Translations under genes and position numbers: made by a program
Notes under the pieces: generated by a model
Seen by the model: only the letters and a program-made list of their open reading frames with translations
Told to the model about the DNA's origin: nothing
Database searches by the model: none
Assembly: GCA_964568665.1 (NCBI GenBank)
Contig: CAZMPY010000026.1
Location: 62,106-126,105, forward strand
Length of the DNA: 64,000 bases
Direction of reading: 5' to 3'
Source of the DNA: an uncultured Thermoplasmata archaeon
GTDB lineage: Archaea; Thermoplasmatota; Thermoplasmata; UBA10834
Shown here: one piece after another, positions 1 through 64,000 of the stretch
Numbering within the stretch: the first letter of the stretch is position 1
How the letters are laid out: every line of letters starts with the position of its first letter

Positions 1-301
1 AGCCGGAGTACGACGGCGCTGCGTTCAGTTCGTCGCGCAGCTCTGCGTAGACGAGTATGGCTGGTGCGAAGGCGAACGAGATCGAGTCCGAGATGGAGTC
101 CAGCACCTGCCCCATCGAGTGCTTGCTCCCGAACCGCCGGGCCATGTAGCCGTCCAGGCCGTCCATGATCATGGACAGCAGGAGCAGGCTGGTGGCCGCG
201 ATGAAGTTCCCGCTGAAGATGTATGTGATGGCGACGAAGCCGAGAGCGCCGTTGGCGAGCGTGAACAGGTCAGCCCACGAGATCTTACTCAGCACAGGCA
301 T
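1..301 (-). CDS. pssA: CDP-alcohol phosphatidyltransferase (archaetidylserine synthase-like), partial; runs off the window edge
   Basis: Not in the ORF track. Manual translation from ATG at 301: MPVLSKISWADLFTLANG...DGLDGYMARRFGSKHSMGQVLDSISD, which carries the DGxxAR...GxxxDxxxD motif. GGAGGT RBS upstream; overlaps the psd stop. Confidence 0.85.
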   Translation of the reverse strand, partial: MPVLSKISWADLFTLANGALGFVAITYIFSGNFIAATSLLLLSMIMDGLDGYMARRFGSKHSMGQVLDSISDSISFAFAPAILVYAELRDELNAAPSYSG

Positions 302-884
302 CGGAGACCTCCGCGATGCAGGTCACGCCGGCGTGCAGCTTCTGCCCCTTCGTCGCGACGATCCTGACGGAGCCTGGCGGGAGGTATATGTCGACCCTGG
401 ACCCGAACCTGATGAGCCCGAGCCTGTCCGCCTTCGACAGGCTCTCCCCGCCGGACACATAGGGCACTATCCTGCGGGCGATGGCGCCTGTCATGTGCAC
501 GATGGAGATGTCGCCTATGGACGTCTTCATGGAGATCTCGACCCTCTCGTTCTCGACGGTCTTCTTCGAGAACGCGGGCACATGCCTCCCGATGGACCGG
601 ACTGCCTTCTCGACCCGCCCGTCCAGAGGTGCCCTCGTGACATGGACGTTCCTGAGGGCGAGGTATATCGAGACAAGGCCGCGCTCCGCGTCAACCTCGC
701 GGACGGTGCCGTCCGCAGGAGCGACTACCCCGGTGCCGGCCCTGCGCCTCGGGTCCCTGAAGACGACCATGAGGAACGCGGTCAGGCCGGTCAGCGCCCA
801 GAACACGAGCACCTGGATGGGGAAGGCTATCGCAGCCGCGACCGCGCTGACCGCAACCAAGCCTCTGCCGCCTTTAGCAATCAA
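285..884 (-). CDS. psd: Phosphatidylserine/archaetidylserine decarboxylase proenzyme
   Basis: FRDP, APADG, VHVTRAP, ENER and the autocleavage motif IRFGSRVD; N-terminal TM helix; adjacent to pssA. Confidence 0.9.
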   Translation of the reverse strand: MIAKGGRGLVAVSAVAAAIAFPIQVLVFWALTGLTAFLMVVFRDPRRRAGTGVVAPADGTVREVDAERGLVSIYLALRNVHVTRAPLDGRVEKAVRSIGRHVPAFSKKTVENERVEISMKTSIGDISIVHMTGAIARRIVPYVSGGESLSKADRLGLIRFGSRVDIYLPPGSVRIVATKGQKLHAGVTCIAEVSDACAE

Positions 885-926
885 CTGACTGGCACCTCGT
901 CTGATTGAATGGACAGTGATGATGCT

Positions 927-1577
927 CTATTTAAGTAGCATCTTCGCGTCCACCACTACCAGTCCTTTCTCCTTCACGAAGACCGGGTTCAGGTCCATCT
1001 GGTCGAGCCTGTCCCTGTACTTCTCGCCGAGTGCGGACACCTTCACAAGGAGGTTCACGATGGCCTCCCTGTCGACCTTGATCTTCCTGAAGCCCTCGAG
1101 GATCGGAGCCGCCTTGATCTCCTTCAGCATCTCCTCGGCGTCCTCGCGCTTGATGGGGACGACCCTGAAGGTGACGTCCTTGTAGACCTCGGTGTAGATG
1201 CCTCCGAGGCCGAACATGATGGTGAGCCCGAACGTGCGGTCGTTTATGAGGCCGATGATGATCTCGACGCGCCTGTCCTGCATGGACTCCACGAGTATCG
1301 TCTCGTTCGGGAACCGCTCGCGCATCTTCGCGAACTCCTGCTCGATGCCCTCGCGGGTCACGTCCAGCACGACGCCCCCGACATCCGTCTTGTGGAGTAT
1401 GTTGGGGGAGCAGACCTTCATGACGACCGGGAACTTCAGCTTCTTCTGGTCGATCTCCTCGAACCTGCGGACCACCTGGAAGTCCGTGGTGGGTATGCCG
1501 GATGCCCGCAGGAGCTCCTTGACCTCGTTCTCAGCCAGGGCCTTCCTGCCTGATTTCTGAACAGATTCTACGATCAA
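927..1577 (-). CDS. acdB: ADP-forming acetate/acyl-CoA synthetase beta subunit (ATP-grasp)
   Basis: FPVVMK..SP.ILHKTDVGGV, FGLGGIYTEVYKDV and DLNPV..VVDAK motifs; TTG start. Confidence 0.9.
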   Translation of the reverse strand: MIVESVQKSGRKALAENEVKELLRASGIPTTDFQVVRRFEEIDQKKLKFPVVMKVCSPNILHKTDVGGVVLDVTREGIEQEFAKMRERFPNETILVESMQDRRVEIIIGLINDRTFGLTIMFGLGGIYTEVYKDVTFRVVPIKREDAEEMLKEIKAAPILEGFRKIKVDREAIVNLLVKVSALGEKYRDRLDQMDLNPVFVKEKGLVVVDAKMLLK

Positions 1578-1614
1578 TCCCGATCCCAGTTCCTGGTCAA
1601 TGCCTTGATGCCGT

Positions 1615-2193
1615 TTAATCCTTGCCCCTGGCGGCGAGGGCTTCCTGGCCCAGTTTCCTGCCCATTTCCAGCGCGGATCTGTTCAGGTCGTGGGTCGCCT
1701 TCGGGACCGCCTCGAGCATGGCCTTCTCCAGTGCCTCGTACGATATGATGCCCGAGAGCTCCCTGAACGCACCGAGCATTATGACGTTGGCGACGATCCT
1801 GGTGCCGAGCTTCTCGGCGGCCTTGGTCGCGGGCACCATGAATACATCACCCTCCGGCCTTCCAGTTACGAGGTCAGGGTCGATGATGATCCTGGTCTCC
1901 TTCTTGACTTCCCTGATGTACTTGGCATAAGCCTGCTGGGACATGACAACCAGATAGTCGGGGACCTCGACGAACGGGTACAGCATCGGTCCCGTGGATA
2001 TCTTGACATCGCACTTCGAGTGACCGCCCCTGGCGGACGGGCCGTAAGACTGTGTCTGGATGGCGTTCTTCGTGACGGGCTCCCCGTCGGGTCCGGCCGT
2101 GCGGTCGTAGAGCGAGGCCGCCCTGCCCAGCACGATGCCCATGAGGATCACTCCCTGGCCGCCGAAGCCAGTGAACCTTACCTCAGACTCCAT
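1615..2193 (-). CDS. korC: 2-oxoacid:ferredoxin oxidoreductase gamma subunit
   Basis: GFGGQGVI, QSYGPSARGG, ANVIMLGA; last gene of the delta-alpha-beta-gamma cluster. Confidence 0.9.
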   Translation of the reverse strand: MESEVRFTGFGGQGVILMGIVLGRAASLYDRTAGPDGEPVTKNAIQTQSYGPSARGGHSKCDVKISTGPMLYPFVEVPDYLVVMSQQAYAKYIREVKKETRIIIDPDLVTGRPEGDVFMVPATKAAEKLGTRIVANVIMLGAFRELSGIISYEALEKAMLEAVPKATHDLNRSALEMGRKLGQEALAARGKD

Positions 2194-2995
2194 GTTTGCC
2201 CACCCCTATGAGCTCCTCGTAGCACTCCCGGTCCCTGTTGACGAACTCGCCGACCGTGACCTGGCCCGCGAGGTTCAGGTCGACATGGTCCACGGCGGCG
2301 GTGCGGGCCTTGTCCCTCCTGACGCTGGTGGCCTTGAACCAGTCGAGCATCGCGGTCGGGTCGGCCATCTTGTTCCTCCGGCCGAAGTTGGTCGGGCATT
2401 GGGAGACGACCTCGACGAACGCGAAGCCCTTCTTCTGGAGCGCGGACTTCATGGTCTTGGTCAGCTCGTGGACGTGCCTCGTGGTCCACCGGGCGACGTA
2501 GTTGGCGCCCGCCGCGACTGCGATCTCAGCGAGGTCGAACGGGTACTCCTTGTTCCCGTCGGGCGTCGTGGTCGACTGGAAATCGTGCGGGGTCGTGATC
2601 GACGCCTGTCCTCCAGTCATCCCGTAGATGTTGTTGTTGATGCATATGACCGTCATGTCGACGTTCCGCCTGCAGCCGTTGATGAAGTGGTTGCCCCCGA
2701 TCGCCCCGAGATCGCCGTCGCCTGTGAACACGACGACCTTCATCTCGGGCCTCGACAGCCTCAGTCCCGTGGCGAACGCCAGCGCCCTCCCGTGGGTGGT
2801 GTGCATGGCGTCCGAGTTGATGTAGAGCGGTATCCTGGAGGAGCAGCCGATGCCGCCGACGAACGCGGTGTTCTCCAGTTTGAGGTCCAGCTCGCTGAAC
2901 GCCCTGTAGAAGCAGTTCATGACCGTGCCGTTCCCGCAGCCCGGGCAGAACACGTGAGGCCATCGGTCCTTCCTGTAGAACTCGAATAAGTCCAT
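2183..2995 (-). CDS. korB: 2-oxoacid:ferredoxin oxidoreductase beta subunit (KorB type)
   Basis: FCPGCG, GIGCS, HGRA, TPP-binding GDGD...NN.IYGMTGGQ; start placed at the ATG overlapping the korA stop (TGATG). Confidence 0.92.
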   Translation of the reverse strand: MDLFEFYRKDRWPHVFCPGCGNGTVMNCFYRAFSELDLKLENTAFVGGIGCSSRIPLYINSDAMHTTHGRALAFATGLRLSRPEMKVVVFTGDGDLGAIGGNHFINGCRRNVDMTVICINNNIYGMTGGQASITTPHDFQSTTTPDGNKEYPFDLAEIAVAAGANYVARWTTRHVHELTKTMKSALQKKGFAFVEVVSQCPTNFGRRNKMADPTAMLDWFKATSVRRDKARTAAVDHVDLNLAGQVTVGEFVNRDRECYEELIGVGKHGV

Positions 2996-4125
2996 CAGAT
3001 CGCCCCCATCTTCCCGAGCTTCTCCTTGAACTCCGAAGGCGTGGGCGGGTCTCCTCCGATCTTGCCGAGGAATTCGACCTGCTTGCATCCGCCCTCGAGC
3101 GCGACCCTCTTGAGCGGCCAGTACAGCTGCCCGAAGTTCATCTCGGCGATCAGCATGCGCTCGCACTTCCCCGCCGCTTCGAGCATGGGCTCCTCGGGCA
3201 GCGGCCAGAGGCTCTTGAGCCTCAGGAGGCCGATCCTCGGGTCCTTCGTGGCCAGCTCGAACGCGCCGAGCGCGGACGAACCGTAGGAGACTATCACGGT
3301 CTTGGCGTCGGGGTTCACGACCTCGAACTTGTTGATGTCCTTCCTGGACCTGGTGACCTTCTCGTTCAGGCGCGCGACCAGCTCGGAGTGGACCTTCGAG
3401 TCCTCGGGCTCGATCTTGTCGGCGTCGGTGTGGGTCATGCCCGTGACGATGGCCTTGTTCCCCCTGCCGAACGTGGGGAACGGCCTCACGAGGCTGTCGG
3501 GGACCTGATAGACCCAGTCGTCCCTCTTGACGCCCCGTTCCTTGCGGGTGAATGCATTGACCTTCTCAGGGATCATGAGCAGCCCCCTCATGTGGCCGAT
3601 CTCCGCATCGGAGAGCAGGAACGCGGGGACGCGGTACTTCTCGGCGTAGTTGAACGCGTCCACGGTGAGGTCGAACATCTCCTGGACGCTTGCGGGGGCG
3701 AATGCGATGACCTGGTAATCCCCGTGGGAGCCGTACTTGGTCTGCATGACGTCCCCCTGAGCGGCCCTCGTCGGCTGGCCGGTCGACGGCCCGCCGCGCA
3801 TGACGTTCACGATCACTATGGGCGTCTCGGACATCGCCGCGTATCCGATCGCCTCCTGCATGAGCGAGAAGCCAGGCCCCGATGTGGCGGTCATCGACTT
3901 GGCACCGGTCCAGGACGCCCCGATGACCGCAGATATACAGGCGATCTCGTCCTCCATCTGGAGGAAGACCCCGCCCGTCTTGGGCAGCTTCGCCGCTATG
4001 CCCTCGGCGATCTCGGTCGACGGCGTGATCGGATACCCCGCGAAGAACCTGAGTCCCGATGCGAGCGATGCCTCGACGCACGCCTCGTTCCCCTGGACGA
4101 AGAGCTCACGCGCCCCGTCGCTCAT
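2995..4125 (-). CDS. korA: 2-oxoacid:ferredoxin oxidoreductase alpha subunit (KorA type)
   Basis: GNEA, AGYPITPSTE, QMEDE, TATSGPG, RGGPSTGQPT; start placed at MSDGAR (ATGA overlap with korD). Confidence 0.92.
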   Translation of the reverse strand: MSDGARELFVQGNEACVEASLASGLRFFAGYPITPSTEIAEGIAAKLPKTGGVFLQMEDEIACISAVIGASWTGAKSMTATSGPGFSLMQEAIGYAAMSETPIVIVNVMRGGPSTGQPTRAAQGDVMQTKYGSHGDYQVIAFAPASVQEMFDLTVDAFNYAEKYRVPAFLLSDAEIGHMRGLLMIPEKVNAFTRKERGVKRDDWVYQVPDSLVRPFPTFGRGNKAIVTGMTHTDADKIEPEDSKVHSELVARLNEKVTRSRKDINKFEVVNPDAKTVIVSYGSSALGAFELATKDPRIGLLRLKSLWPLPEEPMLEAAGKCERMLIAEMNFGQLYWPLKRVALEGGCKQVEFLGKIGGDPPTPSEFKEKLGKMGAI

Positions 4126-4364
4126 GCCCTGCCCTCCTGGTTCGGGTGCCATGAGATCGCCTGGTCAGGACAGCTGAGGACGCAGAGCTCGCAGATGAGC
4201 TTGCTGTCCCGCTCGTGATTGTAGCACTTCTCGGGCCCGCTGACCACGGCTGCGTAGTAGCCCATCTCGGAGAGCTCAGTGCCTTTGGAGTAGCATTTCT
4301 TGGGGCAGATGTAGGCGCAGATGTTGCACGCCTTGCAGTACTTGAGGTCTATGACTGGTTTCAT
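4122..4364 (-). CDS. korD: 2-oxoacid:ferredoxin oxidoreductase delta subunit (2x[4Fe-4S] ferredoxin)
   Basis: CKACNICAYICP and C...CELCVLSCP cluster motifs. Confidence 0.88.
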   Translation of the reverse strand: MKPVIDLKYCKACNICAYICPKKCYSKGTELSEMGYYAAVVSGPEKCYNHERDSKLICELCVLSCPDQAISWHPNQEGRA

Positions 4365-4673
4365 CTATTCTCTTCCCGCGCCATCAAGCGGACGATATTT
4401 GAATCTATTTGACATAAAGAAAACCGCTCGGGCGAATCCTGGCTCGGTCCAGAAGCGGGGTGTCAAATCGATAGGAATCACCGCGATAAGCGGTCAATCA
4501 TGGAGGGATATGCCGTTAAACTCGTCGTTTGATTCGGGGAGCGCTCCGGGAGCATCAGTCTCCCCAATCGGACGCCTGCGCGGACTCCAGCCCTCGGACC
4601 GACTGGGAATGCGCGATGCCCGTTTCGAGCAAAGGATTATTACGGCCGTTCGAATAACGCGTCCTCTGAGACG

Positions 4674-5582
4674 ATGGACCCCCTCCAGGCAGAGATACTC
4701 CGATTGAAGAAGGAGAAGGACGCTATCATCCTCGGCCACAACTACCAGCGCAAGGAAGTCCAAGAGGTCTCGGACTTCCTCGGGGACTCCTATGGACTGT
4801 CGATGCAGGCATCGAAGACCACCGCGAAGGTCATAGTGTTCTGTGGGGTCGATTTCATGGCAGAGAGCGCCAAGATACTAAACCCCGAGAAGACCGTGCT
4901 CCATCCGAACCTGAACTCCAGGTGCCCGATGGCCGCCATGGTGGACGTGGAGTCGCTCAGGGAGCTCAAGGCGGAGCACCCCGGTGCGCCCGTCGTCTCC
5001 TACGTCAACACGTCGGCGGAGGTCAAGGCCGAGAGCGACATATGCTGCACGTCGGCCAACGCCGTCAAGATCGTCCAGTCGCTCCCCGACAAGAAGGTCA
5101 TCTTCGTCCCGGACACGAACCTCGGCCTCTATGTCCAGAGGTTCGTGAAGGACAAGCAGATAATCCTGTGGCCGGGCTACTGCCCGACACATGTCGACAT
5201 CAAAGTCTCCAATCTCAAGGAACTCAAGAGGCAACATCCGGACGTGGAGATACTGGTCCACCCGGAATGCACCCCCGATGTCATCGACCTCGCGGATCAC
5301 GCATACTCGACCGAGGGCATCATCAAGCACGTGGTCGCGTCCCCCAAGAAGGAGTTCATAATCGGGACCGAGGCCAACATGCTCCACAGGCTCAGGAAGG
5401 AGGCCCCTGGCAAGACGCTGTACGAGGTCCCGACCGCCACATGCCCGAACATGCGCGAGATCACCCTGGAGAATGTCCGCGACTCGCTCGTCAAGATGCA
5501 GTACAGGATCGAGATACCGGCGGACATCATCAAGAGGGCGCGGGTCCCGCTCCAGAGGATGCTCGAGGCGGGGAAGCAGTAG
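4674..5582 (+). CDS. nadA: Quinolinate synthase
   Basis: HNYQ, GDSY, CGVDFMAE, three cluster cysteines (CPMA, CPTH, CPNM), YVNTS, HPEC. Confidence 0.95.
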   Translation: MDPLQAEILRLKKEKDAIILGHNYQRKEVQEVSDFLGDSYGLSMQASKTTAKVIVFCGVDFMAESAKILNPEKTVLHPNLNSRCPMAAMVDVESLRELKAEHPGAPVVSYVNTSAEVKAESDICCTSANAVKIVQSLPDKKVIFVPDTNLGLYVQRFVKDKQIILWPGYCPTHVDIKVSNLKELKRQHPDVEILVHPECTPDVIDLADHAYSTEGIIKHVVASPKKEFIIGTEANMLHRLRKEAPGKTLYEVPTATCPNMREITLENVRDSLVKMQYRIEIPADIIKRARVPLQRMLEAGKQ

Positions 5583-5587
5583 CCCTC

Positions 5588-6223
5588 TCAGAGCAGGTCG
5601 AGCGTCGGCCTCGCGATGAACATCACTCCGAAGCCGACCATGAGCGCGCCGCAGATTATGAACACGATCTCGTGGACCGCGGGCGTCCACATGTGCCTTG
5701 TCCTGAAGACCGCGAACGACGTGAACCAGTACCATGCGAGGTCGCAGCTCCAGTGTACGGCGGCGAACGCGACGACGACGATCGCCCCGAACTCCTGGGC
5801 CGTGAATATCAGCAGCGCGCCGACGGTGGCCCACCACAGGTAGAAGTACGGGTTCACCGCGGTCGTGAGCACGCCCGTGACGACCGTGCTCTTAGGAAGT
5901 GCGTCCCTTCCCTCGACGCCCATCTCCTTCCTCGCCCGTATCATCATGACCCCCATGACTGCCAGGAGCGCCCCGCCGACCAGGCCTATGCCGAGCGTGA
6001 CCTCCGGGCTCTTGAACAGCGACCCGATGCTGAGGACCATGAGGGCCATGAGCGGGAACTCGACCATGCCGTGGCCCAGGGCTATCTTCAGCCCGGCCTT
6101 CTCGTCCCTGTAGCCCCTGGCGACCGTGGCGGCGAAGACCGGCCCGGGCATCATCACTCCTGACAGGGAGATGACGAGGGCCGCGCCGAAGAATATCCAG
6201 ATGTTGTCGGTGACCGGGTCCAC
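5588..6223 (-). CDS. LysE family translocator
   Basis: SGVMMPGP, GHGMVE and NPYFYLWW motifs; about six TM helices. Confidence 0.85.
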   Translation of the reverse strand: MDPVTDNIWIFFGAALVISLSGVMMPGPVFAATVARGYRDEKAGLKIALGHGMVEFPLMALMVLSIGSLFKSPEVTLGIGLVGGALLAVMGVMMIRARKEMGVEGRDALPKSTVVTGVLTTAVNPYFYLWWATVGALLIFTAQEFGAIVVVAFAAVHWSCDLAWYWFTSFAVFRTRHMWTPAVHEIVFIICGALMVGFGVMFIARPTLDLL

Positions 6224-6300
6224 GGGCAGAAGTTACGGCCGCGCCGATATTTAACCCGTGCTCCTTCGTTCGGCTGAAATACGAGTACGGCATTATGCCT

Positions 6301-6370
6301 GCCACGTGATGAGTAGAGGGTCAGCTGAGGGCCGCGAGGCCCCGTGATGAACCCTATGAGTGCTGATGCG
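6301..6370 (+). ncRNA. Box C/D guide sRNA (sR-tMet-like)
   Basis: Box C GTGATGA 6306-6312; 12-nt guide; D' CTGA 6325-6328; GGGCC-GCGA-GGCCC hairpin 6329-6342; C' GTGATGA 6344-6350; 12-nt guide ACCCTATGAGTG; D CTGA 6363-6366. Confidence 0.92.
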
Positions 6371-6412
6371 CGGTCCGGATGCGGGCCGCCGCCAATGCAT
6401 GCATAAAGACCC

Positions 6413-6452
6413 CGTCGGGCGGCCATCCGACCGCCCGGCGTCCCTGTTTTTT
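6413..6452 (+). terminator. GC hairpin plus T-tract, likely ending the sRNA transcript (may also serve the convergent rubrerythrin gene)
   Basis: CGGGCGG/CCGCCCG stem (6416-6422/6431-6437) followed by TTTTTT at 6447-6452. Confidence 0.6.
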
Positions 6453-6991
6453 CAGATGTCGATGCTGCCGTAGTCCAGCTCGTCCGTGCGCTTGAAGTAA
6501 CCCTGCGGGTGCAGGCAGTTCGGACAGGTGTCAGGCGCCTTCTTGCCCCTGTGCAGGTAGCCGCAGTTCGTGCAGAACCAGACCTCCTCGTGCGCGGACT
6601 TGTAGAGCGTGCCGTCCCTGAGCCTCTTCAGGAGCAGCGCGTACCGCTTCGCGTGGTGCTGCTCGATACTGATCACATGCTCGAAGTACTTCGCCGCGGC
6701 CTCGTTCTTCTCGGCCTTCGCCTCCTTGGCGAACTTCGGGTACATCTTCGTCCACTCGAAGGTCTCGCCCTCGAGGGCGGCCTTCAGGTTCTCCTCGGTC
6801 GTGCCGACCATGCCCAGGAGCTTCATTATCATGGCCGCGTGCTCGTACTCGTTCTCGGCGGTCTCCAGGAAGATCTTCCCGATGGCCTGGTGCCCCTCCT
6901 TGTTGGCCGCCCCGGCCCACTTGACGTATTTCGCCCTGGCCTGCGCCTCCCCTGACAGTGCCTCCTTCAGGTTGTCCTCGGTCCTGCTCAT
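6452..6991 (-). CDS. rbr: Rubrerythrin
   Basis: Diiron helices (GEAQA, NEYEHA, GETFE, EQHH) plus C-terminal rubredoxin domain WFCTNCGY...CPNC. Confidence 0.95.
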   Translation of the reverse strand: MSRTEDNLKEALSGEAQARAKYVKWAGAANKEGHQAIGKIFLETAENEYEHAAMIMKLLGMVGTTEENLKAALEGETFEWTKMYPKFAKEAKAEKNEAAAKYFEHVISIEQHHAKRYALLLKRLRDGTLYKSAHEEVWFCTNCGYLHRGKKAPDTCPNCLHPQGYFKRTDELDYGSIDI

Positions 6992-7213
6992 CTGTTCACC
7001 CTTGTCTGTCCGAAACCGCGTCGGGGCTTATATAGTGCGCCGTGCAGGGTCGGGCCGGAGGCGGCGCATGTGCCAGGATGCCCGTCGACAGCCTCCAGCA
7101 ATATTGTCTCATCGTTGATAATCATCGGCGATTACCACGGCCTTGGGTTATAAGTCGCCCGGGGGGGACTATCTCCTCAGAGAGTTATCCTCCTCTCTCC
7201 CCCTTTTAATTTT

Positions 7214-7756
7214 TCACTGTCTAGGCCTGCCGCCGGACATGTGGTTGACGTATTCGATGAACTCGCTGAGCTTCTTCCCGTCGTTCCACCTCATTATGTA
7301 GTTCCCCTCCTTCGACGGCCTGACCTTCGACAGGTAGCCGTAGATGAGCTTCGGCATGCCCTTGTAGGTCTCGTCGAGGGGGCCTATGTCCAGGGTGAAC
7401 ATCCTCCAGGCGTCGCCGCGCTTGCCCTTGAGCCTGAACGCGTACAGGGGGACGAGCCCGACGCGCTTGCAGTCGTCGATCATCTCCTGGGCCTGTATGA
7501 TCAGCTTCTCGCTCCTGCTGAACCTGAGCGTGTCCGACGACGAGCTCTTGACCTCGATCGGGAAGCTCATGCCGTCCCTGATCGCGACGAGGTCCACCCC
7601 GAGCGAGCCAGCGCCTCGGATGACCATGAACGACTTCTCCTTGACCATCATGTAGCAGGCGCGCTCCCCGGGGTCGCATGTCTTGGTGACCCTCTCGAGG
7701 ACGTCCTCATTCGCGCTGAGGATACCTTTGAGCTCACGCTCGAAAATCTTGCCCAT
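7214..7756 (-). CDS. hjc: Holliday junction resolvase Hjc-like endonuclease
   Basis: FEREL, RGAGS, DLVA, IEVKS (PD-(D/E)xK). Confidence 0.85.
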   Translation of the reverse strand: MGKIFERELKGILSANEDVLERVTKTCDPGERACYMMVKEKSFMVIRGAGSLGVDLVAIRDGMSFPIEVKSSSSDTLRFSRSEKLIIQAQEMIDDCKRVGLVPLYAFRLKGKRGDAWRMFTLDIGPLDETYKGMPKLIYGYLSKVRPSKEGNYIMRWNDGKKLSEFIEYVNHMSGGRPRQ

Positions 7757-7786
7757 CCGACAATGGTATGTGCGTGGTCCGATAAA

Positions 7787-8314
7787 TCACTTTTCCGAGG
7801 AGTCCTCGAGGGCCGCCTTGTCGATGTCCCCTTCCAGAGACCCCTCGGACACCTGCCTGTGGAACCCCGGCTCCGCGGCGGAGCCGCGCTCCGGCGCGAA
7901 GGCCGTGTCGTCGGTCCGGCCCACGTAGACGAAGTGCAGGCGCTTGACGGTGATGTCCGAGTAGTGCCTGACCACATCGTACATCCCGGCAAGCTCGATG
8001 CTCTTCAGCCCGAGCCCGCACTCGTCCTTGGCGACGCGCTTCACGCCCTGGGCGACCGGCTCCACCATGCCGATCCTGCCCGTCGGGAACGCCCACTTCG
8101 CCGTGCCGTGCCTCTTCATGAGCACGGTCCCCTTCTCCCCGCGTATGACCAGGACCGCCTGGCCCTTGCACGGGGGGTAGTTGAGGTCGGCCTTCTCGGT
8201 GCCGAGGTCGAACTCGAACGTGCGGACCTTGAAGTCGGGCGAGCTCAGGGCCAGCTCGTCTATCTCGTTGGCGACTGGCAGCTCGATCAGCATGCGCTTG
8301 GGCGGAGCCTTCAC
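7787..8314 (-). CDS. Nudix-fold protein with a degenerate Nudix box
   Basis: WAFPTGRIGMVEPVAQGVKRVAKDECGL resembles GX5EX7REUXEEXGU but has RV in place of RE. Confidence 0.6.
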   Translation of the reverse strand: MKAPPKRMLIELPVANEIDELALSSPDFKVRTFEFDLGTEKADLNYPPCKGQAVLVIRGEKGTVLMKRHGTAKWAFPTGRIGMVEPVAQGVKRVAKDECGLGLKSIELAGMYDVVRHYSDITVKRLHFVYVGRTDDTAFAPERGSAAEPGFHRQVSEGSLEGDIDKAALEDSSEK

Positions 8315-9639
8315 GGGACCAGCCTCGCCCTGTCCCTGGGATAGAGGACCGCTTCCCTGATGTTGGAGAGGTCGAGCATCTTCTGCACGAACCTCTCGAC
8401 GCCGAACCCGAAGCCGCCGTGCGGGGGCATGCCGTACCTGAACCCCTTGAGGTAGAACTCGAACGAGTCGAGCCCGAGGTTGTTCTCCCTCATCTGCTCC
8501 GTGAGGACGTCGTACCTGTGCTCCCTCTGTCCGCCCGACACAATCTCCTGTCCCTTGTAGTCCAGGTCGAAGTACCCGGTGACCTCGGGGTCGCTGTCGG
8601 ACCTCTTGGCGTAGAAAGTGCCTCTCTTAAGGGAGGTCGGGAACTCTGTGATGAAATAAAGCGCACACTTCTTCTCCTTCATCATGACCTCTCCGAGGGC
8701 CTTCTCGCCCTCGGTCCCGAGGTCCTCGCCGTGCGCGACCTTCATGCCCGCGGCGTTGACCATCTCGACCGCATCGGCGTACCTAACGCGGGGGAACGGT
8801 GCAGGGGGCACCTCGAGCTTCACGCCGAGCTTCTCGAGCTCGGCCTTCGCGTGCTCGCGCACGTGTTCCAGGCTTGCGACCACTATCCCCTCGGCCACCG
8901 CCATGACGTCCTCCGAGGACTCTATGAACGCGAGTTCGATATCGAGCGACAAGAACTCCGCGATGTGCCTGACCGTGTCCGAGGCCTCCGCGCGGTACGC
9001 GGGGGCGATCTCGAATATGCGGTCCAGGCCTGTGGCCATCAGGTTCTGCTTGTACAGCTGCGGGCTCTGCGCCAGGTAGGCGCTCCTGTCGAAGTACTTG
9101 ATGGGGAAGAGCGTCGAGCCCCCCTCGGCGCCCGCCGCGACTATCTTGGGCGTGCTGACCTCGACGAACCCCTCGGAGCACAGGTACCTCCTGATGCCCT
9201 CGAGCGTCCGCGCCTTGACCCTGAAGATGGACCGCACATCCTCCTTCCTGAGGTCCATGAACCTGTTGTTCAGCCTGGTGTCCAGGTCCGCGCCGACCTT
9301 GTCCACGACCCCCAGCGGGAGCGGGGTCTCCGCCCTGTTGAGGATGTCGAGCTTGTCGGGCAGGATCTCGAACCCGGCCCTGGCCTCCTTACTCTCCTTG
9401 ACCATGCCCGTGACGAGTACGACCGACTCCCTCGGGATCGACGCCACGAGGTCGAAGAGCTCCAAGCTCTTCTTCTTGAGCGTCGTGACCTGGATGACCC
9501 CCTGTCTGTCCCTGAGCTGGAGGAACGATATGCCTCCCAGGTTCCTCAGGTCCTGGACCCATCCGCCCACGGTGACCTGCTTCCCGAACATCTGCGGTGT
9601 GATCTCATCGGAGTACGTGATATGCTGCCAAGAAGGCAA
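8311..9639 (-). CDS. aspS: Aspartyl-tRNA synthetase (archaeal type)
   Basis: OB-fold anticodon domain, RLNNRFMDLR, AEGG, LAQSPQLYKQ, YRAE, EIVSGGQR, GMPPHGGFGFGVER; TTG start at 9639 after a GGTGGT RBS. Confidence 0.95.
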   Translation of the reverse strand: MPSWQHITYSDEITPQMFGKQVTVGGWVQDLRNLGGISFLQLRDRQGVIQVTTLKKKSLELFDLVASIPRESVVLVTGMVKESKEARAGFEILPDKLDILNRAETPLPLGVVDKVGADLDTRLNNRFMDLRKEDVRSIFRVKARTLEGIRRYLCSEGFVEVSTPKIVAAGAEGGSTLFPIKYFDRSAYLAQSPQLYKQNLMATGLDRIFEIAPAYRAEASDTVRHIAEFLSLDIELAFIESSEDVMAVAEGIVVASLEHVREHAKAELEKLGVKLEVPPAPFPRVRYADAVEMVNAAGMKVAHGEDLGTEGEKALGEVMMKEKKCALYFITEFPTSLKRGTFYAKRSDSDPEVTGYFDLDYKGQEIVSGGQREHRYDVLTEQMRENNLGLDSFEFYLKGFRYGMPPHGGFGFGVERFVQKMLDLSNIREAVLYPRDRARLVP

Positions 9640-9776
9640 GTGTGTACCACCACCCCGCGTAAACCTGTCACAGGTATTTACCTTTTCGTCGCTGACCTGA
9701 CGGATGCCAGAACCGCCGGGCCGTGCCAAGGTTAAAATGCGATAACGGTGTTCGAGTGGCAGAGGGGCAAGGCGGC

Positions 9777-11021
9777 ATGGAGCTCTCGATTCTCGTCTAT
9801 GTGCTGCTCCTGATCGCCTTCGCGAAGGCCCTCGGCGAGGCCGTCTCCCGGCTGAACCAGCCACCGATCGTGGGCGAGCTGCTCGCGGGCATCGTGCTCG
9901 GCCCGTTCGTGCTCGGGAAGATATTCAGCGACCTGCAGAGCATGTACTCCGACGAGTTCCTGTCGAACCTCGCGGACCTGGGCATACTGTTCCTGATGCT
10001 CTATGTCGGGCTCGAGTTCTCGCCGAAGAAGCTCGTGTCGTCCTCGTGGACGGGGGGCGTCATCGCCTTCACGGGCATCTCGCTCCCGATGGTCCTGGGG
10101 TTCTACCTCGGCGTGCTCTATGGCTACGACGGCCGGGCGCTCGTCTTCCTCGCGGTCGCCATGTCGGTCACGGCGCTCCCGGTCACCCTGCGGATACTCA
10201 AGGACCTCGAGGTGCTCGAGACGAAGACGAGCGATGTGATCATCAGCGCCGCCCTGATCACCGACCTCGCGCTGCTGTTCGTCATGGGCGTTCTGCTGGG
10301 CGGGGACCAGGGGAGCATGGGACCAGGGGAGCTGCTGTACCTCGCGGGGAGCTTCATCGGGTTCTTCGTCCTGGCGTTCGTCATAGGCAGGTACGCCGTG
10401 CCCCACATCTACCGGGTGCTCAGGTGGATGCGCACGGGCGAGGCGGCGTTCGCAGTCGCGATCGGCATCGCGATGGCCTTCGCGGTCCTCGCCGAGAGGT
10501 TGGGCCTTCCCGGGTTCGTCGGCGCGTTCATCGCCGGCCTGCTCCTGAGGGAGACTGGCACGGGCCTGAAGGTATGGACGCGGGTGGAGGACATCCTGTC
10601 CGGCATCACCCTCGGCTTCCTCGCACCGGTGTTCTTCGTGCTCATAGGCTTCAGCGTCGACTTCGACGCCGTCAGCCGGCTGCTCCCGCTCCTGGTCGCG
10701 GTCTCCATAGTCGCGATCGTGGGCAAGTTCGTCGGGTCATACGTGCCCGCGCGGCTCGTGCACCTCGGGAAGAACGAGTCGGCTGCGATCAGTTCCATGA
10801 TGATGGGCAAGGGCGCCATGGAGCTGGTCTTCGCGAGGCTCGCCCTCGAGATGGGCATCATAGACACGGACCTCTTCTCCGTCCTCGTGCTCATGGCCTT
10901 CATCTCGACGCTGCTCGCGCCCGTGCTGTTCAAGCTGTTCTTCAACAGGGCCGTCAGGCGCGGCGAGATCGAGGGTCCGTCCGGACGGCGCCCCGACCCG
11001 GACCTGCCGATCGCCCCCTAG
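9777..11021 (+). CDS. Cation:proton antiporter (CPA2/Na_H_Exchanger)
   Basis: QPPIVGELLAGIVLGP, TALPV, ALITD, GAFIAG, FFVLIG, GKFVG; about 12 TM helices. Confidence 0.9.
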   Translation: MELSILVYVLLLIAFAKALGEAVSRLNQPPIVGELLAGIVLGPFVLGKIFSDLQSMYSDEFLSNLADLGILFLMLYVGLEFSPKKLVSSSWTGGVIAFTGISLPMVLGFYLGVLYGYDGRALVFLAVAMSVTALPVTLRILKDLEVLETKTSDVIISAALITDLALLFVMGVLLGGDQGSMGPGELLYLAGSFIGFFVLAFVIGRYAVPHIYRVLRWMRTGEAAFAVAIGIAMAFAVLAERLGLPGFVGAFIAGLLLRETGTGLKVWTRVEDILSGITLGFLAPVFFVLIGFSVDFDAVSRLLPLLVAVSIVAIVGKFVGSYVPARLVHLGKNESAAISSMMMGKGAMELVFARLALEMGIIDTDLFSVLVLMAFISTLLAPVLFKLFFNRAVRRGEIEGPSGRRPDPDLPIAP

Positions 11022-11908
11022 CGGTGTCTCCCCTCGGCGACCGCGACCCCTATTATTATGACGACGCCGCAGACGGCCGTCCAGACGGCGACGGTCTCGC
11101 CCCTCAGGACCCACGCGAAGAACGATGCGAAGAGCGGCATCAGATAGATGAAGAACGCCATGCGCGAGACCTCCTCCTTCTCGAGGGAGTAGAGGTAGAG
11201 CACCGACGAGCCCGCGCCGCACAGCACGCCCAGGGTGAGCAGGACCGCGAGCGAATCGTTGTTGAACAGGTGCATGGAGTCGCTCTCGAAGGGCACGGCG
11301 AGGCTGAGCATGGCCGTGCCGAACACAAGCGCCAGGCCGATTATCAGCAGGGGCGGGTTCCGCTGCAGCATCCTCTTTGCGGAGACCCACGCGAGGCCGT
11401 ACGATATCGCGGAGACGAGTATGAGCAGGTTCGAGACGAAGTCCTCGTCCGCCAGCGACACGCCGCCGGCGGCCACGAGCAGGAGCGTTCCGGTCATGGC
11501 GATTCCGGTCCCGATCGCCTTCCTGGTCGTGAACCCCTCGTGGAGCAGCAGGACGGCGAAGACCAGGGTCATGACCGGGCCGGACGCCTGGATCACGGAC
11601 GCGATGGACGACTCACCGTTCTGCAGGCCCATGTTCTGCGCGATGTTCGGGATCGTAACATAGAGCGCGCCGAGCACCGCGAGCGACCGCCACTCGCGGC
11701 GGACGGTCCCGGCTATCTCCCGGGGCTTGTACTTGACCAGCAGGACGGCCATCATGGCCGAGGATGCGAGAAGGAACCTGAGGAACCCGAGCATCACCGG
11801 CGAGAAGTACTCGAGCCCGTCCTGTATCAGGGGGAACGCGACGCCCCAGAGCGCGACCGCGGAGACTGCGCAGAGCGATGTGTACCAGGATGCCTTGGCG
11901 ATGCCCAT
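11018..11908 (-). CDS. EamA/DMT family transporter
   Basis: Two EamA repeats (LWGVAF, FLRF; YLMPLFA..FAWVLRGE); about ten TM helices. Confidence 0.88.
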   Translation of the reverse strand: MGIAKASWYTSLCAVSAVALWGVAFPLIQDGLEYFSPVMLGFLRFLLASSAMMAVLLVKYKPREIAGTVRREWRSLAVLGALYVTIPNIAQNMGLQNGESSIASVIQASGPVMTLVFAVLLLHEGFTTRKAIGTGIAMTGTLLLVAAGGVSLADEDFVSNLLILVSAISYGLAWVSAKRMLQRNPPLLIIGLALVFGTAMLSLAVPFESDSMHLFNNDSLAVLLTLGVLCGAGSSVLYLYSLEKEEVSRMAFFIYLMPLFASFFAWVLRGETVAVWTAVCGVVIIIGVAVAEGRHR

Positions 11909-11985
11909 CTGTCCAGCGCCATGGCGCACCAGGATTTGAAACCATTGGTCACTGTCGGGCGTCCGGAGAACCACGGCCCGCTGGC

Positions 11986-13392
11986 CTATCCCGTGTGGTT
12001 CTGCTTCTTCCTTCCGAGGAGCTCGAGCCTCCGCCCCTCGTCGTACAGCGCCCGGACGGCCTTGGCCGTCCTCATAGCGGACGGGTAGACCGGGACGTGC
12101 TTCTCCCTGAGGTCCTGAACGACCTCGTCTATCTCCCGGCCTCCGACCCAGCAGGCCACTATGGGCTTCTGGAGGTTCTTCCTCTCCTCGACCAGCTTGA
12201 GCACGGCCCCGACATACTCCCTCGGCCTAGCTATCCCCGCGTGGACGCAGGTCATGATCAGAGCGTCGACATTGGGGTCCGCGAGGACGATGCTGCCGGT
12301 CGCATGGTATCTGTGGAACCTCGCGTCGCCCGTGACGTCCAGGGGGTTCCTCGCCGTCGTGATGGATGGCAGGTGCGGCTTGAGCGCCTCGATCGTCTTC
12401 GGGGACAGGTTCGTGACCTTCAGGCCGACGGACTCGCACCAGTCGGCGATCATGATGCCCGCGCCCCCGCCGTTGGATATGATGCCCACCCTGTTCCCCG
12501 CCGCCGGGGGCTGGTAGGCGAGTGCCCGCGCGTAGTCGAACATCTCGTCGACATCGTAGGCGCGCTGGATGTGGACCTGCTTGAACGCAGAATCGTAGAC
12601 CGCGTCGGACCCGCTGAGCGAGCCCGTGTGCGTCGACGCCGCGGCGGAGCCAGCTGGCGTCCTGCCGGCCTTGATCGCCACGATGGGTTTGCGGCACCTC
12701 CTCGCGGCGTCGAGGAACTTCTTGCCGTCCCTGATGCCCTCGATGTACATCGCGATGACCTTGGTCGCCTTGTCCTGGTCGAGGTACTCGATGAGGTCTG
12801 CGTCGTCTATGTCGGCCTTGTTGCCGACGCTGATGACCCTGGAAAGGCCGATGTGCTCTCCGTTGGCATAGTACACCATGCCGACGCAGAGCGCGCCGCT
12901 CTGGCTGATGAGGGCGATGTGCCCGGGCTGGGGCATGCCGAAGACGAACGCCGCGTCGAGCTTGTCGACCGGGTCCTTGTACCCCAGGGTGTTGGGGCCG
13001 ACGATTCTCACGCCTCCCCTGCGGGCTATCTCCAGGACCTCGTTCTCGAGCTGCCTGCCGCGCTCCCCCGTCTCGCTGAACCCGGCGGAGATGATAATCG
13101 CGCCCTTGACGCGCTTCTTCGCGCACTCGGTCATGATCTTCGGGACGAACTCGGCGGGGACCGCGATTATGGCGAGGTCGATGTCCTCCTTGACCGCGAG
13201 CACGCTCGGCAGGCATCGGAGGCCCATGATCTCGGGCACCTCGGGGTTGATGGGGATGACCCTGCCCTGGTACCCGTGGACGAGGATGTTCTGGAGTATC
13301 TCGTAACCAATCTTCATCGGGCTCCTCGAGGCGCCCACGACCGCAATCGACTTCGGAGAGAATATCGGTCTAAGGTCCTCGACGACACCCAT
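11986..13392 (-). CDS. acdA: ADP-forming acetate/acyl-CoA synthetase alpha subunit
   Basis: PKSIAVVGAS, GPNTLG, SQSGA, GNKAD, phospho-His motif STHTGSL, NGGGAG, NPLDVTGDA. Confidence 0.92.
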   Translation of the reverse strand: MGVVEDLRPIFSPKSIAVVGASRSPMKIGYEILQNILVHGYQGRVIPINPEVPEIMGLRCLPSVLAVKEDIDLAIIAVPAEFVPKIMTECAKKRVKGAIIISAGFSETGERGRQLENEVLEIARRGGVRIVGPNTLGYKDPVDKLDAAFVFGMPQPGHIALISQSGALCVGMVYYANGEHIGLSRVISVGNKADIDDADLIEYLDQDKATKVIAMYIEGIRDGKKFLDAARRCRKPIVAIKAGRTPAGSAAASTHTGSLSGSDAVYDSAFKQVHIQRAYDVDEMFDYARALAYQPPAAGNRVGIISNGGGAGIMIADWCESVGLKVTNLSPKTIEALKPHLPSITTARNPLDVTGDARFHRYHATGSIVLADPNVDALIMTCVHAGIARPREYVGAVLKLVEERKNLQKPIVACWVGGREIDEVVQDLREKHVPVYPSAMRTAKAVRALYDEGRRLELLGRKKQNHTG

Positions 13393-13462
13393 CGGTCACT
13401 CACTCGCGGACCGAAAAAAGGGCTAGCCGCGTTTAAGTCTTTCTGCCTCACACCCTTCCCTG

Positions 13463-14518
13463 TCAGAGCATGTTGCCGTACCAGGACAGGACCAGCAGGG
13501 CGATCGCAGTGATCCAATGGTCCCTGTAGGGGTCCGGCCTCGCGGACTGGCTCCAGAAACCGTCCTTGGAGCGCTGGCTCATCAGCCAGCGGACCGGCTT
13601 GTCCAGACGCGGGTCGTCCGGGCCGTAGTTCAGCCCCTGGAGCAGGTCGAGCGCGCATATGCCGCTCCCGAAGTATGTGGGATACTTCAGCCTGGTCCAG
13701 TTCGTCTCCGACTGATAGAACGCGGGGTGGTAGTTCCTCTTGAAGAACCTGTCCAGGAAGAAATCCGCGCCGCGCCTGACCTCCCGACTCAGCCTCATGT
13801 CCGTCTGGTACATGCCCCGCACGACCATCATCGTGGTCCATATGCAGCTCGGTGTCTCTGGATATTGCTTCGGGTCGTAGTCCTTCCAGTCCATCTCCCT
13901 GACGAGCTCCAGGAAATCGGGCATCTTCATGTTCCTGTGCTCGGGCAGGTACCTGACATCCTCCACGTACGGGATGACCCAGCCCCCGTCCGGCCGCTGC
14001 ATCCGCAGCAGCCAGTCGACGAGCCTCCTGACGCGCGGGTCCTTGGCGAGACCGAACACGCAGACGTTCCTCAGGGCGGAGCCGTTGTATTGCGGCATCG
14101 GGAACCCGTCCGCGGTGGGCCCCGGGATGTACCCTTCGGGGGTCTGCCAGCTCAGGAGCTTCTCAATCGCGGTCCTGATTCGCCCCTCGTCGATGGGCGT
14201 GAAGTACTCGCTCAGCTCCTGCAGGTTCCTGAGCATCGTGACCATGGTCCATCCGACGGGCGGGCCCGGGCCCGCGTCCTCGGCCAGCTTCCTCTGGTGC
14301 GGGATCGGCCATGTGCCGTCTGCGCGGAGCGTGTGGAGCAGCCTGACCCTGGGCGGGTATGTCTCCAGCTCCTTGAACGTCTGCTGGACGACCCTGTCCT
14401 CCCCGCCCTTGAGCTTGACCTCGGTGAGTAGATAGTATCTCACGGCCGGCGAGGCGACCTGGTAGAGCTTGTGGTAGGACTGCTCCACCATCTTCTCGAT
14501 CTCCTGCTTGAGCAACAT
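13463..14518 (-). CDS. Hypothetical alpha/alpha-toroid protein with prenyltransferase/squalene-cyclase-like QW repeats
   Basis: Repeats LLSWQTPEG, WLLRMQRPDGGW, WLMSQRSKDGFW; no DxDD motif seen. Confidence 0.6.
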   Translation of the reverse strand: MLLKQEIEKMVEQSYHKLYQVASPAVRYYLLTEVKLKGGEDRVVQQTFKELETYPPRVRLLHTLRADGTWPIPHQRKLAEDAGPGPPVGWTMVTMLRNLQELSEYFTPIDEGRIRTAIEKLLSWQTPEGYIPGPTADGFPMPQYNGSALRNVCVFGLAKDPRVRRLVDWLLRMQRPDGGWVIPYVEDVRYLPEHRNMKMPDFLELVREMDWKDYDPKQYPETPSCIWTTMMVVRGMYQTDMRLSREVRRGADFFLDRFFKRNYHPAFYQSETNWTRLKYPTYFGSGICALDLLQGLNYGPDDPRLDKPVRWLMSQRSKDGFWSQSARPDPYRDHWITAIALLVLSWYGNML

Positions 14519-14567
14519 GGGTCACCTCCTTGCTGTCAGGCCATCCCGCGCCGCATCTGGCGTCCGC

Positions 14568-16547
14568 CTACGGCCTCTTCGCCTTCTGGAACCTGACGGA
14601 GAACACGGTCCCCTGCGTGTGGTCCCCTTTCACCCGGTCCTCCACGGTCACCTCCCCACCGTACATCTCGGTGAGCGTGCGGACGAGGACCAGCCCGAGC
14701 CCCATGCCCTTGAGCTCGCTCAAAGTCTCGAGCCGCCCGAACCGCGTGAACAGCTTATCCTTCTTCTCGGGCGGGATCCCGTTCCCCCTGTCGGTCACGG
14801 AGACCTTCCAGGCGGGCCGGCCCCGCAGCGCCGCCTCGACGACCTCGACCGTCACCGGTCTCCCCGTGCCGTACTTGACCGCATTCGAGGCTAGGTTATA
14901 GAATATATCGCCCGCGAACTCCCCGAGATCTGCGAAGTGCACGCCCTTCTCGTACTTCCTCTCGACCAGTCCGCCTCTGTAATTCTGCTCGGCCTCCACA
15001 TCGTGCACCGCCTCGTCGAGCACGGACGCCAGGTCCTGGCGGCTCATGTCCTCTCCGCCCTTCGACTGCGCCTTGACCGCCCTCGAGACCCGGCCGATGA
15101 GCCGGTCGATCTTGACCAGCTGGTCCATGGACGTCTCGGCCAGCTTCCGCTCCTCGTCCTTCACGAGATGCTCTGAGGCCAGCTCGACATAGGCCCTCGC
15201 AGTGCCTGCATAGCCCCCGATGTCGTGGACCAGGAGGTCGTTGAACAGCTCCAACATCCTCCTGGTGTCGTCCAGCTTCTTCCGCGACCTCTCGAGCTCG
15301 GTGATGTCGAACGCGACCTCGAGCCGCGCGAGCCTCCCGTCGGGCCACCTTATGGCCCGGTCGTTGCACTGGTAGGTCCGACCGTTGACGGTGTTCTGGA
15401 ACTGCCATGAATAGGGGCCCGTCGGCACCCCGTCCTTCACGAGGTACTTGTTCGTGCACCATGGGCACGGCCCGGACATGCCTTTCTGGAGGACCTCGTA
15501 GCACTTCCTCCCCACGAGGTTCTTCCCGAAGCCGTCCTCGGTCGTCCGGTTGACGGCTAGCACCTCGTAGGTGTCCATGTCCGCCACGTAGACGATCGCC
15601 CCGAGGTCGTTCAGGATGGCGAGCATCTCCTTCTGCTCAGCACCCAGCCGCTCGTTCCTCTCCTTCGCCTCGGAGGACAGCCTTGCGTTCTCCCAAGCCA
15701 AGGACAGCTGCGTCGCGAGCGCCTGGACCATGCTCAGCTCGTGGGGGGTGACGACCCGTTCCGAGGCCGAGCCGAGCACGAGCGCCCCGATCACCTTCCC
15801 TCTGGTCATCATCGGGACTCCTGTCACGCTCCTCAGGACCCGGAACCTCGGCCGGATCCCGCCGCCCGCTTCGTCATCGGCGTTCATGATGGCCATCTCA
15901 CCGGTGACAATGACCTTCGTGCCGACCCTCTTCATGGACGAGTGGTCGTAGCCGCTAGCTTTCTCCGGGAACTCTGCCGCGAACCCCCCGCGGTGCCTCA
16001 TCATGATGGCGCCGTGCTCGAAGCCGAGTATCCGGCAGCACTCCCGCAGCGTCCTGTCGAGCATCTCCTTCTCGTCTGGGCTCTGCTGGGCCGCAGTCAG
16101 GGCGATGATGGTCGCCGCCGAGAAATCCTTCTCCTTCGCGTCGGAGAACACGTCCCCGAGGCTGGTGATCGCCCAGCTCATGATCCCGAGGAGCTTCATC
16201 ATGGCTGTCCAGCAGCCTTCCGTGGAGTCACTTGCCCCGGACTCGCCCCTGAGCTCCTCCAGTATGACCTCGGTGCCGAGGGTGGCGACCCTCTGGACCT
16301 CTCCGAGCTTGAACCCCTTCAGCGATCTCTGCCGTGTGATCCCGTCTATGAAATCGAAAAGCCTCGAGTAATCCCCTGTGCCCGCGGCCAGGAGGACGCC
16401 CTCCAGCATCTCGTCCGTGCTGTGTCTCAGCTCCTCGACGGGCAGGGACCCGTAGTTCGAGCTGGACCCGTGGATGGCTCCCGCCCATCTCTCGGATATA
16501 CGGTCCCTCTTAGCCGTTATCACGCTCACCAGAAGGTCGTCAGGCAT
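14568..16547 (-). CDS. Cytoplasmic sensor histidine kinase (RsbRD_N-like, GAF, PAS, HisKA, HATPase)
   Basis: H-box LLVHDI, N-box NLASNAVKY, DRGNGIP, GMGLGL; GAF motif VPMMTRGKVIGAL; PAS with GRKCY...CPWC; no TM helix. Confidence 0.9.
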   Translation of the reverse strand: MPDDLLVSVITAKRDRISERWAGAIHGSSSNYGSLPVEELRHSTDEMLEGVLLAAGTGDYSRLFDFIDGITRQRSLKGFKLGEVQRVATLGTEVILEELRGESGASDSTEGCWTAMMKLLGIMSWAITSLGDVFSDAKEKDFSAATIIALTAAQQSPDEKEMLDRTLRECCRILGFEHGAIMMRHRGGFAAEFPEKASGYDHSSMKRVGTKVIVTGEMAIMNADDEAGGGIRPRFRVLRSVTGVPMMTRGKVIGALVLGSASERVVTPHELSMVQALATQLSLAWENARLSSEAKERNERLGAEQKEMLAILNDLGAIVYVADMDTYEVLAVNRTTEDGFGKNLVGRKCYEVLQKGMSGPCPWCTNKYLVKDGVPTGPYSWQFQNTVNGRTYQCNDRAIRWPDGRLARLEVAFDITELERSRKKLDDTRRMLELFNDLLVHDIGGYAGTARAYVELASEHLVKDEERKLAETSMDQLVKIDRLIGRVSRAVKAQSKGGEDMSRQDLASVLDEAVHDVEAEQNYRGGLVERKYEKGVHFADLGEFAGDIFYNLASNAVKYGTGRPVTVEVVEAALRGRPAWKVSVTDRGNGIPPEKKDKLFTRFGRLETLSELKGMGLGLVLVRTLTEMYGGEVTVEDRVKGDHTQGTVFSVRFQKAKRP

Positions 16548-16759
16548 GCCCGCTCCGGTGCGTCCTGGGCCTGTTCGAACACCCACGGCAACGCCGCTGT
16601 GTCCAAATCGTATGTAACATACTTAATGCCTGTCCCCCGCGTATCTGCAAGGGACTCCATGTACTCATGCTGGTGTGCTGCGCGACCGGCTGGCCGGACA
16701 GTGTCGTCCACTAGATACTGTTAATATACGCCTAGCGTCTTATCCGCCGGATTCGTGTA

Positions 16760-16775
16760 TCAAAAGGTCTTTTGA
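16760..16775. promoter_or_regulatory. 7-2-7 palindromic operator between the fbp TATA box and start codon
   Basis: TCAAAAG-GT-CTTTTGA, downstream of TTAATATA (~16721) and 18 nt upstream of the ATG. Confidence 0.6.
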
Positions 16776-16793
16776 CCTCCGGGGGAAGAAAGC

Positions 16794-17930
16794 ATGGCTG
16801 AGAAGATCACGGTATCATTGATCAAGGCCGACGTTGGATCGATTGCAGGTCACTCCAAACCGCACCCGCGGATGATGGAGGTCGCGGCCGAGGCCCTCGG
16901 CAAGGGCGTCAGGGATGGCCTCCTGGTCGATTACTACGTCACCAGGTGCGGGGACGATATACAGCTCCTCATGACCCACAGGAACGGGGAGAACCACAAG
17001 GATGTCCATCAGCTCGCTTGGAACGCCTTCATGACGGCGGCCGGCGAGGCGAAGAAGATGCACCTGTACGCAGCCGGGCAGGACCTCCTCTCGGACGCGT
17101 TCTCGGGCAACGTCAGGGGCCAGGGTCCGGGCGCTGCTGAGATGGAGTTCGAGGAGCGCCCGACGGAGCCGATGCTGGTCTTCATGGCCGACAAGTGCGG
17201 TCCTGCGGCTTACTCGCTCCCGGTCGCCAAGACATTCATGGACCCGTTCACGACCACGGGCCTTGTGATAGACCCGCGAGCACACCTCGGCTACGACATC
17301 GAGATCGTGGACGTCGTGGACCACAAGAAGGTCGTGATGAGCTCCCCCGCGGAGCTGTACGACATCCTCGCGCTGCTGGGCGACACGACGAGATATGCCG
17401 TGAAGCGCGTGCTCCACAGGCAGATCGGCGTGGCGGCGGTCATCTCGACCGAGAAGCTGAACCTCCTCGCAGGCAAGTACGTGGGCAAGGACGACCCGGT
17501 CATGCTGGTCAGATGCCAGTCCGGGCTCCCGGCCGTTGGCGAGGTTCTCCAGCCGTTCGCGTTCCCCCAGCTCGTCGCTGGCTGGATGCGGGGCTCGCAC
17601 TACGGCGCGTGGTACCCCTGCGGGGTCGACCAGTCGGACCCGTCCTACCACGACGGCCCGCCGAGGGTCTGCGCGCTCGGCATCCAGATATGCAACGGAA
17701 GGATCCAGGGTTGCGAGGCACCGGGCTCGAAGCCAGGAGACCACGAGCCGGTGGATTACTTCTCCGGGGCCGAGTGGGATGTCGTCAGGCATAAGGCCAT
17801 GGAGATCTCGATCTACATGCGGGGCCACGGACCGTTCATGCCAGGCATCGTGTCCCCAGAGGAGCTCGAGTACACCACGAGGCCCGAGATACTCAAGAAG
17901 CTCGAGCCGAGGATGAAGCCCCTGGACTGA
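16794..17930 (+). CDS. fbp: Bifunctional fructose-1,6-bisphosphate aldolase/phosphatase (class V FBPase)
   Basis: KADVG, AGH, GDD, AGQDLLSDAFSGNVRG, GKYVGKDDP (Schiff-base Lys and Tyr), GWMRGSH, DGPP, EYT. Confidence 0.95.
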   Translation: MAEKITVSLIKADVGSIAGHSKPHPRMMEVAAEALGKGVRDGLLVDYYVTRCGDDIQLLMTHRNGENHKDVHQLAWNAFMTAAGEAKKMHLYAAGQDLLSDAFSGNVRGQGPGAAEMEFEERPTEPMLVFMADKCGPAAYSLPVAKTFMDPFTTTGLVIDPRAHLGYDIEIVDVVDHKKVVMSSPAELYDILALLGDTTRYAVKRVLHRQIGVAAVISTEKLNLLAGKYVGKDDPVMLVRCQSGLPAVGEVLQPFAFPQLVAGWMRGSHYGAWYPCGVDQSDPSYHDGPPRVCALGIQICNGRIQGCEAPGSKPGDHEPVDYFSGAEWDVVRHKAMEISIYMRGHGPFMPGIVSPEELEYTTRPEILKKLEPRMKPLD

Positions 17931-17940
17931 GGCTGGTCCC

Positions 17941-18618
17941 GTGACATTGAAGCGTCCCGTGATCGTGGTCAACTTCAAGACCTATGTCGAGGCGAGCGGT
18001 GAGAACGCCCTCGCGCTCGCAAGGTTGTGCGAGGCCGTCGCAGATGAGACGGGCGCGGCCATCGTGGTCGCCCCGCCCATGGTCGACCTCTCCCTCGTCG
18101 CGCGGTCCGTCGGGATACCTGTCTTCTCCCAGCACGTGGACGATGTCCCGTCGGGCGGTACGACCGGTCACATCACCGTCGAGAACGTCAAGGCGTCGGG
18201 GGCCAAGGGGACGCTGCTGAACCATTCCGAGAAGAGGATCAAGATTGCGGAGATACACGAGCTCATCGTCCGCGCAAGAGGCGCTGGCCTTTCCACCATC
18301 GTGTGCACGAACAACCTCGGCGTCAGCAAGGCATGCGCCGCCATGGAGCCGGACTTCGTGGCCATCGAGCCGCCTGAGCTCATAGGCGGGGACATATCCG
18401 TCACCACGGCCAACCCGGGGATCGTGGGCGACACGGTCGATGCCATCAGGCATGTCGGCAGAGACGTGGGCGTGCTGTGCGGCGCGGGCGTGAAGAACGG
18501 CCGCGACGTCGCGAAGGCCATCGAGCTCGGCGCTGATGGCGTGCTCCTCGCGAGCGGCGTGGTCAAGGCCAAGGACAGACGCGCGGTCCTGCTGGACCTC
18601 GTGTCGGGCCTGAAGTGA
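17941..18618 (+). CDS. tpiA: Triosephosphate isomerase (archaeal type)
   Basis: NFK, LNHSE, AIEPPELIG, LCGAGV, GVLLASG. Confidence 0.96.
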   Translation: MTLKRPVIVVNFKTYVEASGENALALARLCEAVADETGAAIVVAPPMVDLSLVARSVGIPVFSQHVDDVPSGGTTGHITVENVKASGAKGTLLNHSEKRIKIAEIHELIVRARGAGLSTIVCTNNLGVSKACAAMEPDFVAIEPPELIGGDISVTTANPGIVGDTVDAIRHVGRDVGVLCGAGVKNGRDVAKAIELGADGVLLASGVVKAKDRRAVLLDLVSGLK

Positions 18619-18675
18619 CCCGAAGCCTACGTGTAGCCGTCTGGTCTTTCTTGTGCGCCGGCGCTAGCCGTCCCG

Positions 18676-20856
18676 ATGCGGTCCGGTCAGGTCGTTGTGG
18701 TGTCATCGGCTTTGCTCTTCTTTCTCGGCCTGGCCGTCCCGTATCCATCGTCCTACGGGGACACGTGCGGGGGGCAGATATCGACCATCCAGTCGCAGCA
18801 CGTGGTCATCTCGGAGTTCTACCCGTGCGGGCTCTGCGAGGACGAGTACTTCGTCCTGACGAACCTGGCGTATTCCACCGTCGACATGGACGGCTGGACC
18901 GTCACGGACGGCGAGGGCTCGCTCACGTTCGCTGGGGGGCTGGCCATGCTTCCGGGCGGGAGGCTCGCGCTGTCGGCGAACTCCAGCTCCTTCGCCGCGG
19001 TGTACGGCGTGCCTCCGGACATCGGGCTCGACCTCGCATCCTCCTATCTGCTGGTGGCGCGCTCGGGCTCGCTGCGGCTGGCGGACGACGGGGACAACCT
19101 GAGCCTGCTGGACCCCTCCGGCGCGCTGTCCGATCTCGTGTGCTACGGTGATAGTCCCGTCCCCGCCTCGGGCTGGGCCGGCGGTCCGGTGCCTGCCCTG
19201 AGGCAGGGGGAGGTCTGCAAGCGGGTGTCGCAGGACGGGCTCCCCAGGGACACGGACTGCGCGGACGATTGGCAGCCGTTCCGCGAGCACCGGTACGGTT
19301 ACACCGACCACCCGCCCATCGGTTCGACGGTCCCGCAAGGCCAGCTGGTCGCCTTCACGAGCCCCGATTCGTCGCTGGAGGTGGTCCTCGGGGAGTTCGC
19401 CCGCGCGGAGGATGACATCCGACTGTGCGCGTACGAGCTCTATTCGTCGTCGGTCTGCAACGCCCTGCTCTCCGCCATCGGTCGAGGGGTGGATGTGAGC
19501 GTCCTGGTCGACGGCTCCCCGGTGGGGGGCATGGACGACCGCGAGGTCGTGTGCCTGTCGGTCCTCCGTGACGGGGGCGCCCTTGTCTGGGAAGTGAAAG
19601 GCGCCATGGATGACGACATAGTACGGCACTTCGGTGCGCTCCATCCCAAATACGCGGTCATAGACGGGAAGCGGGCGGTCGTCATGTCGGAGAACTTCGT
19701 CGAGAGCGGCCTCCCGACGGACCGGCTCCACGGCAACAGGGGCTGGGGCGTCGCGTTCACCAGCAGCGCCGTTGCGGGGTATCTCGTGCATCTCTTCGAC
19801 GAGGACAGCCGCGCGTCCAGACCAGATGTGATGGACTGGGGGACGGACCCTCGTTTCGTCCAGGATGCACGCCTGGAGGCGGAGGACGCCACGGACCATG
19901 CGTCAGGCGTCCTTCGGCCGCTCGTCACCGGGTCCGACGCGTTCGTCGAGGTCCGCGTGTCACCGGACCATTCCCAGGCAGCGCCCTACCTGGCCGGGCT
20001 ACTGGGATCAGCGATGGACATACTGGCCGAGCAGTTCCAGGCGGACTCCCTCTGGAAGGATCGGTGGACCTCCGAGGCATCGGTCAGCCCCGTCCTCTCA
20101 GAGATCATCGACAGGCTGCGCGCGAACGCCACGGTCAGAGTGCTCCTGGATTCGTCATGGTTCAACATCGAGAGGAGCCGGGCCGCGATCGACATGCTGA
20201 GCGAGATGGCCTCAGGCTATGGCCTGGCGGGCGGGTTCCAGCTCCTGGACAACCGCAGCCCCATCACGGTCCTCCACAACAAGGGGCTCGTCCTCGACGG
20301 GAACGTGTCCGTCGTCTCGAGCAACAACTGGGTCCGCGCATCGTTCGCGGAGAACCGGGAGCTGGCGGTCGTCATCCGGTCCCAGGAGGTGGCGTCGTAC
20401 TTCTCGGGTGCGTTCGACCTCGACTGGTACCCAGACGAGACCCCGCCCGTCGCGGATGCGGGGCAGGACATCACGGTCGCGATGGGCAGCGAGTCTGTCC
20501 TGGACGGCTCCGGGTCGCACGACGGGACTGCCCTGGTCCGCTGGTCCTGGGACTGGGACAGCGACGGCTCCGTCGATTTCTCAGGCCCCGTGTTCGAGTT
20601 CGTCGCCGTCGTCCCTGGAAGGCACACCGTCACATTGACCGTCGAGGACTGCTGGGGCAACACGGCGAGCGACACGGTATCAGTCGATGTGCTCTGCCCG
20701 TATCCGGACGAGACGGCATCGGAGGGGGCCATGCGCGTCCCCGCCGGTTGGCTCCTGGCCGGCGGTGCGTCGGTCCTCGCGCCGTACCTGCTGCTGAGGC
20801 GGCTCAGGCGCCGGCCGATGCGCCCGCACAAGATTAATCTCCGCAGACTCGATTAG
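18676..20856 (+). CDS. Exported phospholipase D superfamily protein: lamin-tail domain, two HKD domains, PKD domain, C-terminal membrane anchor
   Basis: Signal peptide; ISEFYP..EYFVLTN (LTD); LHPKYAVID and LHNKGLVLD; PVADAG..DGSGSHD..WSWDWD (PKD); hydrophobic segment followed by a basic tail. Confidence 0.85.
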   Translation: MRSGQVVVVSSALLFFLGLAVPYPSSYGDTCGGQISTIQSQHVVISEFYPCGLCEDEYFVLTNLAYSTVDMDGWTVTDGEGSLTFAGGLAMLPGGRLALSANSSSFAAVYGVPPDIGLDLASSYLLVARSGSLRLADDGDNLSLLDPSGALSDLVCYGDSPVPASGWAGGPVPALRQGEVCKRVSQDGLPRDTDCADDWQPFREHRYGYTDHPPIGSTVPQGQLVAFTSPDSSLEVVLGEFARAEDDIRLCAYELYSSSVCNALLSAIGRGVDVSVLVDGSPVGGMDDREVVCLSVLRDGGALVWEVKGAMDDDIVRHFGALHPKYAVIDGKRAVVMSENFVESGLPTDRLHGNRGWGVAFTSSAVAGYLVHLFDEDSRASRPDVMDWGTDPRFVQDARLEAEDATDHASGVLRPLVTGSDAFVEVRVSPDHSQAAPYLAGLLGSAMDILAEQFQADSLWKDRWTSEASVSPVLSEIIDRLRANATVRVLLDSSWFNIERSRAAIDMLSEMASGYGLAGGFQLLDNRSPITVLHNKGLVLDGNVSVVSSNNWVRASFAENRELAVVIRSQEVASYFSGAFDLDWYPDETPPVADAGQDITVAMGSESVLDGSGSHDGTALVRWSWDWDSDGSVDFSGPVFEFVAVVPGRHTVTLTVEDCWGNTASDTVSVDVLCPYPDETASEGAMRVPAGWLLAGGASVLAPYLLLRRLRRRPMRPHKINLRRLD

Positions 20857-20865
20857 CCGCCCTGG

Positions 20866-21309
20866 ATGATCGTCCTACGGAAGTTCTCCCCGACGGACAT
20901 CCAGGGGGTCATGCAGGTCGTCAGGGGCTCCCTGGGCGAGGTGTACCCGCCCTCGCTGTACCTGACGATACACAACCTCTGGGGGAACGGGTTCACGGTG
21001 GCAGTCGAGGACGGCCGAATCGTGGGGTTCGTCGCGGCGGTGATACCCACGCCGAAGACCGTCCGCGTCCTCATGCTCGCGGTGCTGCCGGAGCACAGGC
21101 GCAGGTCGCTGGGGCTGAGGCTCATGGCCGAGCTCTACCAGTGCTGCCTCGCGAACGGCCTCGACACCATAACGTTGGAAGTGCGCAAGAGCAACATGCA
21201 GGCCATCGCGTTCTACGAGCATCAGGGCTTCTCCGCGTGCGGTGAGATCAAATGCTTCTACACGAACGGCGAGGACGCCCTGATGATGGTCAAGGTGTTG
21301 CAGAGCTGA
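20866..21309 (+). CDS. GNAT N-acetyltransferase, RimI/Ard1-like
   Basis: LAVLPEHRRRSLG, LEVRKSN..AIAFY..GF, YTNGEDALMM. Confidence 0.88.
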   Translation: MIVLRKFSPTDIQGVMQVVRGSLGEVYPPSLYLTIHNLWGNGFTVAVEDGRIVGFVAAVIPTPKTVRVLMLAVLPEHRRRSLGLRLMAELYQCCLANGLDTITLEVRKSNMQAIAFYEHQGFSACGEIKCFYTNGEDALMMVKVLQS

Positions 21310-21315
21310 GCGGCC

Positions 21316-22851
21316 TCATCCGTAGCCGCGCTTGTCGTCGTGCACGTGCTGGTTCCAGTAAGTGTATGGCGACGATTCGCGCTCGGACGCGCTCATGTCC
21401 TTGGACACGCCGCCCATGATGCTCCCGTAGCGTTCCCTGATCTGGTCCTCGACGGGCCTCGCGCGCTTCATCGCGTCCTTGATGTGCCGTCCCTCGATGA
21501 GCGGCGCGCCCTCACCCACTGCGACGTCCCCGGCCGCCCTGACCAGGCCGCCCAGCTCCCTGAGCCTGAGCGTCAGCGCGTGATCCCTGTTGTCCACGGT
21601 CTTCGCGCGCTTCTTCGCCTCGAGTATGACCAGCTCGATGGCGTCCCTGGTGGCGTGGGGTATCCTCCGGTCCATCACGATCTCCTGGGCGATGAAATGG
21701 GCAAGCTTCAGCCGGTTCGCTTCCGTGTCGGGCATGGCCGTCTCGACGAGGACCTCGTACCCTCCGCCGCATATCCTCGACCTCAGGGGCGAGAGTATGT
21801 GGGGCAGGTCCTGGATGTTGCACGCCCCGACGAAGATGAAGTCGCAGGGCACGTTGTCGACCCTGACGCTGGCGCCAGCGCTCTGCGGGTTGCGGCCCGT
21901 GATCGGGAAGCGTTTCTCCTGCATACCCGTGAGCATGAACCTCTGGAGATGGCCAAGATGTGGCAGCTCGTCGACGAAGAGCACGCCCTGGTGGGCGTTG
22001 TGTATCGCCCCGGCCACGACCCTGTCGTAGGGCGCGGTCCCGAGCTGCGGGTGACCCCCGTAGGGGTCGTGCCTCACGTCCCCGAGCAGCTCGACCTCGC
22101 TGGCTCCGGTCGCCAGGACGAACGGGTTCCTGGTGATGGGGATTATGACCTTGCGCGGACTCTCCTTCTCCAGCTCCCGCCTCTTCTCGAGGGCCGGCTG
22201 GTCGAGGACCTTGATCATCTCGCCCGCGCGCTCGAACACCACCACCTCCTCCTTCCCGAACCTCTTCCTGGTGGTCGTGACGCGCTCGCGCCCTCCGCCC
22301 ATCTGGCCCATGGTGACCTCGACAAGGCCCCCGAGGAGGTCCCCGAACGGGTTGTTCGACGTGGACCTCACCTGGGCGACCTTGGTGCGGGCGCACTTGG
22401 GGCAGAAACCCTCCTTGGGAGACGAGTAGGCGCCACAGCTCGTGCATCTGTAGCCGAGCCTCTCGGCCACGTTGACGGGGGCCTCCTTGGGGTCGATGAA
22501 CTCCCCCTCGGCGAACCCCTTGGACTCGAGCTCCCTCTCGACCTCCTCGGCCGTCTTGACCTCGACCATGGGCCGCTCGGGGTTCTCGGGGTTGTGGACC
22601 ACCCTGATCTCCTCGGTCGGCCGCGCCAGGTGCAGGGACAGGGCCTGGGCTATCATGGATTTGCCCGTTCCAGGCGGGCCCACGAGCAGGAAATGCCTGC
22701 GCTGGGCCGCGGCGATCCTGGCCAGCCTGACGGCCTCGTCCTGGCCTATGACCCGGTCGAGGGGGTCAGTCGAGATCCTGATGTCCTCGGTCGTCTCGAC
22801 CTCGTCGAGCGACCTCGGACGTCTCTGGTCCGCTTGCTGGTCGTCCGTCAT
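21316..22851 (-). CDS. LonB-type AAA+ ATPase lacking the protease domain, with a Zn-ribbon insert
   Basis: DRVIGQD, Walker A GPPGTGKS, LLGDVRHDPY, Walker B LFVDE, LRSRI, LRELGGLVR; CTSC...CPKC insert; the ORF ends before any protease domain. Confidence 0.82.
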   Translation of the reverse strand: MTDDQQADQRRPRSLDEVETTEDIRISTDPLDRVIGQDEAVRLARIAAAQRRHFLLVGPPGTGKSMIAQALSLHLARPTEEIRVVHNPENPERPMVEVKTAEEVERELESKGFAEGEFIDPKEAPVNVAERLGYRCTSCGAYSSPKEGFCPKCARTKVAQVRSTSNNPFGDLLGGLVEVTMGQMGGGRERVTTTRKRFGKEEVVVFERAGEMIKVLDQPALEKRRELEKESPRKVIIPITRNPFVLATGASEVELLGDVRHDPYGGHPQLGTAPYDRVVAGAIHNAHQGVLFVDELPHLGHLQRFMLTGMQEKRFPITGRNPQSAGASVRVDNVPCDFIFVGACNIQDLPHILSPLRSRICGGGYEVLVETAMPDTEANRLKLAHFIAQEIVMDRRIPHATRDAIELVILEAKKRAKTVDNRDHALTLRLRELGGLVRAAGDVAVGEGAPLIEGRHIKDAMKRARPVEDQIRERYGSIMGGVSKDMSASERESSPYTYWNQHVHDDKRGYG

Positions 22852-22865
22852 GCGGTTCCCGGTGC

Positions 22866-24194
22866 TCAGTTGAGGTTTTCCTTCGTCATGATGTTGACCT
22901 TGGTCGGCATCTTGGCGATGTTCCCCAGCTTAACACCTACGACCGCGTTGATATTCTTTTCCACGGCGAGGTCGAGTATCCTCTGCGTGATGATCCCGTC
23001 GAGCACGACGACGGTGACGCCATCGGTGCTCTCCTTGAGCGTGTCCGCGAGCTTGCTGACATGGACCTCCTTGAGGACGTTGCCGCTCCCGTTGAGGAGC
23101 TTGGCCTTGGAGGTGTTGTTCAGCTCGTCCAGGACCTCCTTGTACCTGCCCTGCTCAGGCGAGAGCCGCCTGGTCGGGGGGCGCTCCTCGGGCCTCGGCC
23201 CGCGCATCTCCCTCGGTTCCCTGGGCTCCCTCTGCTCCCTCATCTCCCGTGGCTCGCGCGGCTCCCGGCTGCGTTCCCTGTCGTCCTCGCGCCTGCCGCC
23301 GCGGTCGCCGCGTGGCTCGTCCTGGCGCTCCTTTTTCTCACCATTCTTGCCGCCGACCTGTTGGATGTTGAACATTTCTGCGAACTGGTCCGCGGGCACC
23401 TTGTTCCTGAGGCACTTGACCATCTGCTTCTGGGTCAGCTCCTCGACCTCCTGGCCAGCGGGCGCGCGCGCGATGAAGTCGATCTCTGCGACCTGCAGCA
23501 TCTCCCTGATGATGAGCTCGCCGCCCCTGTCGCCGTCCACGAACGCCGTGACGACCTTCTCGCGGGCCAGGTCGATGATCGACTGGGGCACGTTCGTGCC
23601 CTCGACGGCGATGACGTTCTTGATGCCGTATTTGAGCATGTTGAGCACGTCGGAGCGCCCCTCAACGACTATGATCGCGTCGGAATCGTCGATGTTCGGG
23701 CCGGCCGGCAGTCTCTCCTTGCCGTAGTGCACGACCTCCTCCATCTGGAACGACTGGCGCACGGAGTCCGTGAGGTCCCCGCCGCTGGTCTTCGAGGCCT
23801 TCATCAGCTCGTTCAGGAGCTGCTTCGCCCTCTCGACGATCTTGTTGCGCTTGGACACCCTGACGTCCTCGATCTTATCGACGCTGATCCTGGCCTTGCA
23901 CGGCCCGACCCTGTCGATCGTCTCGAGCGCGGATGCGAGTATCGCTGTCTCGACCTGGTCCAGGCTCGACGGGACGTAGACGATGCCCTCGGACTTGCCC
24001 TTGCTGGAACTGACCTCGACCTCTATCCTCCCGATCCTGCCACTCTTCTGCAGGTCCCTGAGGTCGAGCTCGTCACCGAGAAGCCCCTCCGTCTGACCGA
24101 ATATCGCGCCGACGATGTCGGGCTTCTCAACTATGCCGTCTGTCGAAAGTCTTGCCGATATCAAGTATTTCGTTGTACTTGGATCTATATCCAT
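22866..24194 (-). CDS. dnaG: Archaeal DnaG-type primase (exosome-associated)
   Basis: GAIFGQTEGLLG, TOPRIM VVEGRSDV and FVDGDRGG; R/E/P-rich linker. Confidence 0.95.
   Translation of the reverse strand: MDIDPSTTKYLISARLSTDGIVEKPDIVGAIFGQTEGLLGDELDLRDLQKSGRIGRIEVEVSSSKGKSEGIVYVPSSLDQVETAILASALETIDRVGPCKARISVDKIEDVRVSKRNKIVERAKQLLNELMKASKTSGGDLTDSVRQSFQMEEVVHYGKERLPAGPNIDDSDAIIVVEGRSDVLNMLKYGIKNVIAVEGTNVPQSIIDLAREKVVTAFVDGDRGGELIIREMLQVAEIDFIARAPAGQEVEELTQKQMVKCLRNKVPADQFAEMFNIQQVGGKNGEKKERQDEPRGDRGGRREDDRERSREPREPREMREQREPREPREMRGPRPEERPPTRRLSPEQGRYKEVLDELNNTSKAKLLNGSGNVLKEVHVSKLADTLKESTDGVTVVVLDGIITQRILDLAVEKNINAVVGVKLGNIAKMPTKVNIMTKENLN
23195..23290 (-). repeat. Low-complexity REPRE/REMRE repeats in the DnaG linker
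   Basis: Translation RSREPREPREMREQREPREPREMRGPRPEER. Confidence 0.6.
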
Positions 24195-24487
24195 GTGTCT
24201 CTCTCCTAGTGTGTGAAAAACAGGCCCGTCGTCCGTCCCCTCGGTCCAACTCTGGCTTTCGTCTCGTCCTCCGGACGGGGCGCGGGGTTTGACAAACATC
24301 TTGGCTATTGGGGGTCCTGGCAGGCACTTGGCCTTGGCCGGTCTCCCCGAGGATATTCACGGGTCAGCGTGATGATGTCAATGTGGATTTTAAGCGCTGT
24401 TCTTCTAGGACTATTAATGCGCCCTTTGATAAAAACTTTTCCATCATTTGTATGATATCCGGTCGGAGCGTGCCAGCATGTCCTAGC

Positions 24488-24697
24488 CTACCCTCCGGAG
24501 ACCACCGATATCAGCTTGATGTCCTCGCCGTCCTCGAGCGGTTCGTCCAGGGGGATGGGGTCCTCGCCCCGCACAGGGATCCACTCATCGGGATGGAGGC
24601 CGATCGCCCTTAAGGCGTCCTCCGCGGTCGCGCCGTCCGCCAGGTCGACTGTCCTGGTCTCTTTCCTCGTCGGCAGGAGGTGCAACCTGATCCTCAT
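24488..24697 (-). CDS. MoaD/ThiS family ubiquitin-like protein (SAMP)
   Basis: 69 aa beta-grasp-like protein ending in VSGG. Confidence 0.88.
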   Translation of the reverse strand: MRIRLHLLPTRKETRTVDLADGATAEDALRAIGLHPDEWIPVRGEDPIPLDEPLEDGEDIKLISVVSGG

Positions 24698-24831
24698 GTC
24701 TTGCCCCTGCCCGGGGAGGGATGGGCCCGTATTAACTCCTTCCTCGCCGCGGCGGCGTCCCGGCCGGCTTGGGCCCGATTGAAAACGTCATATACTCGAC
24801 CGCTGATGCAAGTGTGCAATCCAGGGATACT

Positions 24832-24921
24832 GCCGAGGTAGCTAAGCCCGGTTTAAGGCGGTAGGCTCGAGACCTACTGGTGTTCGTCACCACGGGAGTT
24901 CAAATCTCCCCCTCGGCGCCA
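24832..24921 (+). tRNA. tRNA-Ser(CGA), CCA encoded
   Basis: Acceptor GCCGAGG/CCTCGGC, anticodon arm GTAGG-CTCGAGA-CCTAC, long variable arm, T-loop GTTCAAATC, discriminator G, CCA. Confidence 0.96.
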
Positions 24922-25002
24922 CAATCCTCCTCCCCCCTCGCGCGCCCCCACTGCGAAAATCATAGGGATTATCTACGGGCCGGGCCATCACTCAGCTGCA
25001 CC

Positions 25003-26229
25003 ATGACCCCGAAGAAGATGCTTATCATAGTGTGCGACGGCCTCTCCGACAGGCCAGTCAAGCAGTTCGACGGCAGGACCCCTCTCCAGGCGGCGCGCAG
25101 GCCCGCGATGGACGCCCTGGCGCGACACGGCATGAGCGGCGTCATGGACGTGATAGGCCCTGGGGTCATACCAGGGAGCGACACGGCGCACCTGGCCCTG
25201 TTCGGCTACGACCCCTACAAGGTCTACACCGGGCGCGGGCCGATCGAGGCCGCAGGGGCCGGGATCGAAGTGGCGCGGGGGGATGTCGCCTTCAGATGCA
25301 ACTTCGCGACTGTCGACGGGTCTCTCAGGGTCGTCGACAGGAGGGCCGGCAGGATCAAGGTCGGGACGGACCAGCTCGCCAAAGCCGTGAGCGGCATGGT
25401 GATCGAGGACATCAAGGTCGTTTTCAAGGAGGGCTCGGAGCACCGGGGGGCCCTCGTGCTGAAGGGCCCGGGCCTGGACCACAGGGTGACGGACGTCGAC
25501 CCCCATGATGAGCAGAGGATACTCGAGGCCAAAGCCATGGGCCCAGAGGCCGAGAAGACCGCGAGGGTCCTGAACGAGTTCGTCCGCAGGTCCTATGCCG
25601 CCCTCTCCGACCATCCCGTGAACCGGGCCCGCATCGCCAACGGTCAGCCTCCAGCCAACATCATCCTGCCCAGAGGGGCGGGGAGCATACGCGAGCTCGA
25701 GCCTCTCTCGGAGCGGTATGGGATCAGTTGCGCGGCCGTCGCGGGAGTGACGCTGGTGAAGGGCATCTGCAAGCTGGTAGGCATGGACGTCGCCGAGGTC
25801 CCAGGCGCCACCGGCGGACTCGATACGGATTACAGGGCGAAGGCCGAGGCCGCGCTGAGGCTCCTGCAGACGCACGACCTCGTGTTCATCAACGTCAAGG
25901 CGAGCGACATCGCAGGGCACGACGGGGACTTCCGGATGAAGGTCCAGGTCATCGAGAGCATCGACATGATGCTGGGCATGATCCTGAAGGACATCCACGA
26001 GGACGTCGTCGTCGCCCTCACGGCGGACCACTCGACCCCGGTCGCCACGAAGGACCACAGTGCGGACCCGGTCCCGGTCACGATCTCGGGCGGCGGGGTC
26101 AGGGTCGACGGCGTGCGCGAGTTCGACGAGATATCGGCGGCGATGGGCGCACTCGGGAGGATCCGTGGCTGCGACCTCATGCCCATAGTGCTCGGCATGG
26201 CGGACCGCGCGAAGAAGTTCGGGGCCTGA
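25003..26229 (+). CDS. apgM: 2,3-bisphosphoglycerate-independent phosphoglycerate mutase (archaeal)
   Basis: DGLSD, GSDTAH, GRGPIEA, DRRAGRI, DIAGHDG, ADHSTP. Confidence 0.95.
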   Translation: MTPKKMLIIVCDGLSDRPVKQFDGRTPLQAARRPAMDALARHGMSGVMDVIGPGVIPGSDTAHLALFGYDPYKVYTGRGPIEAAGAGIEVARGDVAFRCNFATVDGSLRVVDRRAGRIKVGTDQLAKAVSGMVIEDIKVVFKEGSEHRGALVLKGPGLDHRVTDVDPHDEQRILEAKAMGPEAEKTARVLNEFVRRSYAALSDHPVNRARIANGQPPANIILPRGAGSIRELEPLSERYGISCAAVAGVTLVKGICKLVGMDVAEVPGATGGLDTDYRAKAEAALRLLQTHDLVFINVKASDIAGHDGDFRMKVQVIESIDMMLGMILKDIHEDVVVALTADHSTPVATKDHSADPVPVTISGGGVRVDGVREFDEISAAMGALGRIRGCDLMPIVLGMADRAKKFGA

Positions 26230-26259
26230 TCGGCTTCATGGGCGGGACTGGGGACGTCC

Positions 26260-26544
26260 TCAGTTCATCTCTGCTAGTGCCCTGTTTATGGCCTCTTCCT
26301 GCATGTGCCCGACGATCTTCAGGTCGACCTTCTTGACGCCCTTGACACCGAGCACGCGCCTCTTGATGTTCTGGGCCAGATGCACGCCCAGCGGGCAGAA
26401 CGGCGAAGTGGGCTTGAAAGTGAGCCCGACGCGGTCCTTGGTCACCTCGAGGTCGGAGATCAGGCCCATGTCGTACACGCTGATGTTGGTGTGCGGGTCG
26501 ATGATCTCCTTGAGAACCGTTACGACTTCCTCCTCGCTCGGCAT
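26260..26544 (-). CDS. DUF59/FeS_assembly_P (SufT/PaaD-like) metal-sulfur cluster assembly factor
   Basis: IIDPHTNISVYDMGLI, TSPFCP. Confidence 0.88.
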   Translation of the reverse strand: MPSEEEVVTVLKEIIDPHTNISVYDMGLISDLEVTKDRVGLTFKPTSPFCPLGVHLAQNIKRRVLGVKGVKKVDLKIVGHMQEEAINRALAEMN

Positions 26545-26651
26545 CTGACATCCCCTGTTCTTGTGCTGTCCGGTCTGGCGGTGCAGTGGCGGCATCCAGT
26601 ATTAAGTTATTGATTGACCAGTTCGGTCCTGCGGGTGCTGGCCGCGGTTCG

Positions 26652-27296
26652 TCAGATCTCCCGTCTCTGCTTCTTGAAGTAGTCGAGGACTATCTTCCTC
26701 TGGCCCTTCCTCAGTATCTCGGAGAGCGTCGACGGTGAGACTTCGAACATCCTGGCCAGCTCCCTGAGGCTGATGCGCTTCGGATAGTCGAAGTACCCTC
26801 GCTCGAAGGCCACCTGGGTTATCTTGTCCTGCCTCTCAGTCAGCGTTTCCTTGTCGTCGATCTTCGTGAGCTTGACAAGCTCGGCATCCACGCTCTTTTC
26901 CTTCAGGTGGTCGAATATCTCCTTCAGGACCTTCTTCTCCTCGATTATCAGGGTCCATTCCACCTTCCCGGCGCCCCTCGACTGGGCCGATATGAGGAAC
27001 ACATCCGCGTCGCTGATGATCCTGCAGATCTCGCATCTGATCGTGGTGATCGCCCCGATGACCTTCCCCTTGTCCGTCACGGATGTGTCCAGTTTGGACA
27101 CCAGCGGGTTGGCCTTGATGTCCCTGAGCACATCCTGGATGGTGTCCTCAGGCGCGGATATCTCGACCAGGTCCTTGACGCCGTGCTCCGCGAACGGCAC
27201 CCGGTTTATGACCTTAATAGCGGTGGACGGGTACTTCGACGATATCTCGCTCATCCAGTGCTGCGGGATGCTGAGCGCAATCACTGCCTCCATCAT
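26652..27296 (-). CDS. Transcription regulator with a C-terminal HTH_10 (bacterio-opsin activator-type) domain
   Basis: LTERQ..AFERGYFDYPKRISLRELA..VSPSTLSEILRKG. Confidence 0.88.
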   Translation of the reverse strand: MMEAVIALSIPQHWMSEISSKYPSTAIKVINRVPFAEHGVKDLVEISAPEDTIQDVLRDIKANPLVSKLDTSVTDKGKVIGAITTIRCEICRIISDADVFLISAQSRGAGKVEWTLIIEEKKVLKEIFDHLKEKSVDAELVKLTKIDDKETLTERQDKITQVAFERGYFDYPKRISLRELARMFEVSPSTLSEILRKGQRKIVLDYFKKQRREI

Positions 27297-27461
27297 CGAT
27301 GATAACCTCCCGAAGAATCCGCTCTTGGTTCCCCGGTCCTGAGAAGGTCTACAGCGTACATCTATTTTGCGTAAACCTCTGGTAGGCGTACGGCGTGGCC
27401 ACCACTTTCGCGGTCCCTGAAAACTCCCTTATCTATGGCAGTCGTTCATGGATGCGTCAGG

Positions 27462-28775
27462 ATGGACGCAGGCAGGTTCGGACGGTCGGCCTCCCTGGTG
27501 GACACGCCGACCCTCTTCGAGGATATCGTCTCCTCGGATGATGCCACTAGGATGTCTTCTAGATGCGTCTACTGCAAAGGCTCGAAGATGCTCTGCGGGA
27601 AGGACCGGTGCAGCGTGCTCACGAGGTTCTTCTCGGCATCGAGGGCCATGAAGCGCATAGACCGGCTGGACCTGGACGGGGCCAGCCCCCCGAGCGTGTT
27701 CGTCGGGAGGTATGGGTACCCTAAGGTGGCGGTCGGGCCCATGATCCCGCCGTACCATGGCGACACATCCCTCATGGACACGCCTGAGCGCTGGGTCGGC
27801 CTGTCGATCGACGAGATCGTGGACTTCAGGTCGAACCTTGTCAGGGGGATGCACTGGGTGGACATCCACGACGTCGACAACCAGAGCCACATCATATCCA
27901 GGACCAGGGAGCTGGCCCTTGCGACCAAGCCGCCGGAGGTCGCAGCCCTGTTCTCGAAGAAACCCCATGGCCGGCTGACGGTCAACGACGACATCCAGCC
28001 TTTCGGGCCATCCGCCCCGCTCGAGAGGTTCGATGTGGCGAACTTCAGGTTCGACGACCGCCTCGAGAAGGCATACTACGACACGGACCTGCTGGCGAAG
28101 GATGCGATCATAGCGCTTTACAGGGATGGCTCGATGCTGTCCCAGATACAGAGGGCGTTCAGCGTGGGCGCGTTCGGGGCGGGCAGGCGGCGCAGGTTCG
28201 TCCCGACGAGGTGGAGCATCACGGCGGTGGATTCCCAGCTCGGGCTGGACATGCTCGATACGACGAAGACCTTCCCGCTCATCAACGAGTACAGGGTTTA
28301 CGAGACCACCAGCCTGGACAACAGGTGGGCCATCCTCATGATGCCGACATCCTGGCGCTACGAGCTCATCGAGGCGTGGTATCCTAAGACCGCCTGGAAC
28401 CCGTACGGGGACAAGATCGCCATCATGGGAGACCACGAGTTCTTCGACGGGCGCAAGGAGTATGCCAGCATCGGCGGGTGCTACTACGCCGCCAGGCTGG
28501 CCGTGAACGAGCTACTGCAGCAGGAGCGTCGTCAGGCCGGCGTGTCCATCCTGAGGGAGTCGCATCCCGGATACATCCTGCCAGTGGGCGTTTGGAACGT
28601 CAGGGAGAACGTCCGCGCGGCGCTCAGGACCGCCCCGAGGAGGTTCCCGACCCTCGGCGAGGCCCTGACGCATGTCTCGACCATCATGGACATCCCTGTC
28701 TCGAGATGGATAAAGAACAGCGCGATCCTGAAGGACGCGCTCTACCAGCGGCGCATCGACGACTTGTGGGGGTGA
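27462..28775 (+). CDS. nreA: Nre family DNA repair protein
   Basis: N-terminal CVYCKG..LCG..C Zn motif, SPPSVFVGRYGYP, VPTRWSITAVD, GGCYYAAR, C-terminal PIP-like QRRIDDLW; start uncertain (27435/27462/27552). Confidence 0.9.
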   Translation: MDAGRFGRSASLVDTPTLFEDIVSSDDATRMSSRCVYCKGSKMLCGKDRCSVLTRFFSASRAMKRIDRLDLDGASPPSVFVGRYGYPKVAVGPMIPPYHGDTSLMDTPERWVGLSIDEIVDFRSNLVRGMHWVDIHDVDNQSHIISRTRELALATKPPEVAALFSKKPHGRLTVNDDIQPFGPSAPLERFDVANFRFDDRLEKAYYDTDLLAKDAIIALYRDGSMLSQIQRAFSVGAFGAGRRRRFVPTRWSITAVDSQLGLDMLDTTKTFPLINEYRVYETTSLDNRWAILMMPTSWRYELIEAWYPKTAWNPYGDKIAIMGDHEFFDGRKEYASIGGCYYAARLAVNELLQQERRQAGVSILRESHPGYILPVGVWNVRENVRAALRTAPRRFPTLGEALTHVSTIMDIPVSRWIKNSAILKDALYQRRIDDLWG

Positions 28776-28794
28776 GCGAGCGGACCGCCACATC

Positions 28795-29571
28795 GTGGAC
28801 TGCAGGACGGCGCTGTCCCCGTCTCGGCTCCCGGGCCTGGACTGGGCGCTGAACCCGTACAGGGGCTGCGAGCATCGATGCGCGTACTGCTACGCCCAGG
28901 ACGTGACCAGGTTCGCAACGGACCGTCCCTGGGGGGACACGGTCGAGGTCAGGGCGAACATCGTGACCAGGTTGAAGACCGAGCTGGTGCGGGGCGTCAG
29001 CGGCGTCTGCGGGATAGGTACAGTGACCGATCCGTACCAGCCAGTCGAGGAGGAATACGAGCTGACGAGGGGATGCGTCGCCATGCTCAGGAGGTTCGAT
29101 GCGCGGATCAGCATCCTGACGAAATCGGACCTCGTCCTGAGGGACCTGGACCTGCTCAGGTCCTGGCCATCCGCCGAGGTCGGGGTGACGGTGTCATGCA
29201 TCGATGAGAGGATATCGTCAGTGCTGGAGCCTGGGGCGCCGTCGCCGAGGAGGCGGTTCGAGACCATGGCGCGTCTCTCCTCCGAGGGTGTCGACTGTTA
29301 TCTCATGGCGGCCCCGGTCATACCCGGCGTGAGCGATTCCGAGGAGCTCCTGGTCGGCATGGTCTCTGAGGCCAAGGGCGCAGGGATCGAGAGGGTCATG
29401 TGGGACATGTACAATCCGAAGCCCATCGCCCACTCCAGGTTGATGGGCGCGCTGGAGCGGTCGGGCATCCGCCCCGGGTCCAGCGCATCGCCGGGGCGTG
29501 CATCGGATGTCCGGAGGGTGCTCGCGAGGGAGTGCACGGCCTCCGGGATACAGCTGACCGATGCGTTCTAG
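28795..29571 (+). CDS. Radical SAM protein, spore photoproduct lyase-like (COG1533)
   Basis: LNPYRGCEHRCAYCYA, GTVTDPYQPVE, ILTKS..VLRDLD, EPGAPSP..RF; directly follows nre. Confidence 0.88.
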   Translation: MDCRTALSPSRLPGLDWALNPYRGCEHRCAYCYAQDVTRFATDRPWGDTVEVRANIVTRLKTELVRGVSGVCGIGTVTDPYQPVEEEYELTRGCVAMLRRFDARISILTKSDLVLRDLDLLRSWPSAEVGVTVSCIDERISSVLEPGAPSPRRRFETMARLSSEGVDCYLMAAPVIPGVSDSEELLVGMVSEAKGAGIERVMWDMYNPKPIAHSRLMGALERSGIRPGSSASPGRASDVRRVLARECTASGIQLTDAF

Positions 29572-29822
29572 ACTCTGTCGGCACGCTGGAAGTCTGTTTG
29601 GATGGGGCCGCGGCGGTCAGAGCCCTGCCAGCATCTCACGACCATCGTGTTGTACACGACGGAGCGCTTGGCTCGTGAGAGTGCATAAGTCCTGTGGCCC
29701 CTGTGTCGGGCAGTTGTCCTGTGCGGGCGTCGTGGCTGCAGTCTCAGCCCTGAACTGGCAGTAATCTGTCCCGGGCATGCCATGTGTGCCGACTTTTGCG
29801 GAATGTGTGCGGCAAAGGTTAT

Positions 29823-29835
29823 ATAGAAGCTCTAT
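29823..29835. promoter_or_regulatory. Palindrome overlapping the thermosome TATA region
   Basis: ATAGA-AGC-TCTAT overlapping the 3' end of GGTTATATAG. Confidence 0.4.
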
Positions 29836-29864
29836 CATATTCGAAACCTCGGAGGCAACATTGC

Positions 29865-31511
29865 ATGATGGGAACGCAACCCGTTATTGTATTTAAGGAA
29901 GGAACGGAGTCGACGAAGGGCAAGTCCGCTCAGAGCAACAACATAATGGCGGCCAAGGCCGTCGCCGACGCCGTCAGGAGCACCCTCGGTCCGAAGGGCA
30001 TGGACAAGATGCTCGTGGACAGCATGGGTGACATCGTCATAACCAACGACGGTGCGACGATCCTGAAGGAGCTTGACATCGAACACCCTGCGGCCAAGAT
30101 GATCGTGGAGATCTCGAAGACCCAGGACAACGAGTGCGGGGACGGCACTACATCGGCTGTCGTCATCGCAGGCGAACTCCTCAAGAAGTCCGAGGCGCTC
30201 ATCGAGCAGAACGTGCACCCGACCGTCATAGCGAACGGTTTCAGGCTGGCCGCCCAGGAGGCAATCAAGATCCTGAAGGACATCGGCTTCGAGGTGTCCC
30301 CGACAGACAAGAAGACACTCAAGCTCGTGGCCAGCACAGCCATGACCGGCAAGAGCGTCGGCGGCGAGAGAGACACCCTCTCAGACATAGCGGTTGAGGC
30401 AGTCCTCGCGATCGCTGAGAAGCTCGACGGGAAGTACCGTGCCGACGTTGACAACATCCAGGTCGAGAAGAAGAACGGTGGAGCGGTCTCCGACACGAAG
30501 CTCATCAAGGGTCTCGTGCTCGACAAGGAGCGCGTCCACCCGAGGATGCCTGCGACGATGAAGAACGCGAAGATCGCGCTCGTCGACTCGGCACTCGAGA
30601 TCAAGAAGACCGAGGTCGAGGCCAAGATCCAGATCAAGGACCCGATGCAGATGCAGAAGTTCCTCGACGAGGAGGAGAACACGCTCAAGGGCATGGTCGC
30701 CAAGGTCAAGGCGTCCGGCGCCAACGTGCTCATCTGTGAGAAGGGTATCGACGACCTCGCGCAGCACTACCTTGCAAAGGAGGGCATATACGCCGTCCGC
30801 AGGGTCAAGAGATCCGACATGGAGAAGCTCGCGAAGGCCACGGGCGGCAAGGTCGTCACGAACCTCGCCGACCTGGGCAGCGCTGAGCTCGGTGCGGCAG
30901 AGCAGGTGGAGGAGGTCAAGATCGCGGATTCCGACATGACCTTCATCACCGGATGCAAGAACCCGAAGGCAGTGTCCATCCTGATAAGGGGCGGCACGGA
31001 GCATGTCGTCGACGAGGTCGAGAGGGCCCTGCATGACGCGCTCAAGGTGGTCGCAGTCGCGGTCGAGGACGAAGTTGCGGTCGCAGGCGGCGGCGCACCC
31101 GAGATCGAGATGGCCATCAGGCTCAAGGATTTCGCGGCATCGATCGGCGGCAGGGAGCAGCTCGCGATCGAGGCCTTCGCTGAGGCGCTGGAGATCATCC
31201 CGTGGACCCTCGCCGAGAACGCTGGCATGGACATGATCGATGTGGTCATCGAGCTCAAGAGCGCCCACTCGAAGAAGGCCGGCAAGAACTTCGGCGTCAA
31301 CGTCCTGGCGAACAAGGTCTCTGACATGATGACCGCGAAGGTCATCGAGCCGATGAGGGTCAAGACCCAGGCGATCCAGTCCGCTACCGAGGTCGCGTCG
31401 ATGATCCTGAGGATCGACGACGTGATCGCCGCGAGGAAGCTCAGCCCTGGCGAGGGCGCACCTCCGGGCGGCATGGGTGGCATGGGCGGCATGCCCCCAG
31501 GCATGATGTAG
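29865..31511 (+). CDS. ths: Thermosome (group II chaperonin) subunit
   Basis: [39 protein letters not shown]-repeat tail. Confidence 0.97.
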
Positions 31512-31526
31512 ACCGGTCAGCCATTC

Positions 31527-31542
31527 GGGGCCGCGAGGCCCC
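31527..31542 (+). terminator. GNRA-capped hairpin downstream of the thermosome gene
   Basis: GGGGCC-GCGA-GGCCCC starting 16 nt after the stop codon; no T-tract follows. Confidence 0.45.
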
Positions 31543-31619
31543 AAAACCCTTCAAACCCCACATCCTTATCCCAATGCCCACTTCTTATAGCGTAGGCTCG
31601 ATGGAGCATCCGTGGTCCG

Positions 31620-32993
31620 ATGAGTAAATCGTGCGTGTTCTCCCTCCTGGTCGTGGCGTCAATGACGTTCATCCCGTTCTCAGGGGCCTTTGCCTCCGCC
31701 GATGGCATGGCTCACTACTACGATCCGTACAGCGTGACGGGGCTGATAAGTCAGGACGCGCAGTTCGGCCTCATATCCTATAGCTCCGGCGAGGAGAAAC
31801 TGGCGATATCTATCAGAATCTCCGAATCGGACCTGATGCTGGGGACAAGCGCGGTCTGGATGTTCCCCGTTCCTGCCGCTCCAGAGAACGTCGACATATC
31901 GCTGATCTCGGAGATAACCACCCTTGGTGGATCTCCATTGGGCCTTGTCGCAGAGTCGGAGATGTCCGACTATCTCGCGGCTGTGCTGATGAGTCAGGTG
32001 TACACGGTCCCCTTGACGTGGGCGATCATGGACGACCGGCTGCTACTGCCTAGAGACAATCTCATGCTAGGTTGGGAAGAACCCGTCAGGGTCATCGAAG
32101 CCGTCGCGGCCCAAGGCATGGTCGCGGAGCTCGTCGGCACGAACGACAGCACAGCGCTCGGCGAGTACCTCGAATCGAAGGGCATGGTCCTCGGGCCATT
32201 GGAACAGGCGACAGTGGAGGAATACGTCGGACAGGATTACAGCTTCGTCGTGTCCTGGATCCCGAACACGACTGCCTTCATGGAGGCCGCTCCTGGTGTG
32301 GTCAACTACGATGGTGACAGGTATTACAACCTCGGCATAAGGATGGATTTCCCAACGGACCGGATCTTCTACCCGATGAGACTGACCAGCGCATATGGGG
32401 ACGAACATGTCCCCATGCTCGTGGAAGTCTTCGGTCTCGTCTCCGTGGATGACCCCAGAGGCTACGATGTCGATGTGCAGCACATGTGCCACGGCTGGAC
32501 ACACCTCCCGCCCGACATGCAACCGTTCGCCTCGTATGGCGACGACGCACGGCTCCCGGGGTACGAGTTCACGAGGATATGGGTCGATGTGGAATCGTCG
32601 TCCCTCGAGGAGGACCTCTGGATGGACGACGAGAGTCCCATGGGTGCGGATGCTCTTGTGTTCGCGACCCTGAACCCGCTGGTCGTCGTGCTGATATCGT
32701 TCGTCCTGGCCTCAATGCTGGCGAGCATCATAGTCGCGTTCCTGGTCTTCAGGCCCTACGGGCCCAGGCTGGAGCGCTTCGCTCTCCTGGCGGGGTTGAA
32801 CTTCCTCTCCATCATAGCCCTCTGGTTGGCGCTGCGCAACGAGAGGGTGAAGAAGTACCTGATCCCCACGGAGGAGCCAATCCCTGCGCCAGGGAAGATG
32901 CTGTACACGGACTACCTGATAGGGTTCTCCCTCGCCTTCATCGCCCTGTTGATCCTGATACCCGCGACCTTCCTGGTCGTCGCGACGACATGA
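31620..32993 (+). CDS. DUF2330-like exported/membrane protein with C-terminal TM helices
   Basis: Signal peptide; Q.GLISY..GEEKL, AVWMFPVPA, YLESKG, YPMRLTS pattern; three C-terminal TM helices. Confidence 0.65.
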   Translation: MSKSCVFSLLVVASMTFIPFSGAFASADGMAHYYDPYSVTGLISQDAQFGLISYSSGEEKLAISIRISESDLMLGTSAVWMFPVPAAPENVDISLISEITTLGGSPLGLVAESEMSDYLAAVLMSQVYTVPLTWAIMDDRLLLPRDNLMLGWEEPVRVIEAVAAQGMVAELVGTNDSTALGEYLESKGMVLGPLEQATVEEYVGQDYSFVVSWIPNTTAFMEAAPGVVNYDGDRYYNLGIRMDFPTDRIFYPMRLTSAYGDEHVPMLVEVFGLVSVDDPRGYDVDVQHMCHGWTHLPPDMQPFASYGDDARLPGYEFTRIWVDVESSSLEEDLWMDDESPMGADALVFATLNPLVVVLISFVLASMLASIIVAFLVFRPYGPRLERFALLAGLNFLSIIALWLALRNERVKKYLIPTEEPIPAPGKMLYTDYLIGFSLAFIALLILIPATFLVVATT

Positions 32994-33026
32994 CGCGGGG
33001 CCGGCCTCGCCGAACCTCGACTGGAC

Positions 33027-34418
33027 CTATCGTCTGCCAGCCTCCGCCAGCCTCTCGACGACAGCTGCGGTGAACGCTATCCCGTGCACGAGGCTCTTCA
33101 TCGGCATGTTCTCATCCGGGGCGTGGATGTTGGTACCCTCCACATCGGCCTGGCTCCCGGTCATGCATATGGGCGTGTGGGGCGTGAAGAACGCGACCGG
33201 CCCGGACGACCCCGTCATGGGGACGACATCGGCGTGGGCCGGCGAGACGAACTCCGAGGAGACCTCCTGCATTATCTTGATGAACGGGTCGTCCGTCGGC
33301 GTCTTCGCAGGGTCGTACCCTCCCCTGAAAGTGACCTGGACGTCGGTGAATCCCTTCTCGATGAGGTGCTGCCTGAGCAGCACATCCACCTTGTCCATGG
33401 TCTGCCCGGGCACGAGCCTGATGTCCAGCTTCGCGTGCGCCTGCGCCGGGACTATCGTCGCGTCCTCCGGTCCCTGGTATCCGCTCGTGAGTCCTGATAT
33501 GGACACGACCGGTCTCAGGTAGAGTGCGGTGAGCATGTCTAGGTTGGAGCCCTTCGCGGCGAAGCTCTCGAGACCGTAGTCTGCTTTGTAGAGCCCGCGG
33601 ATGTCTCTCCTGTACATTCTGAGCACATCGAGGTCCTCCTTCGTGGGCTCCCCGGCGAGCTCGTTGAACCCCTTGATCAACACGTTCCCCTTGTCGTCCT
33701 TGATGGAGTTGAGTGCCCAGACGAGGCGCCACGCGGCGTTCGGAACGATGCCGCCTTCCCCAGAGTGCACATCGGTCCTCGGGAAGAGCGGCGGACCGCC
33801 GACGTGCATCTCGAAGTATGCGTCCCCCTTCATTCCGCAGACGACCTCGGACGGGCTTCCGGGGATGGCGGAAGCGCCCTCCCAAATGCAGCCATCAGCC
33901 TTGATCAAGTGGGGGTAGGTCTTGGCGAACCAGGGCAGTGAGACCGGTCCGCTCTCCTCCTCTCCTTCGACGATGAATTTGACGTTGACGGGCAGCTTCC
34001 CTAGGACCTTCTCGGCAAGGTCTACGCCTATCATGCTTACGACCATCGGGCCCTTGTCGTCGATGGTCCCTCTCCCGTAAGCACGCCCGTCCCGCTCGGT
34101 CAGCACCCAGGGGGACGATTTCCAAAGGTCCATTTGCCCTTCTGGCTGCACGTCGTAGTGATGGTAGAACATGAGCGTCTTGGGGGCCCCGACGTTCTTC
34201 TCAGCGAACAGTACCGGGGCGTCCGAAATCGCGTACCTTGTGACCTTGTAACCGCGATCCTTGAACTGCCTTTCGACCGTGTCGGCGCATCTCTTCGTCT
34301 CCTCCTTCTCCCTTGCCGCCACGGACGGGTGCTTCACCTGTTCGGCGAGCACCTCGAACGCGCTCCTTTCCATCTTCCTGCTTCCCTCGATCAGGTCCTT
34401 GATGCTGGTCCTGGCCAA
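33027..34418 (-). CDS. M20/M25/M40 family metallopeptidase (dipeptidase/deacylase type)
   Basis: YHHYDVQP, GRGTIDDKG, EGEEESG, IHAPDE; start uncertain (TTG 34418, or a later ATG at MERSAF). Confidence 0.9.
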   Translation of the reverse strand: MARTSIKDLIEGSRKMERSAFEVLAEQVKHPSVAAREKEETKRCADTVERQFKDRGYKVTRYAISDAPVLFAEKNVGAPKTLMFYHHYDVQPEGQMDLWKSSPWVLTERDGRAYGRGTIDDKGPMVVSMIGVDLAEKVLGKLPVNVKFIVEGEEESGPVSLPWFAKTYPHLIKADGCIWEGASAIPGSPSEVVCGMKGDAYFEMHVGGPPLFPRTDVHSGEGGIVPNAAWRLVWALNSIKDDKGNVLIKGFNELAGEPTKEDLDVLRMYRRDIRGLYKADYGLESFAAKGSNLDMLTALYLRPVVSISGLTSGYQGPEDATIVPAQAHAKLDIRLVPGQTMDKVDVLLRQHLIEKGFTDVQVTFRGGYDPAKTPTDDPFIKIMQEVSSEFVSPAHADVVPMTGSSGPVAFFTPHTPICMTGSQADVEGTNIHAPDENMPMKSLVHGIAFTAAVVERLAEAGRR

Positions 34419-35501
34419 CGGTGTCCCCTCGCGGGTGCATCGTTCTCCTAAGATATAGTTGCGGCACACCTGAAAGAAGCACGCCCCCCTGCTACGCGGT
34501 TGTCCCTGTTTTTCGCACCGATCATTTGCGCTCTTTGTCATGCAGGCTAATCCACGCATTCCAATTCGCTTGCACTTTTCTTTCCGGTGCATAGCTCTGC
34601 TGTGGCCGGAGGTGGTCGCGAAATCACATGTCCCATGGCATCTGAATCACGTTGCGAATTACGCCTGATCGTCGTTCGATTTGAATGCGTGCTAGATGTG
34701 CGTGACAGCTGGTTCATCGAGCTCGAGAATTGCACTATTACTCCTTCGTTTCCAGCCGAGTTTAGGCGTGTACGATATTTATCAAGTGATGTGCGAGAGT
34801 ACTGCGACAGACACTATGTTGGTACTATACCTCACGATGGCCGTGCGATCTAGACGCTTGCTCGTACTGCTGGGTGGGGATTCGTTTTCGCCGATGTGTG
34901 GCCGTAATCTGGAAGTCATCCATATCCGTATGGCCAGATCTGCTTGGAATGTCTGCTGGATGGCCATGAAAGCATGTCTTGGAATCAGCATGGGTGGCCG
35001 TGGCTGATGGGTGCGGGTCTGATCTATTACGCGCGATGCATGGTACGTGTGAGCAAGGCGCGTAGAAATCGTGCGCCCGACGCCTGTGCCGCGATAGCAA
35101 TGAGCATGTGTGTCTGCCATCGTCGGACGAAAGTTTAGCTCATACAAGGAAAATAGGCGCAGATAACGGAACTAGCATGATGATTAATTGCAAAGTGTAT
35201 AATTGACATGATTTTCTTGCCCCCGTAGGGGCAAGTCTGAAAACCTCTTCACGGATCTCCTCTTTTTCCTGTCTAGCCTACCCGTTTTCGCCGCTTTTCT
35301 CTTGTCCATGACATTTCATGTCACGCTTTTACCGCCGTATTGGTGCTGGTGATGGGGGGTTCTGGGAGGTCGGAGTGTGAAACGTCAACAAATCGGGTAT
35401 TAGTTGCCGCTTTCTTGAGGGGTGTGAGGGGGGTGTAGGTGTCTGAGGGCAGTAAATTCTCAAAATGCGACATTTTTAAATAGGCGAAAATCGATTCTCT
35501 G

Positions 35502-35517
35502 TCGGACAATCGTCCGA
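35502..35517. promoter_or_regulatory. 6-4-6 palindrome at the expected transcription start of the recombinase gene
   Basis: TCGGAC-AATC-GTCCGA, about 25 nt downstream of the TTTTTAAA box. Confidence 0.55.
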
Positions 35518-35539
35518 AGTCTAGGGATGGGAAACTAGC

Positions 35540-36199
35540 ATGCGGAAGTATCTCAAGCAGGGCGAGCTCAAAGCTCTGTTAGAGGCGCCGAGGCGGATGC
35601 GAGACCGCCTCATCATCAAACTCCTTTACGAAACGGGGATGCGAGTCGGAGAGCTCGTTGCCTTGTCAATTGGTGACGTGGACCTCGAAGTCGGGGAGAT
35701 TTCCATACAGCAGGCGAAAAGGCACGAGGAGGGTCGCAAGGTCCCTATAGTCAATAGTTGGACCAAGGCGATGCTGCGGGACTATGTGGGGACTAGGAAG
35801 GTCCGGAAGGATCCGTTGTTCGTCTCAAACAAGCGCGGCCCGCTGTCGAGACGGCAGATCGAACGCCTTATCTCCAACTATGCCAGCATGGTCGGTATTG
35901 ACAAGGACAAGTGTCACCCACATGTGCTCAGGCACACCCATGCCGTGCATGCGCTCAAGTCGGGCATCGATCTGCGCACTCTGCAACAGAACCTTGGACA
36001 CTCCAGCATAGAGGTGACGGCGATCTACCTCACGATGGACATAGACGACAGAAAGGAGCAGTATTCGAAGCACCCGCTTCCTGGGATGGAGGGCGTGCCC
36101 GCCATCGAGGAGTCCGAAGCGAGGGACGCTCCGTTGGACGAGGCGTCCGTCGTCGCCTCGAGTCACACGAGCTCTTTCGTAATCTCAACTACGGTTTAG
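35540..36199 (+). CDS. Tyrosine recombinase, catalytic domain only (no N-terminal core-binding domain)
   Basis: ETGMRVGE (R), KRHEEGRKV (K), HPHVLRH (HxxR), LGHSS (H), TAIY (Y); 219 aa with the first Arg at residue 35; upstream frame closed. Confidence 0.9.
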   Translation: MRKYLKQGELKALLEAPRRMRDRLIIKLLYETGMRVGELVALSIGDVDLEVGEISIQQAKRHEEGRKVPIVNSWTKAMLRDYVGTRKVRKDPLFVSNKRGPLSRRQIERLISNYASMVGIDKDKCHPHVLRHTHAVHALKSGIDLRTLQQNLGHSSIEVTAIYLTMDIDDRKEQYSKHPLPGMEGVPAIEESEARDAPLDEASVVASSHTSSFVISTTV

Positions 36200-36264
36200 G
36201 TGCAGACTAAACAAGTGGTGATGAAACCTCTTCCGACTATACTTTTTAAGTACAGTCGTAAAAC

Positions 36265-36285
36265 GGCTTTCGTAAGCCACTTTTT
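36265..36285 (+). terminator. Hairpin plus T-tract after the recombinase gene
   Basis: GGCTT-TCGT-AAGCC then ACTTTTT. Confidence 0.5.
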
Positions 36286-36347
36286 GGGACAATCTTCGCT
36301 CGACGTTAGATTAACCTATAATAAGCCGCGAGCCTCTCTCCAAACGA

Positions 36348-37736
36348 ATGCAGAAAGAGTGGACCGAGAAGTACCGCCCGCGGTCTCTCTCAGATATCGT
36401 GGGCCATGAGTCCTCAGTGAGGCTCATGAGGCAGTGGGCCGAGGCTTGGAAGCGGGGGACGCCGCGCTCCAAGGCGCTTGTCCTGAGGGGAGAACCTGGC
36501 ACCGGGAAGACGAGTGCCGCCTTGGCACTTGCGAGCGATTTCGGCTGGGATGTGGTCGAGATGAACGCCTCGGACCACAGGAACGCCGATTCCATCCGCA
36601 GGGTGGCTGGTATGGGCGCGGTCAGCCAGACCTTCTCGCCCACGGGCGAGTTCCTGTCGTCGACGAAGGGCCGCATGAAGCTGATCATACTGGATGAGGC
36701 GGACAACCTGTTCGGGCGCGAGGATTACGGCGGCGCAAAGGCCATCGTGGACACGATCCGGGAGACGAGCCAGCCAATCATACTCATCGTCAACGACTAC
36801 TACGAGCTGTCGAGGAAGGCTTCAGCCATCAAGACGCTCGCAGACAAGGTGACGTTCAACCGGATGGACCGTCACTCTGTCGTGGGGGTTCTGGGCTCCA
36901 TATGTACCCGCGAAGGCGTTTCGTTCGATGCGGCCCTCTTGGACAAGATAGCCGTCAATGCGGGCGGGGACCTCAGAGCTGCGGTCAATGATCTCCAGAT
37001 GCTATTCGAGGGGCGCACTTCCGTGCTCGCGGGCGAGTCCGACATGCTCGGCAAGAGGAACCAAGAGAAGGAGCTGAACCAGGCGCTCAGAGCGGTCTTC
37101 GGCGCGAAGACCGTGCGCGAGGCCAGGGATGCCACCCTCGACCTCGATCTCACCCCTGAGGAGCTCGAGAAGTGGATAGAGGAGAACATCCCGCAGGAAT
37201 ACAGGTCCACGGACGAGCTCATCAGGGCGTTCGACTCGCTCTCGCGGTCCGATGTCTACCTTGGCCGGACGCGTCGGCTCCAGCACTACGGCCTGTGGTC
37301 CTATGCGAAGGAGATGATGACTGGGGGCGTCGCGCTATCGAGGGGGAGCATGCCCCGGCCCCAGGTCATGGAGTATCGGTTCCCGAGCTTCTTCATGATG
37401 ATGTCGCGCGCCAAGGGCAGGAGGGCGGCCAGAGAGGCGGTCTCGCGGAAGCTGGGGGCGCAACTGCGCACATCCTGGAAACGCGTGAACGAATCCTCGT
37501 TGCCCTACCTGTCCGCGATCGCGAAGAGGGATGAGGAGTTCCTCCTCAAGCTGTGCCTGGACGCTGAGCTGGACGAGGGCGATGTCGCGTTCATCCTCGA
37601 CACGGACCCGGACTCAGCGGCCGTGACCCGTGTCATCGCCAGGGCGAAGGAGGTCCGGACGGGGGAGACGACGGGGCCAGCCTCCGGGAAGAGGCCGAAG
37701 AAGTCCCCTGGAAAGAGGAGCCTCGCCGACTTCTAG
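36348..37736 (+). CDS. rfcL: Replication factor C large subunit
   Basis: WTEKYRP, GEPGTGKTS, EMNASD, LDEAD, GGDLRAAVNDLQ, C-terminal PIP-like SLADF. Confidence 0.95.
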   Translation: MQKEWTEKYRPRSLSDIVGHESSVRLMRQWAEAWKRGTPRSKALVLRGEPGTGKTSAALALASDFGWDVVEMNASDHRNADSIRRVAGMGAVSQTFSPTGEFLSSTKGRMKLIILDEADNLFGREDYGGAKAIVDTIRETSQPIILIVNDYYELSRKASAIKTLADKVTFNRMDRHSVVGVLGSICTREGVSFDAALLDKIAVNAGGDLRAAVNDLQMLFEGRTSVLAGESDMLGKRNQEKELNQALRAVFGAKTVREARDATLDLDLTPEELEKWIEENIPQEYRSTDELIRAFDSLSRSDVYLGRTRRLQHYGLWSYAKEMMTGGVALSRGSMPRPQVMEYRFPSFFMMMSRAKGRRAAREAVSRKLGAQLRTSWKRVNESSLPYLSAIAKRDEEFLLKLCLDAELDEGDVAFILDTDPDSAAVTRVIARAKEVRTGETTGPASGKRPKKSPGKRSLADF

Positions 37737-37746
37737 GAGGGTGGAA

Positions 37747-38676
37747 GTGGACCAAAGGACGATCGAGCACCTGGAGAGGCAACAGTACCGGATAGTCGGC
37801 GGGACCGGCGCCGTGAAGCTCTGCCACTGGATGCGCCAGAAACTCATCCATGGCCGTCCCTGCTACAAGGAGGAGTTCTACGGGATCGACTCTCACAGGT
37901 GCCTCCAGATGACCCCGGCGGTCAACATATGCAACTTCAGGTGCCTGTTCTGCTGGCGGTTCCACGGGATGACCGGTTTCGACAGTGCGGACTATCCCGC
38001 GCCCGAGGAGCTGCTGGACCGGTGCATCCAGGAGCAGCGGTTGCTCGTCTCTGGTTTCAAAGGGGACGAGCGCTGCGAAGAACGCCTCTGGGAGGAGTCG
38101 CGCAACCCGAACCAGGTCGCGATATCCCTCTCGGGCGAGCCGACGCTGTACCCCGAGCTCGGCGAGTTCATAGCCCTGTGCAAGAGGAGGGGCATGACCA
38201 CGTTCCTGGTCACGAACGGCTCTGTCCCGAAGGCGCTGGCCGAGCTGTCCACACTTCCGACGCAGCTCTATGTCACGGTCGCTGCGCCGAACAAGGATCT
38301 TTTCGAGAGGCTCTGCGTGCCGCAGTTCCCGCGCGCCTGGGACAACCTGCTCGAGACGCTGAGCCTGCTCCCGTCACTCTCCACCCGGACGGTCGTCAGG
38401 CACACCCTGGTGAAGGACTGGAACCTGGGCTGGGAGGACGAGTACGCGAAGCTGGACCGCATTGCCTCCCCCACCTTCGTGGAGTCGAAGGGCTACGTCT
38501 TCGTGGGGGACTCACGTACAAGGATGACGATAGACAACATGCCTTCGCACGCATCCGTCAGGGAGTTCTCTCTGAGGCTCTCGGAGATGCTGTCGATGGA
38601 CCTCCTGGCCGAGCGTGAGGACAGCCGGGTCGTGCTCGTCGGTGACAGGCGCGCCAGGCTCCGCGTGAGGGACTGA
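37747..38676 (+). CDS. taw1: 4-demethylwyosine synthase Taw1/TYW1 (radical SAM)
   Basis: AVKLCHW, FYGIDSHRCLQMTP, CNFRCLFCWR, ISLSGEPTLY; GTG start after AGGAGG. Confidence 0.93.
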   Translation: MDQRTIEHLERQQYRIVGGTGAVKLCHWMRQKLIHGRPCYKEEFYGIDSHRCLQMTPAVNICNFRCLFCWRFHGMTGFDSADYPAPEELLDRCIQEQRLLVSGFKGDERCEERLWEESRNPNQVAISLSGEPTLYPELGEFIALCKRRGMTTFLVTNGSVPKALAELSTLPTQLYVTVAAPNKDLFERLCVPQFPRAWDNLLETLSLLPSLSTRTVVRHTLVKDWNLGWEDEYAKLDRIASPTFVESKGYVFVGDSRTRMTIDNMPSHASVREFSLRLSEMLSMDLLAEREDSRVVLVGDRRARLRVRD

Positions 38677-38679
38677 CCC

Positions 38680-40593
38680 TCACTTCAGCCTGATGGTCTC
38701 GAGGTTCATCGGCGCCCTGGTCTCGATCCCGAACTTCTTGTAGACGGTGCTCGCGAGATCGGAGCACTTGAAGTCCTCGCCGTGGCCGATGATGATCCTC
38801 TCCGGCCTCGGCTCCAGCGTGCTTATGTAGTTGATGAGCTGCCGCCTGTCCGAATGGCCAGAGAACCCGTCGACCGTCTCGACATCCATCTTCATGTGGA
38901 GCAGCAGGGGCTTCCCCCTGTCGTTGAGAGTGATGTCGTTCCAGCCCTTCTGCAGCTTCCTGCCCATGGTGCTCTCCCCCTGGTAACCGACGAACACGAG
39001 CGTGCTCTGGGGGTTGTCGCACCAGGCCTTGAAGTACTCCATGACGGGCCCGCCGTTCATCATGCCGCTCGTCGCGAGCACGACGCAGGGCTCTGGGTCG
39101 TTGCAGATGCGCTCCCTCATGTCGGCGCTGTCGACGCGCTTGAAGATGTCCGATAGGAATGGGTTCTCGCCCATCTGGAATATCTGGGTCCTGAGCTGGC
39201 TGTTGAGGTACTCCGGATACGCGGTGTGGATCGCCGTCGCCTCCCAGATCATGCCGTCCAGGTATATCGGCGCCTTCTGGATCTGGTGGTTCCTCATCAG
39301 CTCCTCGAGAACGAGCATGAGCTCCTGGGACCTGCCGACCGCGAAGACGGGGATGAGCACCTTGCCACCCCTGCCGAGCGTGGCCCTGACGATCTCCTTG
39401 AGCTGGCCCGCGGCCTCCTGTCTGCTGGGCTGCATGTCGTGGTACCCTCCGTACGTCGACTCGATCACGAGGGTCTCGAGCCTCGGGAACTTGTTGACGG
39501 CCGGGTTGAAGAGCCACGATTTCTCGAACTTGATGTCTCCGGAGAACGCGATGTTGTAGAGCCCGTCGCCGACATGGAAGTGGGCGATCGCCGAGCCGAG
39601 GATGTGCCCAGCGTTCTGGAATGTCAGGCGGACATCGGGCGAGATGTCCGTCGTCTCCCCGTACTTGAGCGGGATGCAGTGCATGACCGTCTCGCGCACG
39701 TGCGACGACTCGTACGGGGGTTTCTTCGCCTCGCCTACCGCCACTTTGATGAAGTCCAGCTGCAGCAGGGACATCAGGTCCCTCGTCGGGGCGGTGCAGT
39801 AGACCGGTCCATCGTAGCCGTACTTGAAGAGTGCGGGCACGAGGCCGCAGTGGTCCAGATGCGCGTGCGTGACGATGACGCCGTCGATCGAGTCCAGGGG
39901 CTGCAGCTCCGGCGCGTTCAGGTACGGTGTCGACCCGTTGTCGTCCGCGGACACGGCCACCCCGCAGTCGATGAGCACCTTGCTCTCGCGTGTCATGAGC
40001 AGGGCCGCGCTCCTGCCGACCTCACGGAACCCTCCGAGGGCAGTCACCCTCAGGAAGCTGTCGTCGGAGATCTTCTGACGCATGAGGCGCCGGCCGACCT
40101 TGTGCAGGAACTCCTTGCGCTCGTCCTGGACCTTCCTGAGGTAGTTCCTGATCTCGCTGACGGTCTTGGACGGGATCGGAGGCGCTCTCACGACCTTCGG
40201 CGCCCAGCCAATCTCTTTCTTGATCTCGTTCAGGACGGCCCCGTGCTTGCCGATCACGAGCCCTGGTGAGATGGCCTCGATGGTCACCTCCCCGGTGTCG
40301 TCCTCGAAGTAGATGTTCGTGATCTTCGCTTCTTCAGGGATGATCTTCCGGATCTGCTCCTCGGCGTTCCCGGTCTCGGCCAGCATCGTCGGATCTGGCC
40401 TGATGGCCACCCTGCGGCGCAGCGTCTGCGCGAGCTGGCGCACGAGGTCGTTGTTGTGGGCGAACTCCTCGAGGTTCCTCGTGTATATGACGATTACAGG
40501 TCCCTCGAAGTCCACGTCGGTGACCTCGATGTGTGAGGGGATGGTCTTCTTGACCGCCTCCCGCGCGTCTTCTAGAATCTTCTCTATGCCCAT
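38680..40593 (-). CDS. fttA: aCPSF1/FttA beta-CASP ribonuclease with N-terminal KH domains
   Basis: KH region (DFEGP, KPG-like GLVIGKHG), GGFREVGRS, THAHLDH, AGHILGS, ESTYG, FSGHSD. Confidence 0.95.
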   Translation of the reverse strand: MGIEKILEDAREAVKKTIPSHIEVTDVDFEGPVIVIYTRNLEEFAHNNDLVRQLAQTLRRRVAIRPDPTMLAETGNAEEQIRKIIPEEAKITNIYFEDDTGEVTIEAISPGLVIGKHGAVLNEIKKEIGWAPKVVRAPPIPSKTVSEIRNYLRKVQDERKEFLHKVGRRLMRQKISDDSFLRVTALGGFREVGRSAALLMTRESKVLIDCGVAVSADDNGSTPYLNAPELQPLDSIDGVIVTHAHLDHCGLVPALFKYGYDGPVYCTAPTRDLMSLLQLDFIKVAVGEAKKPPYESSHVRETVMHCIPLKYGETTDISPDVRLTFQNAGHILGSAIAHFHVGDGLYNIAFSGDIKFEKSWLFNPAVNKFPRLETLVIESTYGGYHDMQPSRQEAAGQLKEIVRATLGRGGKVLIPVFAVGRSQELMLVLEELMRNHQIQKAPIYLDGMIWEATAIHTAYPEYLNSQLRTQIFQMGENPFLSDIFKRVDSADMRERICNDPEPCVVLATSGMMNGGPVMEYFKAWCDNPQSTLVFVGYQGESTMGRKLQKGWNDITLNDRGKPLLLHMKMDVETVDGFSGHSDRRQLINYISTLEPRPERIIIGHGEDFKCSDLASTVYKKFGIETRAPMNLETIRLK

Positions 40594-40668
40594 CTGTTCA
40601 CTCAACTGAATCGAATACCCGTGAATGGTCTGCGGCGGCGTGGCAGCCGCCGTGCGCATCCGGCCCGC

Positions 40669-41307
40669 TCAGGCCAGCTTCATCTTCGCTAGGCGCCTCT
40701 GGATCTCCTTCTCATCGAGCTGGTCGAAGCCGTCCTTTGTGATGGAGCAGACCGCGATGCCATCGCCTGAGGCGGAGTCGCGCTTCATCGCGGCGTGGAG
40801 TGCTCTGACCGCAAGGTCCAGCCCGTCCGACACGCTCAAGCCCTTCTGGAAGTGGTCCTCGAGGACACCGTAGACATAGGGTGAGCCGGACCCGGTCGTC
40901 ACATAGTCGTCCGGGATGGAGCCGCCTACCATGTCCAGCGAGTAGACATGCGGTCCGTCCTTGTCGAAGCCTCCCATGATGAGTCCGACATAGTATGGAT
41001 AGTACCTGTTCCCGGCCAGTATGTTGGCCATGAGGGTGGATGCGGACTTGACTGTCATGGGCGCTCCCCGCTTGAGCTTATAGAGTTCGACCTCGGCCAT
41101 GATGTACCTCGCCAAGGTCTGAGCGTCGCCGACGACCCCTGCGACCGTGAGGCCGATGTTGTCATCTATCTTGAAAAGCTTCTGCGTGGTCTTGTGTGCG
41201 ATCAGAGTGCCCATCGTGGCCCTCATCTCCGTGGCCATGACCACGCCGTCCTTGCAGACGATACCGACCGTCGTTGTACCCTTCTTGACCTGTTCAGTGT
41301 TGTCCAT
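40669..41307 (-). CDS. psmB: Proteasome beta subunit
   Basis: Short propeptide then GTTTVG, RAT, GSGS, RDSASG; conserved adjacency to aCPSF1. Confidence 0.96.
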   Translation of the reverse strand: MDNTEQVKKGTTTVGIVCKDGVVMATEMRATMGTLIAHKTTQKLFKIDDNIGLTVAGVVGDAQTLARYIMAEVELYKLKRGAPMTVKSASTLMANILAGNRYYPYYVGLIMGGFDKDGPHVYSLDMVGGSIPDDYVTTGSGSPYVYGVLEDHFQKGLSVSDGLDLAVRALHAAMKRDSASGDGIAVCSITKDGFDQLDEKEIQRRLAKMKLA

Positions 41308-41438
41308 GAAATAACACCGTCGTGAAAACTGACGCACTAAAAGTGGTTTTCAGAAGTATAATCGTGCACGTATTTATCCTTTCGCCCACTGGACGCGCGG
41401 TCCAGCGGACGACGAGAAGGTTTAAGTCCTCGCGGAAT

Positions 41439-41567
41439 CAATGGAATCCTGAGATGGGTAGCCTGTGAGTCCCTTCCATGTAAGCACGCAACCTTTCGAG
41501 GACACGTGCTCCAAACTTCAATGGAGGAAGGGCGTGGCGTCAGGAATACCATTGCCTGCCCATCTCA
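41439..41567 (+). ncRNA. Candidate structured non-coding RNA (unknown class)
   Basis: Nested helices 41450-41461/41556-41567, 41471-41477/41526-41532, 41483-41488/41505-41510, a UUCG-capped tip at 41492-41501, and a dedicated TTTAAG box at 41421-41426. Confidence 0.55.
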
Positions 41568-41635
41568 CCCCAACTCCACCCCTGAACAACGCTATATACC
41601 ATTTAGTCGTTCCGAGTCTGACGGAGGCGTGACCC

Positions 41636-41998
41636 TTGACCAAGATCCTCGTGGTGGATGATTCCGAGGCATTCAGGAAGGTTATGATAGAGCTGCTCGT
41701 GAGAGCAGGCTTCCATGATGTCGCCGAGGCGAAGGACTTCGACGAGGCCCTCGACAAGTTCAGACAGGAGAGGCCCAGGTTCACGTTCGTCGACATGATC
41801 CTGCCTGGGAAGTCCGGCGTGGACCTCACCAAGGCGCTGATCGCGATCGACCCCAACGCGACGATAATCGCCATGAGTTCGATCATCAACAAGACCATGA
41901 TCCGGCAGAGCCTGGACGCAGGTGCCAAGGACTTCCTCCTGAAGCCCACTAACACGATAGCCCTGAGCTCGGTCCTGGCGATGTGGAGTGATTGGTGA
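41636..41998 (+). CDS. Stand-alone response regulator receiver (CheY-like)
   Basis: ILVVDD, phospho-Asp FVDMILP..SG, AMSS, FLLKP. Confidence 0.92.
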   Translation: MTKILVVDDSEAFRKVMIELLVRAGFHDVAEAKDFDEALDKFRQERPRFTFVDMILPGKSGVDLTKALIAIDPNATIIAMSSIINKTMIRQSLDAGAKDFLLKPTNTIALSSVLAMWSDW

Positions 41999-42558
41999 TG
42001 AGCCTGTTCCATTTCAAGAGGCCAGGGGCGAGGAAGGACCACAAGGAGTCGGCCCTCGACATATCCCGCAAGTACTCGCTCAAACAGGGCCGGTCCTACG
42101 TGATCGAGGAGTCGCCCCCGGACATCAGCTTCGACGCGTTCGCCAACATCATCAACACGACGGACGAGAAGGGCGCGAAGAACGTCGGCCTGTGCATCAC
42201 GCGCCAGCACCCAGACCTGGTCCGGCAGAAGTACGGCATCGAGAAGACGCCGATATACTGGCTCGCGACCAAGACCGGCCAGGACATCATATCGCCCACG
42301 AACCTCGGCATACTAACGCACACGATCATCAGCTTCGTCCAGGACCACCAGAACGGGGTGGTCCTCCTCGACGGGCTCGAGTACCTGGTCTCGAACAACG
42401 ATTTCAACAAGGTCCTCAGGGTCATAGACCAGGTCAACGACCACATCTCCCAGAGCACCTCGAGGATGATCCTCCCGGTGGACCCGCGCGCGTTCGATCC
42501 GAAGGAGGTCGCCCTCCTCGAGCGGAACATGGAGAAGGTCCAGTTGTCCAAGGCGTAG
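41992..42558 (+). CDS. Stand-alone DUF835 (inactive KaiC/RecA-like) protein
   Basis: GLCITRQHP, IYWL, ISPTNL, VVLLDGLEYL..NNDF; coupled to the receiver gene. Confidence 0.85.
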   Translation: MVMSLFHFKRPGARKDHKESALDISRKYSLKQGRSYVIEESPPDISFDAFANIINTTDEKGAKNVGLCITRQHPDLVRQKYGIEKTPIYWLATKTGQDIISPTNLGILTHTIISFVQDHQNGVVLLDGLEYLVSNNDFNKVLRVIDQVNDHISQSTSRMILPVDPRAFDPKEVALLERNMEKVQLSKA

Positions 42559-42575
42559 GCCTGACCTGACCGGCC

Positions 42576-44423
42576 CTAGGACGCGAGGAGCGCGGTCGCC
42601 GAGTATATCAGCTCGGACAGCACGATGCACGACCCCAGCGAGTACGCCAGTTGCCGCCTGCCCTTGCCGCCTTCGATGCCCCACACGAAGAACACCACCA
42701 CCGCGTTGATCTCGGCCAGGAACAGCCCGAGCACGAGGAACAGCGCATCGGCGGAGAAGCCACCGTCCCCCGCCCCGAGCGAGGACAACGACAGGTAGAT
42801 CGAGTATGTTATCCCGAGGACCAGCGGGCCCAGCGCGTGCGCGGTCATGCGCATCATCGATATCGTCGGCCTCAGCCTGCTCTTGAGCGTGCTCTCGAGG
42901 TCGTTCAGGTCCTTGAGGTAGTTCGCCAGGTCCATCGCCAGGAGACCCGCCGAGAGCTCGTCCTTCGACGCCGCCTCGCGGACGACCTGGAGCCCGGCCA
43001 GGGCGTTCAACCCCCCGCGGACGTCTTGCTCCCCGGCCCCCTCCGCGAACCCTTGGCCCATTATGCTCGTCCTGAGGGACAGGGCCCTCAGCCTCACGCC
43101 CTCCTCGCCATCGAGCTCGGAGGACGCCCTCGCCATGGCCGATTCGAAGTTCTCGCCCTCCAGCATCCTGGCGCCGGTCTTGAACAGGGCGTCCTCGAAC
43201 CCCTCCGAGGACCCGGCGCCTGCCATGCTTCTCATTCCCCCCGCCATCAAGAATGCGCCGACGGGGCAGGTCGTTCCCAGGAGCAGGCCCAGGGCCCTCT
43301 CGTGCCCCGACAGGAACATGAGCGACACCGCGGCCGCGCACGCGGCCGCGGCGGCTGCGGCCAAGACCAGCAGCCCGGAGTGTTCCATCGGCACGTCCGC
43401 GCGCCAGGGCCGCACGTCGAGCGGATGCCTCTGGACCGCATCCATGGCCACGAGGACCGCGATCGCGGGGAACAGGATGTTCATCAGGAATATCGTCTGG
43501 ACTATGGTCCCGCCCCCGGACGAGCCGAGGTCCGGGCCCGCCTCCACGCCGGCCCATAGGTCCCACGAGAGCATCGGCAGGAACGAGCCGACCATCAGAG
43601 GCAGGAGGATGCCGACGCCGAAGATCACCATGCTCGGCGTCGACAACGCAAGGGCGTACTCCTCTATCCTGCGCTTGGCCCCTGAGATCATCGCGTGGCT
43701 CGCCCGGTCGAGCGCCCTGCGCTTGCCCTCCTCCCTCGATTCGCATGCCGCCGTGACCATCGCGTTCAGCGAGGCCTTGAGGTCCCCGCTGAACCTGGAC
43801 CATCTCGCGCCCAGCGCCTGGAGCGCCTCCTCGAAGCTCGAGTGCTTTCCCATGACGACCTCCCAGACGGAAGCCTTCAGCTCCTCCGTGAACTCGTCCT
43901 CGCGCTGCATCGCGAACCTCATGGCCTTCGAGACGGAAGGCTCGTGCCTGAGGCTCATGATCATCAGGTTGGTGGCCGCCGTCGAGTCCTTCAGTATGCT
44001 CTGGGCGCGCTTTGCTGCGAGATTCGCAGGGTAGCCCATCACGGCCTCCCTGGCGAGGACGGGTACGACGGCGAGCAGGAATGCGAGCGGGACGATGTAC
44101 CGAGTGCCGGTGAGCAGGAACGCGACGGCAGCGGCCACGCCCAGCCCGAGCGCGGCAAGGAGCATGACCGTCTTCGAGGCGGCGACCACGGTCTCTGGCG
44201 TGAGAGGGACCCTCGCGAGGCTCAGGTTCTCCCCGAGCACCTTCATCGTGCGGTCGGCCTTGGCTGCCCTGCCGCTCTCGGCGCGCCCTCGGCCACCCCT
44301 TCTGGCGCTGGCGGCCTCCGCCCTTCCGGAGACGCCCAGGCCCGAACCGAGGCGCGCGAGTAAGGCGCATGAGCGCTCGTACATCTCACCGGGCCGCTTG
44401 ACGCAGGCACTAGCTCGACTCAA
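42576..44423 (-). CDS. Type IV pilus/T2SS-F platform membrane protein (TadC/ArlJ-like)
   Basis: Two cytoplasmic domains each followed by TM clusters (SLRHEPS, SFEEAL; MLEGENFESA, LRPTISMM); directly downstream of the pilus ATPase; exact start uncertain. Confidence 0.72.
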   Translation of the reverse strand: MSRASACVKRPGEMYERSCALLARLGSGLGVSGRAEAASARRGGRGRAESGRAAKADRTMKVLGENLSLARVPLTPETVVAASKTVMLLAALGLGVAAAVAFLLTGTRYIVPLAFLLAVVPVLAREAVMGYPANLAAKRAQSILKDSTAATNLMIMSLRHEPSVSKAMRFAMQREDEFTEELKASVWEVVMGKHSSFEEALQALGARWSRFSGDLKASLNAMVTAACESREEGKRRALDRASHAMISGAKRRIEEYALALSTPSMVIFGVGILLPLMVGSFLPMLSWDLWAGVEAGPDLGSSGGGTIVQTIFLMNILFPAIAVLVAMDAVQRHPLDVRPWRADVPMEHSGLLVLAAAAAAACAAAVSLMFLSGHERALGLLLGTTCPVGAFLMAGGMRSMAGAGSSEGFEDALFKTGARMLEGENFESAMARASSELDGEEGVRLRALSLRTSIMGQGFAEGAGEQDVRGGLNALAGLQVVREAASKDELSAGLLAMDLANYLKDLNDLESTLKSRLRPTISMMRMTAHALGPLVLGITYSIYLSLSSLGAGDGGFSADALFLVLGLFLAEINAVVVFFVWGIEGGKGRRQLAYSLGSCIVLSELIYSATALLAS

Positions 44424-46155
44424 ACCAATCCCTCCATTCTCTGAGCCCTGCCTCTGGCCCGTCCGCCCCGAAGAGCGTCCGCGTGAGTAGCTCGTTCGAG
44501 GCCACCCTCTTCGCCTCAGGCGACGGTGTGCCTCCCGGGCACTGGGACGCGATGTCGTCCGCGTGCGCCCGCGTCTTTATGATGTCCAGGAGCGCCTCAG
44601 GGGAGACCCCGAGGGCGTCCGCGGCCCCCACGATCGTCTTGCACGATGGTGAGAACTGCTCGGTGGGCTTCGCGCAGGTGCAGCCGGGCCGGATCTCGAA
44701 GAGGCTCACCAGCTCCACCCCGTGGCCCTTGTCCCGCACCTCCGCGACCTCGGTCACGCGCCTGTGGAACCTGGCACCGTCCGGCGACCTGATCAGGCCT
44801 ATCACGACGACGATGTCGGTGGACGAGAACGCCCGTTCCGAGACCCCCAGGTCCTCGACGGCCCTGTCGACGACGCCCTTGGCGGAGTTGCCGTGGATCG
44901 TGCCGAGCACCGATGACCCTGCGCTGCCCGCGCGCATGCTCTCGTAGAGCACCTTTGCCTCCTCCCCCCTCACCTCGCCGATCACGATCGCGCTCTCGCC
45001 CATCCTGAGGCTGACCCTGAGCGTGTCCTGGGCCGATATGTCCGCCCCGTCCTGGCCGTTGGAGAACCTGAGCGCCTGGAGGTCGAACCCGAGGTCCTGC
45101 AGTTTCCTGACGGGTATCTCGGGGGTGTCCTCTATGAGCACGATCCTCTGGGATAGCGGGAACTCGAGCAGCATGGCCCCGAGGAGCGATGTCTTCCCCG
45201 CCCCCCTGCTGCCCGCGACGAGCACCGTCCTGCGGCCCAGCACGCAGGCCCACAGGAAGCTCGCCAGGAGCGGGGACATCGAGCCGTTCGCTACCAGGCG
45301 AGGCATCGTCCACATCACATCGGAATGCTTCCTTATCGCGACGGACAGGCCTTTGTCGCTCAGCGGGGGCCCTACGACGGTCACCCTCGCGCCCAGGTGC
45401 CTCATGTCGGCCTCGAGCACAGGATGCGCCTCCGAGAACGGGAGACCTGTCTCGAACTTGACCCTCGAGACCATCCCGAGCAGGTCGCGTCTGCCGAGGA
45501 ATATGTTCGTCCGACACTTCTGTCGGACACCAGGCACCGCGCCGGACCGCAGCACGACCTGGACGGGCGTCTGACTGGATGGGGAGTCCACATAGATGTC
45601 TTGGACGGTCGGGTCCTCGAGGAGGGTCTCGAGCAGACCATACCCCGCGGTGTACTTCGAGAGCAGCTCGGCGAGGAAATCCGCATCCTTGTCGATCTCG
45701 CGTCCATCGGCGCCTCCGCCCTTCGCCGCGAGCTTTGCGTAGAGCAGGTCCTTCGCCCTCGCCTTGATGTACGGGCGGACCGTGCTCAGAGAGCCGGACT
45801 CTATGTCCGGGGGGACGATGCTGGTGACATCCGACATGGCCTCCCCGAGGATCTGCATCTGGGCCGGTCCGAGCCGGTATTCAGGAGGGTCGACCATGTA
45901 GAGCCCGCAGCTGGAGTCCTTCGGGGACATGATTGTCACAGTGACCCCCGCCACAGTGTACTTGGATACGACTGGCGCCTCGCCGGCCTCCGGCTGGACG
46001 ATCCATGACGACGAGAAGCAGGGCCGGGTCTCGAACACGGCGCGGGCGCGCGTGTCGCGCCCGCCCTCGTGCGTGACTAAAGGGACCGCGTTGACAGCCG
46101 GCCTTGACAGGGGCAGCTTCGAGCCGACGATCCGGGGAGGTCCTCTGCCAGGCAA
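44410..46155 (-). CDS. Type II/IV secretion ATPase (TadA/VirB11/ArlI family)
   Basis: GYGLLE.LL.DP..QDIYV, Walker A GSRGAGKTS, Asp box IEDTPE, IGEVRG, His box GTIHG. Confidence 0.92.
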   Translation of the reverse strand: MPGRGPPRIVGSKLPLSRPAVNAVPLVTHEGGRDTRARAVFETRPCFSSSWIVQPEAGEAPVVSKYTVAGVTVTIMSPKDSSCGLYMVDPPEYRLGPAQMQILGEAMSDVTSIVPPDIESGSLSTVRPYIKARAKDLLYAKLAAKGGGADGREIDKDADFLAELLSKYTAGYGLLETLLEDPTVQDIYVDSPSSQTPVQVVLRSGAVPGVRQKCRTNIFLGRRDLLGMVSRVKFETGLPFSEAHPVLEADMRHLGARVTVVGPPLSDKGLSVAIRKHSDVMWTMPRLVANGSMSPLLASFLWACVLGRRTVLVAGSRGAGKTSLLGAMLLEFPLSQRIVLIEDTPEIPVRKLQDLGFDLQALRFSNGQDGADISAQDTLRVSLRMGESAIVIGEVRGEEAKVLYESMRAGSAGSSVLGTIHGNSAKGVVDRAVEDLGVSERAFSSTDIVVVIGLIRSPDGARFHRRVTEVAEVRDKGHGVELVSLFEIRPGCTCAKPTEQFSPSCKTIVGAADALGVSPEALLDIIKTRAHADDIASQCPGGTPSPEAKRVASNELLTRTLFGADGPEAGLREWRDWFESS

Positions 46156-46692
46156 TCACACCACCCCTGGATGGAGCGCGCTTGCGGAGAGCGCCTGCTC
46201 GACACACTCGGCCGCTCTGGGACACCCTGCACCGGCCCCAAGCGCCCGGAGCCCGTCGGACATGCTCTGATGGGAATCGAGATAGTTGGCGGGGTCAGCG
46301 AGGAGCGCCCGCTTCATCCTGCCGACCAGGTTGTCCCTGCTGGCGCAGCATGTCCGACACCTCTTGTCGGACGGGCTCTCGTGGCAGGACAGCGCCCTCG
46401 TCAGGGACGAGAGTTCGAGCGCGGCCAGCTTCAGGCATCTGAGGGATTCTCCCCTGTAGCGTTTGTGCAGGTACCTCTTGAGGATGACTACATCCGGAGG
46501 GGCTGACGAGCTGACCGTGTTGACGATCCCGACGAGGCACTTGGCGTTCACCAGATCGTGGGCGCCGGGACATGAGCTGCAGTCGATCTCGAGCTGGAGC
46601 CCCTCGTCCTCCCGATACTCGTGCGGGCATGTGCTCTCCAGGTTCACAGTGGGTGCGAGCCTCTTGGACGGTCCTCTGCGGTGGTGTCGCAT
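46156..46692 (-). CDS. Cys-rich hypothetical protein upstream of, and in frame with, the pilus ATPase
   Basis: DCSSCPG..C, CRTCC, CPRAAEC; its TGA is followed immediately by the ATPase TTG in the same frame. Confidence 0.7.
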   Translation of the reverse strand: MRHHRRGPSKRLAPTVNLESTCPHEYREDEGLQLEIDCSSCPGAHDLVNAKCLVGIVNTVSSSAPPDVVILKRYLHKRYRGESLRCLKLAALELSSLTRALSCHESPSDKRCRTCCASRDNLVGRMKRALLADPANYLDSHQSMSDGLRALGAGAGCPRAAECVEQALSASALHPGVV

Positions 46693-46740
46693 ATCTGTCG
46701 GATTGTGCCTCGGAGTTCAAGTACGGGCCCCGCCGTTGTA

Positions 46741-46754
46741 CGCTACATGTAGCG
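46741..46754. promoter_or_regulatory. Perfect 14-bp palindrome between the divergent pilus gene blocks
   Basis: CGCTACATGTAGCG in the ~100-bp divergent intergenic region. Confidence 0.55.
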
Positions 46755-46790
46755 GTTCCGTACATTCCGACCCCTTCGAATCAGGCTCGC

Positions 46791-47243
46791 ATGAAAGCCG
46801 ACGATGCCGGGGTCGGAGGGTTCCTCGAAGACCTGCCAGTGCTGATGTTCGTGCTCGCAGGCGTGACGGTCCTGCTGTCGTCAGCGGTCTGGGCTGCGTC
46901 GTGGTTCGAGCAGGACCGGGGCGAGGAGTCCCTCGAGGACTCCGCCGAGAGGGTGCTGGAGACCGTGTTGTCCGGGCTCCCGTGCCCTCGCATGGGGTAT
47001 CCGACGGTCCAGGGCATCGTGGAATCGAACCTGACTGGCGCCGTGGAACAGTCAGCGCAGGGCGTGCATTGGCGGTTGGCCATCGTGATGCTGTACCCCG
47101 GTCCCGAGTGGCTCGTGTCGCTGTCAGATTGCGGGGTAGTCACTCCCGCATCCGCGTGCAGCGCTTCGAAGCTCCTGAGCGCATCGGGTCCCGACGGCGG
47201 CACGGTCGTCCTGGAGGTGACCGTTGTCGTCTGGTCGGCTTGA
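46791..47243 (+). CDS. Putative minor pilin (class III signal peptide-like)
   Basis: MKADDAG|VGGFLEDLPVLMFVLAGVTVLL: short charged leader, Gly, long hydrophobic helix. Confidence 0.62.
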   Translation: MKADDAGVGGFLEDLPVLMFVLAGVTVLLSSAVWAASWFEQDRGEESLEDSAERVLETVLSGLPCPRMGYPTVQGIVESNLTGAVEQSAQGVHWRLAIVMLYPGPEWLVSLSDCGVVTPASACSASKLLSASGPDGGTVVLEVTVVVWSA

Positions 47244-47778
47244 GAGCGAGTGCTCGGGGCAGCTCGCGCTCATGGATGCGATGGTGTTCTTCGCGGTCGC
47301 GCTGGCGGTGTGCTCCGCTACATTGGGCTACATGGACGACGGCGCCGCCGACGCGGACAGGTCTCAATGCGCCCGTGCCGATCCGTCCGCGGTGTTGGAG
47401 GTGTTCATGAGCTGCTCCCTCGGGTCCCCTGTGTCTCTGGACGGCCTGGTGCCGGTCGAGCTCACCGGGCGCGAGCAGGTCTGCGAATGCATACTCGCCG
47501 AGGCCTGGGCCCTCGAATCGGGGGCTGACATCGGGCGGTTCGCCGACCTTAACTCCGCCATCATGGGGGTCCTGAGGTCAGTATGCGCGCCTGGGTATGT
47601 CCCGCACCTCGTCGTGTATGTGCTCGATGAGTCCTCAGAGGGTCCGTTGATGGAAATCGAGGACCACCCGGCGCAGGCGCCTGACCGCCGTGCAGCGTCG
47701 ACAGTCCTGGCCGGTCCAGACGGGGGCGCCCTGCTCGTCTCACTTGTGCTTGAACCAGCCTCTTCGGGCCAGCTCTGA
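47224..47778 (+). CDS. Putative minor pilin (class III signal peptide-like)
   Basis: ...SG|QLALMDAMVFFAVALAVCS; overlaps the preceding pilin-like gene; start uncertain. Confidence 0.6.
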   Translation: MSSGRLESECSGQLALMDAMVFFAVALAVCSATLGYMDDGAADADRSQCARADPSAVLEVFMSCSLGSPVSLDGLVPVELTGREQVCECILAEAWALESGADIGRFADLNSAIMGVLRSVCAPGYVPHLVVYVLDESSEGPLMEIEDHPAQAPDRRAASTVLAGPDGGALLVSLVLEPASSGQL

Positions 47779-48090
47779 GAAGTCGGACTCGGTCGGCTTG
47801 ATCCTGGATTTCGAGTACCGTTCGCCCCGGGCGAGCTCCTTGGCCTGGACTATGAACATGGCCACTATGCCTCCCAGCGCCACATAGACGAACGCGCGGT
47901 CGTCCCTGCTCGTGCCGAGGTAGACCATCAGGAGCGAGAACCCCATGATGCCATACATCAGGTACGTTAGCTTCCCTGGAGGGATCGGTATGAGGGTCAC
48001 ATCCCCTCCGCACCTCGCGCACCTGTCCCGTATGGCGTACCAGGGCTTCGTCCTGAGCTCCTTGCACCTGGGGCAATAGGTGAACTTCAC
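47740..48090 (-). CDS. Small Zn-ribbon plus 2-TM membrane protein
   Basis: CPRC...CARC followed by two hydrophobic helices; coding-like codon usage. Confidence 0.7.
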   Translation of the reverse strand: MKFTYCPRCKELRTKPWYAIRDRCARCGGDVTLIPIPPGKLTYLMYGIMGFSLLMVYLGTSRDDRAFVYVALGGIVAMFIVQAKELARGERYSKSRIKPTESDFSELARRGWFKHK

Positions 48091-48176
48091 GCCCTCGGGA
48101 TGGTTCGGGAGCTATATAATCTGCTTCGGGGCCGTCATCGAAACGTAGAGGTTCCAGGAACGCTTTCTCCCCCTCC

Positions 48177-48404
48177 ATGGAACCCGCCAACAAGCCGACC
48201 GACGAGTCGTACACCCACGAGGAGCGGATCGTCCTGGCGTCGCTCAGGAAGTCGTCCCGGCGCACGTGCAAATACTGCGCCTGGCTGTCGATGCGAGGTC
48301 AGCAGCGCGGATGCTTCCCCGAGGGGAAGTACAGGAAGTTCCTCTCCCCGGATGAATATGATTCGGGTTGCGAGCGGTTCGCCGCGAGGGTCGTGAAGGC
48401 GTGA
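48177..48404 (+). CDS. Small Cys-rich hypothetical protein
   Basis: TCKYC...GCF...GCERF; own TATA-like box (CTATATAA ~48112). Confidence 0.65.
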   Translation: MEPANKPTDESYTHEERIVLASLRKSSRRTCKYCAWLSMRGQQRGCFPEGKYRKFLSPDEYDSGCERFAARVVKA

Positions 48405-48406
48405 GG

Positions 48407-48491
48407 TGCAGGGGCGCGGATTCGAACCGCGGAACCACTTCTGGACAAGGTCCTAAGCCTTGCGCCGTTGGCCGGACTTGGCTACCCCTGC
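48407..48491 (-). tRNA. tRNA-Leu(TAG), full CCA not encoded
   Basis: Reverse complement GCAGGGG...CCCCTGC-A; anticodon arm CAAGG-CTTAGGA-CCTTG; long variable arm; GGTTCGAATCC. Confidence 0.96.
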
Positions 48492-48560
48492 ATGGCGTGC
48501 AAGTGCGAGATATCTGGCACGATATATGAAGGAATCGAATCCCGCTTGCGAGGCCCCGTC

Positions 48561-49007
48561 TCAACGGGGTTGTTTCTTCACGAGCTGCTCGTCCAGGAAC
48601 AGGCGCGCGATCTCGTAGGCCGTCTCCCGCTTCGCGGGGTACGTGCTTATCCGGAGCCGCACTAGTATGGCGTCATCGTTCCCTGCGAGCTTGACCGTGC
48701 CACCATACGCCGCCTGCTTGTCAACGCGGACGAAGAAGTTGCACCCTTCGTCCATGCGCTGGTCGATGCTTTCCCGGAGCCGATCCAGGTCGTCGTCAGA
48801 GAACCTCCCGAAGAACGCCTCGACTGTCTTCGGGTCCTTCAGCTCCGCCTCGAGGATGATTATCCTGTTGCCGTGGTGCCCGCGCGCCTCGGTCACATCG
48901 AGCGGTGCATCCCCGACCACCTGGACGAGGGCCTGCCTCACGCGCTGCTCGTCCTCGGTGGCGTGGCAGATCGCCCGGACATGCATGCTCGCGAAGGTCC
49001 TTCTCAC
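48561..49007 (-). CDS. COG1325 RNA-binding protein (predicted exosome-associated)
   Basis: ICHATEDEQRV..AL, GHHGNRI, FFVRVDKQAAY; GTG start. Confidence 0.85.
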   Translation of the reverse strand: MRRTFASMHVRAICHATEDEQRVRQALVQVVGDAPLDVTEARGHHGNRIIILEAELKDPKTVEAFFGRFSDDDLDRLRESIDQRMDEGCNFFVRVDKQAAYGGTVKLAGNDDAILVRLRISTYPAKRETAYEIARLFLDEQLVKKQPR

Positions 49008-49160
49008 GGTCCGATTGAACGCGGTCCTGATATGTAAAACCGTGCGACGCGGCCATGAGAACACCTAGCGTGATGGGCGTTCGCCTGGCCTGCCCCGGAT
49101 TTTGTGGATGGGTCAATGCTTAATAGGTATGAAGCGCTAACATGGAAAACGGTGTACCCG

Positions 49161-49718
49161 TTGATTGAAGTCAGGTTCCACGGGAGAGGTGGCCAGGGCG
49201 CGGTCGTTGCTTCCGAAGTATTGGCGAAGGCTGCTTTTAGGATGGGCTTCGAGGTGTCTTCTTTCCCGTTCTTCGGCGTGGAACGCCGGGGGGCACCGGT
49301 CACCGCGTTCGCGCGGATCGACAGCAAGCCCATCAGATTGAAATCGAGCATCTACGAGCCAGACTACGTCGTCGTGCTCGACAACTCCCTCCTGAGGGGG
49401 GTCGACGTCCTGGAAGGGCTGAAGCCAGAGGGTCGGGTGCTGATCAACTATCCTGACGGGAAGCAGCTCGCAGGGTTACCAGCGAGATTCAAGTATCATG
49501 TGCTGGACGCGACCGACATCGCCGTCGCGCACGGCATCGGGTCGCGCACGACGCCGATCGTGAACACCGCCATCATGGGCGGGTTCGCGAAGATGTGCGG
49601 CCAGATAACGCTGGAGGCCATGCTCGACAGCATACGCGAGGTGGCCCCCGTCAAGCCGGAGGAGAACGTGGCCGCGGCCCGCGACGCGTTCGAGCGCACC
49701 AAGGAGGTGTCCCTATGA
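49161..49718 (+). CDS. porC: Pyruvate/2-ketoisovalerate:ferredoxin oxidoreductase gamma subunit
   Basis: IEVRFHGRGGQG, FGVERRGAPV, VNTAIMG; TTG start. Confidence 0.93.
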   Translation: MIEVRFHGRGGQGAVVASEVLAKAAFRMGFEVSSFPFFGVERRGAPVTAFARIDSKPIRLKSSIYEPDYVVVLDNSLLRGVDVLEGLKPEGRVLINYPDGKQLAGLPARFKYHVLDATDIAVAHGIGSRTTPIVNTAIMGGFAKMCGQITLEAMLDSIREVAPVKPEENVAAARDAFERTKEVSL

Positions 49719-49987
49719 CCAAGACCTACCAGGAACTCCCTCTCACGCCGATATCGGATGCTCCGAGCACGATCAACCTCACAGGGTACTGGCGTGTCAT
49801 CCGGCCTGTCGTGGACAAGGAGAAGTGCAAGAGGTGCACGATATGCTGGAAGTTCTGCCCCGACGGCTCAATCGTGCTCGTCGACGGCGTCCCGGAGATC
49901 GACCTCAACTACTGCAAGGGGTGTGGGATATGCGCCCACGAGTGCCCGTCCAAGTGCATAACCATGGTCCAGGAGGGTCAGGAATGA
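49715..49987 (+). CDS. porD: POR delta subunit (ferredoxin-like)
   Basis: TGYWR..RPVVD, CKRCTICWKFCP, YCKGCGICAHECP. Confidence 0.93.
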   Translation: MTKTYQELPLTPISDAPSTINLTGYWRVIRPVVDKEKCKRCTICWKFCPDGSIVLVDGVPEIDLNYCKGCGICAHECPSKCITMVQEGQE

Positions 49988-51171
49988 GGAAGGTCATGAC
50001 GGGCAACTACGCCTCGGCATACGGTGCGAAGCTCTCCAGGGCCGAGGTGATAGCCGCCTACCCGATCACGCCGCAGACCTCCATCGTGGAGAAGCTGGCG
50101 GACATGGTCTCCGCGGGCGAGCTCAACGCCAAGTTCATACCGGTCGAGAGCGAGCACAGCGCCATGGCCGCATGCATAGCCGCCGAGACCGCAGGCGCCA
50201 GGACCTACACCGCGACGAGCTCCCACGGACTCACGCTCATGCACGAGGTCCTTATGTGGGCCTCGGGGGCGAGACTCCCGATCGTGATGACGAACGTGAG
50301 CCGCGCGATGGCCCCGCCGTGGAGCGTCTGGGTCGACCACATGGATTCCATCGCGCAGAGGGATACCGGCTGGCTGCAGTTCTTCTGTCAGAGCAACCAG
50401 GAGGTGCTCGACACCATCATAATGGCCTACAAGGTGTGCGAGAGCAAGAGCGTCATGCTCCCCGCCATGGTCATAGAGGACGCCTTCATCCTGTCGCACA
50501 CGTCGGAGCCGGTGGACATTCCGGAACAGGACGCCGTCGACAGCTTCCTGCCCTCGTACGAGCCCGAGTTCAAGCTCGAGCCAGGCAAGGCCATGGGCTT
50601 CGGCTCGCTCGTCCGGCCGGACCAGTACATGGAGTTCAGATACAAGGCGATGCTCGCCATGAAGGACGCCCACGACAGGTTCCTCAGAGTCGAGCAGGAG
50701 TTCAAGCAGGTCTTCGGGCGAGAGCACGGCGGCCTGCTGGAGCGCTACAGGTGCGACGACGCGGAGGTCGTGCTCGTGGCCGCTGGGTCCGTCGCGGGCA
50801 CTGCGAAGGAAGTGGTCGACGCCATGAGGGCGAAGAACATACCTGTCGGACTCGCCAGGATCCGCGCGTTCAGGCCGTTCCCGCACGACGAGGTCAGGGC
50901 GCTGGCCAGCAAGGTCGCGGGCCTCGCGGTGCTGGACAGGTCGTACACATTCGGCGCGGCGGGCGCGATGTTCACCGAGATCAAGGCCTCAGTGTACTCG
51001 TGCGCGAAGCGCCCCGTGATGAAGAACTACATCGCTGGCCTGGGCGGAAGGGACATCACCCCACGGATCCTCGAGCGGATATTCGAGGACATGCTCCTCG
51101 TGGCCAAGAGGCCGGAGGAGAGCGAGGTCGAGTGGGTGGATGTCGCAGGCCTGCCTAAGAGGTGGAAGTGA
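49984..51171 (+). CDS. porA: POR alpha subunit
   Basis: AYPITPQT, VESEHSA, TATSSHG, NVSRA, GLGGRD. Confidence 0.93.
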   Translation: MRKVMTGNYASAYGAKLSRAEVIAAYPITPQTSIVEKLADMVSAGELNAKFIPVESEHSAMAACIAAETAGARTYTATSSHGLTLMHEVLMWASGARLPIVMTNVSRAMAPPWSVWVDHMDSIAQRDTGWLQFFCQSNQEVLDTIIMAYKVCESKSVMLPAMVIEDAFILSHTSEPVDIPEQDAVDSFLPSYEPEFKLEPGKAMGFGSLVRPDQYMEFRYKAMLAMKDAHDRFLRVEQEFKQVFGREHGGLLERYRCDDAEVVLVAAGSVAGTAKEVVDAMRAKNIPVGLARIRAFRPFPHDEVRALASKVAGLAVLDRSYTFGAAGAMFTEIKASVYSCAKRPVMKNYIAGLGGRDITPRILERIFEDMLLVAKRPEESEVEWVDVAGLPKRWK

Positions 51172-52061
51172 TGGCGAAGACCACCATCCCCGAGCAGGAA
51201 TACACATATCCTGGCAACACCGGCTGCCCCGGCTGCGGAGCGAACCTCGTGATGAGGTACCTCCTCAAGGGGCTGGGCGAGCGCACGATGCTCGCGATAC
51301 CGGCATGCTGCTGGGCTGTCATGCCAGGCTACTGGCCGAGCAACTGTCTCAAGGTGCCGCTGCTGTACAACGCGTTCGAGGCGACGGGGGCGGCCATATC
51401 CGGCGTCCGCGCCGCCCTGGACATCAAGGGCGTGAAGGATGTCACGGTCGTCGGGTTCGCGGGGGACGGGGGCACGGTCGACATTGGCATACAGGCGCTC
51501 TCCGGGGCCGCAGAGCGGCGGACCGATGCGATATACGTGATGTATGATAACGAGGCGTACATGAACACGGGCATACAGCGGAGCGGGTCCACGCCCTGGG
51601 GGGCCTGGACGACGACCACCCCCGTGGCCTCGCACAGCGACTTCAAGCACGAGCCCAAGAAGGACATCATGGCGATCATGCAGGCACACAGGATACCCTA
51701 CGCGGCGACGGTGTCGGTCGCATACCCCGAGGACTTCATCCGCAAGGCGGAGAAGGCCAAGGGCATGAAGGGACTGAGGTTCATCCACGCGATGTCACCA
51801 TGCCCACCCGGCTGGCGCATCAACCCGGCGGCGTCCATCGAGGTCGCCAGGCTGGCGGTCGACACCCACATGTTCCCCCTCTACGAGATCGAGGACGGCA
51901 AGGTGCGGATAACGCGCAAGGGCAAGGGCCTGCCGGTCTCCGAGTACCTCAAGCTCCAGGGGCGGTTCTCGCACCTGGGCGAGTCGGAAGTCGCATCGAT
52001 CCAGGCGGCAGTCGACGAGAACTGGAAGCGCCTGGTCGAGAAGGAGTTGTCGGGGACCTGA
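51171..52061 (+). CDS. porB: POR beta subunit
   Basis: GCPGCG, GDGGTVDIG, DNEAYMNTGIQRS, SPCPPGW. Confidence 0.93.
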   Translation: MAKTTIPEQEYTYPGNTGCPGCGANLVMRYLLKGLGERTMLAIPACCWAVMPGYWPSNCLKVPLLYNAFEATGAAISGVRAALDIKGVKDVTVVGFAGDGGTVDIGIQALSGAAERRTDAIYVMYDNEAYMNTGIQRSGSTPWGAWTTTTPVASHSDFKHEPKKDIMAIMQAHRIPYAATVSVAYPEDFIRKAEKAKGMKGLRFIHAMSPCPPGWRINPAASIEVARLAVDTHMFPLYEIEDGKVRITRKGKGLPVSEYLKLQGRFSHLGESEVASIQAAVDENWKRLVEKELSGT

Positions 52062-52064
52062 GCG

Positions 52065-53168
52065 TCACTCGACGGTCACGAGCCTCTTCCGCCTGTACCC
52101 GGTCACGACCTTGACCCTGCCCTTGAACCGCAGGTCTAGCTCCGGGTCCCCTGTATCGGCTCTCAGGACCGGCGTGCCCCTCAGTTTCGTCGGCGTGGCT
52201 ATCACGACGACATTCTCCGGGCCCGCAGCGCGTATCACCTTCGGTGAGATCTGCTGGTTGCCCCTGCCGAAGAAGAAGCCCTGAGCGCCGATGGGCGTCA
52301 CGACGATCCTCGCGGGCAGGTCAGAGCCATCGAGCACCCGGAGCAGGTCCTTCTCGGAGGCGTCCTGACAGCAGGGCTCGCCGTCCCTGAAGACATCCAC
52401 GCCCAGGAGCGTCTTCGGCTTCCCGAGCACCTCGGCCACCTTCGCAGTCGTGCTGCCTGGGCCCAGGATGCAAAGGGTCCCCGGGACCACCGTCTCGGCG
52501 ATGTAGTGGGCGATCTCATCCGTCTCCTCGTCCGCGGTCCCTGAATGGTACGCCTCCTTGCTCGATTGCATGTGGGCATGGTCGTCCGGCACCTCGACCA
52601 TCGCGTACAACCTGGCCTGGACCTTACCCTCCCGGAAGAGCGACTCGTCGACGTCCATGACCTCCGCGCCACGCGTCCGGCCTTCGCCGGCGAAGGCTTC
52701 GAGGAGGTCCGCCAGGTCCCGCGGTTCGTTGACGAACACCCCCGACTGCATCTTCACTCCCGCGGGTATGCCAACGACCGGCACCTTCCGGCCGACGACC
52801 TCCGCGATGTCCCTCGCGGTGCCGTCGCCTCCAGCGAAGACTATGATGTCGACCCCCTCGTCCAGGAACCTCTGCACGGCGGCCTTCGTGTCCTCGGCCG
52901 AGGTGTGCTGGCCGGTCTCGTGGACCACTCTGGACGACATCCCCGCATCCGTCAGCTCGCTTGCGCCCATCTCCCCTGAGCAGGTCACAATCTCGAGGTC
53001 CAGCCCTCTGTCCGCGAGGTTCCTCAGGGCGTATGTCGCGCGTGCGGGCGATACCTTCTCGCCGCCCCTCGCAGCGGCCTCGCGGGCCATGTCAGGTCCG
53101 TCCGTACCCTTCAGCCCGACGGAGCCGCCCATGCCGGCGACCGGGTTGACCAGGAGGCCGATCTTCAC
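52065..53168 (-). CDS. ATP-NAD kinase family protein (COG3199-like)
   Basis: NPVAGMGG..GLKGTDG, GGDGTARD, GIPAGVKM.SGVF, LGRG-like FGRGNQQISP; GTG start at 53168. Confidence 0.85.
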   Translation of the reverse strand: MKIGLLVNPVAGMGGSVGLKGTDGPDMAREAAARGGEKVSPARATYALRNLADRGLDLEIVTCSGEMGASELTDAGMSSRVVHETGQHTSAEDTKAAVQRFLDEGVDIIVFAGGDGTARDIAEVVGRKVPVVGIPAGVKMQSGVFVNEPRDLADLLEAFAGEGRTRGAEVMDVDESLFREGKVQARLYAMVEVPDDHAHMQSSKEAYHSGTADEETDEIAHYIAETVVPGTLCILGPGSTTAKVAEVLGKPKTLLGVDVFRDGEPCCQDASEKDLLRVLDGSDLPARIVVTPIGAQGFFFGRGNQQISPKVIRAAGPENVVVIATPTKLRGTPVLRADTGDPELDLRFKGRVKVVTGYRRKRLVTVE

Positions 53169-53244
53169 GGATGGCGTTAACGGTCTCATGGATAGAAGTC
53201 ATTTGCGCCGCCCCGCCGGCAGCTACTGGGCGGAATGAAATGTC

Positions 53245-53367
53245 TCAAAGGGTTTCGTAGGTTTGCTCGTCAGCCAGTTCGACGTCGCAGTCATCGGATG
53301 TGGCCAGCCACCACTCAAGGAGCAGGTCGGAGATGTCTTCGCAGGGTTCTTGCATGGTGTCCGCCAC
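53245..53367 (-). CDS. Putative 40-aa acidic microprotein (below the ORF-track cutoff)
   Basis: GTG 53367 (or ATG 53355): MADTMQEPCEDISDLLLEWWLATSDDCDVELADEQTYETL; coding-like codons; starts 20 nt after the ftsZ-like stop; AGAAGG upstream. Confidence 0.55.
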   Translation of the reverse strand: MADTMQEPCEDISDLLLEWWLATSDDCDVELADEQTYETL

Positions 53368-53386
53368 ATCCGCCTTCTACGGCCGC

Positions 53387-54268
53387 CTACCTGAACCCGC
53401 CCGTCATGTCGTACATGCTGGGGGGGCTGAAATCGGTCAGCCCGGGCGCGAGCCCGGCGTGCATGAGCTGCTCAGGAGCTTCCTGGGGCGGTGTCTGCAT
53501 CGGCTCGTCGTAGGTCTCGATGCCACCAGTCACATCCTCCATGAGGTTGCTCACATACGAGCTGGTCTTGTCGCAGACGGTCTCGACCAGCTTCATGACG
53601 CTCTTCTCCATGAGCCTCATGGCGTCGTTGAACGACACATCTGGCACCGATTCGAGGGTCTTGTTGTGGTCGAGCACGACCGTTATGTCGGCCTGCTCCC
53701 TCAACCTCCGTACACCCTCGATTGCGAGCTTCATCCTCTTCTCGCCCTCGAGGCCGAACGGGAGTATCGGCACGGCGAATGTGACCGCGTTGACCTCCTT
53801 CGCGGCGCTGGCGACGATCGGGGCGGCGCCCGTGCCTGTGCCTCCGCCCATGCCAGCGACTATGAACACGATATCGTGGCCCTTGAGCACTTCCTTAAGG
53901 ACCTCCCTTGACTTCTCGGCGCAGTGCTCCCCGATCTCGGGGAACCCTCCAGCGTCCTGGCCGAATGTGACATCCTTGCCGATCAGCACCTTCGTGTGCG
54001 CTTCGCATGCGCGCAGGTGCTCGTGGTCGGTGTTTACGGCCACGGTGTCGACACGGTTCGATTCACTGTAGATCCTGCTCACGATGTTCTGCCCGGCTCC
54101 CCCGACGCCGACTACGGCGATCGATGGTTCGCCCAGGCTCACCCCGAATGCGTGGATTATGTCCTCCGTCCTGCTCCCTTCCGTCATCCTTTTGGCCTCC
54201 GTCCTTCCCATCGGCTGGCCTCGGACGAGAACACCCGAGAGAGTGTCCTCACTTCCTTGGTCTGTCAA
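53387..54268 (-). CDS. Truncated FtsZ homologue (N-terminal GTP-binding domain and H7 only)
   Basis: GVGGAG, VNTD, AGMGGGTGTGAAP, PF..EG..R present; T7 region reads SYVSNLMEDV; no C-terminal domain; start 54268 (TTG) or 54211 (ATG). Confidence 0.85.
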   Translation of the reverse strand: MTDQGSEDTLSGVLVRGQPMGRTEAKRMTEGSRTEDIIHAFGVSLGEPSIAVVGVGGAGQNIVSRIYSESNRVDTVAVNTDHEHLRACEAHTKVLIGKDVTFGQDAGGFPEIGEHCAEKSREVLKEVLKGHDIVFIVAGMGGGTGTGAAPIVASAAKEVNAVTFAVPILPFGLEGEKRMKLAIEGVRRLREQADITVVLDHNKTLESVPDVSFNDAMRLMEKSVMKLVETVCDKTSSYVSNLMEDVTGGIETYDEPMQTPPQEAPEQLMHAGLAPGLTDFSPPSMYDMTGGFR

Positions 54269-54287
54269 GGCGCCCTCAAACGGTTGC

Positions 54288-54674
54288 CTACGCGTCAGGG
54301 ACGACCTTCATGGCGCTTCTCTGCTGCATCGCGTCCTTCTTAAGCGCCTCCACGTGCTCCGCGTGGAGGAACTTGTCCCGGGCGCAATCCGCCACTGCCT
54401 CGGATATCGAGCTATAGACACCCTCGGCTACCAGGTGTGCGATCATGTCCAGAACGAGTGGCGGCAGCGTGACCTCCACATCGTTCGGCTTCCTGGTCGT
54501 CCCCGTTGCACTGCCCGTCTTCGCCTCCACGTACGCGTGGATGGCGGCGCGGGCGAGTTGAGACCTGTTGGAGAACTCCGTGCTCCGGTTGATGAACTCG
54601 TCCAGCAACCGTAGCTCCTCGGCGTTGAGGCGGATCGTTATCCGCTCGTTCTCGTTCTCCGACGGGTCAGACAT
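54288..54674 (-). CDS. Tandem ribbon-helix-helix regulator (CdrS-like)
   Basis: Two RHH repeats: RITIRL..FSNRSQLARAAI and VEVTLP..YSSISEAVADCA; sits directly upstream of the ftsZ-like gene, as cdrS does in haloarchaea. Confidence 0.82.
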   Translation of the reverse strand: MSDPSENENERITIRLNAEELRLLDEFINRSTEFSNRSQLARAAIHAYVEAKTGSATGTTRKPNDVEVTLPPLVLDMIAHLVAEGVYSSISEAVADCARDKFLHAEHVEALKKDAMQQRSAMKVVPDA

Positions 54675-54714
54675 GTGTGCATCCCATCCCGATTTGCTGA
54701 CGCAAGGGGAACAT

Positions 54715-54839
54715 ATGTCGGACATTTGTATATATAGGTTCCGAAAACGTCACAATTTGTCTGATAATGTCCTACAGCATCCTGGCCGGTCCATCCGTCC
54801 AGGTTCATGGCCGATTCGTAGGCTCGATATGTCCTACAG
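54715..54839 (-). promoter_or_regulatory. Promoter with a phased operator array for the RHH-ftsZ operon
   Basis: ATGTC-G-GACAT palindrome 54715-54725; TATATAT 54729-54735; GTC cores at 54749, 54759 and 54769 (10-bp period); direct repeat ATGTCCTACAG at 54767 and 54829. Confidence 0.6.
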
Positions 54840-54919
54840 GGTTTCCACAGGCTGCAGATGAAGGATAGGTTTATCCATGGTGCGCGGTATTGCGCCACAT
54901 TCTAGGCTGGGCATCATAG

Positions 54920-55219
54920 ATGAAGTGCAAGAACAAGGATGGGGACATCAAGCTTTCCAAACGGCCCACATTCCTGATGGTCGCAATCGGCATCAGCCTG
55001 TTCGTCGTTGGGTTCATCATCACGCTCACATCGATATCGGGGTCACATCTGGCTTCCGACGGTTCTGATTCGAATCTCGCGAGCGAGCCGACCGGGAGCT
55101 TCGGAGCGGACATGATGCTGTTCGTGGGCATCGCGCTGAGCCTCTCAGGCGTCGTTTTCGCAACGGCTGGTCCGGCCGTGTTCTTCATCCACAGGCGCAT
55201 GAAGCACAGGTCGATGTGA
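54920..55219 (+). CDS. Small 2-TM hypothetical membrane protein
   Basis: Two hydrophobic helices flanked by basic termini. Confidence 0.6.
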   Translation: MKCKNKDGDIKLSKRPTFLMVAIGISLFVVGFIITLTSISGSHLASDGSDSNLASEPTGSFGADMMLFVGIALSLSGVVFATAGPAVFFIHRRMKHRSM

Positions 55220-55289
55220 GGTCCGGGCAGGTGCATCGAGAAACCTTTTATTGGTCGGGGACATTCGCTATCACTGCTGGCTGAGCTCG

Positions 55290-58172
55290 ATGACCCTGGA
55301 TTTCTCTGCGATGGAGGCCAAGTGGCGCAAGGCCTGGTACGACGCGAAGATCAACGAGTCGGTCCCTGAGCCCGGGGCCAAGAAGTTCTTCATGATCTTC
55401 GCGTACCCCGGTGTGACGGGGTACATGCATGTTGGGCACATGCGGGGGTACACGATATCGGACGCGATCGTCCGGTACAAGATGATGACCGGGCACAGGG
55501 TACTGTTCCCCGTAGGCACCCACGCGACTGGCAACGGTGCCATCAGCTTCGCCAGGAAGGTCGAGCGGGGAGACCCGAGGACGGTCGACATCCTGAAGGC
55601 GAACGGATGCACCGACGAGACGATCGCGAAGCTCAAGGACCCCCTCGAGGTCATCAGGTTCTTCAACGAGGTCTATATCAACGACTACTGGAAGCGCTTC
55701 GGGTTCATGTCCGACTGGAGACGCTTCACGTGCACGATATGGCCGGACTACTCGAAGTTCATCGAATGGCAGATGTGCAAGCTGAAGTCGCTCGGCCTGC
55801 TCATCCAGAAGCCATACTATGCGCCCGCATGTCTCGAGCACGGCCCGGTGGCCATCGACGCGTCGGAGACGGACATATCCAAGGGCGGGAACGCCGAGGT
55901 GCTGGAGTACTCCCTGCTCAAGTTCGATTTCGAGGACGGCCGGAAGCTCGTTGCGGCGACGCTCAGGCCCGAGACGGTCTTCGGCCTGACGAACTTCTGG
56001 GTCAATCCGGATGTCGAGTATGTCGACGTCCAGGTAGGGGGCGAGACCTGGGTGGCGACCCGTGAGGCGGCTGAGAAGCTGAAGCTCCAGAAGGACGATG
56101 TCGTGGTCAAGGGCTCCGCGGACGGCGCGTCGCTCATGGGGAAGAGATGCAAGGCGCCCTTCACCGGGAAGATGATCCCCATATTCCCTTCACGACTGTG
56201 CGACCCGAACGTGGGCACAGGTCTGGTCATGAGCGTCCCGTCGGATGCGCCCTTCGACTGGGTCGCCCTCGTCGAGCTGAGGCGGGACCGGGAGATGCGG
56301 GCGAAGTTCGGGATCACGGACGAGATGATGGACGAGGCCATGCCCATCCCGATAATCGACACGCCTGGCTGGGGACCGCTCCCGGCGGTGGAGATCACGG
56401 AGAAGATGGGCATATCGTCGCTCAGCGACCCAAAGCTCGAGGAGGCCACGAAGGAGGTCTACAAGAGCGGCTTCCACAGGGGCGTCATGAACAAGGCCAC
56501 CGGGGACTTCGCCGGACAGCCGGTCGAGAAGGCCAAGGACGCGATGCGGGAGCGGATGCTGGCCAGCGGCCAGGCGCACCTGTTCTACGACCTGTCCGAG
56601 GAGGTCCTCTGCAGATGCGGGAACAAGGTCCTGATCAGGAAGATCCCGGATCAGTGGTTCATAGATTATGCAGACCCTGCTCTGACCGCGAGGTCGAAGG
56701 AGCATGCGCTCACCATGAAGATCCTGCCCAAGGAATACTACGAGAACATCCAGGGTGTGCTCGGCTGGTACCGGGAACGGGCATGCGTTCGTCTCGGGAA
56801 CTGGTTGGGGACCAGGTTTCCGTTCGACCAGAGATGGATCGTCGAAGCGATCGCCGATAGCACGCTCTATCCCGTGTATTATGTCATATCGAGGTACGCG
56901 AACGAAGGGGCGATCAGGCCCGAGGGCATGAACGAGGCCTTCTTCGATTTCGTCGTGCTCGGCAGGGGCGAGCCCGCGGAGGTCGCCCGCCAGACAGGGT
57001 TCGACGAAGGGGTCCTGAAGGAGATCCGGGCGGAGTTCGAGTACTGGTACCCGCTCGACATCAACCTCGGGGGCAAGGAGCACATGACGGTCCACTTCCC
57101 CGTGTTCCTCATGAACCATGTGGCCGTCCTCCGGCCCGAGCACTGGCCGAGGGGCATCATGGTCAACTGGTACATCACGTCGGTCGGGGGGAAGATATCA
57201 AAGTCCAAGGGCGGCGCGCAGCCCATCCCCGATGCGGCGGAGCGTTTCGGGGTCGACGCGATGCGTCTGTTCTATGCGCACACAGCCTCCCTGTTCGTCG
57301 ACGTCGCGTGGGAGGACGAGAAGGCCGAGACATACAGGGACAGGCTCGAACGCATCTGGTCACAGGTGTCCGAGCTGGAGGCCGTTACCGAGGAGGCCCC
57401 GTCCGACATCGACGGATGGCTGGAGGCGCGGATGAGCTCCCGTGTCGCGGGGCTCCACGAGCACATGGAGGACTACGACCTCAGGTCCTACTCCAATGAC
57501 GTCTACTTCGAGATGCCGCAGGACTTCAAGTGGTACCTGAAGCGCGGAGGGAAGAGCCGAGAGGCCGTCAGGAATGCCCTCGAGGTCTGGGTCCCGCTGA
57601 TGGCTCCCATCACGCCTCACCTTGCCGAGGAGATCTGGGAGCGGCTGGGCAAGAAGCCGTTCGCGTCCGTCGTCCAGCTGCCTGCGGGTTCGAGGTCGGA
57701 GCCAGTGATGGCGCAGGAGGCCAGGGAGGCGCTCATAGGGAGGCTCATCACGGATGTCACCGAGATAGTCAAGGTCACGGGGATGACCCCGAAGCGCCTG
57801 GTCCTGATGACGGCCCCGGCCTGGAAGCAGGACCTGCTCGCAGACGCGCTGGCCCAGACCGGAGCGAAGGTCGATATCTCCGCGCTGATCAGGTCCGCGA
57901 TGGCGAAGGTCAGCGGGCCCGAGGCGAAGAAGGAGGTCCCGGCGTTCGCCAAGGAGGTCGCGACAGATGTGTCGAGATTGACCGCCGAGAACAGGAAGGC
58001 CGCGTCGGTGCGCACGGACGAGCTGCAGACGCTCCGCCGGTCAGCAGGCTTCCTCCAAGGTCAGTTCGGGTGCGCCGTCGAGGTCTATGCGGCCGACGAC
58101 CCAGCGAGATACGACCCCAAGGCCAAGGCCAGGTTCGCGAAGCCAGGAAGGCCAGCCGTCTATATCGAATGA
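55290..58172 (+). CDS. leuS: Leucyl-tRNA synthetase (archaeal type)
   Basis: YPGVTGYMHVGH (HIGH), TLRPET and GTG.VMSVP (CP1 editing domain), KISKS (KMSKS), C-terminal A.PGRPA. Confidence 0.96.
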   Translation: MTLDFSAMEAKWRKAWYDAKINESVPEPGAKKFFMIFAYPGVTGYMHVGHMRGYTISDAIVRYKMMTGHRVLFPVGTHATGNGAISFARKVERGDPRTVDILKANGCTDETIAKLKDPLEVIRFFNEVYINDYWKRFGFMSDWRRFTCTIWPDYSKFIEWQMCKLKSLGLLIQKPYYAPACLEHGPVAIDASETDISKGGNAEVLEYSLLKFDFEDGRKLVAATLRPETVFGLTNFWVNPDVEYVDVQVGGETWVATREAAEKLKLQKDDVVVKGSADGASLMGKRCKAPFTGKMIPIFPSRLCDPNVGTGLVMSVPSDAPFDWVALVELRRDREMRAKFGITDEMMDEAMPIPIIDTPGWGPLPAVEITEKMGISSLSDPKLEEATKEVYKSGFHRGVMNKATGDFAGQPVEKAKDAMRERMLASGQAHLFYDLSEEVLCRCGNKVLIRKIPDQWFIDYADPALTARSKEHALTMKILPKEYYENIQGVLGWYRERACVRLGNWLGTRFPFDQRWIVEAIADSTLYPVYYVISRYANEGAIRPEGMNEAFFDFVVLGRGEPAEVARQTGFDEGVLKEIRAEFEYWYPLDINLGGKEHMTVHFPVFLMNHVAVLRPEHWPRGIMVNWYITSVGGKISKSKGGAQPIPDAAERFGVDAMRLFYAHTASLFVDVAWEDEKAETYRDRLERIWSQVSELEAVTEEAPSDIDGWLEARMSSRVAGLHEHMEDYDLRSYSNDVYFEMPQDFKWYLKRGGKSREAVRNALEVWVPLMAPITPHLAEEIWERLGKKPFASVVQLPAGSRSEPVMAQEAREALIGRLITDVTEIVKVTGMTPKRLVLMTAPAWKQDLLADALAQTGAKVDISALIRSAMAKVSGPEAKKEVPAFAKEVATDVSRLTAENRKAASVRTDELQTLRRSAGFLQGQFGCAVEVYAADDPARYDPKAKARFAKPGRPAVYIE

Positions 58173-58351
58173 CCTCCCGGGCGCGCGCCTGCGAAGAGTC
58201 TGGTCCGGACACACATCGTGCCGACCATCATGCTCCCCTTGAAGAAGTGGAAGTGGTACGCCCCAGGGAGGCTCCAGCGTGTCCGGCGTGATAACGGGAC
58301 ACGAAAGCATTAAGGCGTGGCCGAGCGAATACCATTGAACTGGTCGGTACG

Positions 58352-60178
58352 ATGACCTCTCGCACCGTTCTAATCTCGATTGTCCTATTCGCGTTGATGC
58401 TGTGCTCCGTCCCTTCGTCGACCAGTGCACTGGCTGACGGCGATGGCGCGGTCTATCTGAACACTAAGATGGTCGCGACAGGCTACGACACGATCGAAGG
58501 ATCCGGGAGTTTCAGCGCGACGTTCACGGGCGAGGCCGCGGTCGGCCTCCGGGTCGCGGTCGCGGGTGTGTACGGCGGGGACGACGGCATCATATCGACG
58601 GACGAGCTCAGGATGTTCCTCGGGGACTTCTCGGAGGAGGTCGCGGGCAGGTCCTACTGGGGGGTCGTCATCGACTCTACGACAGACTTCAACGCATCGA
58701 GCGAGGACGACATACTCGTGGCGACCGAGGGGGTCCTGTATGTGAACCTCAGCTCCGCAGCCGATGTGGTCATAGGGATGGACTTCTCGGGCAGCGGTCC
58801 CGGGGGTTCGAGGCTGATCCAGCTGTCCCAGGGACCCGTCGACCTGCTCCTCGATTCCCTGAACGCCACCGTCGGGTTCGAGCACACGGGCACGCTCCAT
58901 GTCCGGGACCGGGTCGTGATGCTCGGGCTCGGGAGCTATACGACGCCGGACCTCTCGGACGGCAGGGTCCGGGAACTGAGGACGCCAGCGGGGAACATCG
59001 CGTGGTACTCGTTCGACGGCGATGTCGAGTCGAACCGGCTGGTCCAGGAGGAGACCCTGACCTACGAGAAGTTCAGCGTCATGGAGAACCAGCAGCTGTC
59101 GTTCGTGGTCGTGCTCATCGGATCCATACTGGTGCTCAGGATGCCCGCGACGAGGTTCGAGAAGTACAGGCTCCTGCATCCGAAGAAGTTCCGCAGGTTC
59201 GCGAAGCCACTGATATCGGTGCGCGCAAGCATGTACGCGATCGTGGCCTTTCTCTCGGTCATATACCTCCTTCCCTACCTGTTCGCCGTCGGGTCCCCGA
59301 ACACGATCCTCTATTCGTCCTACCTGTTCTTCATCGTCCCGGGCGCGGTCTTCATGGAGTACCTCATATCGAGGACGCTCTATGGCAGGGCCGCCCTGGA
59401 CATACCCGAGGAAACGGTGATCGAGGTGAAGCAGGCGCTGGTCGAGGAGAAGGCCCCGGAGGCGCTCTGCGAAATCTGCTTCAAGTCGATCGACACGCCC
59501 CTCGAGAAGATGCTCTGCCCCGGCTGCGGCACGCATCTGCACACCGCATGCGCGGAGCGGACGCAGTTGTGCCCCTCGTGCGAGGCGGTCCTCTTCCCGC
59601 ACAGGACCAGGTCGATCGAGTGTATGAAGTGCGGGGAGACATTCCTGTACACTGGCCCTGACGAACCGTACGCCGTGCAGTGCACGAGGTGCGGGGCGTT
59701 CCAGGAGGATGTCAAGGCCGGGGTCAACTACCTCGTGGTCGACCAGGACTCCAGGAACGCTTACATGATGATACGCGCGATGGGCATGTCCGGGCGTCCG
59801 GCCCTCGTGCTCACTGCGAACTTCCCAGGGAAGGTGAGGAGCGAGTACGACCTCGGCGAAGGTGTGGAGATCAAGTGGTTCTCGGACAGCTCCACGGACA
59901 TAGACAACATCAACCCGAAGGACCTGGACGGGGACGCGATGGAAATCGCATCGACCTTCCTGATGACGACCAAGGCATCGGGCCTGCTCCTGGACGGCGC
60001 GGACTTCCTGGCCAAGGAGAACGGCTTCGGCGCCGTCTACGCGTTCATAAGGCGGCTGAACGACCTCGCGGCGATCCATGGCGCGACGATCATCATGGCC
60101 CTCGACCGGGCCACGTTCTCGGAGGACGAGGTGACGAAGATCACCGACGAGTTCGACGAGATCCACGACTACACTTAG
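58352..60178 (+). CDS. Membrane protein: exported N-terminal domain, 3 TM, PHD/RING-like and Zn-ribbon fingers, C-terminal DUF835
   Basis: Signal peptide; TMs; CEIC..CPGC..H..C..CPSC; CMKC..CTRC; LVLTANFP..IKWF..INP..LLLDGADFL..NGF. Confidence 0.75.
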   Translation: MTSRTVLISIVLFALMLCSVPSSTSALADGDGAVYLNTKMVATGYDTIEGSGSFSATFTGEAAVGLRVAVAGVYGGDDGIISTDELRMFLGDFSEEVAGRSYWGVVIDSTTDFNASSEDDILVATEGVLYVNLSSAADVVIGMDFSGSGPGGSRLIQLSQGPVDLLLDSLNATVGFEHTGTLHVRDRVVMLGLGSYTTPDLSDGRVRELRTPAGNIAWYSFDGDVESNRLVQEETLTYEKFSVMENQQLSFVVVLIGSILVLRMPATRFEKYRLLHPKKFRRFAKPLISVRASMYAIVAFLSVIYLLPYLFAVGSPNTILYSSYLFFIVPGAVFMEYLISRTLYGRAALDIPEETVIEVKQALVEEKAPEALCEICFKSIDTPLEKMLCPGCGTHLHTACAERTQLCPSCEAVLFPHRTRSIECMKCGETFLYTGPDEPYAVQCTRCGAFQEDVKAGVNYLVVDQDSRNAYMMIRAMGMSGRPALVLTANFPGKVRSEYDLGEGVEIKWFSDSSTDIDNINPKDLDGDAMEIASTFLMTTKASGLLLDGADFLAKENGFGAVYAFIRRLNDLAAIHGATIIMALDRATFSEDEVTKITDEFDEIHDYT

Positions 60179-60728
60179 TCTCCCCGCCGGACCACCGCTC
60201 GTACATGTCGTTGTCTAGCCCCAGGACGTCCAGCACCCTGCCGACCATGAAATCGACCATGTCGTCCGCGCTCTTCGGCCTCGGATAGAACGCAGGGCAT
60301 GCTGGCATGATGACTGCGCCCGCCGCCGATAGCCGTTCCATGTTCGACAGGTGTATCGTCGAGAGCGGGGTCTCCCTGACCAGCAGGACGAGCCTCCGCC
60401 GCTCCTTCAGGGCCACGGACGCCACCCTGGTGACCAGGTTGTCCGCGATGCCACAGGCGATCTTGGACATCGTGGATGTGCTGCAGGGCGCGATGACGAA
60501 CGAATCGAACCTGACCGACCCCGAGGCCAGCGGCGAGCAGAGGTCGCGGTTGTCGTAGTGCTCGTCCGCGAGGGCATGTATGTCCGCGAGCGACATCCCT
60601 AGCTCGGCGTCTGCGATCCCCTTGGCGTCCTCGGAGACGATGACCGCCTTGTCGCCTGGCAGTGCCTGGAGCAGCCTGACGCCGTACACGGCCCCGGAGG
60701 CGCCAGTGATGCCCACGACGGTCTTCAT
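60141..60728 (-). CDS. ubiX: Flavin prenyltransferase UbiX
   Basis: VVGITGASG, ASGS, APCS..T..KIACGIADNL..R, VRETPL, PAFY..P..DDMVDF. Confidence 0.95.
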   Translation of the reverse strand: MKTVVGITGASGAVYGVRLLQALPGDKAVIVSEDAKGIADAELGMSLADIHALADEHYDNRDLCSPLASGSVRFDSFVIAPCSTSTMSKIACGIADNLVTRVASVALKERRRLVLLVRETPLSTIHLSNMERLSAAGAVIMPACPAFYPRPKSADDMVDFMVGRVLDVLGLDNDMYERWSGGETKCSRGSRRTRR

Positions 60729-60775
60729 GGCGGACCTCAACGCCGACCTCATCCAAAAAGCCTTTCACCCGGAAT

Positions 60776-60795
60776 GCCATCGGATGTCCGATGGC
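60776..60795. promoter_or_regulatory. Perfect 9-2-9 palindrome in the ubiX/rps19e divergent region
   Basis: GCCATCGGA-TG-TCCGATGGC. Confidence 0.55.
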
Positions 60796-60918
60796 CCAGG
60801 ACTGGCCCTACGGCTATCCAGGAAGCATTTATATATGAGCACCATCTTATCCGCGATTTGCCACCCAGGTGGCAGATAATCCAGCTGATTGCTTGCTGCA
60901 TTTGCTTGAGGTAATCAA

Positions 60919-61374
60919 ATGGCGACAGCGTTTGACGTTCCCGCAAACAGGCTCATCCCACGGATAGCCGAAGAGCTGAAGAAGGTCGAGACGATCAAGG
61001 CCCCTGAGTGGGCTGCCTACGTGAAGACAGGCAGACACAAGGAGAAGAGCCCGGTCAGCGAGAGCTGGTGGTACACGAGGTGCGCCGCGGTCCTGAGGAA
61101 GCTCTATGTCGACGGGCCGATGGGCACGACCAGGCTCGCGGCGGAGTACGGCGGGAGGGCCGACCGCGGCTCGAAGCCGAACAAGTCGGTCCGCGGCTCG
61201 AGGTCCATTTCAAGGCACACGGTCCAGCAGTTGGAGAAGTCCCTGCTGATCCAGAAGGAGAAGGACGGAGGCAGGGCTGTGACGGCCAAGGGCAGGAAGC
61301 TGGTCGACAACCTGTCGACCCAGGTGCTCAAGGAGATGGCCGCCCAGAACCCTGAGCTCACGAAGTACATCTGA
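60919..61374 (+). CDS. rps19e: 30S ribosomal protein S19e
   Basis: PEWAAYVKTGRHKE, WWYTRCAAVLRKLY, GSRSI.R..QQLE. Confidence 0.97.
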   Translation: MATAFDVPANRLIPRIAEELKKVETIKAPEWAAYVKTGRHKEKSPVSESWWYTRCAAVLRKLYVDGPMGTTRLAAEYGGRADRGSKPNKSVRGSRSISRHTVQQLEKSLLIQKEKDGGRAVTAKGRKLVDNLSTQVLKEMAAQNPELTKYI

Positions 61375-61384
61375 GTGAACGGCA

Positions 61385-61714
61385 ATGGCGGACGATGAGC
61401 TCGACGCGCTGAGGCAGAGGAAGCTGCAGGAGCTCCAGGTGCGCGCCCAACAGGAGACGGTCGTGCAGGAGCAGAACAAGCAGCTGGAGGCCCAGAGGGC
61501 CTTGCTGATGCGCCAGCTGCTCACGCCGGAGGCGCGCGAGAGGCTCGCGAACCTGCGCATGACCCGCCCTGACGTGGTCGAGAGCGTCGAGAACCAGCTG
61601 GCCATGCTGGTGCAGTCCGGGAGGATCTCCCAGCAGATAGACGATTATACGCTCAGGCAGATCCTAAGGAAGGTCATGCCGACGAAGAGGGATATCAAGA
61701 TCGAGAGGAGATGA
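61385..61714 (+). CDS. DNA-binding protein, PDCD5 homologue
   Basis: [22 protein letters not shown]; conserved position after rps19e. Confidence 0.93.
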
Positions 61715-61718
61715 CCGC

Positions 61719-61874
61719 ATGTCCAAGCACAAACCACATGCAAGGAAGCTCAGGCTGATGAGGGCCACGAAGAGCAACCGCCGTGTTCCCGCCTGGGTCA
61801 TGATGAGGACGAACAGGGCCTTCCTCAGGCACCCGAAGAGGCGCAACTGGAGAAGGACCAAGCTGAAGGTGTGA
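61719..61874 (+). CDS. rpl39e: 50S ribosomal protein L39e
   Basis: Not in the ORF track; [51 protein letters not shown] (51 aa). Confidence 0.96.
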
Positions 61875-61884
61875 GGGGCTTAAA

Positions 61885-62181
61885 ATGGCAGACGAGTTGG
61901 AGAGAGTTTACACGATACCGCTGACGGTCACAAGAGTGGTCCCGCGCACCAAGCGCGCCCCACGGGCGATCAAGGAGATCCGGGAGTACATCCAGTCCCA
62001 CATGGGCGAGAAGTTCAAGGGTGACGGGGAGTCCAAGGAGACGCCCAAGGAAATCTGGGTCGACTACAAGCTCAACGAGAGGATATGGTGCAGGGGCATA
62101 GAGAATCCGCCCAGGAAGATACGGGTCAAGGCCATCAGGTTCGAGGACGGTCTGATCGAGGTCTCGCTCCCGGAGGAATGA
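61885..62181 (+). CDS. rpl31e: 50S ribosomal protein L31e
   Basis: ERVYTIPL, KRAPRAIKEI, LNERIW.RGI..PP.KIRVKA. Confidence 0.96.
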   Translation: MADELERVYTIPLTVTRVVPRTKRAPRAIKEIREYIQSHMGEKFKGDGESKETPKEIWVDYKLNERIWCRGIENPPRKIRVKAIRFEDGLIEVSLPEE

Positions 62182-62200
62182 TTTTTCCGGGGTACGGCTG

Positions 62201-62860
62201 ATGATGAGACTCGGTGAGGTCAACGGCAGCCCGTACATCGGGGTATACTGCGCAGCCAGCGAGACGCTGGCGCTCGCGCCTGATAACGTCGATGAGCGCG
62301 TGGTCAGGGAGCTCGGTGAGGCGCTCGGGGTTCCCGTGCTGAGGATATATGTCGCGGGCTCGATCGTGGTCGGCTCGCTCGTAGCGATGAACTCGCACGG
62401 GGTAGTGCTGACCAACTTCGCGGAGAAGCATGAGATAGCCCGCTTCCCCAAGGAGCTCAGGATCGGCAAGATGGATGAGAAGCACAACGCCGCGGGGAAC
62501 AACATCCTCGCGAACGACCACGCGGCCTATGTGAACCCGGAGGTCAGCAGGTCGACCGAGATGTTCCTGCAGGATGTGCTCGGGGTCGAGGTCCAGGCGA
62601 AGGCCGTCGCGGGCATAGAGACCGTCGGGTCGGCGTGCATCGCGACGAACAAGGGCGTCGTGTGCCATCCAAGGACCAGCGAGGACGAGCTCAGGGAGAT
62701 ATCTGCGTTCTTCAAGGTGCCCGCAGTCGTCGCGTCGCTGAACTACGGGATGCCTATCATCGGGGCATGCGCGGTCGCGAACAGCAAGGGTGCGTATGTC
62801 GGCGCAAGGTCCACACCCATAGAGCTCGGCAGACTCGAGGACGGGCTCGGCCTCTTCTGA
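62201..62860 (+). CDS. eif6: Translation initiation factor aIF6
   Basis: PYIGVY, GSIVVGSL, GNNILAND, VGSACIATNKG..HP, G..STPIELGR. Confidence 0.95.
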   Translation: MMRLGEVNGSPYIGVYCAASETLALAPDNVDERVVRELGEALGVPVLRIYVAGSIVVGSLVAMNSHGVVLTNFAEKHEIARFPKELRIGKMDEKHNAAGNNILANDHAAYVNPEVSRSTEMFLQDVLGVEVQAKAVAGIETVGSACIATNKGVVCHPRTSEDELREISAFFKVPAVVASLNYGMPIIGACAVANSKGAYVGARSTPIELGRLEDGLGLF

Positions 62861-62862
62861 GC

Positions 62863-63549
62863 CTACGGCGAGAATATCCAGAATTCCGTCCCTTTCGACG
62901 GCATGTCGTCGTCCGCGAAGTCGACCTCGTTGCCCACTTTCACGATCTGTTCCTTGGGGCAGAGTGCCAGGAAGTTCTCCAGGGGTTTCACGGACAGCGA
63001 GAGTCCGGCGGTCCGGTAGTGCATCGGGATGGCGACCCTGGGCCCGATGCGCTCGATCACGCCTCTTGCGGTCTCCGGCCCGATCGTGAAGACATCGCCG
63101 ACCGGAACGAAGAGCACATCGACGCAGCCTATGCGATCCGCGATGTCGTCCCCGAGCGCATGGCCCAGGTCCCCGAGGTGGCAGAAGGTCGTCCCGTCGA
63201 GTTCGAACCTGAATATAGTGTTATTGCCGCGCTTGACCCCGCCCTGCTCATCGTGGAACGACTCGATGCCTTCGATCCTGACGCCGCGCTCGACCGTCAT
63301 TACTGGCTTTGCAATCACCGCGCTCTCCTGCTTGGAGACGAGCCTGACGCAGTTGTGGTCGAAATGATCGTGGGAGACGAGGATGACGTCCGCCCTGACC
63401 TTGGGCGGTGCGATGCCGATAGACTTGCCGTCGTGCGGGTCGGTGACGACGGTGACACTGCCCCCGACCTCAAAGCATGCATGCCCGTGCCATCTTATGC
63501 GCAGAACCCGTCCCCCGGTAGTAGGCTGACGAGAAGTAATCTTTGACAC
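62863..63549 (-). CDS. MBL-fold metallo-hydrolase (Lactamase_B_3 type)
   Basis: WHGHACF, DPH, SHDHFDH, HLGD, PMHY; true start probably near LRIRW and is unresolved. Confidence 0.9.
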   Translation of the reverse strand: MSKITSRQPTTGGRVLRIRWHGHACFEVGGSVTVVTDPHDGKSIGIAPPKVRADVILVSHDHFDHNCVRLVSKQESAVIAKPVMTVERGVRIEGIESFHDEQGGVKRGNNTIFRFELDGTTFCHLGDLGHALGDDIADRIGCVDVLFVPVGDVFTIGPETARGVIERIGPRVAIPMHYRTAGLSLSVKPLENFLALCPKEQIVKVGNEVDFADDDMPSKGTEFWIFSP

Positions 63550-63581
63550 TGTACTTAATCAAGACGGTGTCCGCGGCTTGA

Positions 63582-64000
63582 TCAGGCGCCCTTGACCTTC
63601 CGCACGACCCTGGTCCGCTTGGCTGCGGCCTCGTCGGAATCCTGGGCGCACTCCTGCTCGGGCGCCTTCGGCCCGGCCTTCAGGGCCCTGACGGTCCTGG
63701 TCCTCGGTGCATCCTGGGGTTCTGGGGACCTCTCTTTGAGCTTCCTGGTGGTGGGTTCCTGCCTGGGCGTCGGCACTGTCTGCGGAACGGGCTTCGCATG
63801 CGCCTGCGGCGCAGCTCTCACCGGGGGCCTGTGCTCCTCGACAGGCGGCGGTGCCGGAGGCGTCTTCACGGTCCTGACGCGCTTCGCCCGGTCATCGTCG
63901 GCGGGCATCTGGACCGGCTCATCGTGATGCTCTGGCGGCGGCGGGGGCGTGTGCTCCTCCTCGTGCGCAGGCGGCGTGGGGAGAGCGGTCTCATGCCTGT
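63582..64000 (-). CDS. C-terminal Pro/Lys/Arg-rich low-complexity tail of a gene starting beyond the window
   Basis: Open frame from the window edge: RHETALPTPPAHEEEHTPPPPPEH...RTRVVRKVKGA*. Confidence 0.6.
   Translation of the reverse strand, partial: RHETALPTPPAHEEEHTPPPPPEHHDEPVQMPADDDRAKRVRTVKTPPAPPPVEEHRPPVRAAPQAHAKPVPQTVPTPRQEPTTRKLKERSPEPQDAPRTRTVRALKAGPKAPEQECAQDSDEAAAKRTRVVRKVKGA

What the first reader, a model, noticed from the sequence alone, without database searches (positions are those of the whole stretch)
6301..6452. Box C/D sRNA whose D guide fits the wobble C34 of intron-containing pre-tRNA-Met; D' guide target unknown
Seen: perfect C, D', C' and D boxes, two 12-nt guides, and a GC stem with a GNRA loop closing the C'/D' motif. 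The D guide ACCCUAUGAGUG is complementary to 5'-CACUCAUAGGGU-3', and the N+5 rule selects the C of the CAU anticodon (C32-U33-C34-A35-U36-A37). Known: H. volcanii sR-tMet guides Cm34 on elongator pre-tRNA-Met; I recall archaeal tRNA-Met having a 37/38 intron, which would supply the GGGU. The D' guide GUAGAGGGUCAG targets CUGACCCUCUAC (its 5th nt), which I cannot assign; it can also pair with the D guide (AGGGU/ACCCU). It would be missed by ORF-based annotation.
Basis: partly seen in the sequence, partly recalled or inferred. Interest (0 to 1): 0.65.

Follow-up and report, generated by a model that had tools for sequence, protein, structure and literature searches.

The report
Archaeal methylation-guide RNA for tRNA-Met
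This is a real, conserved small guide RNA (box C/D sRNA) of an uncultured Thermoplasmata archaeon. It belongs to a known family that directs ribose methylation of the wobble base of tRNA-Met, and its second guide looks like the guides other Thermoplasmata use for tRNA-Trp.

Summary
Window 6306-6366 (+) reads C box, 12-nt guide, D' box, 5-bp stem with GCGA loop, C' box, 12-nt guide, D box. It is the only such motif in 64 kb, against 0 in 300 simulations.

The same RNA sits at the same syntenic place in at least five related uncultured Thermoplasmata genomes. Boxes, D guide and 10 of 12 D' guide bases are identical there, the stem covaries and the flanks are unrelated. A conserved TATA-like box lies 25-37 nt upstream.

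The D guide ACCCUAUGAGUG is the published signature of the stand-alone tRNA-Met C34 guides (H. volcanii sR-tMet, Pyrococcus sR41/sR49). It is identical to the H. walsbyi guide. Its target CACUCAUA|GGGU is exactly the exon-intron junction of H. volcanii pre-tRNA-Met. So this is a new member of a known family, in a lineage absent from the 2008 survey.

The D' guide is not an orphan. It is conserved and matches the position-39 guides in the tRNA-Trp introns of Picrophilus (9/10) and Thermoplasma (8/10), with chance below 0.001. It may therefore guide Cm39 of tRNA-Trp in trans.

Neither tRNA gene of this clade could be retrieved.

The parts
6273..6284 (+). TATA-like promoter element of the sRNA (CTGAAATACGAG; orthologues have ATAAAATACGAGG), 22-33 nt upstream of the C box
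   Evidence: Conserved block in alignment A1 of six orthologous loci whose other flanking sequence is unrelated. The spacing fits an archaeal TATA box about 25 nt upstream of a start near 6300-6305. That it acts as a promoter is inferred.
6306..6312 (+). C box GUGAUGA
   Evidence: Sequence. Invariant in all intact orthologues.
6313..6324 (+). D' guide GUAGAGGGUCAG (12 nt). Predicted target is 5'-CUGACCCUCU(AC)-3', methylated at its 5th base.
   Evidence: The last 10 nt (AGAGGGUCAG) are identical in all orthologues and the first 2 vary. It matches the tRNA-Trp-intron D' guide of P. torridus at 9/10 and of Thermoplasma at 8/10. The chance of at least 9/10 to any of 26 guides is 6e-4 to 9e-4.
6325..6328 (+). 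D' box CUGA
   Evidence: Sequence. Invariant.
6329..6342 (+). 5-bp stem GGGCC/GGCCC closed by tetraloop GCGA. With C6343-G6344-U6345 as a 3-nt bulge it makes the C'/D' motif a K-turn rather than a K-loop.
   Evidence: All 40 cells are paired in 8 sequences. The third pair is U-A (5), C-G, G-C or G-U. Loops are GCGA, GCAA, GUAA, ACAA and GCUA. The K-turn geometry is inferred from sequence.
6344..6350 (+). C' box GUGAUGA
   Evidence: Sequence. Invariant, also in the second copy of L012.
6351..6362 (+). D guide ACCCUAUGAGUG (12 nt). It is complementary to 5'-CACUCAUA|GGGU-3' and the N+5 rule selects C34 of the CAU anticodon.
   Evidence: Identical in all orthologues. Identical to the H. walsbyi guide and 11/12 to H. 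volcanii sR-tMet. Matches the Rfam sR41 and sR-tMet consensus.
6363..6366 (+). D box CUGA
   Evidence: Sequence. Invariant.
6367..6452 (+). Non-conserved 3' trailer with hairpin CGGGCGG/CCGCCCG and a T6 run (6447-6452). It abuts the stop codon of the convergent rubrerythrin gene and is probably not part of the mature sRNA.
   Evidence: No similarity and no T run downstream of box D in the orthologues. One metatranscriptome contig ends at 6457.
6248..6255 (-). TATA-like box (TTAAATAT on the - strand) of the divergent LysE-family gene (5588-6223, -). This is context, not part of the sRNA.
   Evidence: Conserved TATTTAAC/TATATAAC block in A1, 25-32 nt upstream of the LysE start codon.

Best explanation
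A stand-alone, independently transcribed archaeal box C/D sRNA of about 61-66 nt, from about 6301-6306 to 6366-6370 on the + strand. The organism is an uncultured Thermoplasmata archaeon.

Inferred from the family: L7Ae binds the terminal C/D K-turn and the internal C'/D' K-turn, and Nop5 and fibrillarin complete the sRNP.

The D guide pairs with positions 30-37 of elongator pre-tRNA-Met plus the first four intron bases (CACUCAUA|GGGU). Fibrillarin then 2'-O-methylates C34, so the reaction must precede splicing.

The D' guide is also functional. Its most likely substrate is the 3' splice junction of pre-tRNA-Trp (..ug|A38-C39-C40-C41-U42-C43-U44), giving Cm39.

Shown here: the motif, its conservation, the stem covariation, the conserved upstream TATA-like box, and the identity of the D guide with published tRNA-Met guides. 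Inferred: RNP assembly, both targets in this genome, and the methylations themselves.

The confidence of 0.8 refers to 'functional C/D sRNA of the tRNA-Met C34 family'. The tRNA-Trp assignment of D' I put at about 0.45-0.5.
For: - Canonical architecture with two 12-nt guides, unique in the window and absent from 300 simulations.
- Orthologues at the syntenic site (AspRS-NUDIX-Hjc-..-sRNA-LysE-NadA) in L012, L013, L014 (GCA_001800675.1), L015/L113 and L112/L114. Their AspRS is 82-84% identical to the window's. Boxes, D guide and 10/12 of the D' guide are identical while the flanks are unrelated.
- Stem fully paired, with four pair types at one position.
- Conserved TATA-like box at the right distance upstream.
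- D guide equals the published tRNA-Met C34 guide signature, and H. volcanii pre-tRNA-Met carries the exact 12-mer across its exon-intron junction.
- Rfam below threshold: sR3 36.7 bits, sR41 25.6, sR-tMet 17.7.
- D' guide matches Picrophilus at 9/10 and Thermoplasma at 8/10 tRNA-Trp position-39 guides. The three best matches of 26 are the three members of the Thermoplasmatales, and chance is below 1e-3. N+5 then falls on position 39, a known Nm site.
- Contigs of two metatranscriptomes cover the locus, with higher depth over the sRNA (42-58) than over its flanks (7) in X25.
Against: - No tRNA-Met or tRNA-Trp gene of this organism or clade was retrieved. The tRNA-Met junction scan of 185,579 species genomes gave only chance hits.
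- Two scans for the D' target in a tRNA context found no archaeal tRNA-Trp.
- These patterns required exact Watson-Crick complements, set intron lengths and a standard T-loop. The tRNA-Met pattern also missed haloarchaea, which are known positives, so the negatives are weak. They are still negatives.
- No Rfam family reaches its gathering score.
- The RNA-library evidence comes from assembled contigs without strand. The 60-nt contig may only mark the segment shared between strains, and DNA carry-over cannot be excluded.
- No terminal stem is conserved.
Confidence: 0.8

Rival explanations
1. The D guide works as above, but the D' guide has no RNA target. Its conservation would reflect an intramolecular role, namely pairing of D' AGGGU with D-guide ACCCU (folding, or masking of the D guide), or a purely structural or spacing constraint.
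For: D' guides of the 17 published tRNA-Met guides are unrelated to each other, and tRNA-targeting sRNAs often have one orphan guide (PMC7994747). In the second copy in L012 the D' guide has GGGC where the D guide has GCCC, against GGGU/ACCC in the first copy. That is one apparent co-change. The MFE fold pairs the two guides.
Against: Only 5 bp are involved. The fold is no more stable than shuffles (z = -1.4). The conserved block (10 nt) is longer than the complementary part. An orphan guide would not be expected to match Thermoplasmatales tRNA-Trp guides at 9/10. The single co-change lies in a stretch where 3 of 4 bases differ, so it is not significant.
Confidence: 0.12
2. The D' guide targets another part of the same tRNA-Met: the 3' strand of the anticodon stem (C38-U39-G40-A41-C42-C43-C44..). 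The sRNA would then clamp both exon ends around the intron.
For: The D' guide contains ..GGUCA.., which would mimic positions 27-31 and agrees with the C30-A31 deduced from the D guide. Dual guides often act on neighbouring sites of one RNA (PMC7994747).
Against: N+5 would fall on position 42, which to my knowledge is not a known Nm site. It needs C38 and an odd variable loop (CUCU.). Published homologues show no such complementarity. Not tested directly, because no tRNA-Met gene was recovered.
Confidence: 0.08
3. The D' guide targets a different RNA: tRNA-Gln(CUG) (C34-U35-G36-A37-C38-CCUCU, giving Cm38) or a site in 16S/23S rRNA.
For: The exact 10-mer CUGACCCUCU is the anticodon plus 3' stem of many tRNA-Gln(CUG) genes found in the metagenome scan. 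Most archaeal C/D guides target rRNA.
Against: The tRNA-Gln hits include the recurrent form that sits in arrays of 17-30 tRNA genes. I judged that form bacterial or phage-like from its G73 and encoded CCA. None of the hits could be tied to this clade. The one archaeal tRNA-Gln seen here, H. volcanii tRNA-Gln(UUG), has G37 rather than A37. Position 38 is not a known Nm site to my knowledge. No rRNA of the clade was available to search.
Confidence: 0.12
4. Not an RNA gene: a chance motif, or a conserved piece of the LysE or rubrerythrin untranslated or regulatory region.
For: No Rfam family reaches its gathering score. The transcript strand is unknown.
Against: There were 0 such motifs in 300 simulations. 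Conservation stops exactly at the box C and box D borders. The stem shows compensatory changes. The RNA is kept where rubrerythrin is replaced by other genes (L012-L014) or absent (L015).
Confidence: 0.02

Closest known systems
Haloferax volcanii sR-tMet (Rfam RF02163) and its haloarchaeal homologues
   Same: A stand-alone box C/D sRNA. The D guide GCCCUAUGAGUG is 11/12 identical to this one, and the H. walsbyi guide ACCCUAUGAGUG is identical. It targets C34 of intron-containing elongator pre-tRNA-Met, pairing with exon plus the first intron bases, and has a long spacer between D' and C'.
   Different: Haloarchaeal boxes are degenerate (UGACGA, CCGA, UGCGGA) and they have a GGCC terminal stem. 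Their D' guides are unrelated. Here all four boxes are canonical, there is no conserved terminal stem, and the D'-C' spacer is a 5-bp stem with a tetraloop. Rfam score is 17.7 against a gathering score of 50.
Pyrococcus tRNA-Met C34 guide (Rfam sR41, RF01126; called sR49 in PMC2584109)
   Same: Same D-guide core, CCCUAUGAG, directly before CUGA. Same predicted Cm34 on pre-tRNA-Met, and also stand-alone.
   Different: The Pyrococcus RNAs have a 4-nt D'-C' spacer (K-loop), a UGAAGA C' box, a guide ending in CG (C30-G31) and non-conserved D' guides. Score is 25.6 against 54.
Box C/D RNA inside the tRNA-Trp intron (Rfam sR3, RF01133), especially those of Picrophilus torridus and Thermoplasma
   Same: This is the best Rfam match (36.7 bits, gathering score 41). 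The D' guide AGAGGGUCAG compares with P. torridus AGAGGGUCAA and Thermoplasma ACAGGGUCAU, which guide Nm39 across the 3' splice junction.
   Different: Those RNAs lie inside the tRNA-Trp intron, and their D guide targets C34 of tRNA-Trp (..CUGGAAC.). This RNA is intergenic with its own promoter, and its D guide is the tRNA-Met one. PMC2584109 states that the tRNA-Trp guides are always intronic.
Human SNORD97 / SCARNA97
   Same: Box C/D guides for 2'-O-methylation of C34 of elongator tRNA-Met(CAT) (PMC6601510).
   Different: Eukaryotic and intron-encoded in protein genes. The archaeal guide depends on pairing with the pre-tRNA intron; nothing comparable was seen for the human guides in the passages read. 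Functional analogue only.

Membership tests
Archaeal box C/D sRNA (2'-O-methylation guide) | Terminal C box (RUGAUGA) and D box (CUGA), plus internal D' and C' boxes | tested here: met
   All four boxes are canonical. It is the only such arrangement in the window, against 0 in 300 simulations.
Archaeal box C/D sRNA (2'-O-methylation guide) | Guide spacers of about 12 nt between C and D' and between C' and D | tested here: met
   Both are exactly 12 nt, in the window and in all orthologues.
Archaeal box C/D sRNA (2'-O-methylation guide) | Conservation as an RNA: boxes and guides kept, flanks free, structural covariation | tested here: met
   Found at six distinct orthologous loci. The stem covaries.
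Archaeal box C/D sRNA (2'-O-methylation guide) | Accumulates as a discrete small RNA | tested here: inconclusive
   Metatranscriptome contigs cover it with locally raised depth, but they are unstranded assemblies.
Archaeal box C/D sRNA (2'-O-methylation guide) | Binds L7Ae and assembles with Nop5 and fibrillarin | not testable with these tools
   Needs biochemistry. None of these proteins is encoded in the window.
tRNA-Met C34 guide family (sR-tMet / sR41 = sR49) | D guide RCCCUAUGAGNN directly upstream of box D, placing C34 of CAU at N+5 | tested here: met
   ACCCUAUGAGUG, identical to H. walsbyi and 10-11/12 to the other 16 published members.
tRNA-Met C34 guide family (sR-tMet / sR41 = sR49) | Stand-alone gene, not inside a tRNA intron | tested here: met
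   Intergenic between the LysE and rubrerythrin genes. There is no tRNA nearby and it has its own conserved TATA-like box.
tRNA-Met C34 guide family (sR-tMet / sR41 = sR49) | Intron-containing elongator tRNA-Met in the same genome whose exon-intron junction is complementary to the guide | tested here: inconclusive
   Not in the window. The genome-collection scan gave only chance hits, but it also missed the known haloarchaeal positives. The exact 12-mer is shown only for H. volcanii.
tRNA-Met C34 guide family (sR-tMet / sR41 = sR49) | Score at or above the Rfam gathering threshold | tested here: not met
   sR41 scores 25.6 against 54 and sR-tMet 17.7 against 50. The models are built on Pyrococcus and haloarchaea, and only the D-guide half aligns.
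tRNA-Trp intron box C/D RNA (Rfam sR3) | Located in the intron of the tRNA-Trp gene | tested here: not met
   No tRNA exons flank it, and the flanks are unrelated between orthologues.
tRNA-Trp intron box C/D RNA (Rfam sR3) | D' guide complementary to the 3' splice junction and positions 38-44 of tRNA-Trp (Nm39) | tested here: inconclusive
   9/10 identity to the P. torridus guide, but the clade's tRNA-Trp gene was not found.
tRNA-Trp intron box C/D RNA (Rfam sR3) | D guide complementary to the tRNA-Trp anticodon loop (C34 of CCA) | tested here: not met
   The D guide is the tRNA-Met guide. sR3 scores 36.7 against a gathering score of 41.

The most novel reading that the evidence does not exclude
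In this uncultured Thermoplasmata clade one stand-alone sRNA serves two different intron-containing pre-tRNAs. Its D guide directs Cm34 of pre-tRNA-Met. Its D' guide has taken over, in trans, the position-39 methylation of tRNA-Trp, which in all archaea surveyed so far is guided from within the tRNA-Trp intron itself. That would imply that the tRNA-Trp intron of the clade has lost its own D' guide, or its whole C/D module.
Probability: 0.45. Interest if true: 0.5.

Novelty: new member of a known kind. Interest (0 to 1): 0.33.

Why it matters
The finding adds a non-coding gene that ORF-based annotation of these abundant sediment and aquifer archaea misses. It extends the tRNA-Met wobble-methylation guide family to Thermoplasmatota, which was absent from the 2008 survey. 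It therefore predicts an intron-containing elongator tRNA-Met and Cm34 in the clade.

If the D' reading is right, it would be an example of a guide function moving from a tRNA intron to a trans-acting sRNA. It would also be one sRNA coordinating modification of two pre-tRNAs before splicing. That bears on how guide repertoires evolve, but it would not change the picture of how C/D sRNPs work.

Tried and rejected
1. Rfam at gathering thresholds: nothing at the locus.
2. tRNA search of the window: only tRNA-Ser(CGA) and tRNA-Leu(UAG), and no rRNA.
3. Both target 12-mers with up to 2 mismatches in the window: chance level. The CGCTCATAGGGA site at 57730 is coding sequence of LeuRS.
4. Metagenome scan CTGACCCTCTN{7,8}GTTCRANTC: 94 loci, being tRNA-Gln(CUG) genes and random sites. 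None was an archaeal tRNA-Trp.
5. Genome scan for a tRNA-Trp with GRGGGYUCCAR, an 11-41 nt intron and CTGACCCTCT: 0 hits.
6. Genome scan CACTCATAGGGTN{27,57}GTTCRAWYC: 14 chance hits.
   In hindsight all three patterns should have allowed G-U wobble (YTG.., YR at positions 30-31), longer introns and deviant T-loops.
7. Viral-contig scans: chance hits only.
8. Extending beyond the window ends: only short contigs, with no tRNA target.
9. A stand-alone guide for C34 of tRNA-Trp in the held loci: none.
10. The idea that the D' target lies in the tRNA-Met intron as the partner strand of GGGUCAG: rejected, because the flanking bases cannot form the bulge-helix-bulge needed for splicing.
11. The idea that the D' target is the T-stem plus acceptor 3' strand of a tRNA: rejected, because the variable guide bases would require tRNAs starting with U or C.
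12. Terminal stem: weak in the window and absent in orthologues.
13. The papers of Joardar et al. 2011 and Clouet-d'Orval et al. 2001 are not in the library.

Full report
**What is in the sequence.** On the + strand, window 6306-6366 reads GUGAUGA (C box), GUAGAGGGUCAG, CUGA (D'), GGGCC-GCGA-GGCCC, C, GUGAUGA (C'), ACCCUAUGAGUG, CUGA (D). Both guides are 12 nt, the spacing archaeal double-guide sRNAs need. A strict pattern for this architecture occurs once in the 64 kb on both strands and in none of 300 first-order Markov simulations. A relaxed pattern has a mean of 0.11 per simulation.

The stem directly follows D', and C6343-G6344-U6345 precede the GA of C'. The C'/D' motif therefore has the layout of a K-turn with a closed stem, not the K-loop of most archaeal sRNAs. 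That geometry is inferred from sequence.

**Context and organism.** The RNA lies in a 230-nt spacer between the start of a LysE-family gene (5588-6223, -) and the stop of a rubrerythrin gene (6452-6991, -). The window has 62.8% G+C and encodes ordinary archaeal housekeeping proteins. These include the thermosome, RFC, DnaG, FttA, a proteasome subunit, a wyosine-formation radical-SAM enzyme (Pfam Wyosine_form), AspRS, LeuRS and eIF6. It holds only tRNA-Ser(CGA) and tRNA-Leu(UAG), and no rRNA.

The same DNA is in sediment, groundwater and ice metagenomes. AspRS relatives with 81-87% identity are named Thermoplasmata or Thermoplasmatota archaeon, or Euryarchaeota archaeon RBG_13_57_23.

**Conservation.** The gene order AspRS-NUDIX-Hjc-(variable)-LysE-NadA is kept in relatives. 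The sRNA sits upstream of LysE in every one examined:
- L012, on a 1.86-Mb contig
- L013
- L014 (GCA_001800675.1)
- L015 and L113
- L112 and L114

This holds whether or not rubrerythrin is present. All four boxes and the D guide are identical. The D' guide is NNAGAGGGUCAG, with only its two box-distal bases varying. The sequence immediately outside box C and box D is unrelated.

The stem is paired in all 40 cells of 8 sequences. Its third pair is U-A, C-G, G-C or G-U. Upstream, two blocks are conserved. ATAAAATACGAGG (window CTGAAATACGAG, 6273-6284) lies 22-33 nt before the C box, the right place for the sRNA's own TATA box. TATTTAAC (6248-6255) fits the TATA box of the divergent LysE gene.

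Nothing downstream is conserved. The hairpin and T6 run at 6403-6452 exist only in the window's strain.

**Expression.** Two metatranscriptomes hold contigs of the locus or of close variants. In X25, one contig spans 6115-6457. Short contigs cover 6307-6366, 6302-6336 and 6321-6366 with loose ends that match other orthologues' flanks. Depth is 42-58 over the sRNA against about 7 beside it. In X19, a 780-nt contig spans 6217-6900.

These are unstranded assemblies. The 60-nt contig may simply be the segment shared by several strains. I count this as presence in RNA libraries, not as proof of a discrete RNA.

**What it is.** Rfam finds nothing at gathering thresholds. A permissive scan of the spacer gives sR3 (36.7 bits, gathering score 41), sR41 (25.6 against 54) and sR-tMet (17.7 against 50). 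The last two align through the D-guide half, GCCCUAUGAG.

The literature settles the family. Grosjean et al. 2008 (PMC2584109) report stand-alone sRNAs predicted to guide Cm34 of intron-containing pre-tRNA-Met. Their Additional file 5 shows 17 of them, from haloarchaea, Methanosarcinales, Pyrococcus, Thermococcus, Methanothermobacter and Methanocaldococcus. All have RCCCUAUGAGNN before box D and pair with exon plus intron, so methylation must precede splicing. The H. walsbyi guide is identical to the one here.

Their figure of H. volcanii pre-tRNA-Met reads C30-A31-C-U-C-A-U-A|g-g-g-u-u-u-c. A review attributes Cm34 of haloarchaeal tRNA-Met to sR-tMet, citing Joardar et al. 2011. No Thermoplasmata appear in the 2008 list. 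The RNA is therefore a new member of a known family.

**The second guide.** In the published family the D' guides are unrelated to one another. Here the 10 box-proximal bases are as conserved as the D guide, so the D' guide is under selection.

The best Rfam hit, sR3, matches the box C/D RNAs listed for tRNA-Trp introns. Aligned at the D' box, the guide here matches the intronic D' guide of Picrophilus torridus at 9 of 10 positions and those of Thermoplasma at 8 of 10. The three best of 26 published guides are the three from Thermoplasmatales. The chance of at least 9/10 is 6e-4 to 9e-4. The tRNA-Met family's D' guides match at 5/10 at most.

Those intronic guides pair with the last intron bases plus A38-C39-C40-C41.. 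and direct Nm39, given as Um39 or Cm39. By the same register the present guide would pair with ..cug|A38-C39-C40-C41-U42-C43-U44, and N+5 falls on C39. This is the reading I favour, at about 0.45-0.5. It would make the RNA a hybrid: a tRNA-Met guide and a trans-acting tRNA-Trp guide in one stand-alone sRNA. The 2008 survey found tRNA-Trp guides to be always intronic.

**What I could not show.** Neither tRNA gene of the clade was recovered.
- The one metagenome scan (D' target plus T-arm) returned 94 loci. They were tRNA-Gln(CUG) genes, whose anticodon and 3' stem happen to spell CUGACCCUCU, and random sites. One recurrent form lies in arrays of 17-30 tRNA genes, and I judged it bacterial or phage-like from its G73 and encoded CCA.
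- A very specific tRNA-Trp pattern found nothing in the species-genome collection.
- The tRNA-Met junction pattern found 14 chance hits, 13 in bacterial MAGs and one non-tRNA site in an archaeal MAG.

The last scan also failed to return any haloarchaeon. H. volcanii carries the exact 12-mer, but with a 75-nt intron and a TTCGGAG T-loop. The pattern was therefore too narrow and the negative carries little weight. All three patterns also demanded exact Watson-Crick complements, whereas the G and U bases of the guides may form wobble pairs. The P. torridus intron, for example, ends in uug.

The targets are absent from the window, from all orthologous loci and from the short extensions beyond the window ends.

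**Rivals for D'.**
- An intramolecular role through AGGGU/ACCCU pairing. This is only 5 bp, the fold is not better than shuffles (z = -1.4), and the one apparent co-change in a paralogue is not significant.
- The 3' strand of the tRNA-Met anticodon stem, where N+5 would fall on position 42.
- tRNA-Gln(CUG), giving Cm38. The one archaeal tRNA-Gln seen here, H. volcanii tRNA-Gln(UUG), has G37 rather than A37.
- An rRNA site, which I could not test.

A non-RNA explanation is excluded for practical purposes.

**Verdict.** The RNA is an ordinary but well-preserved member of the tRNA-Met C34 guide family in a lineage where it had not been listed. The open and moderately interesting point is the conserved D' guide with its tRNA-Trp-like sequence. 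An intron-aware tRNA scan of any complete genome of the clade would settle both targets within minutes.

Noticed in passing
L012 9095-9160 (- strand), about 900 nt from the intact orthologue at 10019-10089: A second, diverged copy of the sRNA: GUGACAA AAAGAGGGCUAU CUGA GGCCC-GCUA-GGGCC U GUGAUGA GCCCUAUGAGCG CUGA. The C box is degenerate (UGACAA) and the stem is kept by compensatory changes. The D guide now fits CGCUCAUA|GGGC and the D' guide differs in its 4 box-proximal bases. It is either a decaying duplicate or a guide for a second CAU tRNA. It lacks the conserved upstream TATA-like block.
   Followed up: partly
window 6403-6452: A GC-rich hairpin (CGGGCGG-CCAUCCGA-CCGCCCG) followed by T6, lying between the sRNA and the stop codon of the convergent rubrerythrin gene. 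It is present only in this strain (also in L002) and not in orthologues. It may terminate the sRNA primary transcript. From memory, and not checked here, H. volcanii sR-tMet is reported to keep a 3' extension of about 51 nt.
   Followed up: partly
window 6340 and 6343; L002 3622-3692: Natural variants C6340T (turns a stem G-C into G-U) and C6343T (bulge base; T in several orthologues) occur in L002 and in the contigs of both metatranscriptomes. No variant touches a box or a guide.
   Followed up: yes
L033 19-3529, L022 1937-3522, L044 3684-11409, L085 112-5842: Metagenome contigs fetched by the D'-target scan carry dense arrays of 17-30 tRNA genes, and no Pfam hits in the neighbouring ORFs of L033. 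They are unrelated to the archaeon. The arrays look like those of phages or some bacteria.
   Followed up: partly
L012 10090-10098 and 10010-10018; L112 7986-8074: In two orthologues the bases just before the C box (AUCAC) and just after the D box (AUCAC/AUCAU) are direct repeats, and both are complementary to the GUGAU of the boxes. Their meaning is unknown, and they are not seen in the window.
   Followed up: no
window 6154-6426 (-) and 5892-6305 (-): Long ORFs (90 and 137 aa) run across the sRNA and promoter region on the opposite strand. In this 63% G+C genome they are most likely spurious, but a gene caller could annotate them over the RNA gene.
   Followed up: no
window 41992-42558 (+) and 58352-60178 (+): Two proteins with the DUF835 domain, one short and one of 608 aa, lie in a neighbourhood of translation and proteasome genes. 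Their function is unknown.
   Followed up: no

Follow-up and report, generated by a model that had tools for sequence, protein, structure and literature searches.

The structured RNA families described in archaea are few once the universal families, the guide RNAs and a small number of riboswitches are set aside, and to our knowledge almost nothing is known of the structured RNAs of uncultured Thermoplasmata. The universal 5S rRNA has a helix I that closes loop A, unbranched arms II-III and IV-V, and loop E and loop C motifs. C/D box sRNAs carry a C box (RUGAUGA) towards the 5' end and a D box (CUGA) towards the 3' end, which together form a K-turn, and H/ACA sRNAs combine an ACA (ANA) box just past the basal stem with a pseudouridylation pocket beneath an upper stem that has a K-turn or K-loop. 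RNase P RNA, at 200 nt or more, combines a P1-P5 and P15 core with the P4 pseudoknot formed by CR-I and CR-V. The TPP riboswitch occurs in Thermoplasmata, and we know of no tmRNA in archaea.

Here we describe a structured RNA gene of about 116 nt at positions 41451-41566 (plus strand) of a 64,000-nt stretch of DNA from an uncultured Thermoplasmata archaeon, hereafter the window. In several respects it is organized like the archaeal genes for tRNA, 5S rRNA and 7S SRP RNA: its BRE/TATA is positioned for a start close to or exactly at the predicted mature 5' end, a helix joins the two termini, and downstream comes a C/T-rich flank as in the tRNA genes of the window. Unlike these stable RNAs, it lacks their defining loops and motifs, matches none of their models and is found in one clade only. 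It also recalls the orphan RNAs of bacteria (raiA motif, OLE) and archaea (HgcC, SscA), which are stand-alone genes with a branched fold backed by covariation, strongly conserved within a single lineage, and with neighbours that give no evident function. Yet none of the four matches it in sequence or structure (Rfam 15), the RNA is much smaller than OLE and raiA, and here it is the helices, not the junctions, that are sequence-invariant.

Extent, distribution and fold

The RNA is present in 106 other genome or metagenome loci, which amount to 82 distinct sequences. An nhmmer search recovered it from 34 of 80 psmB loci (E 1e-14 to 5e-25), and a pattern scan added 72 metagenome loci. Homologues from the nhmmer, covariance-model and pattern searches measure 115-121 nt and differ by indels of 1-2 nt; a protein-coding reading of the segment was rejected on these length differences. 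There is a single copy in the window and one per locus. The boundaries of conservation coincide exactly with the two ends of the closing helix, and the RNA reaches 81% identity where psmB third codon positions reach 51%. Purifying selection on the RNA is strong. Models R1 and R2 detected no homologue in 45 more distant Thermoplasmata psmB loci, nor, with filters off, in two sister loci with kept synteny. The RNA is confined to one clade of uncultured (sediment) Thermoplasmata, where it always lies next to psmB; the contigs stem from freshwater sediment, wetland and groundwater. A search for a mobile-element origin gave no match to a viral contig, phage or plasmid.

The exact 116-nt unit folds at -44.6 kcal/mol (z = -3.3), a value equalled by none of 200 shuffles. 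The 160-nt span for which structure was originally predicted reaches a z of only -1.8. In the fold, an 8-bp helix, P1, closes a three-way junction with two arms, the long P2 arm and the hairpin P5. The long arm is built from P2, a conserved asymmetric internal loop and P2b, which carries the hairpins P3 and P4. The RNA is thus branched, with two junctions, rather than rod-like as had been suggested. Paired cells make up 99.8% and 99.6% across homologues (37-51% in slid controls), compensatory changes occur in 6-7 pairs (matched by 0 of 500 shuffles), and double-change cells number 48-49 against 13 +/- 2.5 in shuffles. Pairs are thus kept via compensatory substitutions beyond chance, as in a structured RNA.

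P1 joins GAGAUGGG (41451-41458) to CCCAUCUC (41559-41566). It is invariant in the 34 homologues whose retrieval did not use the P1 sequence, and shows a single A-U to G-U change with no compensatory support. A 12-bp stem had been proposed at this position. The complementarity does exist in the window and its outer 8 bp are conserved as P1, but its inner third gives way to P2 and P5: the UAG/CUG bases are engaged by these two helices, which show compensatory changes. A pair T41450-A41567 is not conserved. P2 consists of 3 bp, GCC (41461-41463) with GGC (41536-41538), and the invariant U41459 and A41460 lie directly 5' of it. Its third pair, the one of highest mutual information, is C-G in 29 sequences and A-U in 52, with no intermediates. 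The internal loop (41464-41470) reads U-R-U-A-A, G41469 and a bulged U41470, all invariant or nearly so, opposite N-U at 41534-41535.

P2b (8 bp) pairs G41469 and CCCUUCC (41471-41477) with GGAAGGGC (41526-41533) and has compensatory changes in three pairs (CG/UA/GC/UG; UA/CG/UG; CG/UA). In the P3 hairpin (41484-41509), GCACG (41484-41488) pairs with CGUGC (41505-41509), and one C-G to U-A change is seen in four sequences. Both helices belong to the original prediction, are present as CCCTTCC/GGAAGGG and GCACG/CGTGC, and are upheld by covariation counts. The apical stem of P3, CCU (41492-41494) with AGG (41499-41501), likewise foreseen as CCT-TTCG-AGG, draws its support mainly from per-sequence folds, in which it varies in length and sequence (CC/GG, GGUCGA/UCGACC, GCCG/CGGC, CAACC/GGUUG). 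P4 (41510-41525) is a variable short hairpin, UCCA...UGGA within an A-rich linker; most homologues have UCCAA/UUGGA or UCC-GAAA-GGA and some are without it. In P5 (41541-41558), CAGGAA (41541-41546) pairs with UUGCCUG (41552-41558), leaving G41554 unpaired. The stem is invariant apart from an inner A-U to U-A change in two sequences, and four bases of the 5-nt loop are variable.

Overall, compensatory support extends to five of six helices, with covariation counts for P2, P2b, P3 and P5. Since P1, P2, P3 and P5 are near-invariant, much of the fold rests on conservation and thermodynamics, and most of the compensatory changes may each go back to one evolutionary event. A mutual-information scan for further pairings or pseudoknots returned only the known helices and phylogenetic correlations. 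Read by sequence, the conserved loops gave no full fit to a K-turn, an 11-nt GNRA receptor, loop E or UAA/GAN.

Promoter, 3' flank and neighbouring genes

The RNA lies in the 328-bp intergenic region (41308-41635) between psmB (40669-41307, minus strand; Pfam PF00227), which is divergent from it, and a receiver-domain gene (41636-41998, plus; PF00072) followed by a DUF835 gene (41992-42558, plus; PF05763). The original prediction placed three TATA-like boxes in this region, for psmB, the RNA and the receiver gene, and all three are present at positions conserved in homologous loci. The box of the RNA gene, TTTAAG (41421-41426, plus; family consensus TTTAWS), is fixed at -30 to -25 from G41451, with T at -30 in 71 and at -29 in 75 of 81 homologues. 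Upstream of it stands a purine-rich, BRE-like GAGAAGG (41414-41420, plus): 76/81 homologues have A at -34 and 59/81 have A at -33, and a G-rich block comes before these positions. Position -1 is C or T and position +1 is G in 81/81. The arrangement is that of archaeal small-RNA-gene promoters, in which a BRE/TATA is centred some 26-27 nt upstream of a pyrimidine/purine initiator. The conserved spacing predicts transcription to start at G41451, the first base of P1. An A/T-rich AAT at 41440-41442 (plus; -11 to -9) is conserved as A, A and T in 64/81 each, which is attributable to a proximal promoter element and not to a competing helix formerly assigned to this segment.

Downstream of the RNA, the pyrimidine-rich flank ACCCCAACUCCACCCCU (41567-41583, plus) is the presumed termination or 3'-end region. 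Its first 12 nt are 82% pyrimidine across the family, it begins with ACC or CC in nearly all loci, and its C/T-richness resembles that of the flanks of the two tRNA genes in the window. No intrinsic-terminator-like site was found. A run of four or more T within 60 nt occurs in 16 of 82 sequences, and 66 of 82 lack an oligo-T terminator. The BRE/TATA of the receiver gene, AACAACGCTATATAC (41585-41599, plus; family consensus GGACAACGATAAATAC; TATA-like box at 41592-41599), is of the same type as that of psmB. It begins 10-50 nt past the RNA (median 16), a variable spacing, and is fixed at 65 +/- 5 nt from the VDD codons of the receiver gene. Given that most loci are without oligo-T and that the receiver promoter may follow P1 by 10-20 nt, read-through into the receiver gene is possible.

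On the other side, the psmB TATA box GGATAAATAC (41370-41379, minus) belongs to a conserved 5'UTR and promoter and is situated between psmB and the RNA. psmB neighbours the RNA in 100 of 100 loci reaching that far, with 143-162 nt between the RNA and the psmB start in all cases. The receiver-DUF835 pair is found co-oriented with the RNA in 103 of 105 loci reaching that far. L150 has lost the operon by deletion and a convergent gene comes next, yet its RNA is intact (132.7 bits); in L083 the receiver gene is lost and the RNA present; and L035 and L036 carry the receiver-DUF835 operon without the RNA. The fixed neighbours flank the RNA with a proteasome beta subunit and the termination factor FttA/aCPSF1 to one side and a receiver/inactive-KaiC signalling pair to the other. 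Exact copies of the receiver protein were found by look-up on metagenome contigs only. The RNA is no more complementary to the psmB leader than to shuffled sequence, and the two motifs of the invariant P1 strands find matches elsewhere in the window only as often as chance predicts.

Comparison with described RNA families

Scanned with Rfam 15 (4227 families) at gathering thresholds, the window gave no match; at E up to 10, positions 41300-41660 gave no relevant match and seven homologous loci none overlapping the RNA. Full-text literature searches on the invariant strings, on DUF835 and on Thermoplasmata non-coding RNAs turned up no description of the RNA. The C/D box class was rejected, with a RUGAUGA C box in 0 of 82 sequences and CUGA near the 3' end in 3, as was the H/ACA class, with ACA/ANA 0-3 nt past P1 in 0 of 82 and with conserved loops that, on sequence reading, are free of tandem G-A motifs. 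A 5S rRNA was discarded in the absence of an RF00001 match at E up to 10, its long arm here being itself branched and the RNA being absent near psmB in related lineages, against a universal distribution. The original prediction recognised no C/D, H/ACA, SRP, RNase P or 5S signature, and the Rfam and motif tests support that the RNA falls outside these classes. As far as these sequence and model comparisons reach, the RNA family is new, with no detectable relation to any described RNA.

A highly diverged 5S, SRP, RNase P, C/D or H/ACA RNA overlooked by the models was considered as well. Size and three-way junction recall 5S rRNA in outline; the strand AAG-U-CC, which belongs to a conserved helix and bulges out its U, is reminiscent of the P4 strand of RNase P RNA; and in the whole-window run the fast filters of Rfam did miss one real tRNA. 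However, the helix here is nested and local, in contrast to the long-range pseudoknot of P4, the 116-nt unit is about half the smallest known RNase P RNA, and none of the archaeal RNase P models matches it. Sensitive local searches of the window and the seven homologous loci returned nothing overlapping to E up to 10, and the absence from the sister lineage and from the 45 distant psmB loci misfits a universal RNA. We regard such an origin as highly improbable.

A tRNA-like or tRNA-derived RNA, with ends cut by tRNA-processing enzymes and a topology like that of the tRNA-like domain of tmRNA, is quite improbable too. P1 would here be the acceptor stem, UA-GCC...GGC-G the analogue of positions 8-9, the D-stem and position 26, and P5 would take the place of the T-arm. 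In effect, the 5' end GGG-UA-GCC-(3 nt)-AAGUCC resembles GGG-UA-GCC-AAGUCC of the class II tRNA-Leu in the window, the promoter and flank resemble those of tRNA genes, the flank offers its ACC or CC, and a terminal helix, a long arm with an inserted domain and a hairpin by the 3' strand parallel the tmRNA domain. Yet ARAGORN finds only a tRNA-Ser and a tRNA-Leu, both elsewhere in the window, and no tRNA or tmRNA at the RNA; the Rfam tRNA and tmRNA models are empty to E up to 10. Local alignment to the tRNAs of the window gives p = 0.32, the 8+6-nt resemblance to tRNA-Leu not being significant. There is no T loop, G18G19, anticodon arm, CCA or reading frame, and an NCCA tail occurs in 1 of 82 sequences.

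Probable mode of action

We put forward, with a probability of about 0.55, that 41451-41566 (plus) is a single-copy gene for a stable RNA of an undescribed family, a separate unit whose product is probably trans-acting and protein-bound. The RNA would be transcribed from its own BRE/TATA, beginning at G41451 and with paired ends, and would act in trans. Its likeliest role is that of the RNA component in a protein complex, to which the P1-P2-P5 junction, with helices of invariant sequence, and the internal loop may offer a recognition surface. It would not be a cis-acting sensor for the receiver-DUF835 operon. The homologues, the covariation and the conserved BRE/TATA support the central proposal of the original prediction, a novel structured RNA with its own promoter on the plus strand, and of the two functions envisaged there the trans-acting one is favoured. 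The other, a switch of read-through into the downstream genes, is unlikely, since the receiver operon has its own conserved promoter and the RNA is kept in L150.

The same evidence bears on a cis-acting leader, riboswitch-like or a protein-binding sensor, in which transcription from the RNA promoter enters receiver-DUF835 and the fold sets how much. We hold this to be fairly unlikely. The RNA is immediately upstream of and co-oriented with the operon in those 103 of 105 loci, most loci miss an oligo-T terminator, and a three-way junction that P1 closes, together with conserved nucleotides in the internal loop and peripheral stems that vary, is typical aptamer architecture, as in three-way-junction riboswitches (e.g., TPP). 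Unlike in these, a separate conserved promoter of psmB type, at a set distance from the gene but at varying distances from the RNA, intervenes; the genes downstream are signalling rather than metabolic or transport genes; the RNA outlasts the operon or its receiver gene in L150 and L083; and the sister lineage has the operon but not the RNA. An uninterrupted path from RNA to gene, an expression platform and a constant gene linkage are all lacking, and invariant helices with a variable junction strand are the reverse of the usual aptamer pattern. The competing helices once proposed, CAATGGAATCCTGA with TCAGGAATACCATTG and CAATGG with CCATTG, form in this window only: 60% and 49% of their cells pair in 34 homologues, a level that shuffled or slid controls also reach. 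The argument for bistability built on these two helices falls with them.

A two-state switch of another kind, in cis or in trans, is also unlikely. An extended-P1 rod of 11-12 bp (U9A10G11/C113U114G115) would alternate with the P2 and P5 junction, with a partner or ligand as the driving force. All 81 sequences can adopt either state, the nucleotides common to both are invariant, as dual use requires, and by nearest-neighbour energies the extended P1 is about 3 kcal/mol more stable while covariation backs P2 and P5. In contrast, P1, P3 and the remainder of P5 show the same degree of invariance, which is therefore not special; the extension is without covariation; energy models disregard junction stacking, tertiary contacts and proteins; and the alternative helices first proposed fail. 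The least probable reading of all is that there is no plus-strand RNA, and that the element either acts at the DNA level, as an operator or an inverted repeat serving the divergent promoters, or is a minus-strand RNA that belongs to psmB. The region is one of divergent promoters at a constant 143-162 nt from the psmB start, and over the 160-nt span the minus strand folds slightly better than the plus strand. However, all wobble pairs are G-U when read on the plus strand, and the 18 G-U-containing cells would turn into A-C mismatches on the other; model R2 scores 100-139 bits on the plus strand and at most 19 on the minus. A minus-strand or DNA-level element was rejected on these two grounds. 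Moreover, the psmB TATA intervenes between psmB and the element, and compensatory changes in the inner helices are unexpected for a protein-binding DNA site.

Returning to the favoured reading, a stable RNA acting in trans, the conservation pattern is unusual in combining invariant helices with a freely varying junction strand, which suggests either that the double-stranded parts are recognised by sequence or that there are alternative pairings. With exact boundaries, a canonical promoter, compensatory support and 82 natural variants, the RNA is a good experimental case, and its small size suits it to structure determination and to in vitro binding screens. The label "new" covers the RNA family and not a mechanism. 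Tentatively, and as a less probable proposal than the gene itself, this single-copy, near-invariant RNA of about 116 nt might represent a new archaeal RNA class, either a dedicated ribonucleoprotein or a ligand-responsive two-state regulator, belonging to one Thermoplasmata clade and with a function that may be tied to its fixed neighbours and would then be without counterpart among known RNA families.

Genomic setting and distribution of the RNA

The window has a G+C content of ~63%, and its closest relatives are MAGs labelled uncultured Thermoplasmata, Thermoplasmatota or 'Euryarchaeota archaeon RBG_13_57_23'. On the minus strand it carries the FttA/aCPSF1 gene (38680-40659) and psmB, encoding the proteasome beta subunit (40669-41307), and on the plus strand a receiver-domain gene (41636-41998) and a DUF835 gene (41992-42558). 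A published survey (PMC5847659) lists DUF835 among the output domains of archaeal response regulators, as an inactivated KaiC type. The original prediction placed a new RNA in the 328-bp intergenic region between psmB and the receiver gene; this length is borne out, and all the sequence features it listed are found in the window. Convergent to the receiver-DUF835 pair, the stretch 42576-46155 (minus strand) contains the gene of a 615-aa multi-pass membrane protein without Pfam match, together with a 581-aa ORF with the look of a FlaI/VirB11-type secretion ATPase, judged by reading the translation only.

Among 80 psmB loci taken from species-representative genomes, a single-sequence nhmmer search identified the element in 34 (E 1e-14 to 5e-25), in every case directly upstream of psmB and on the opposite strand. 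A pattern of two invariant blocks yielded 72 more loci from freshwater-sediment, wetland, soil and groundwater metagenomes; the same pattern had no match in viral contigs, and neither did BLAST of the RNA against phages and plasmids. Including the window, the collection comprises 107 loci, whose 82 distinct RNA sequences measure 115-121 nt. Gene order is practically invariant: psmB adjoins the RNA in 100/100 loci with a long enough contig, and the receiver gene lies downstream in 103 of 105. Covariance models detect the RNA exactly once at each locus and only once in the whole 64 kb of the window. On 45 more distant Thermoplasmata psmB loci they found no match, including the sister loci L035 and L036, in which the psmB/receiver/DUF835 order is kept and the spacer is unrelated (217-234 nt). 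The RNA unit occurs in a single clade, always next to psmB; its mean identity is 81%, versus 51% for psmB third codon positions in the same genomes. The spacer of the sister lineage (L035 3767-4000; L036 2587-2803) is A+T-richer, with inverted repeats of its own (e.g., CATCAGC...GCTGATG in L035).

Boundaries, fold and strand

The comparative data define a unit of 116 nt (41451-41566), with conservation ending abruptly at either edge of the closing helix P1. It folds at -44.6 kcal/mol (z = -3.3), a value equalled by none of 200 dinucleotide shuffles; the 160-nt span originally proposed is unimpressive (z = -1.8 on the plus strand, -2.05 on the minus). RNAalifold and manual reading of the alignments agreed on the plus-strand fold. 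The 8-bp P1 (41451-41458 with 41559-41566) is joined by an invariant UA to P2 (GCC/GGC, 41461-41463 with 41536-41538), followed by a conserved asymmetric internal loop, URUAA opposite NU, plus a bulged U, and by P2b, where G plus CCCUUCC pairs with GGAAGGGC. A second junction bears the hairpin P3 (GCACG/CGUGC), whose apical stem is variable, and the short variable hairpin P4, while the hairpin P5 (CAGGAA/UUGCCUG) starts two nucleotides 3' of P2 and abuts the 3' strand of P1.

With 81 distinct sequences aligned by MAFFT, 99.8% of the cells are paired, versus only 38-51% in slid controls of the fold, and compensatory double changes occur in six pairs. Double-change cells number 48, against 13 +/- 2.7 after shuffling, and the observed values were reached in 0 of 500 shuffles. 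A model-based alignment is concordant (99.6% paired, seven covarying pairs). Covariation is seen in one or more pairs of each helix but P1, and the third P2 pair, C-G in 29 sequences and A-U in 52 with no intermediates, ranks top in mutual information over the whole alignment. The apical stem of P3 varies in length and sequence with pairing kept. Several of the compensatory changes may each represent a single evolutionary event. The paired strands of P1, P2, P3 and P5 are invariant; free variation is seen in the junction strand leading to P3 as well as in the tip of P3, in P4 and in the loop of P5. Although the search pattern set the ends of the 72 metagenome sequences, the 34 genome-derived ones, retrieved via psmB, are equally invariant there. 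Wobble pairs and model scores both point to the plus strand: there, each of the 18 wobble cells reads G-U or U-G, corresponding to an A-C mismatch on the opposite strand, and R2, the covariance model built for the family, scores 100-139 bits on the RNA strand and no more than 19 bits on the other.

Some details of the original prediction need revising. The complementarity of its 12-bp terminal stem is real, but the closing helix is conserved only in the outer 8 bp; the outermost T-A pair is not conserved, and the inner UAG/CUG is used by P2 and P5 instead. Nearest-neighbour energies favour the extended stem by ~3 kcal/mol in all 81 sequences, which may reflect two states or simply shortcomings of the energy model. 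Those helices said to compete with the main stems, two in number, pair in 60% and 49% of cells, the control level, which leaves the claimed bistability unsupported. The seed of the first, a conserved AAT at -11 to -9, is better read as an A/T-rich proximal promoter element.

Transcription signals around the RNA

Upstream of the RNA, the family shares a G-rich block followed by A at -34 (76/81) and -33 (59/81), TTTAWS at -30 to -25 (its first two positions being T in 71-75 of the 81 sequences), the AAT element, C or T at -1 (81/81) and G at +1 (81/81). Such BRE/TATA/initiator spacing is standard archaeal geometry, and it puts the predicted start at G41451, where P1 begins. The core of the original prediction, a new non-coding RNA served by a promoter of its own, is right. 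In most loci a G[C/A]AGGG element is kept directly upstream of the BRE (41409-41414; -42 to -37 in homologs); it may either extend the BRE or be the site of a regulator acting in this divergent promoter region. The window also has a small G+C-rich hairpin, CTGGAC-GCGC-GGTCCAG (41388-41410), which lies between the RNA promoter and that of psmB and is not evident upstream in other loci. The psmB promoter (consensus GGACAAACAATTATATAC) and the ~40-nt psmB 5'UTR (41308-41379, minus strand) are conserved across ~77 loci; the 5'UTR blocks CGCCUUUUAGC and GUUUUCAnnGAnGGUGUU possibly form a small hairpin with a regulatory role ahead of the ribosome-binding site.

Termination signals are weak. The first 12 nt 3' of the RNA are 82% pyrimidine, a T run of at least 4 occurs within 60 nt in only 16/82 loci, and no bacterial-type terminator was found there. 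Since both tRNA genes of the window likewise have C/T-rich tracts without oligo-T runs directly 3' (24922-24950, 48370-48404), such a flank may be what normally follows a stable RNA gene in this lineage. TCATATAY TATA boxes lie upstream of both tRNA genes, whose flanks suggest that the stable RNA genes of these archaea do without classical T-tract terminators.

Known RNAs, the downstream operon and probable function

Rfam 15 gave no match for the RNA at gathering thresholds over the whole window. That run also missed a genuine tRNA-Leu(UAG) (48405-48491, minus strand), found by ARAGORN and scoring 52 bits locally; the fast filters can lose genuine RNAs, and we therefore relied on local runs, in which nothing with E up to 10 overlapped the RNA in this window and seven homologous loci. 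ARAGORN found neither tRNA nor tmRNA at the RNA, C and ACA/ANA boxes occur in 0/82 sequences, and a full-text literature search returned no description of it. With its bulged U, the AAG-U-CC strand is reminiscent of the P4 helix in RNase P RNA, but here the helix is nested and the RNA far too small. The overall topology resembles a tRNA-like domain and the 5' 22 nt (GGG-UA-GCC..AAGUCC) the tRNA-Leu of the window; kinship was rejected, as a T loop is absent and the similarity to tRNA-Leu is not significant (p = 0.32). A real, new family of structured RNA is well supported.

The original prediction also envisaged a switch controlling read-through into the receiver-DUF835 operon. A second conserved promoter, GGACAACGATAAATAC, closely similar to the psmB promoter, lies between the RNA and the receiver gene; it starts 10-50 nt 3' of the RNA (median 16, sd 8) and stands 65 +/- 5 nt from the conserved VDD codons of the receiver gene. 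In L150, a metagenome contig (3580-5564), the operon is deleted, with promoter and RNA intact (132.7 bits) and the end of a convergent FlaJ-like membrane-protein gene 62 nt 3' of the RNA; the membrane-protein gene seen in the window also adjoins the RNA there. In L083, another homologous locus (701-1562), the receiver gene is absent and a 180-nt G+C-rich spacer separates the RNA from the DUF835 gene. The separate promoter and these two loci make such a switch unlikely, and some read-through is possible given the weak termination signals.

Comparison of the loci establishes a conserved, structured, single-copy plus-strand unit with its own conserved promoter, probably transcribed as RNA. Elsewhere in the window its invariant strands have no more matches than expected by chance, and the psmB leader pairs with it no better than a shuffled sequence does. 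The conservation pattern does not point to a small-molecule pocket built from junction nucleotides; it suggests that helical surfaces are recognised by their sequence, or that alternative pairings form. Given its paired ends, a promoter and flank of stable-RNA type, persistence without the downstream operon and the unusual combination of invariant helices with variable junction strand, tips and loop, we infer that it would act in trans as a stable stand-alone RNA, most likely protein-bound.

Follow-up and report, generated by a model that had tools for sequence, protein, structure and literature searches.

A short FtsZ gene and its neighborhood

The window, by which we mean the whole 64-kb stretch of DNA analyzed here, carries on its minus strand a gene for a shortened FtsZ homolog. 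The longest open reading frame, which a sequence-only reading had taken as the gene, spans positions 53387..54268 on the minus strand, begins with TTG, and has 293 amino acids. The reading frame stands, but its start does not. Translation probably begins at the ATG at position 54187 (M28 of the longer form), which gives a coding sequence at 53387..54187 on the minus strand and, by checked translation, a product of 266 amino acids followed by a stop codon. We took this ATG as the start because of an invariant Shine-Dalgarno block and because of database gene calls. In an alignment of the spacer from seven lineages, the ATG is invariably preceded by a GGAGG Shine-Dalgarno sequence, the two together forming the invariant ACGGAGGCCAnnAG-GATGAC block, and the database entry for the window's own protein (P0001, 266 amino acids, 100% identity) starts at the same codon. 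An open reading frame beginning at TTG 54268 would cross a conserved noncoding leader. Residue numbers below refer to the 266-residue form, except for one Pfam span that is marked as such. The GC3 of the gene is 0.82, similar to that of the adjacent genes.

Upstream of the leader (54188..54287, minus strand) lies a CdrS-like RHH gene with a C-terminal extension (54288..54725, minus strand), probably encoding 128 amino acids from the ATG at 54674, with an open reading frame maximum of 145. Its product matches the Pfam families RHH_8 and RHH_1 over two stretches; the best specific NCBIfam match is to haloarchaeal CdrS, below the cutoff, and there are weak matches to ParD/NikR-type models. Between the RHH gene and the gene for LeuRS, on the plus strand, is an open reading frame of 99 amino acids (54920..55219) whose translation has two hydrophobic segments, as expected of two transmembrane helices, and which is 42% identical by tblastn to a 96-residue open reading frame at a related locus (L002). 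An open reading frame of 79 to 110 residues occupies this position in every main-family locus examined, and at a Methanomassiliicoccales locus (L033) no such frame was called there. We treat this small gene as context, and its link to the short FtsZ module is unproven.

About 17 kb of the window is colinear with a 1.97-Mb contig, CP070732.1. Across this block, identities between the two are 70% for LeuRS, 72 to 76% for the POR subunits, 68% for the RHH protein, 60% for the short FtsZ, and 54% for the NAD kinase-like protein, so the short FtsZ has changed about as fast as the housekeeping genes around it. The order LeuRS, small open reading frame, RHH gene, short FtsZ, (NAD kinase), POR was found in every main-family lineage examined, and it recurs, with no call for the small open reading frame, in the Methanomassiliicoccales genome of L033.

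The protein has the FtsZ GTP-binding domain and lacks the C-terminal domain

The short protein is a member of the FtsZ/tubulin superfamily, having a PF00091 domain, the GGGTGTG signature, and the fold of an FtsZ N-terminal domain. Pfam assigned PF00091 only, at residues 49 to 206 of the 293-residue form (E = 5.5e-40, 138 bits against a cutoff of 33), with no match to PF12327 (FtsZ_C). Against the FtsZ equivalog model TIGR00065, the protein scored 205.9 bits (1e-60), below the cutoff of 295.2, and aligned to model positions 17 to 204 of 353 only; a full-length Thermoplasmata FtsZ, P0382, scored 365.7. A sequence search of the PDB gave a similar picture: the best match was M. jannaschii FtsZ1 (E = 1.1e-42) over the N-terminal subdomain and helix H7 only, and the PDB alignments reach FtsZ residue ~230 at most. 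Measured against a bona fide FtsZ, it falls below the TIGR00065 cutoff and has neither PF12327 nor the NxDxx[DE] sequence of the T7 synergy loop, which activates GTP hydrolysis in the adjoining subunit.

The missing half is not encoded nearby. With three full-length FtsZ proteins as queries, tblastn picked up the N-terminal domain at 54136-53570, and every frame of the 64-kb window was negative for the C-terminal domain. Likewise, no FtsZ_C was detected in any frame of nine related loci with 3 to 10 kb of flank on each side, in a search whose positive control worked. The sequence-only reading had described a degenerate T7 loop, an absent C-terminal domain, and no sign of a frameshift, and on all three points the analysis bears it out. 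A frameshifted or split gene is ruled out by the searches for FtsZ_C in the window and the nine loci. An open reading frame of 133 to 135 residues found directly downstream in some lineages (L020 and L030) was considered as a detached FtsZ C-terminal domain and rejected, as it has no resemblance to one and no Pfam match.

The short architecture is conserved across Thermoplasmata

The truncation is shared by relatives, as the earlier reading had proposed should be checked. In a search of 5.8 billion proteins, the best 120 matches were all 252 to 288 amino acids long with PF00091 only; apart from P0001, the window's own protein at 100%, they were 56 to 67% identical to the query and came from Thermoplasmata and Thermoplasmatota metagenome-assembled genomes. 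A profile built from more distant short clusters gave a further best 120 proteins, again with PF00091 only and 239 to 319 amino acids long, many of them from Methanomassiliicoccales. Hundreds of 90%-identity clusters share the short length. A full-length close relative was not encountered, since every relative found down to about 35 to 45% identity has the same short architecture. In a separate contig search with the short FtsZ protein, the only FtsZ among the matches listed was an unrelated one from Verrucomicrobia.

Two Logan assemblies from independent read sets (L004 and L005) contain the same gene at 99.1 to 99.5% nucleotide identity and with the same stop codon, the differences being two synonymous and one nonsynonymous; an assembly error is thereby ruled out. 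The truncated length is all that would suggest a pseudogene, an ftsZ that is frameshifted or split, or an artifact of assembly. The identical stop codon in independent assemblies, the hundreds of clusters of the same length, the neighbor-like GC3, and the lack of FtsZ_C in the window and the nine related loci all speak against such an origin, which we consider exceedingly improbable. This half-FtsZ is a real gene under selection, conserved across Thermoplasmata.

Loops, helix H7, and the C-terminal tail

An AlphaFold2 model was built from 53 family members, among which mean column identity is 69%. Its mean pLDDT is 76, rising to about 85 to 97 over the GTP-binding domain (the confident part being residues 23 to 180). 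The N-terminal Rossmann-type GTP-binding domain, with loops T1 to T6, covers residues 22 to 180 (53648..54124, minus strand) by PF00091, the model, and Foldseek, which aligned about 188 columns to FtsZ N-terminal domains at a root mean square deviation of 1.6 to 1.8 Å. The nucleotide-binding motifs are intact, as the sequence-only reading had stated and translation confirms: GVGGAGQN (T1) at residues 27 to 34, NTD (T2) at 52 to 54, GGGTGTG (T4, the tubulin signature) at 114 to 120 (53828..53848, minus strand), and PFGLEGEKR (T5) at 143 to 151. The patterns G.GGAG.N (T1), NTD (T2), GGGTGTG (T4), PF..EG..R (T5), and LDNN.L (T6) are invariant in the 53 members, and GGGTGTG is invariant in all short families.

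Loop T3 reads GQDAGGFP (residues 76 to 83; 53939..53962, minus strand), altered as had been noted, with D78, G81, and P83 invariant in the main family. We compared the group consensus of the main short family, the other short families, full-length Thermoplasmata FtsZ, and M. jannaschii FtsZ1. Only one of the two T3 changes proved peculiar: the Gly-to-Asp change is confined to the main short subfamily, whereas Phe or Tyr in place of Asn, the residue found in M. jannaschii FtsZ1, is common to full-length Thermoplasmata FtsZ proteins. The short families are further marked by a His/Tyr-Cys pair following T3. In the same comparison, the motifs of the top face, T3, T5, and T6, are kept while the NxDxxD of T7 is replaced. 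The NLDYAD of full-length FtsZ corresponds to S-S-L-M-E-D (SNLMED in the window), with the last acidic residue alone kept. This remnant, VSNLMEDV, lies at residues 212 to 219 (53531-53554, minus strand) and is predicted by AlphaFold2 to be helical. It forms part of helix H7 (residues 186 to 226; 53510..53632, minus strand, from the AlphaFold2 secondary structure and the alignment), predicted as a single 41-residue helix that runs through the former T7/H8 position. In H7, S209, S210, Y211, and V212 vary little or not at all among the 53 members. What is lost, then, is the T7 loop, H8 to H10, and S7 to S10; what is kept is the nucleotide-binding subdomain, H7, and a disordered tail.

The tail covers residues 227 to 266 (53390..53509, minus strand) at pLDDT below 50. 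The earlier reading counted about 45 low-complexity residues after the T7 remnant. The length is about right, as 47 residues follow VSNLMEDV before the stop codon, but the segment is better described as disordered with a conserved motif than as low in complexity. The motif takes the form [LM][IM]HA followed by a hydrophobic residue; it is LMHAGL in the window (53450-53467, minus strand) and LIHADL or LIHASI in relatives. Residues H243, A244, and P255 do not vary, and conservation is 90% or more at P248, F253, G254, and F259. Over a longer stretch, the main family reads LIHADLDPM..GFGPSMFG, Methanomassiliicoccales PEAELIHASIGEL, and the window LMHAGLAP. Among 142 short proteins, 76 have the motif, and the full-length controls gave 1 of 119 and 2 of 109. 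A GID sequence is the C-terminal motif by which archaeal FtsZ binds SepF (PMC8178401); the idea that the tail is a degenerate form of that peptide is not supported, as [LM][IM]HA.. differs from it and is specific to the family. The window copy is the most divergent of the members examined, departing from the others at 19 positions where conservation is 90% or more. Its changes include LDHNKT for LDNNKL, Glu for the H7 Asp, and LMHAGLAP for LIHADLDP.

The family-specific tail motif, conserved across orders, and the conserved small gene for two predicted transmembrane helices beside the module might be taken to indicate an adaptor or decoy. Its main activity would lie in the tail, with SepF, a PRC-barrel protein, or the small membrane protein next door as the division protein bound, and the GTP domain would only modulate availability. 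The globular domain is, however, far better conserved than the tail, and the acidic residues of the motif are lost in the window copy. We regard such a function as quite improbable.

Relation to full-length FtsZ and FtsZ2

Among 1.84 billion representative proteins, the closest full-length relative is P0127 (386 amino acids), which is 46% identical over the N-terminal domain. Its own relatives, at 75 to 94% identity, are 360 to 400 amino acids long, contain PF00091 and PF12327, end in NIDF[VI][RK], and are named as FtsZ of Thermoplasmata or Thermoplasmatales. Full-length FtsZ of this type is widespread in Thermoplasmata, and the gene order at its locus is S6e, eIF2-beta, a CdrS-like RHH gene of 75 codons, FtsZ, and an amino-acid kinase. 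The best NCBIfam match of the 75-residue RHH protein is haloarchaeal CdrS. In published surveys, ftsZ2 is associated with an upstream RHH/ParD-like gene (PMC9871819; PMC8178401), and the sequence-only reading had placed the short gene in the slot of ftsZ2 after cdrS. A CdrS-like RHH gene does lie upstream, but it is a longer paralog. Since the canonical pair of 75-residue CdrS-like protein and full-length FtsZ stands separately, the short gene represents a paralogous module and not the ftsZ2 slot; together with its longer RHH partner, it looks like a paralogous copy of a cdrS-ftsZ2-like module.

In a neighbor-joining tree of N-terminal domains, all short clusters fell among the FtsZ2-like sequences with 'VLDNN' and apart from M. 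jannaschii FtsZ1 and the bacterial sequences with 'IPN[DE]KL'. Bootstrap values were 74% for the main short family and 25% for all short clusters together, with none at deeper nodes. Support in this tree, which held no experimentally labeled FtsZ2 sequence, is thus modest and extends neither to a specific sister group nor firmly to the monophyly of all short clusters.

When NCBI accessions and sample identifiers were matched, no genome with both a short and a full-length FtsZ was found. Pende et al. reported at least two FtsZ homologs and SepF in most Thermoplasmata genomes, and Liao et al. counted six tubulin-family proteins in Methanomassiliicoccus luminyensis. For Thermoplasma acidophilum, the supplement to the latter study describes an 'unusual FtsZ pair' in which neither is clearly an FtsZ2 (10.1101/2020.06.04.133736). 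All three reports are indirect support for the presence of both forms in one genome.

Most archaea have two FtsZ paralogs with distinct roles (10.1101/2020.06.04.133736), and that usual pairing, together with the Thermoplasma pair, could be cited for a short protein that is itself a cytoskeletal or scaffold subunit. Such a subunit would self-assemble, or assemble one to one with full-length FtsZ, by means of the extended H7 and the tail, and would functionally stand in for a second FtsZ in the lineage, with its tail bringing it to the membrane. The 41-residue helix of the model and the conserved tail motif fit this proposal. The bottom face, which is needed for head-to-tail polymerization, is nevertheless absent, and its absence argues against homopolymerization; the tail motif differs from the archaeal 'GID' motif for SepF binding (PMC8178401), and Thermoplasmata also possess a full-length, canonical FtsZ whose tail has NIDF. 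We therefore rate a scaffold subunit as distinctly unlikely.

The CdrS-like partner and the leader RNA

A CdrS-like RHH gene of 121 to 148 codons was found upstream of the short FtsZ gene in 10 of 10 lineages examined, and its product is 66 to 77% identical in five of them. These long RHH proteins share the N-terminal RHH domain with the 75-residue CdrS-like protein and add an extension of about 60 amino acids. On contig CP070751.1, the surroundings are different, yet a 133-residue RHH protein is still encoded just before the short FtsZ. This persistence of the linkage where the genomic context differs argues for functional coupling of the two genes.

Such coupling raises another explanation, that the short FtsZ is a nucleotide-sensing switch with no action on filaments, its GTP domain working with or on the CdrS-like RHH protein. 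It might bind the C-terminal extension of that protein in the manner of a type II toxin-antitoxin pair, making transcription of division genes responsive to the guanine-nucleotide state, or the two might be a domesticated division-checkpoint pair. The RHH gene is an invariable neighbor, also in the different context, and the layout of its product, a DNA-binding RHH domain at the N terminus followed by an extension that the 75-residue protein does not have, resembles that of antitoxins; the weak ParD/NikR-type matches also speak for it. Mobile toxin-antitoxin loci differ, however, from a module that is vertically inherited across orders within a housekeeping neighborhood, and a pure sensor would not need the FtsZ interface loops T3, T5, and T6 that have been retained. 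A switch of this kind thus seems to us unlikely.

The leader between the two genes is about 100 nucleotides long and appears to be structured. Its first block, GCAACCGTTTGAGGGCG, directly follows the RHH stop codon, and its second, ACGGAGGCC, contains the Shine-Dalgarno sequence; both are invariant in seven lineages, with a variable hairpin between them. In the structure obtained with RNAalifold, block 1 pairs with the Shine-Dalgarno sequence and encloses two inner helices that show compensatory changes. Across the seven sequences, 88.6% of cells were paired, against 39 to 58% when the partners were slid, and nine pairs showed double changes, against 3.7 ± 1.3 in shuffles, with none of 500 shuffles reaching nine. 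No Rfam family matched the leader. With seven sequences, and a structure derived from the same alignment, these results are no more than suggestive of a leader RNA that occludes the ribosome-binding site of the short FtsZ. An occluding leader would fit a protein whose dose has to stay low.

A proposed filament-capping function

Within an FtsZ protofilament, each subunit's N-terminal face, which bears the nucleotide, abuts the T7/H8/H10 face of its neighbor, whose T7 loop completes the GTPase site. FtsZ mutants in which the top face is intact and the bottom face dead were reported by Du et al. in 2018 (PNAS) to poison assembly at substoichiometric levels. The C-terminal interface is the plus end of FtsZ and is where MciZ, MipZ, and MinC cap it (PMC9897490).

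The sequence-only reading had suggested a filament cap or nucleotide-sensing modulator, an idea that makes structural sense. Against this background, we tentatively favor a reading with two parts that, taken jointly, falls somewhat short of an even chance: that the short FtsZ is a genuine, vertically inherited archaeal FtsZ paralog that lost the whole C-terminal subdomain, and that it acts as a GTP-bound, nonextendable subunit docking on the T7, or plus-end, face of full-length FtsZ. The short protein would bind GTP through its intact T1 to T6 and H7 elements and, because these are intact, would still present the 'top' longitudinal face. Without a 'bottom' face, it would neither activate the GTPase of a neighbor nor accept a further subunit, so it would add once to the plus-end face of an FtsZ protofilament and end its growth. 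Capping might in this way limit filament length or mark the filament end, and the LIHA motif of the tail could tie the capped end to a partner protein. Expression would be tightly set by the upstream CdrS-like RHH regulator and by the pairing of the leader RNA with the ribosome-binding site. What has been shown here is the domain architecture, how widely it is conserved, the linkage of the genes, and the kept motifs; GTP binding, docking on FtsZ, capping, the part played by the tail, and the regulation are inferred.

Several results are consistent with capping: the domain architecture, its conservation with invariant GTP motifs and with the top-face motifs T3, T5, and T6 retained, the lasting linkage to the RHH gene, the leader RNA that appears to sequester the Shine-Dalgarno sequence, the widespread occurrence in Thermoplasmata of a candidate target in full-length FtsZ, and the precedent of the plus-end cappers (PMC9897490). 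Other observations weigh against it. The nucleotide pocket or the longitudinal interface could be affected by the Gly-to-Asp change in T3 and the invariant His-Cys after it, as well as by the LDHNKT and the H7 Glu of the window copy. Strong inhibition would be expected of a stoichiometric cap at the growing end, but the gene is constitutively retained in a housekeeping setting. Both the length of H7 and the conservation of the tail hint at contacts of another kind, and accession matching yielded no genome shared by the two forms.

Comparison with known systems and significance

The nearest known counterparts are the FtsZ proteins of the haloarchaeal cdrS-ftsZ2 and P0127 type, with which the short FtsZ shares an N-terminal domain at 43 to 46% identity, the 'VLDNN[KR]L' of T6, Phe or Tyr in T3, and a CdrS-homologous RHH gene immediately upstream. 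It differs from them in having no T7 loop, FtsZ_C domain, or GID/NIDF peptide, in an RHH partner about twice as long, and in its gene neighborhood. With CetZ and TubZ the resemblance is slight. Membership in CetZ is ruled out by the PDB sequence search (E = 3.5e-12 for 4b45 and 3.7e-07 for 4b46, against 1e-42 for FtsZ), in which the TubZ matches were likewise far weaker than those to FtsZ. FtsZl1 and FtsZl2 (Makarova and Koonin 2010) are also FtsZ-superfamily proteins without the canonical C-terminal domain. FtsZl1 is much more divergent, as it aligns to H5 only, is missing T6-H7, and has coiled-coil and alpha-helical domains at its C terminus (PMC2875224), whereas the short FtsZ has a near-canonical N-terminal domain. 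The presence of T6 (LDNNKL) and H7 rules out membership in FtsZl1 as described there.

In their predicted outcome, a blocked plus-end interface, the engineered bottom-face mutants and MciZ, MipZ, and MinC are alike to the short FtsZ (PMC9897490), but the mutants are laboratory point mutants and the three cappers are unrelated small proteins, whereas the short FtsZ is predicted to be a natural, FtsZ-derived cap acting through the native interface. Plant ARC3, a protein with an FtsZ-like domain that inhibits assembly of the plastid Z ring (10.1101/2024.01.08.574726), offers a functional analogy, as it is derived from FtsZ, is no longer a full FtsZ, and is a direct negative regulator; it differs in its added middle and MORN domains, its eukaryotic and plastid location, and its independent origin. 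The best Foldseek match of the model was 1w5f, the domain-swapped T. maritima FtsZ reported by Oliva, Cordell, and Löwe in 2004. The isolated N-terminal subdomain of FtsZ reportedly folds independently in vitro, according to the same authors in the same year. Their half-FtsZ was a laboratory construct, whereas the half-protein here is a natural gene product.

In full-text literature searches and in the key papers on archaeal division that we read, we found no description of an FtsZ family in Thermoplasmatota that lacks the C-terminal domain. The family is real and widespread, and its function is unproven. Short members are annotated as 'cell division protein FtsZ' or 'hypothetical protein', and with these labels, counts of FtsZ paralogs in Thermoplasmata may mix two very different things. 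We also know of no negative regulator that acts at filament ends in archaea. It is conceivable, though on the doubtful side, that Thermoplasmata carry an FtsZ-derived 'terminator subunit', a natural plus-end cap with its own CdrS-like regulator and an occluding leader, that sets the length of Z filaments or serves as a division checkpoint. If true, this would be the first endogenous cytoskeletal cap in prokaryotes to copy the polymer subunit itself in truncated form. The parts list of archaeal FtsZ-based division is still growing, and a half-FtsZ that is conserved class-wide and has a regulator of its own offers a concrete candidate that can readily be put to the test. Should capping prove true, the short FtsZ would be an example of a polymer subunit that evolved into a regulator of its own polymer.

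Leader and putative upstream regulator of short ftsZ

The spacer between the upstream RHH (CdrS-like) gene and short ftsZ, at 54188-54287 on the minus strand, is a conserved, structured intergenic leader with equivalent spacers in six related loci that carry short ftsZ orthologues (L002, L007, L020, L030, L031, and L032). Across all seven spacers, two blocks are invariant, one immediately 3' of the RHH stop codon and the other comprising the Shine-Dalgarno (SD) region of short ftsZ, and the inner helices of the leader show compensatory changes. In the predicted fold, the block following the stop codon pairs with the SD block of short ftsZ. The leader gave no match to Rfam.

The RHH gene itself (54288-54725, minus strand) encodes the putative upstream regulator, which is paralogous to the CdrS-like protein of 75 aa encoded immediately before full-length FtsZ in Thermoplasmata. 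It carries an additional C-terminal extension of ~60 aa, which Pfam identifies as a second RHH-like stretch. In its layout, the protein is reminiscent of an antitoxin.

Small ORFs and FtsZ fusions

Between the RHH gene and the leucyl-tRNA synthetase (LeuRS) gene lies a small ORF of 99 aa with two predicted transmembrane helices (54920-55219, plus strand), which was found at all examined loci of the main short-FtsZ family; the window and L002 copies are 42% identical. Some lineages carry an extra ORF of 133 to 135 aa directly 3' of short ftsZ (L020, 3314-3715; L030, 3824-4231) that has no counterpart in the window. This ORF gave no match to Pfam, and it was rejected as a candidate FtsZ C-domain. 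Separately, distant matches in the representative library included unusual FtsZ fusions (P0121, P0122, P0123, P0129, P0138, and P0203). Tandem double full-length FtsZ proteins span 731 to 840 aa, whereas P0138 fuses FtsZ to RHH and P0203 fuses it to a winged helix.

Other genes of the window

Three large ORFs lacked Pfam matches, those of 795 aa (21340-23727, plus strand) and 615 aa (42576-44423, minus strand) at a threshold of 1e-3 and that of 457 aa (31620-32993, plus strand) at 1e-5. An ORF of the phage-integrase family (35540-36199), just 219 aa long, adjoins an RFC-like AAA+ gene. GC3 is low in the ORFs flanking it, at 0.44 to 0.57 versus about 0.85 elsewhere, and the region (34782-38618) may be what is left of an integrated element. 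The window also encodes two DUF835 proteins, both on the plus strand: the first (41992-42558) comes after a response-regulator receiver gene, and the second, a large protein (58352-60178), adjoins LeuRS and is kept in the syntenic block of CP070732.1, a 1.97-Mb contig. Syntenic with the same contig is a conserved cluster (42576-48090; 16.8 to 20.8 kb in L002) in which a T2SSE-type ATPase is accompanied by several small ORFs that gave no Pfam match; the cluster resembles a locus for a type IV pilus or an archaellum-like structure.
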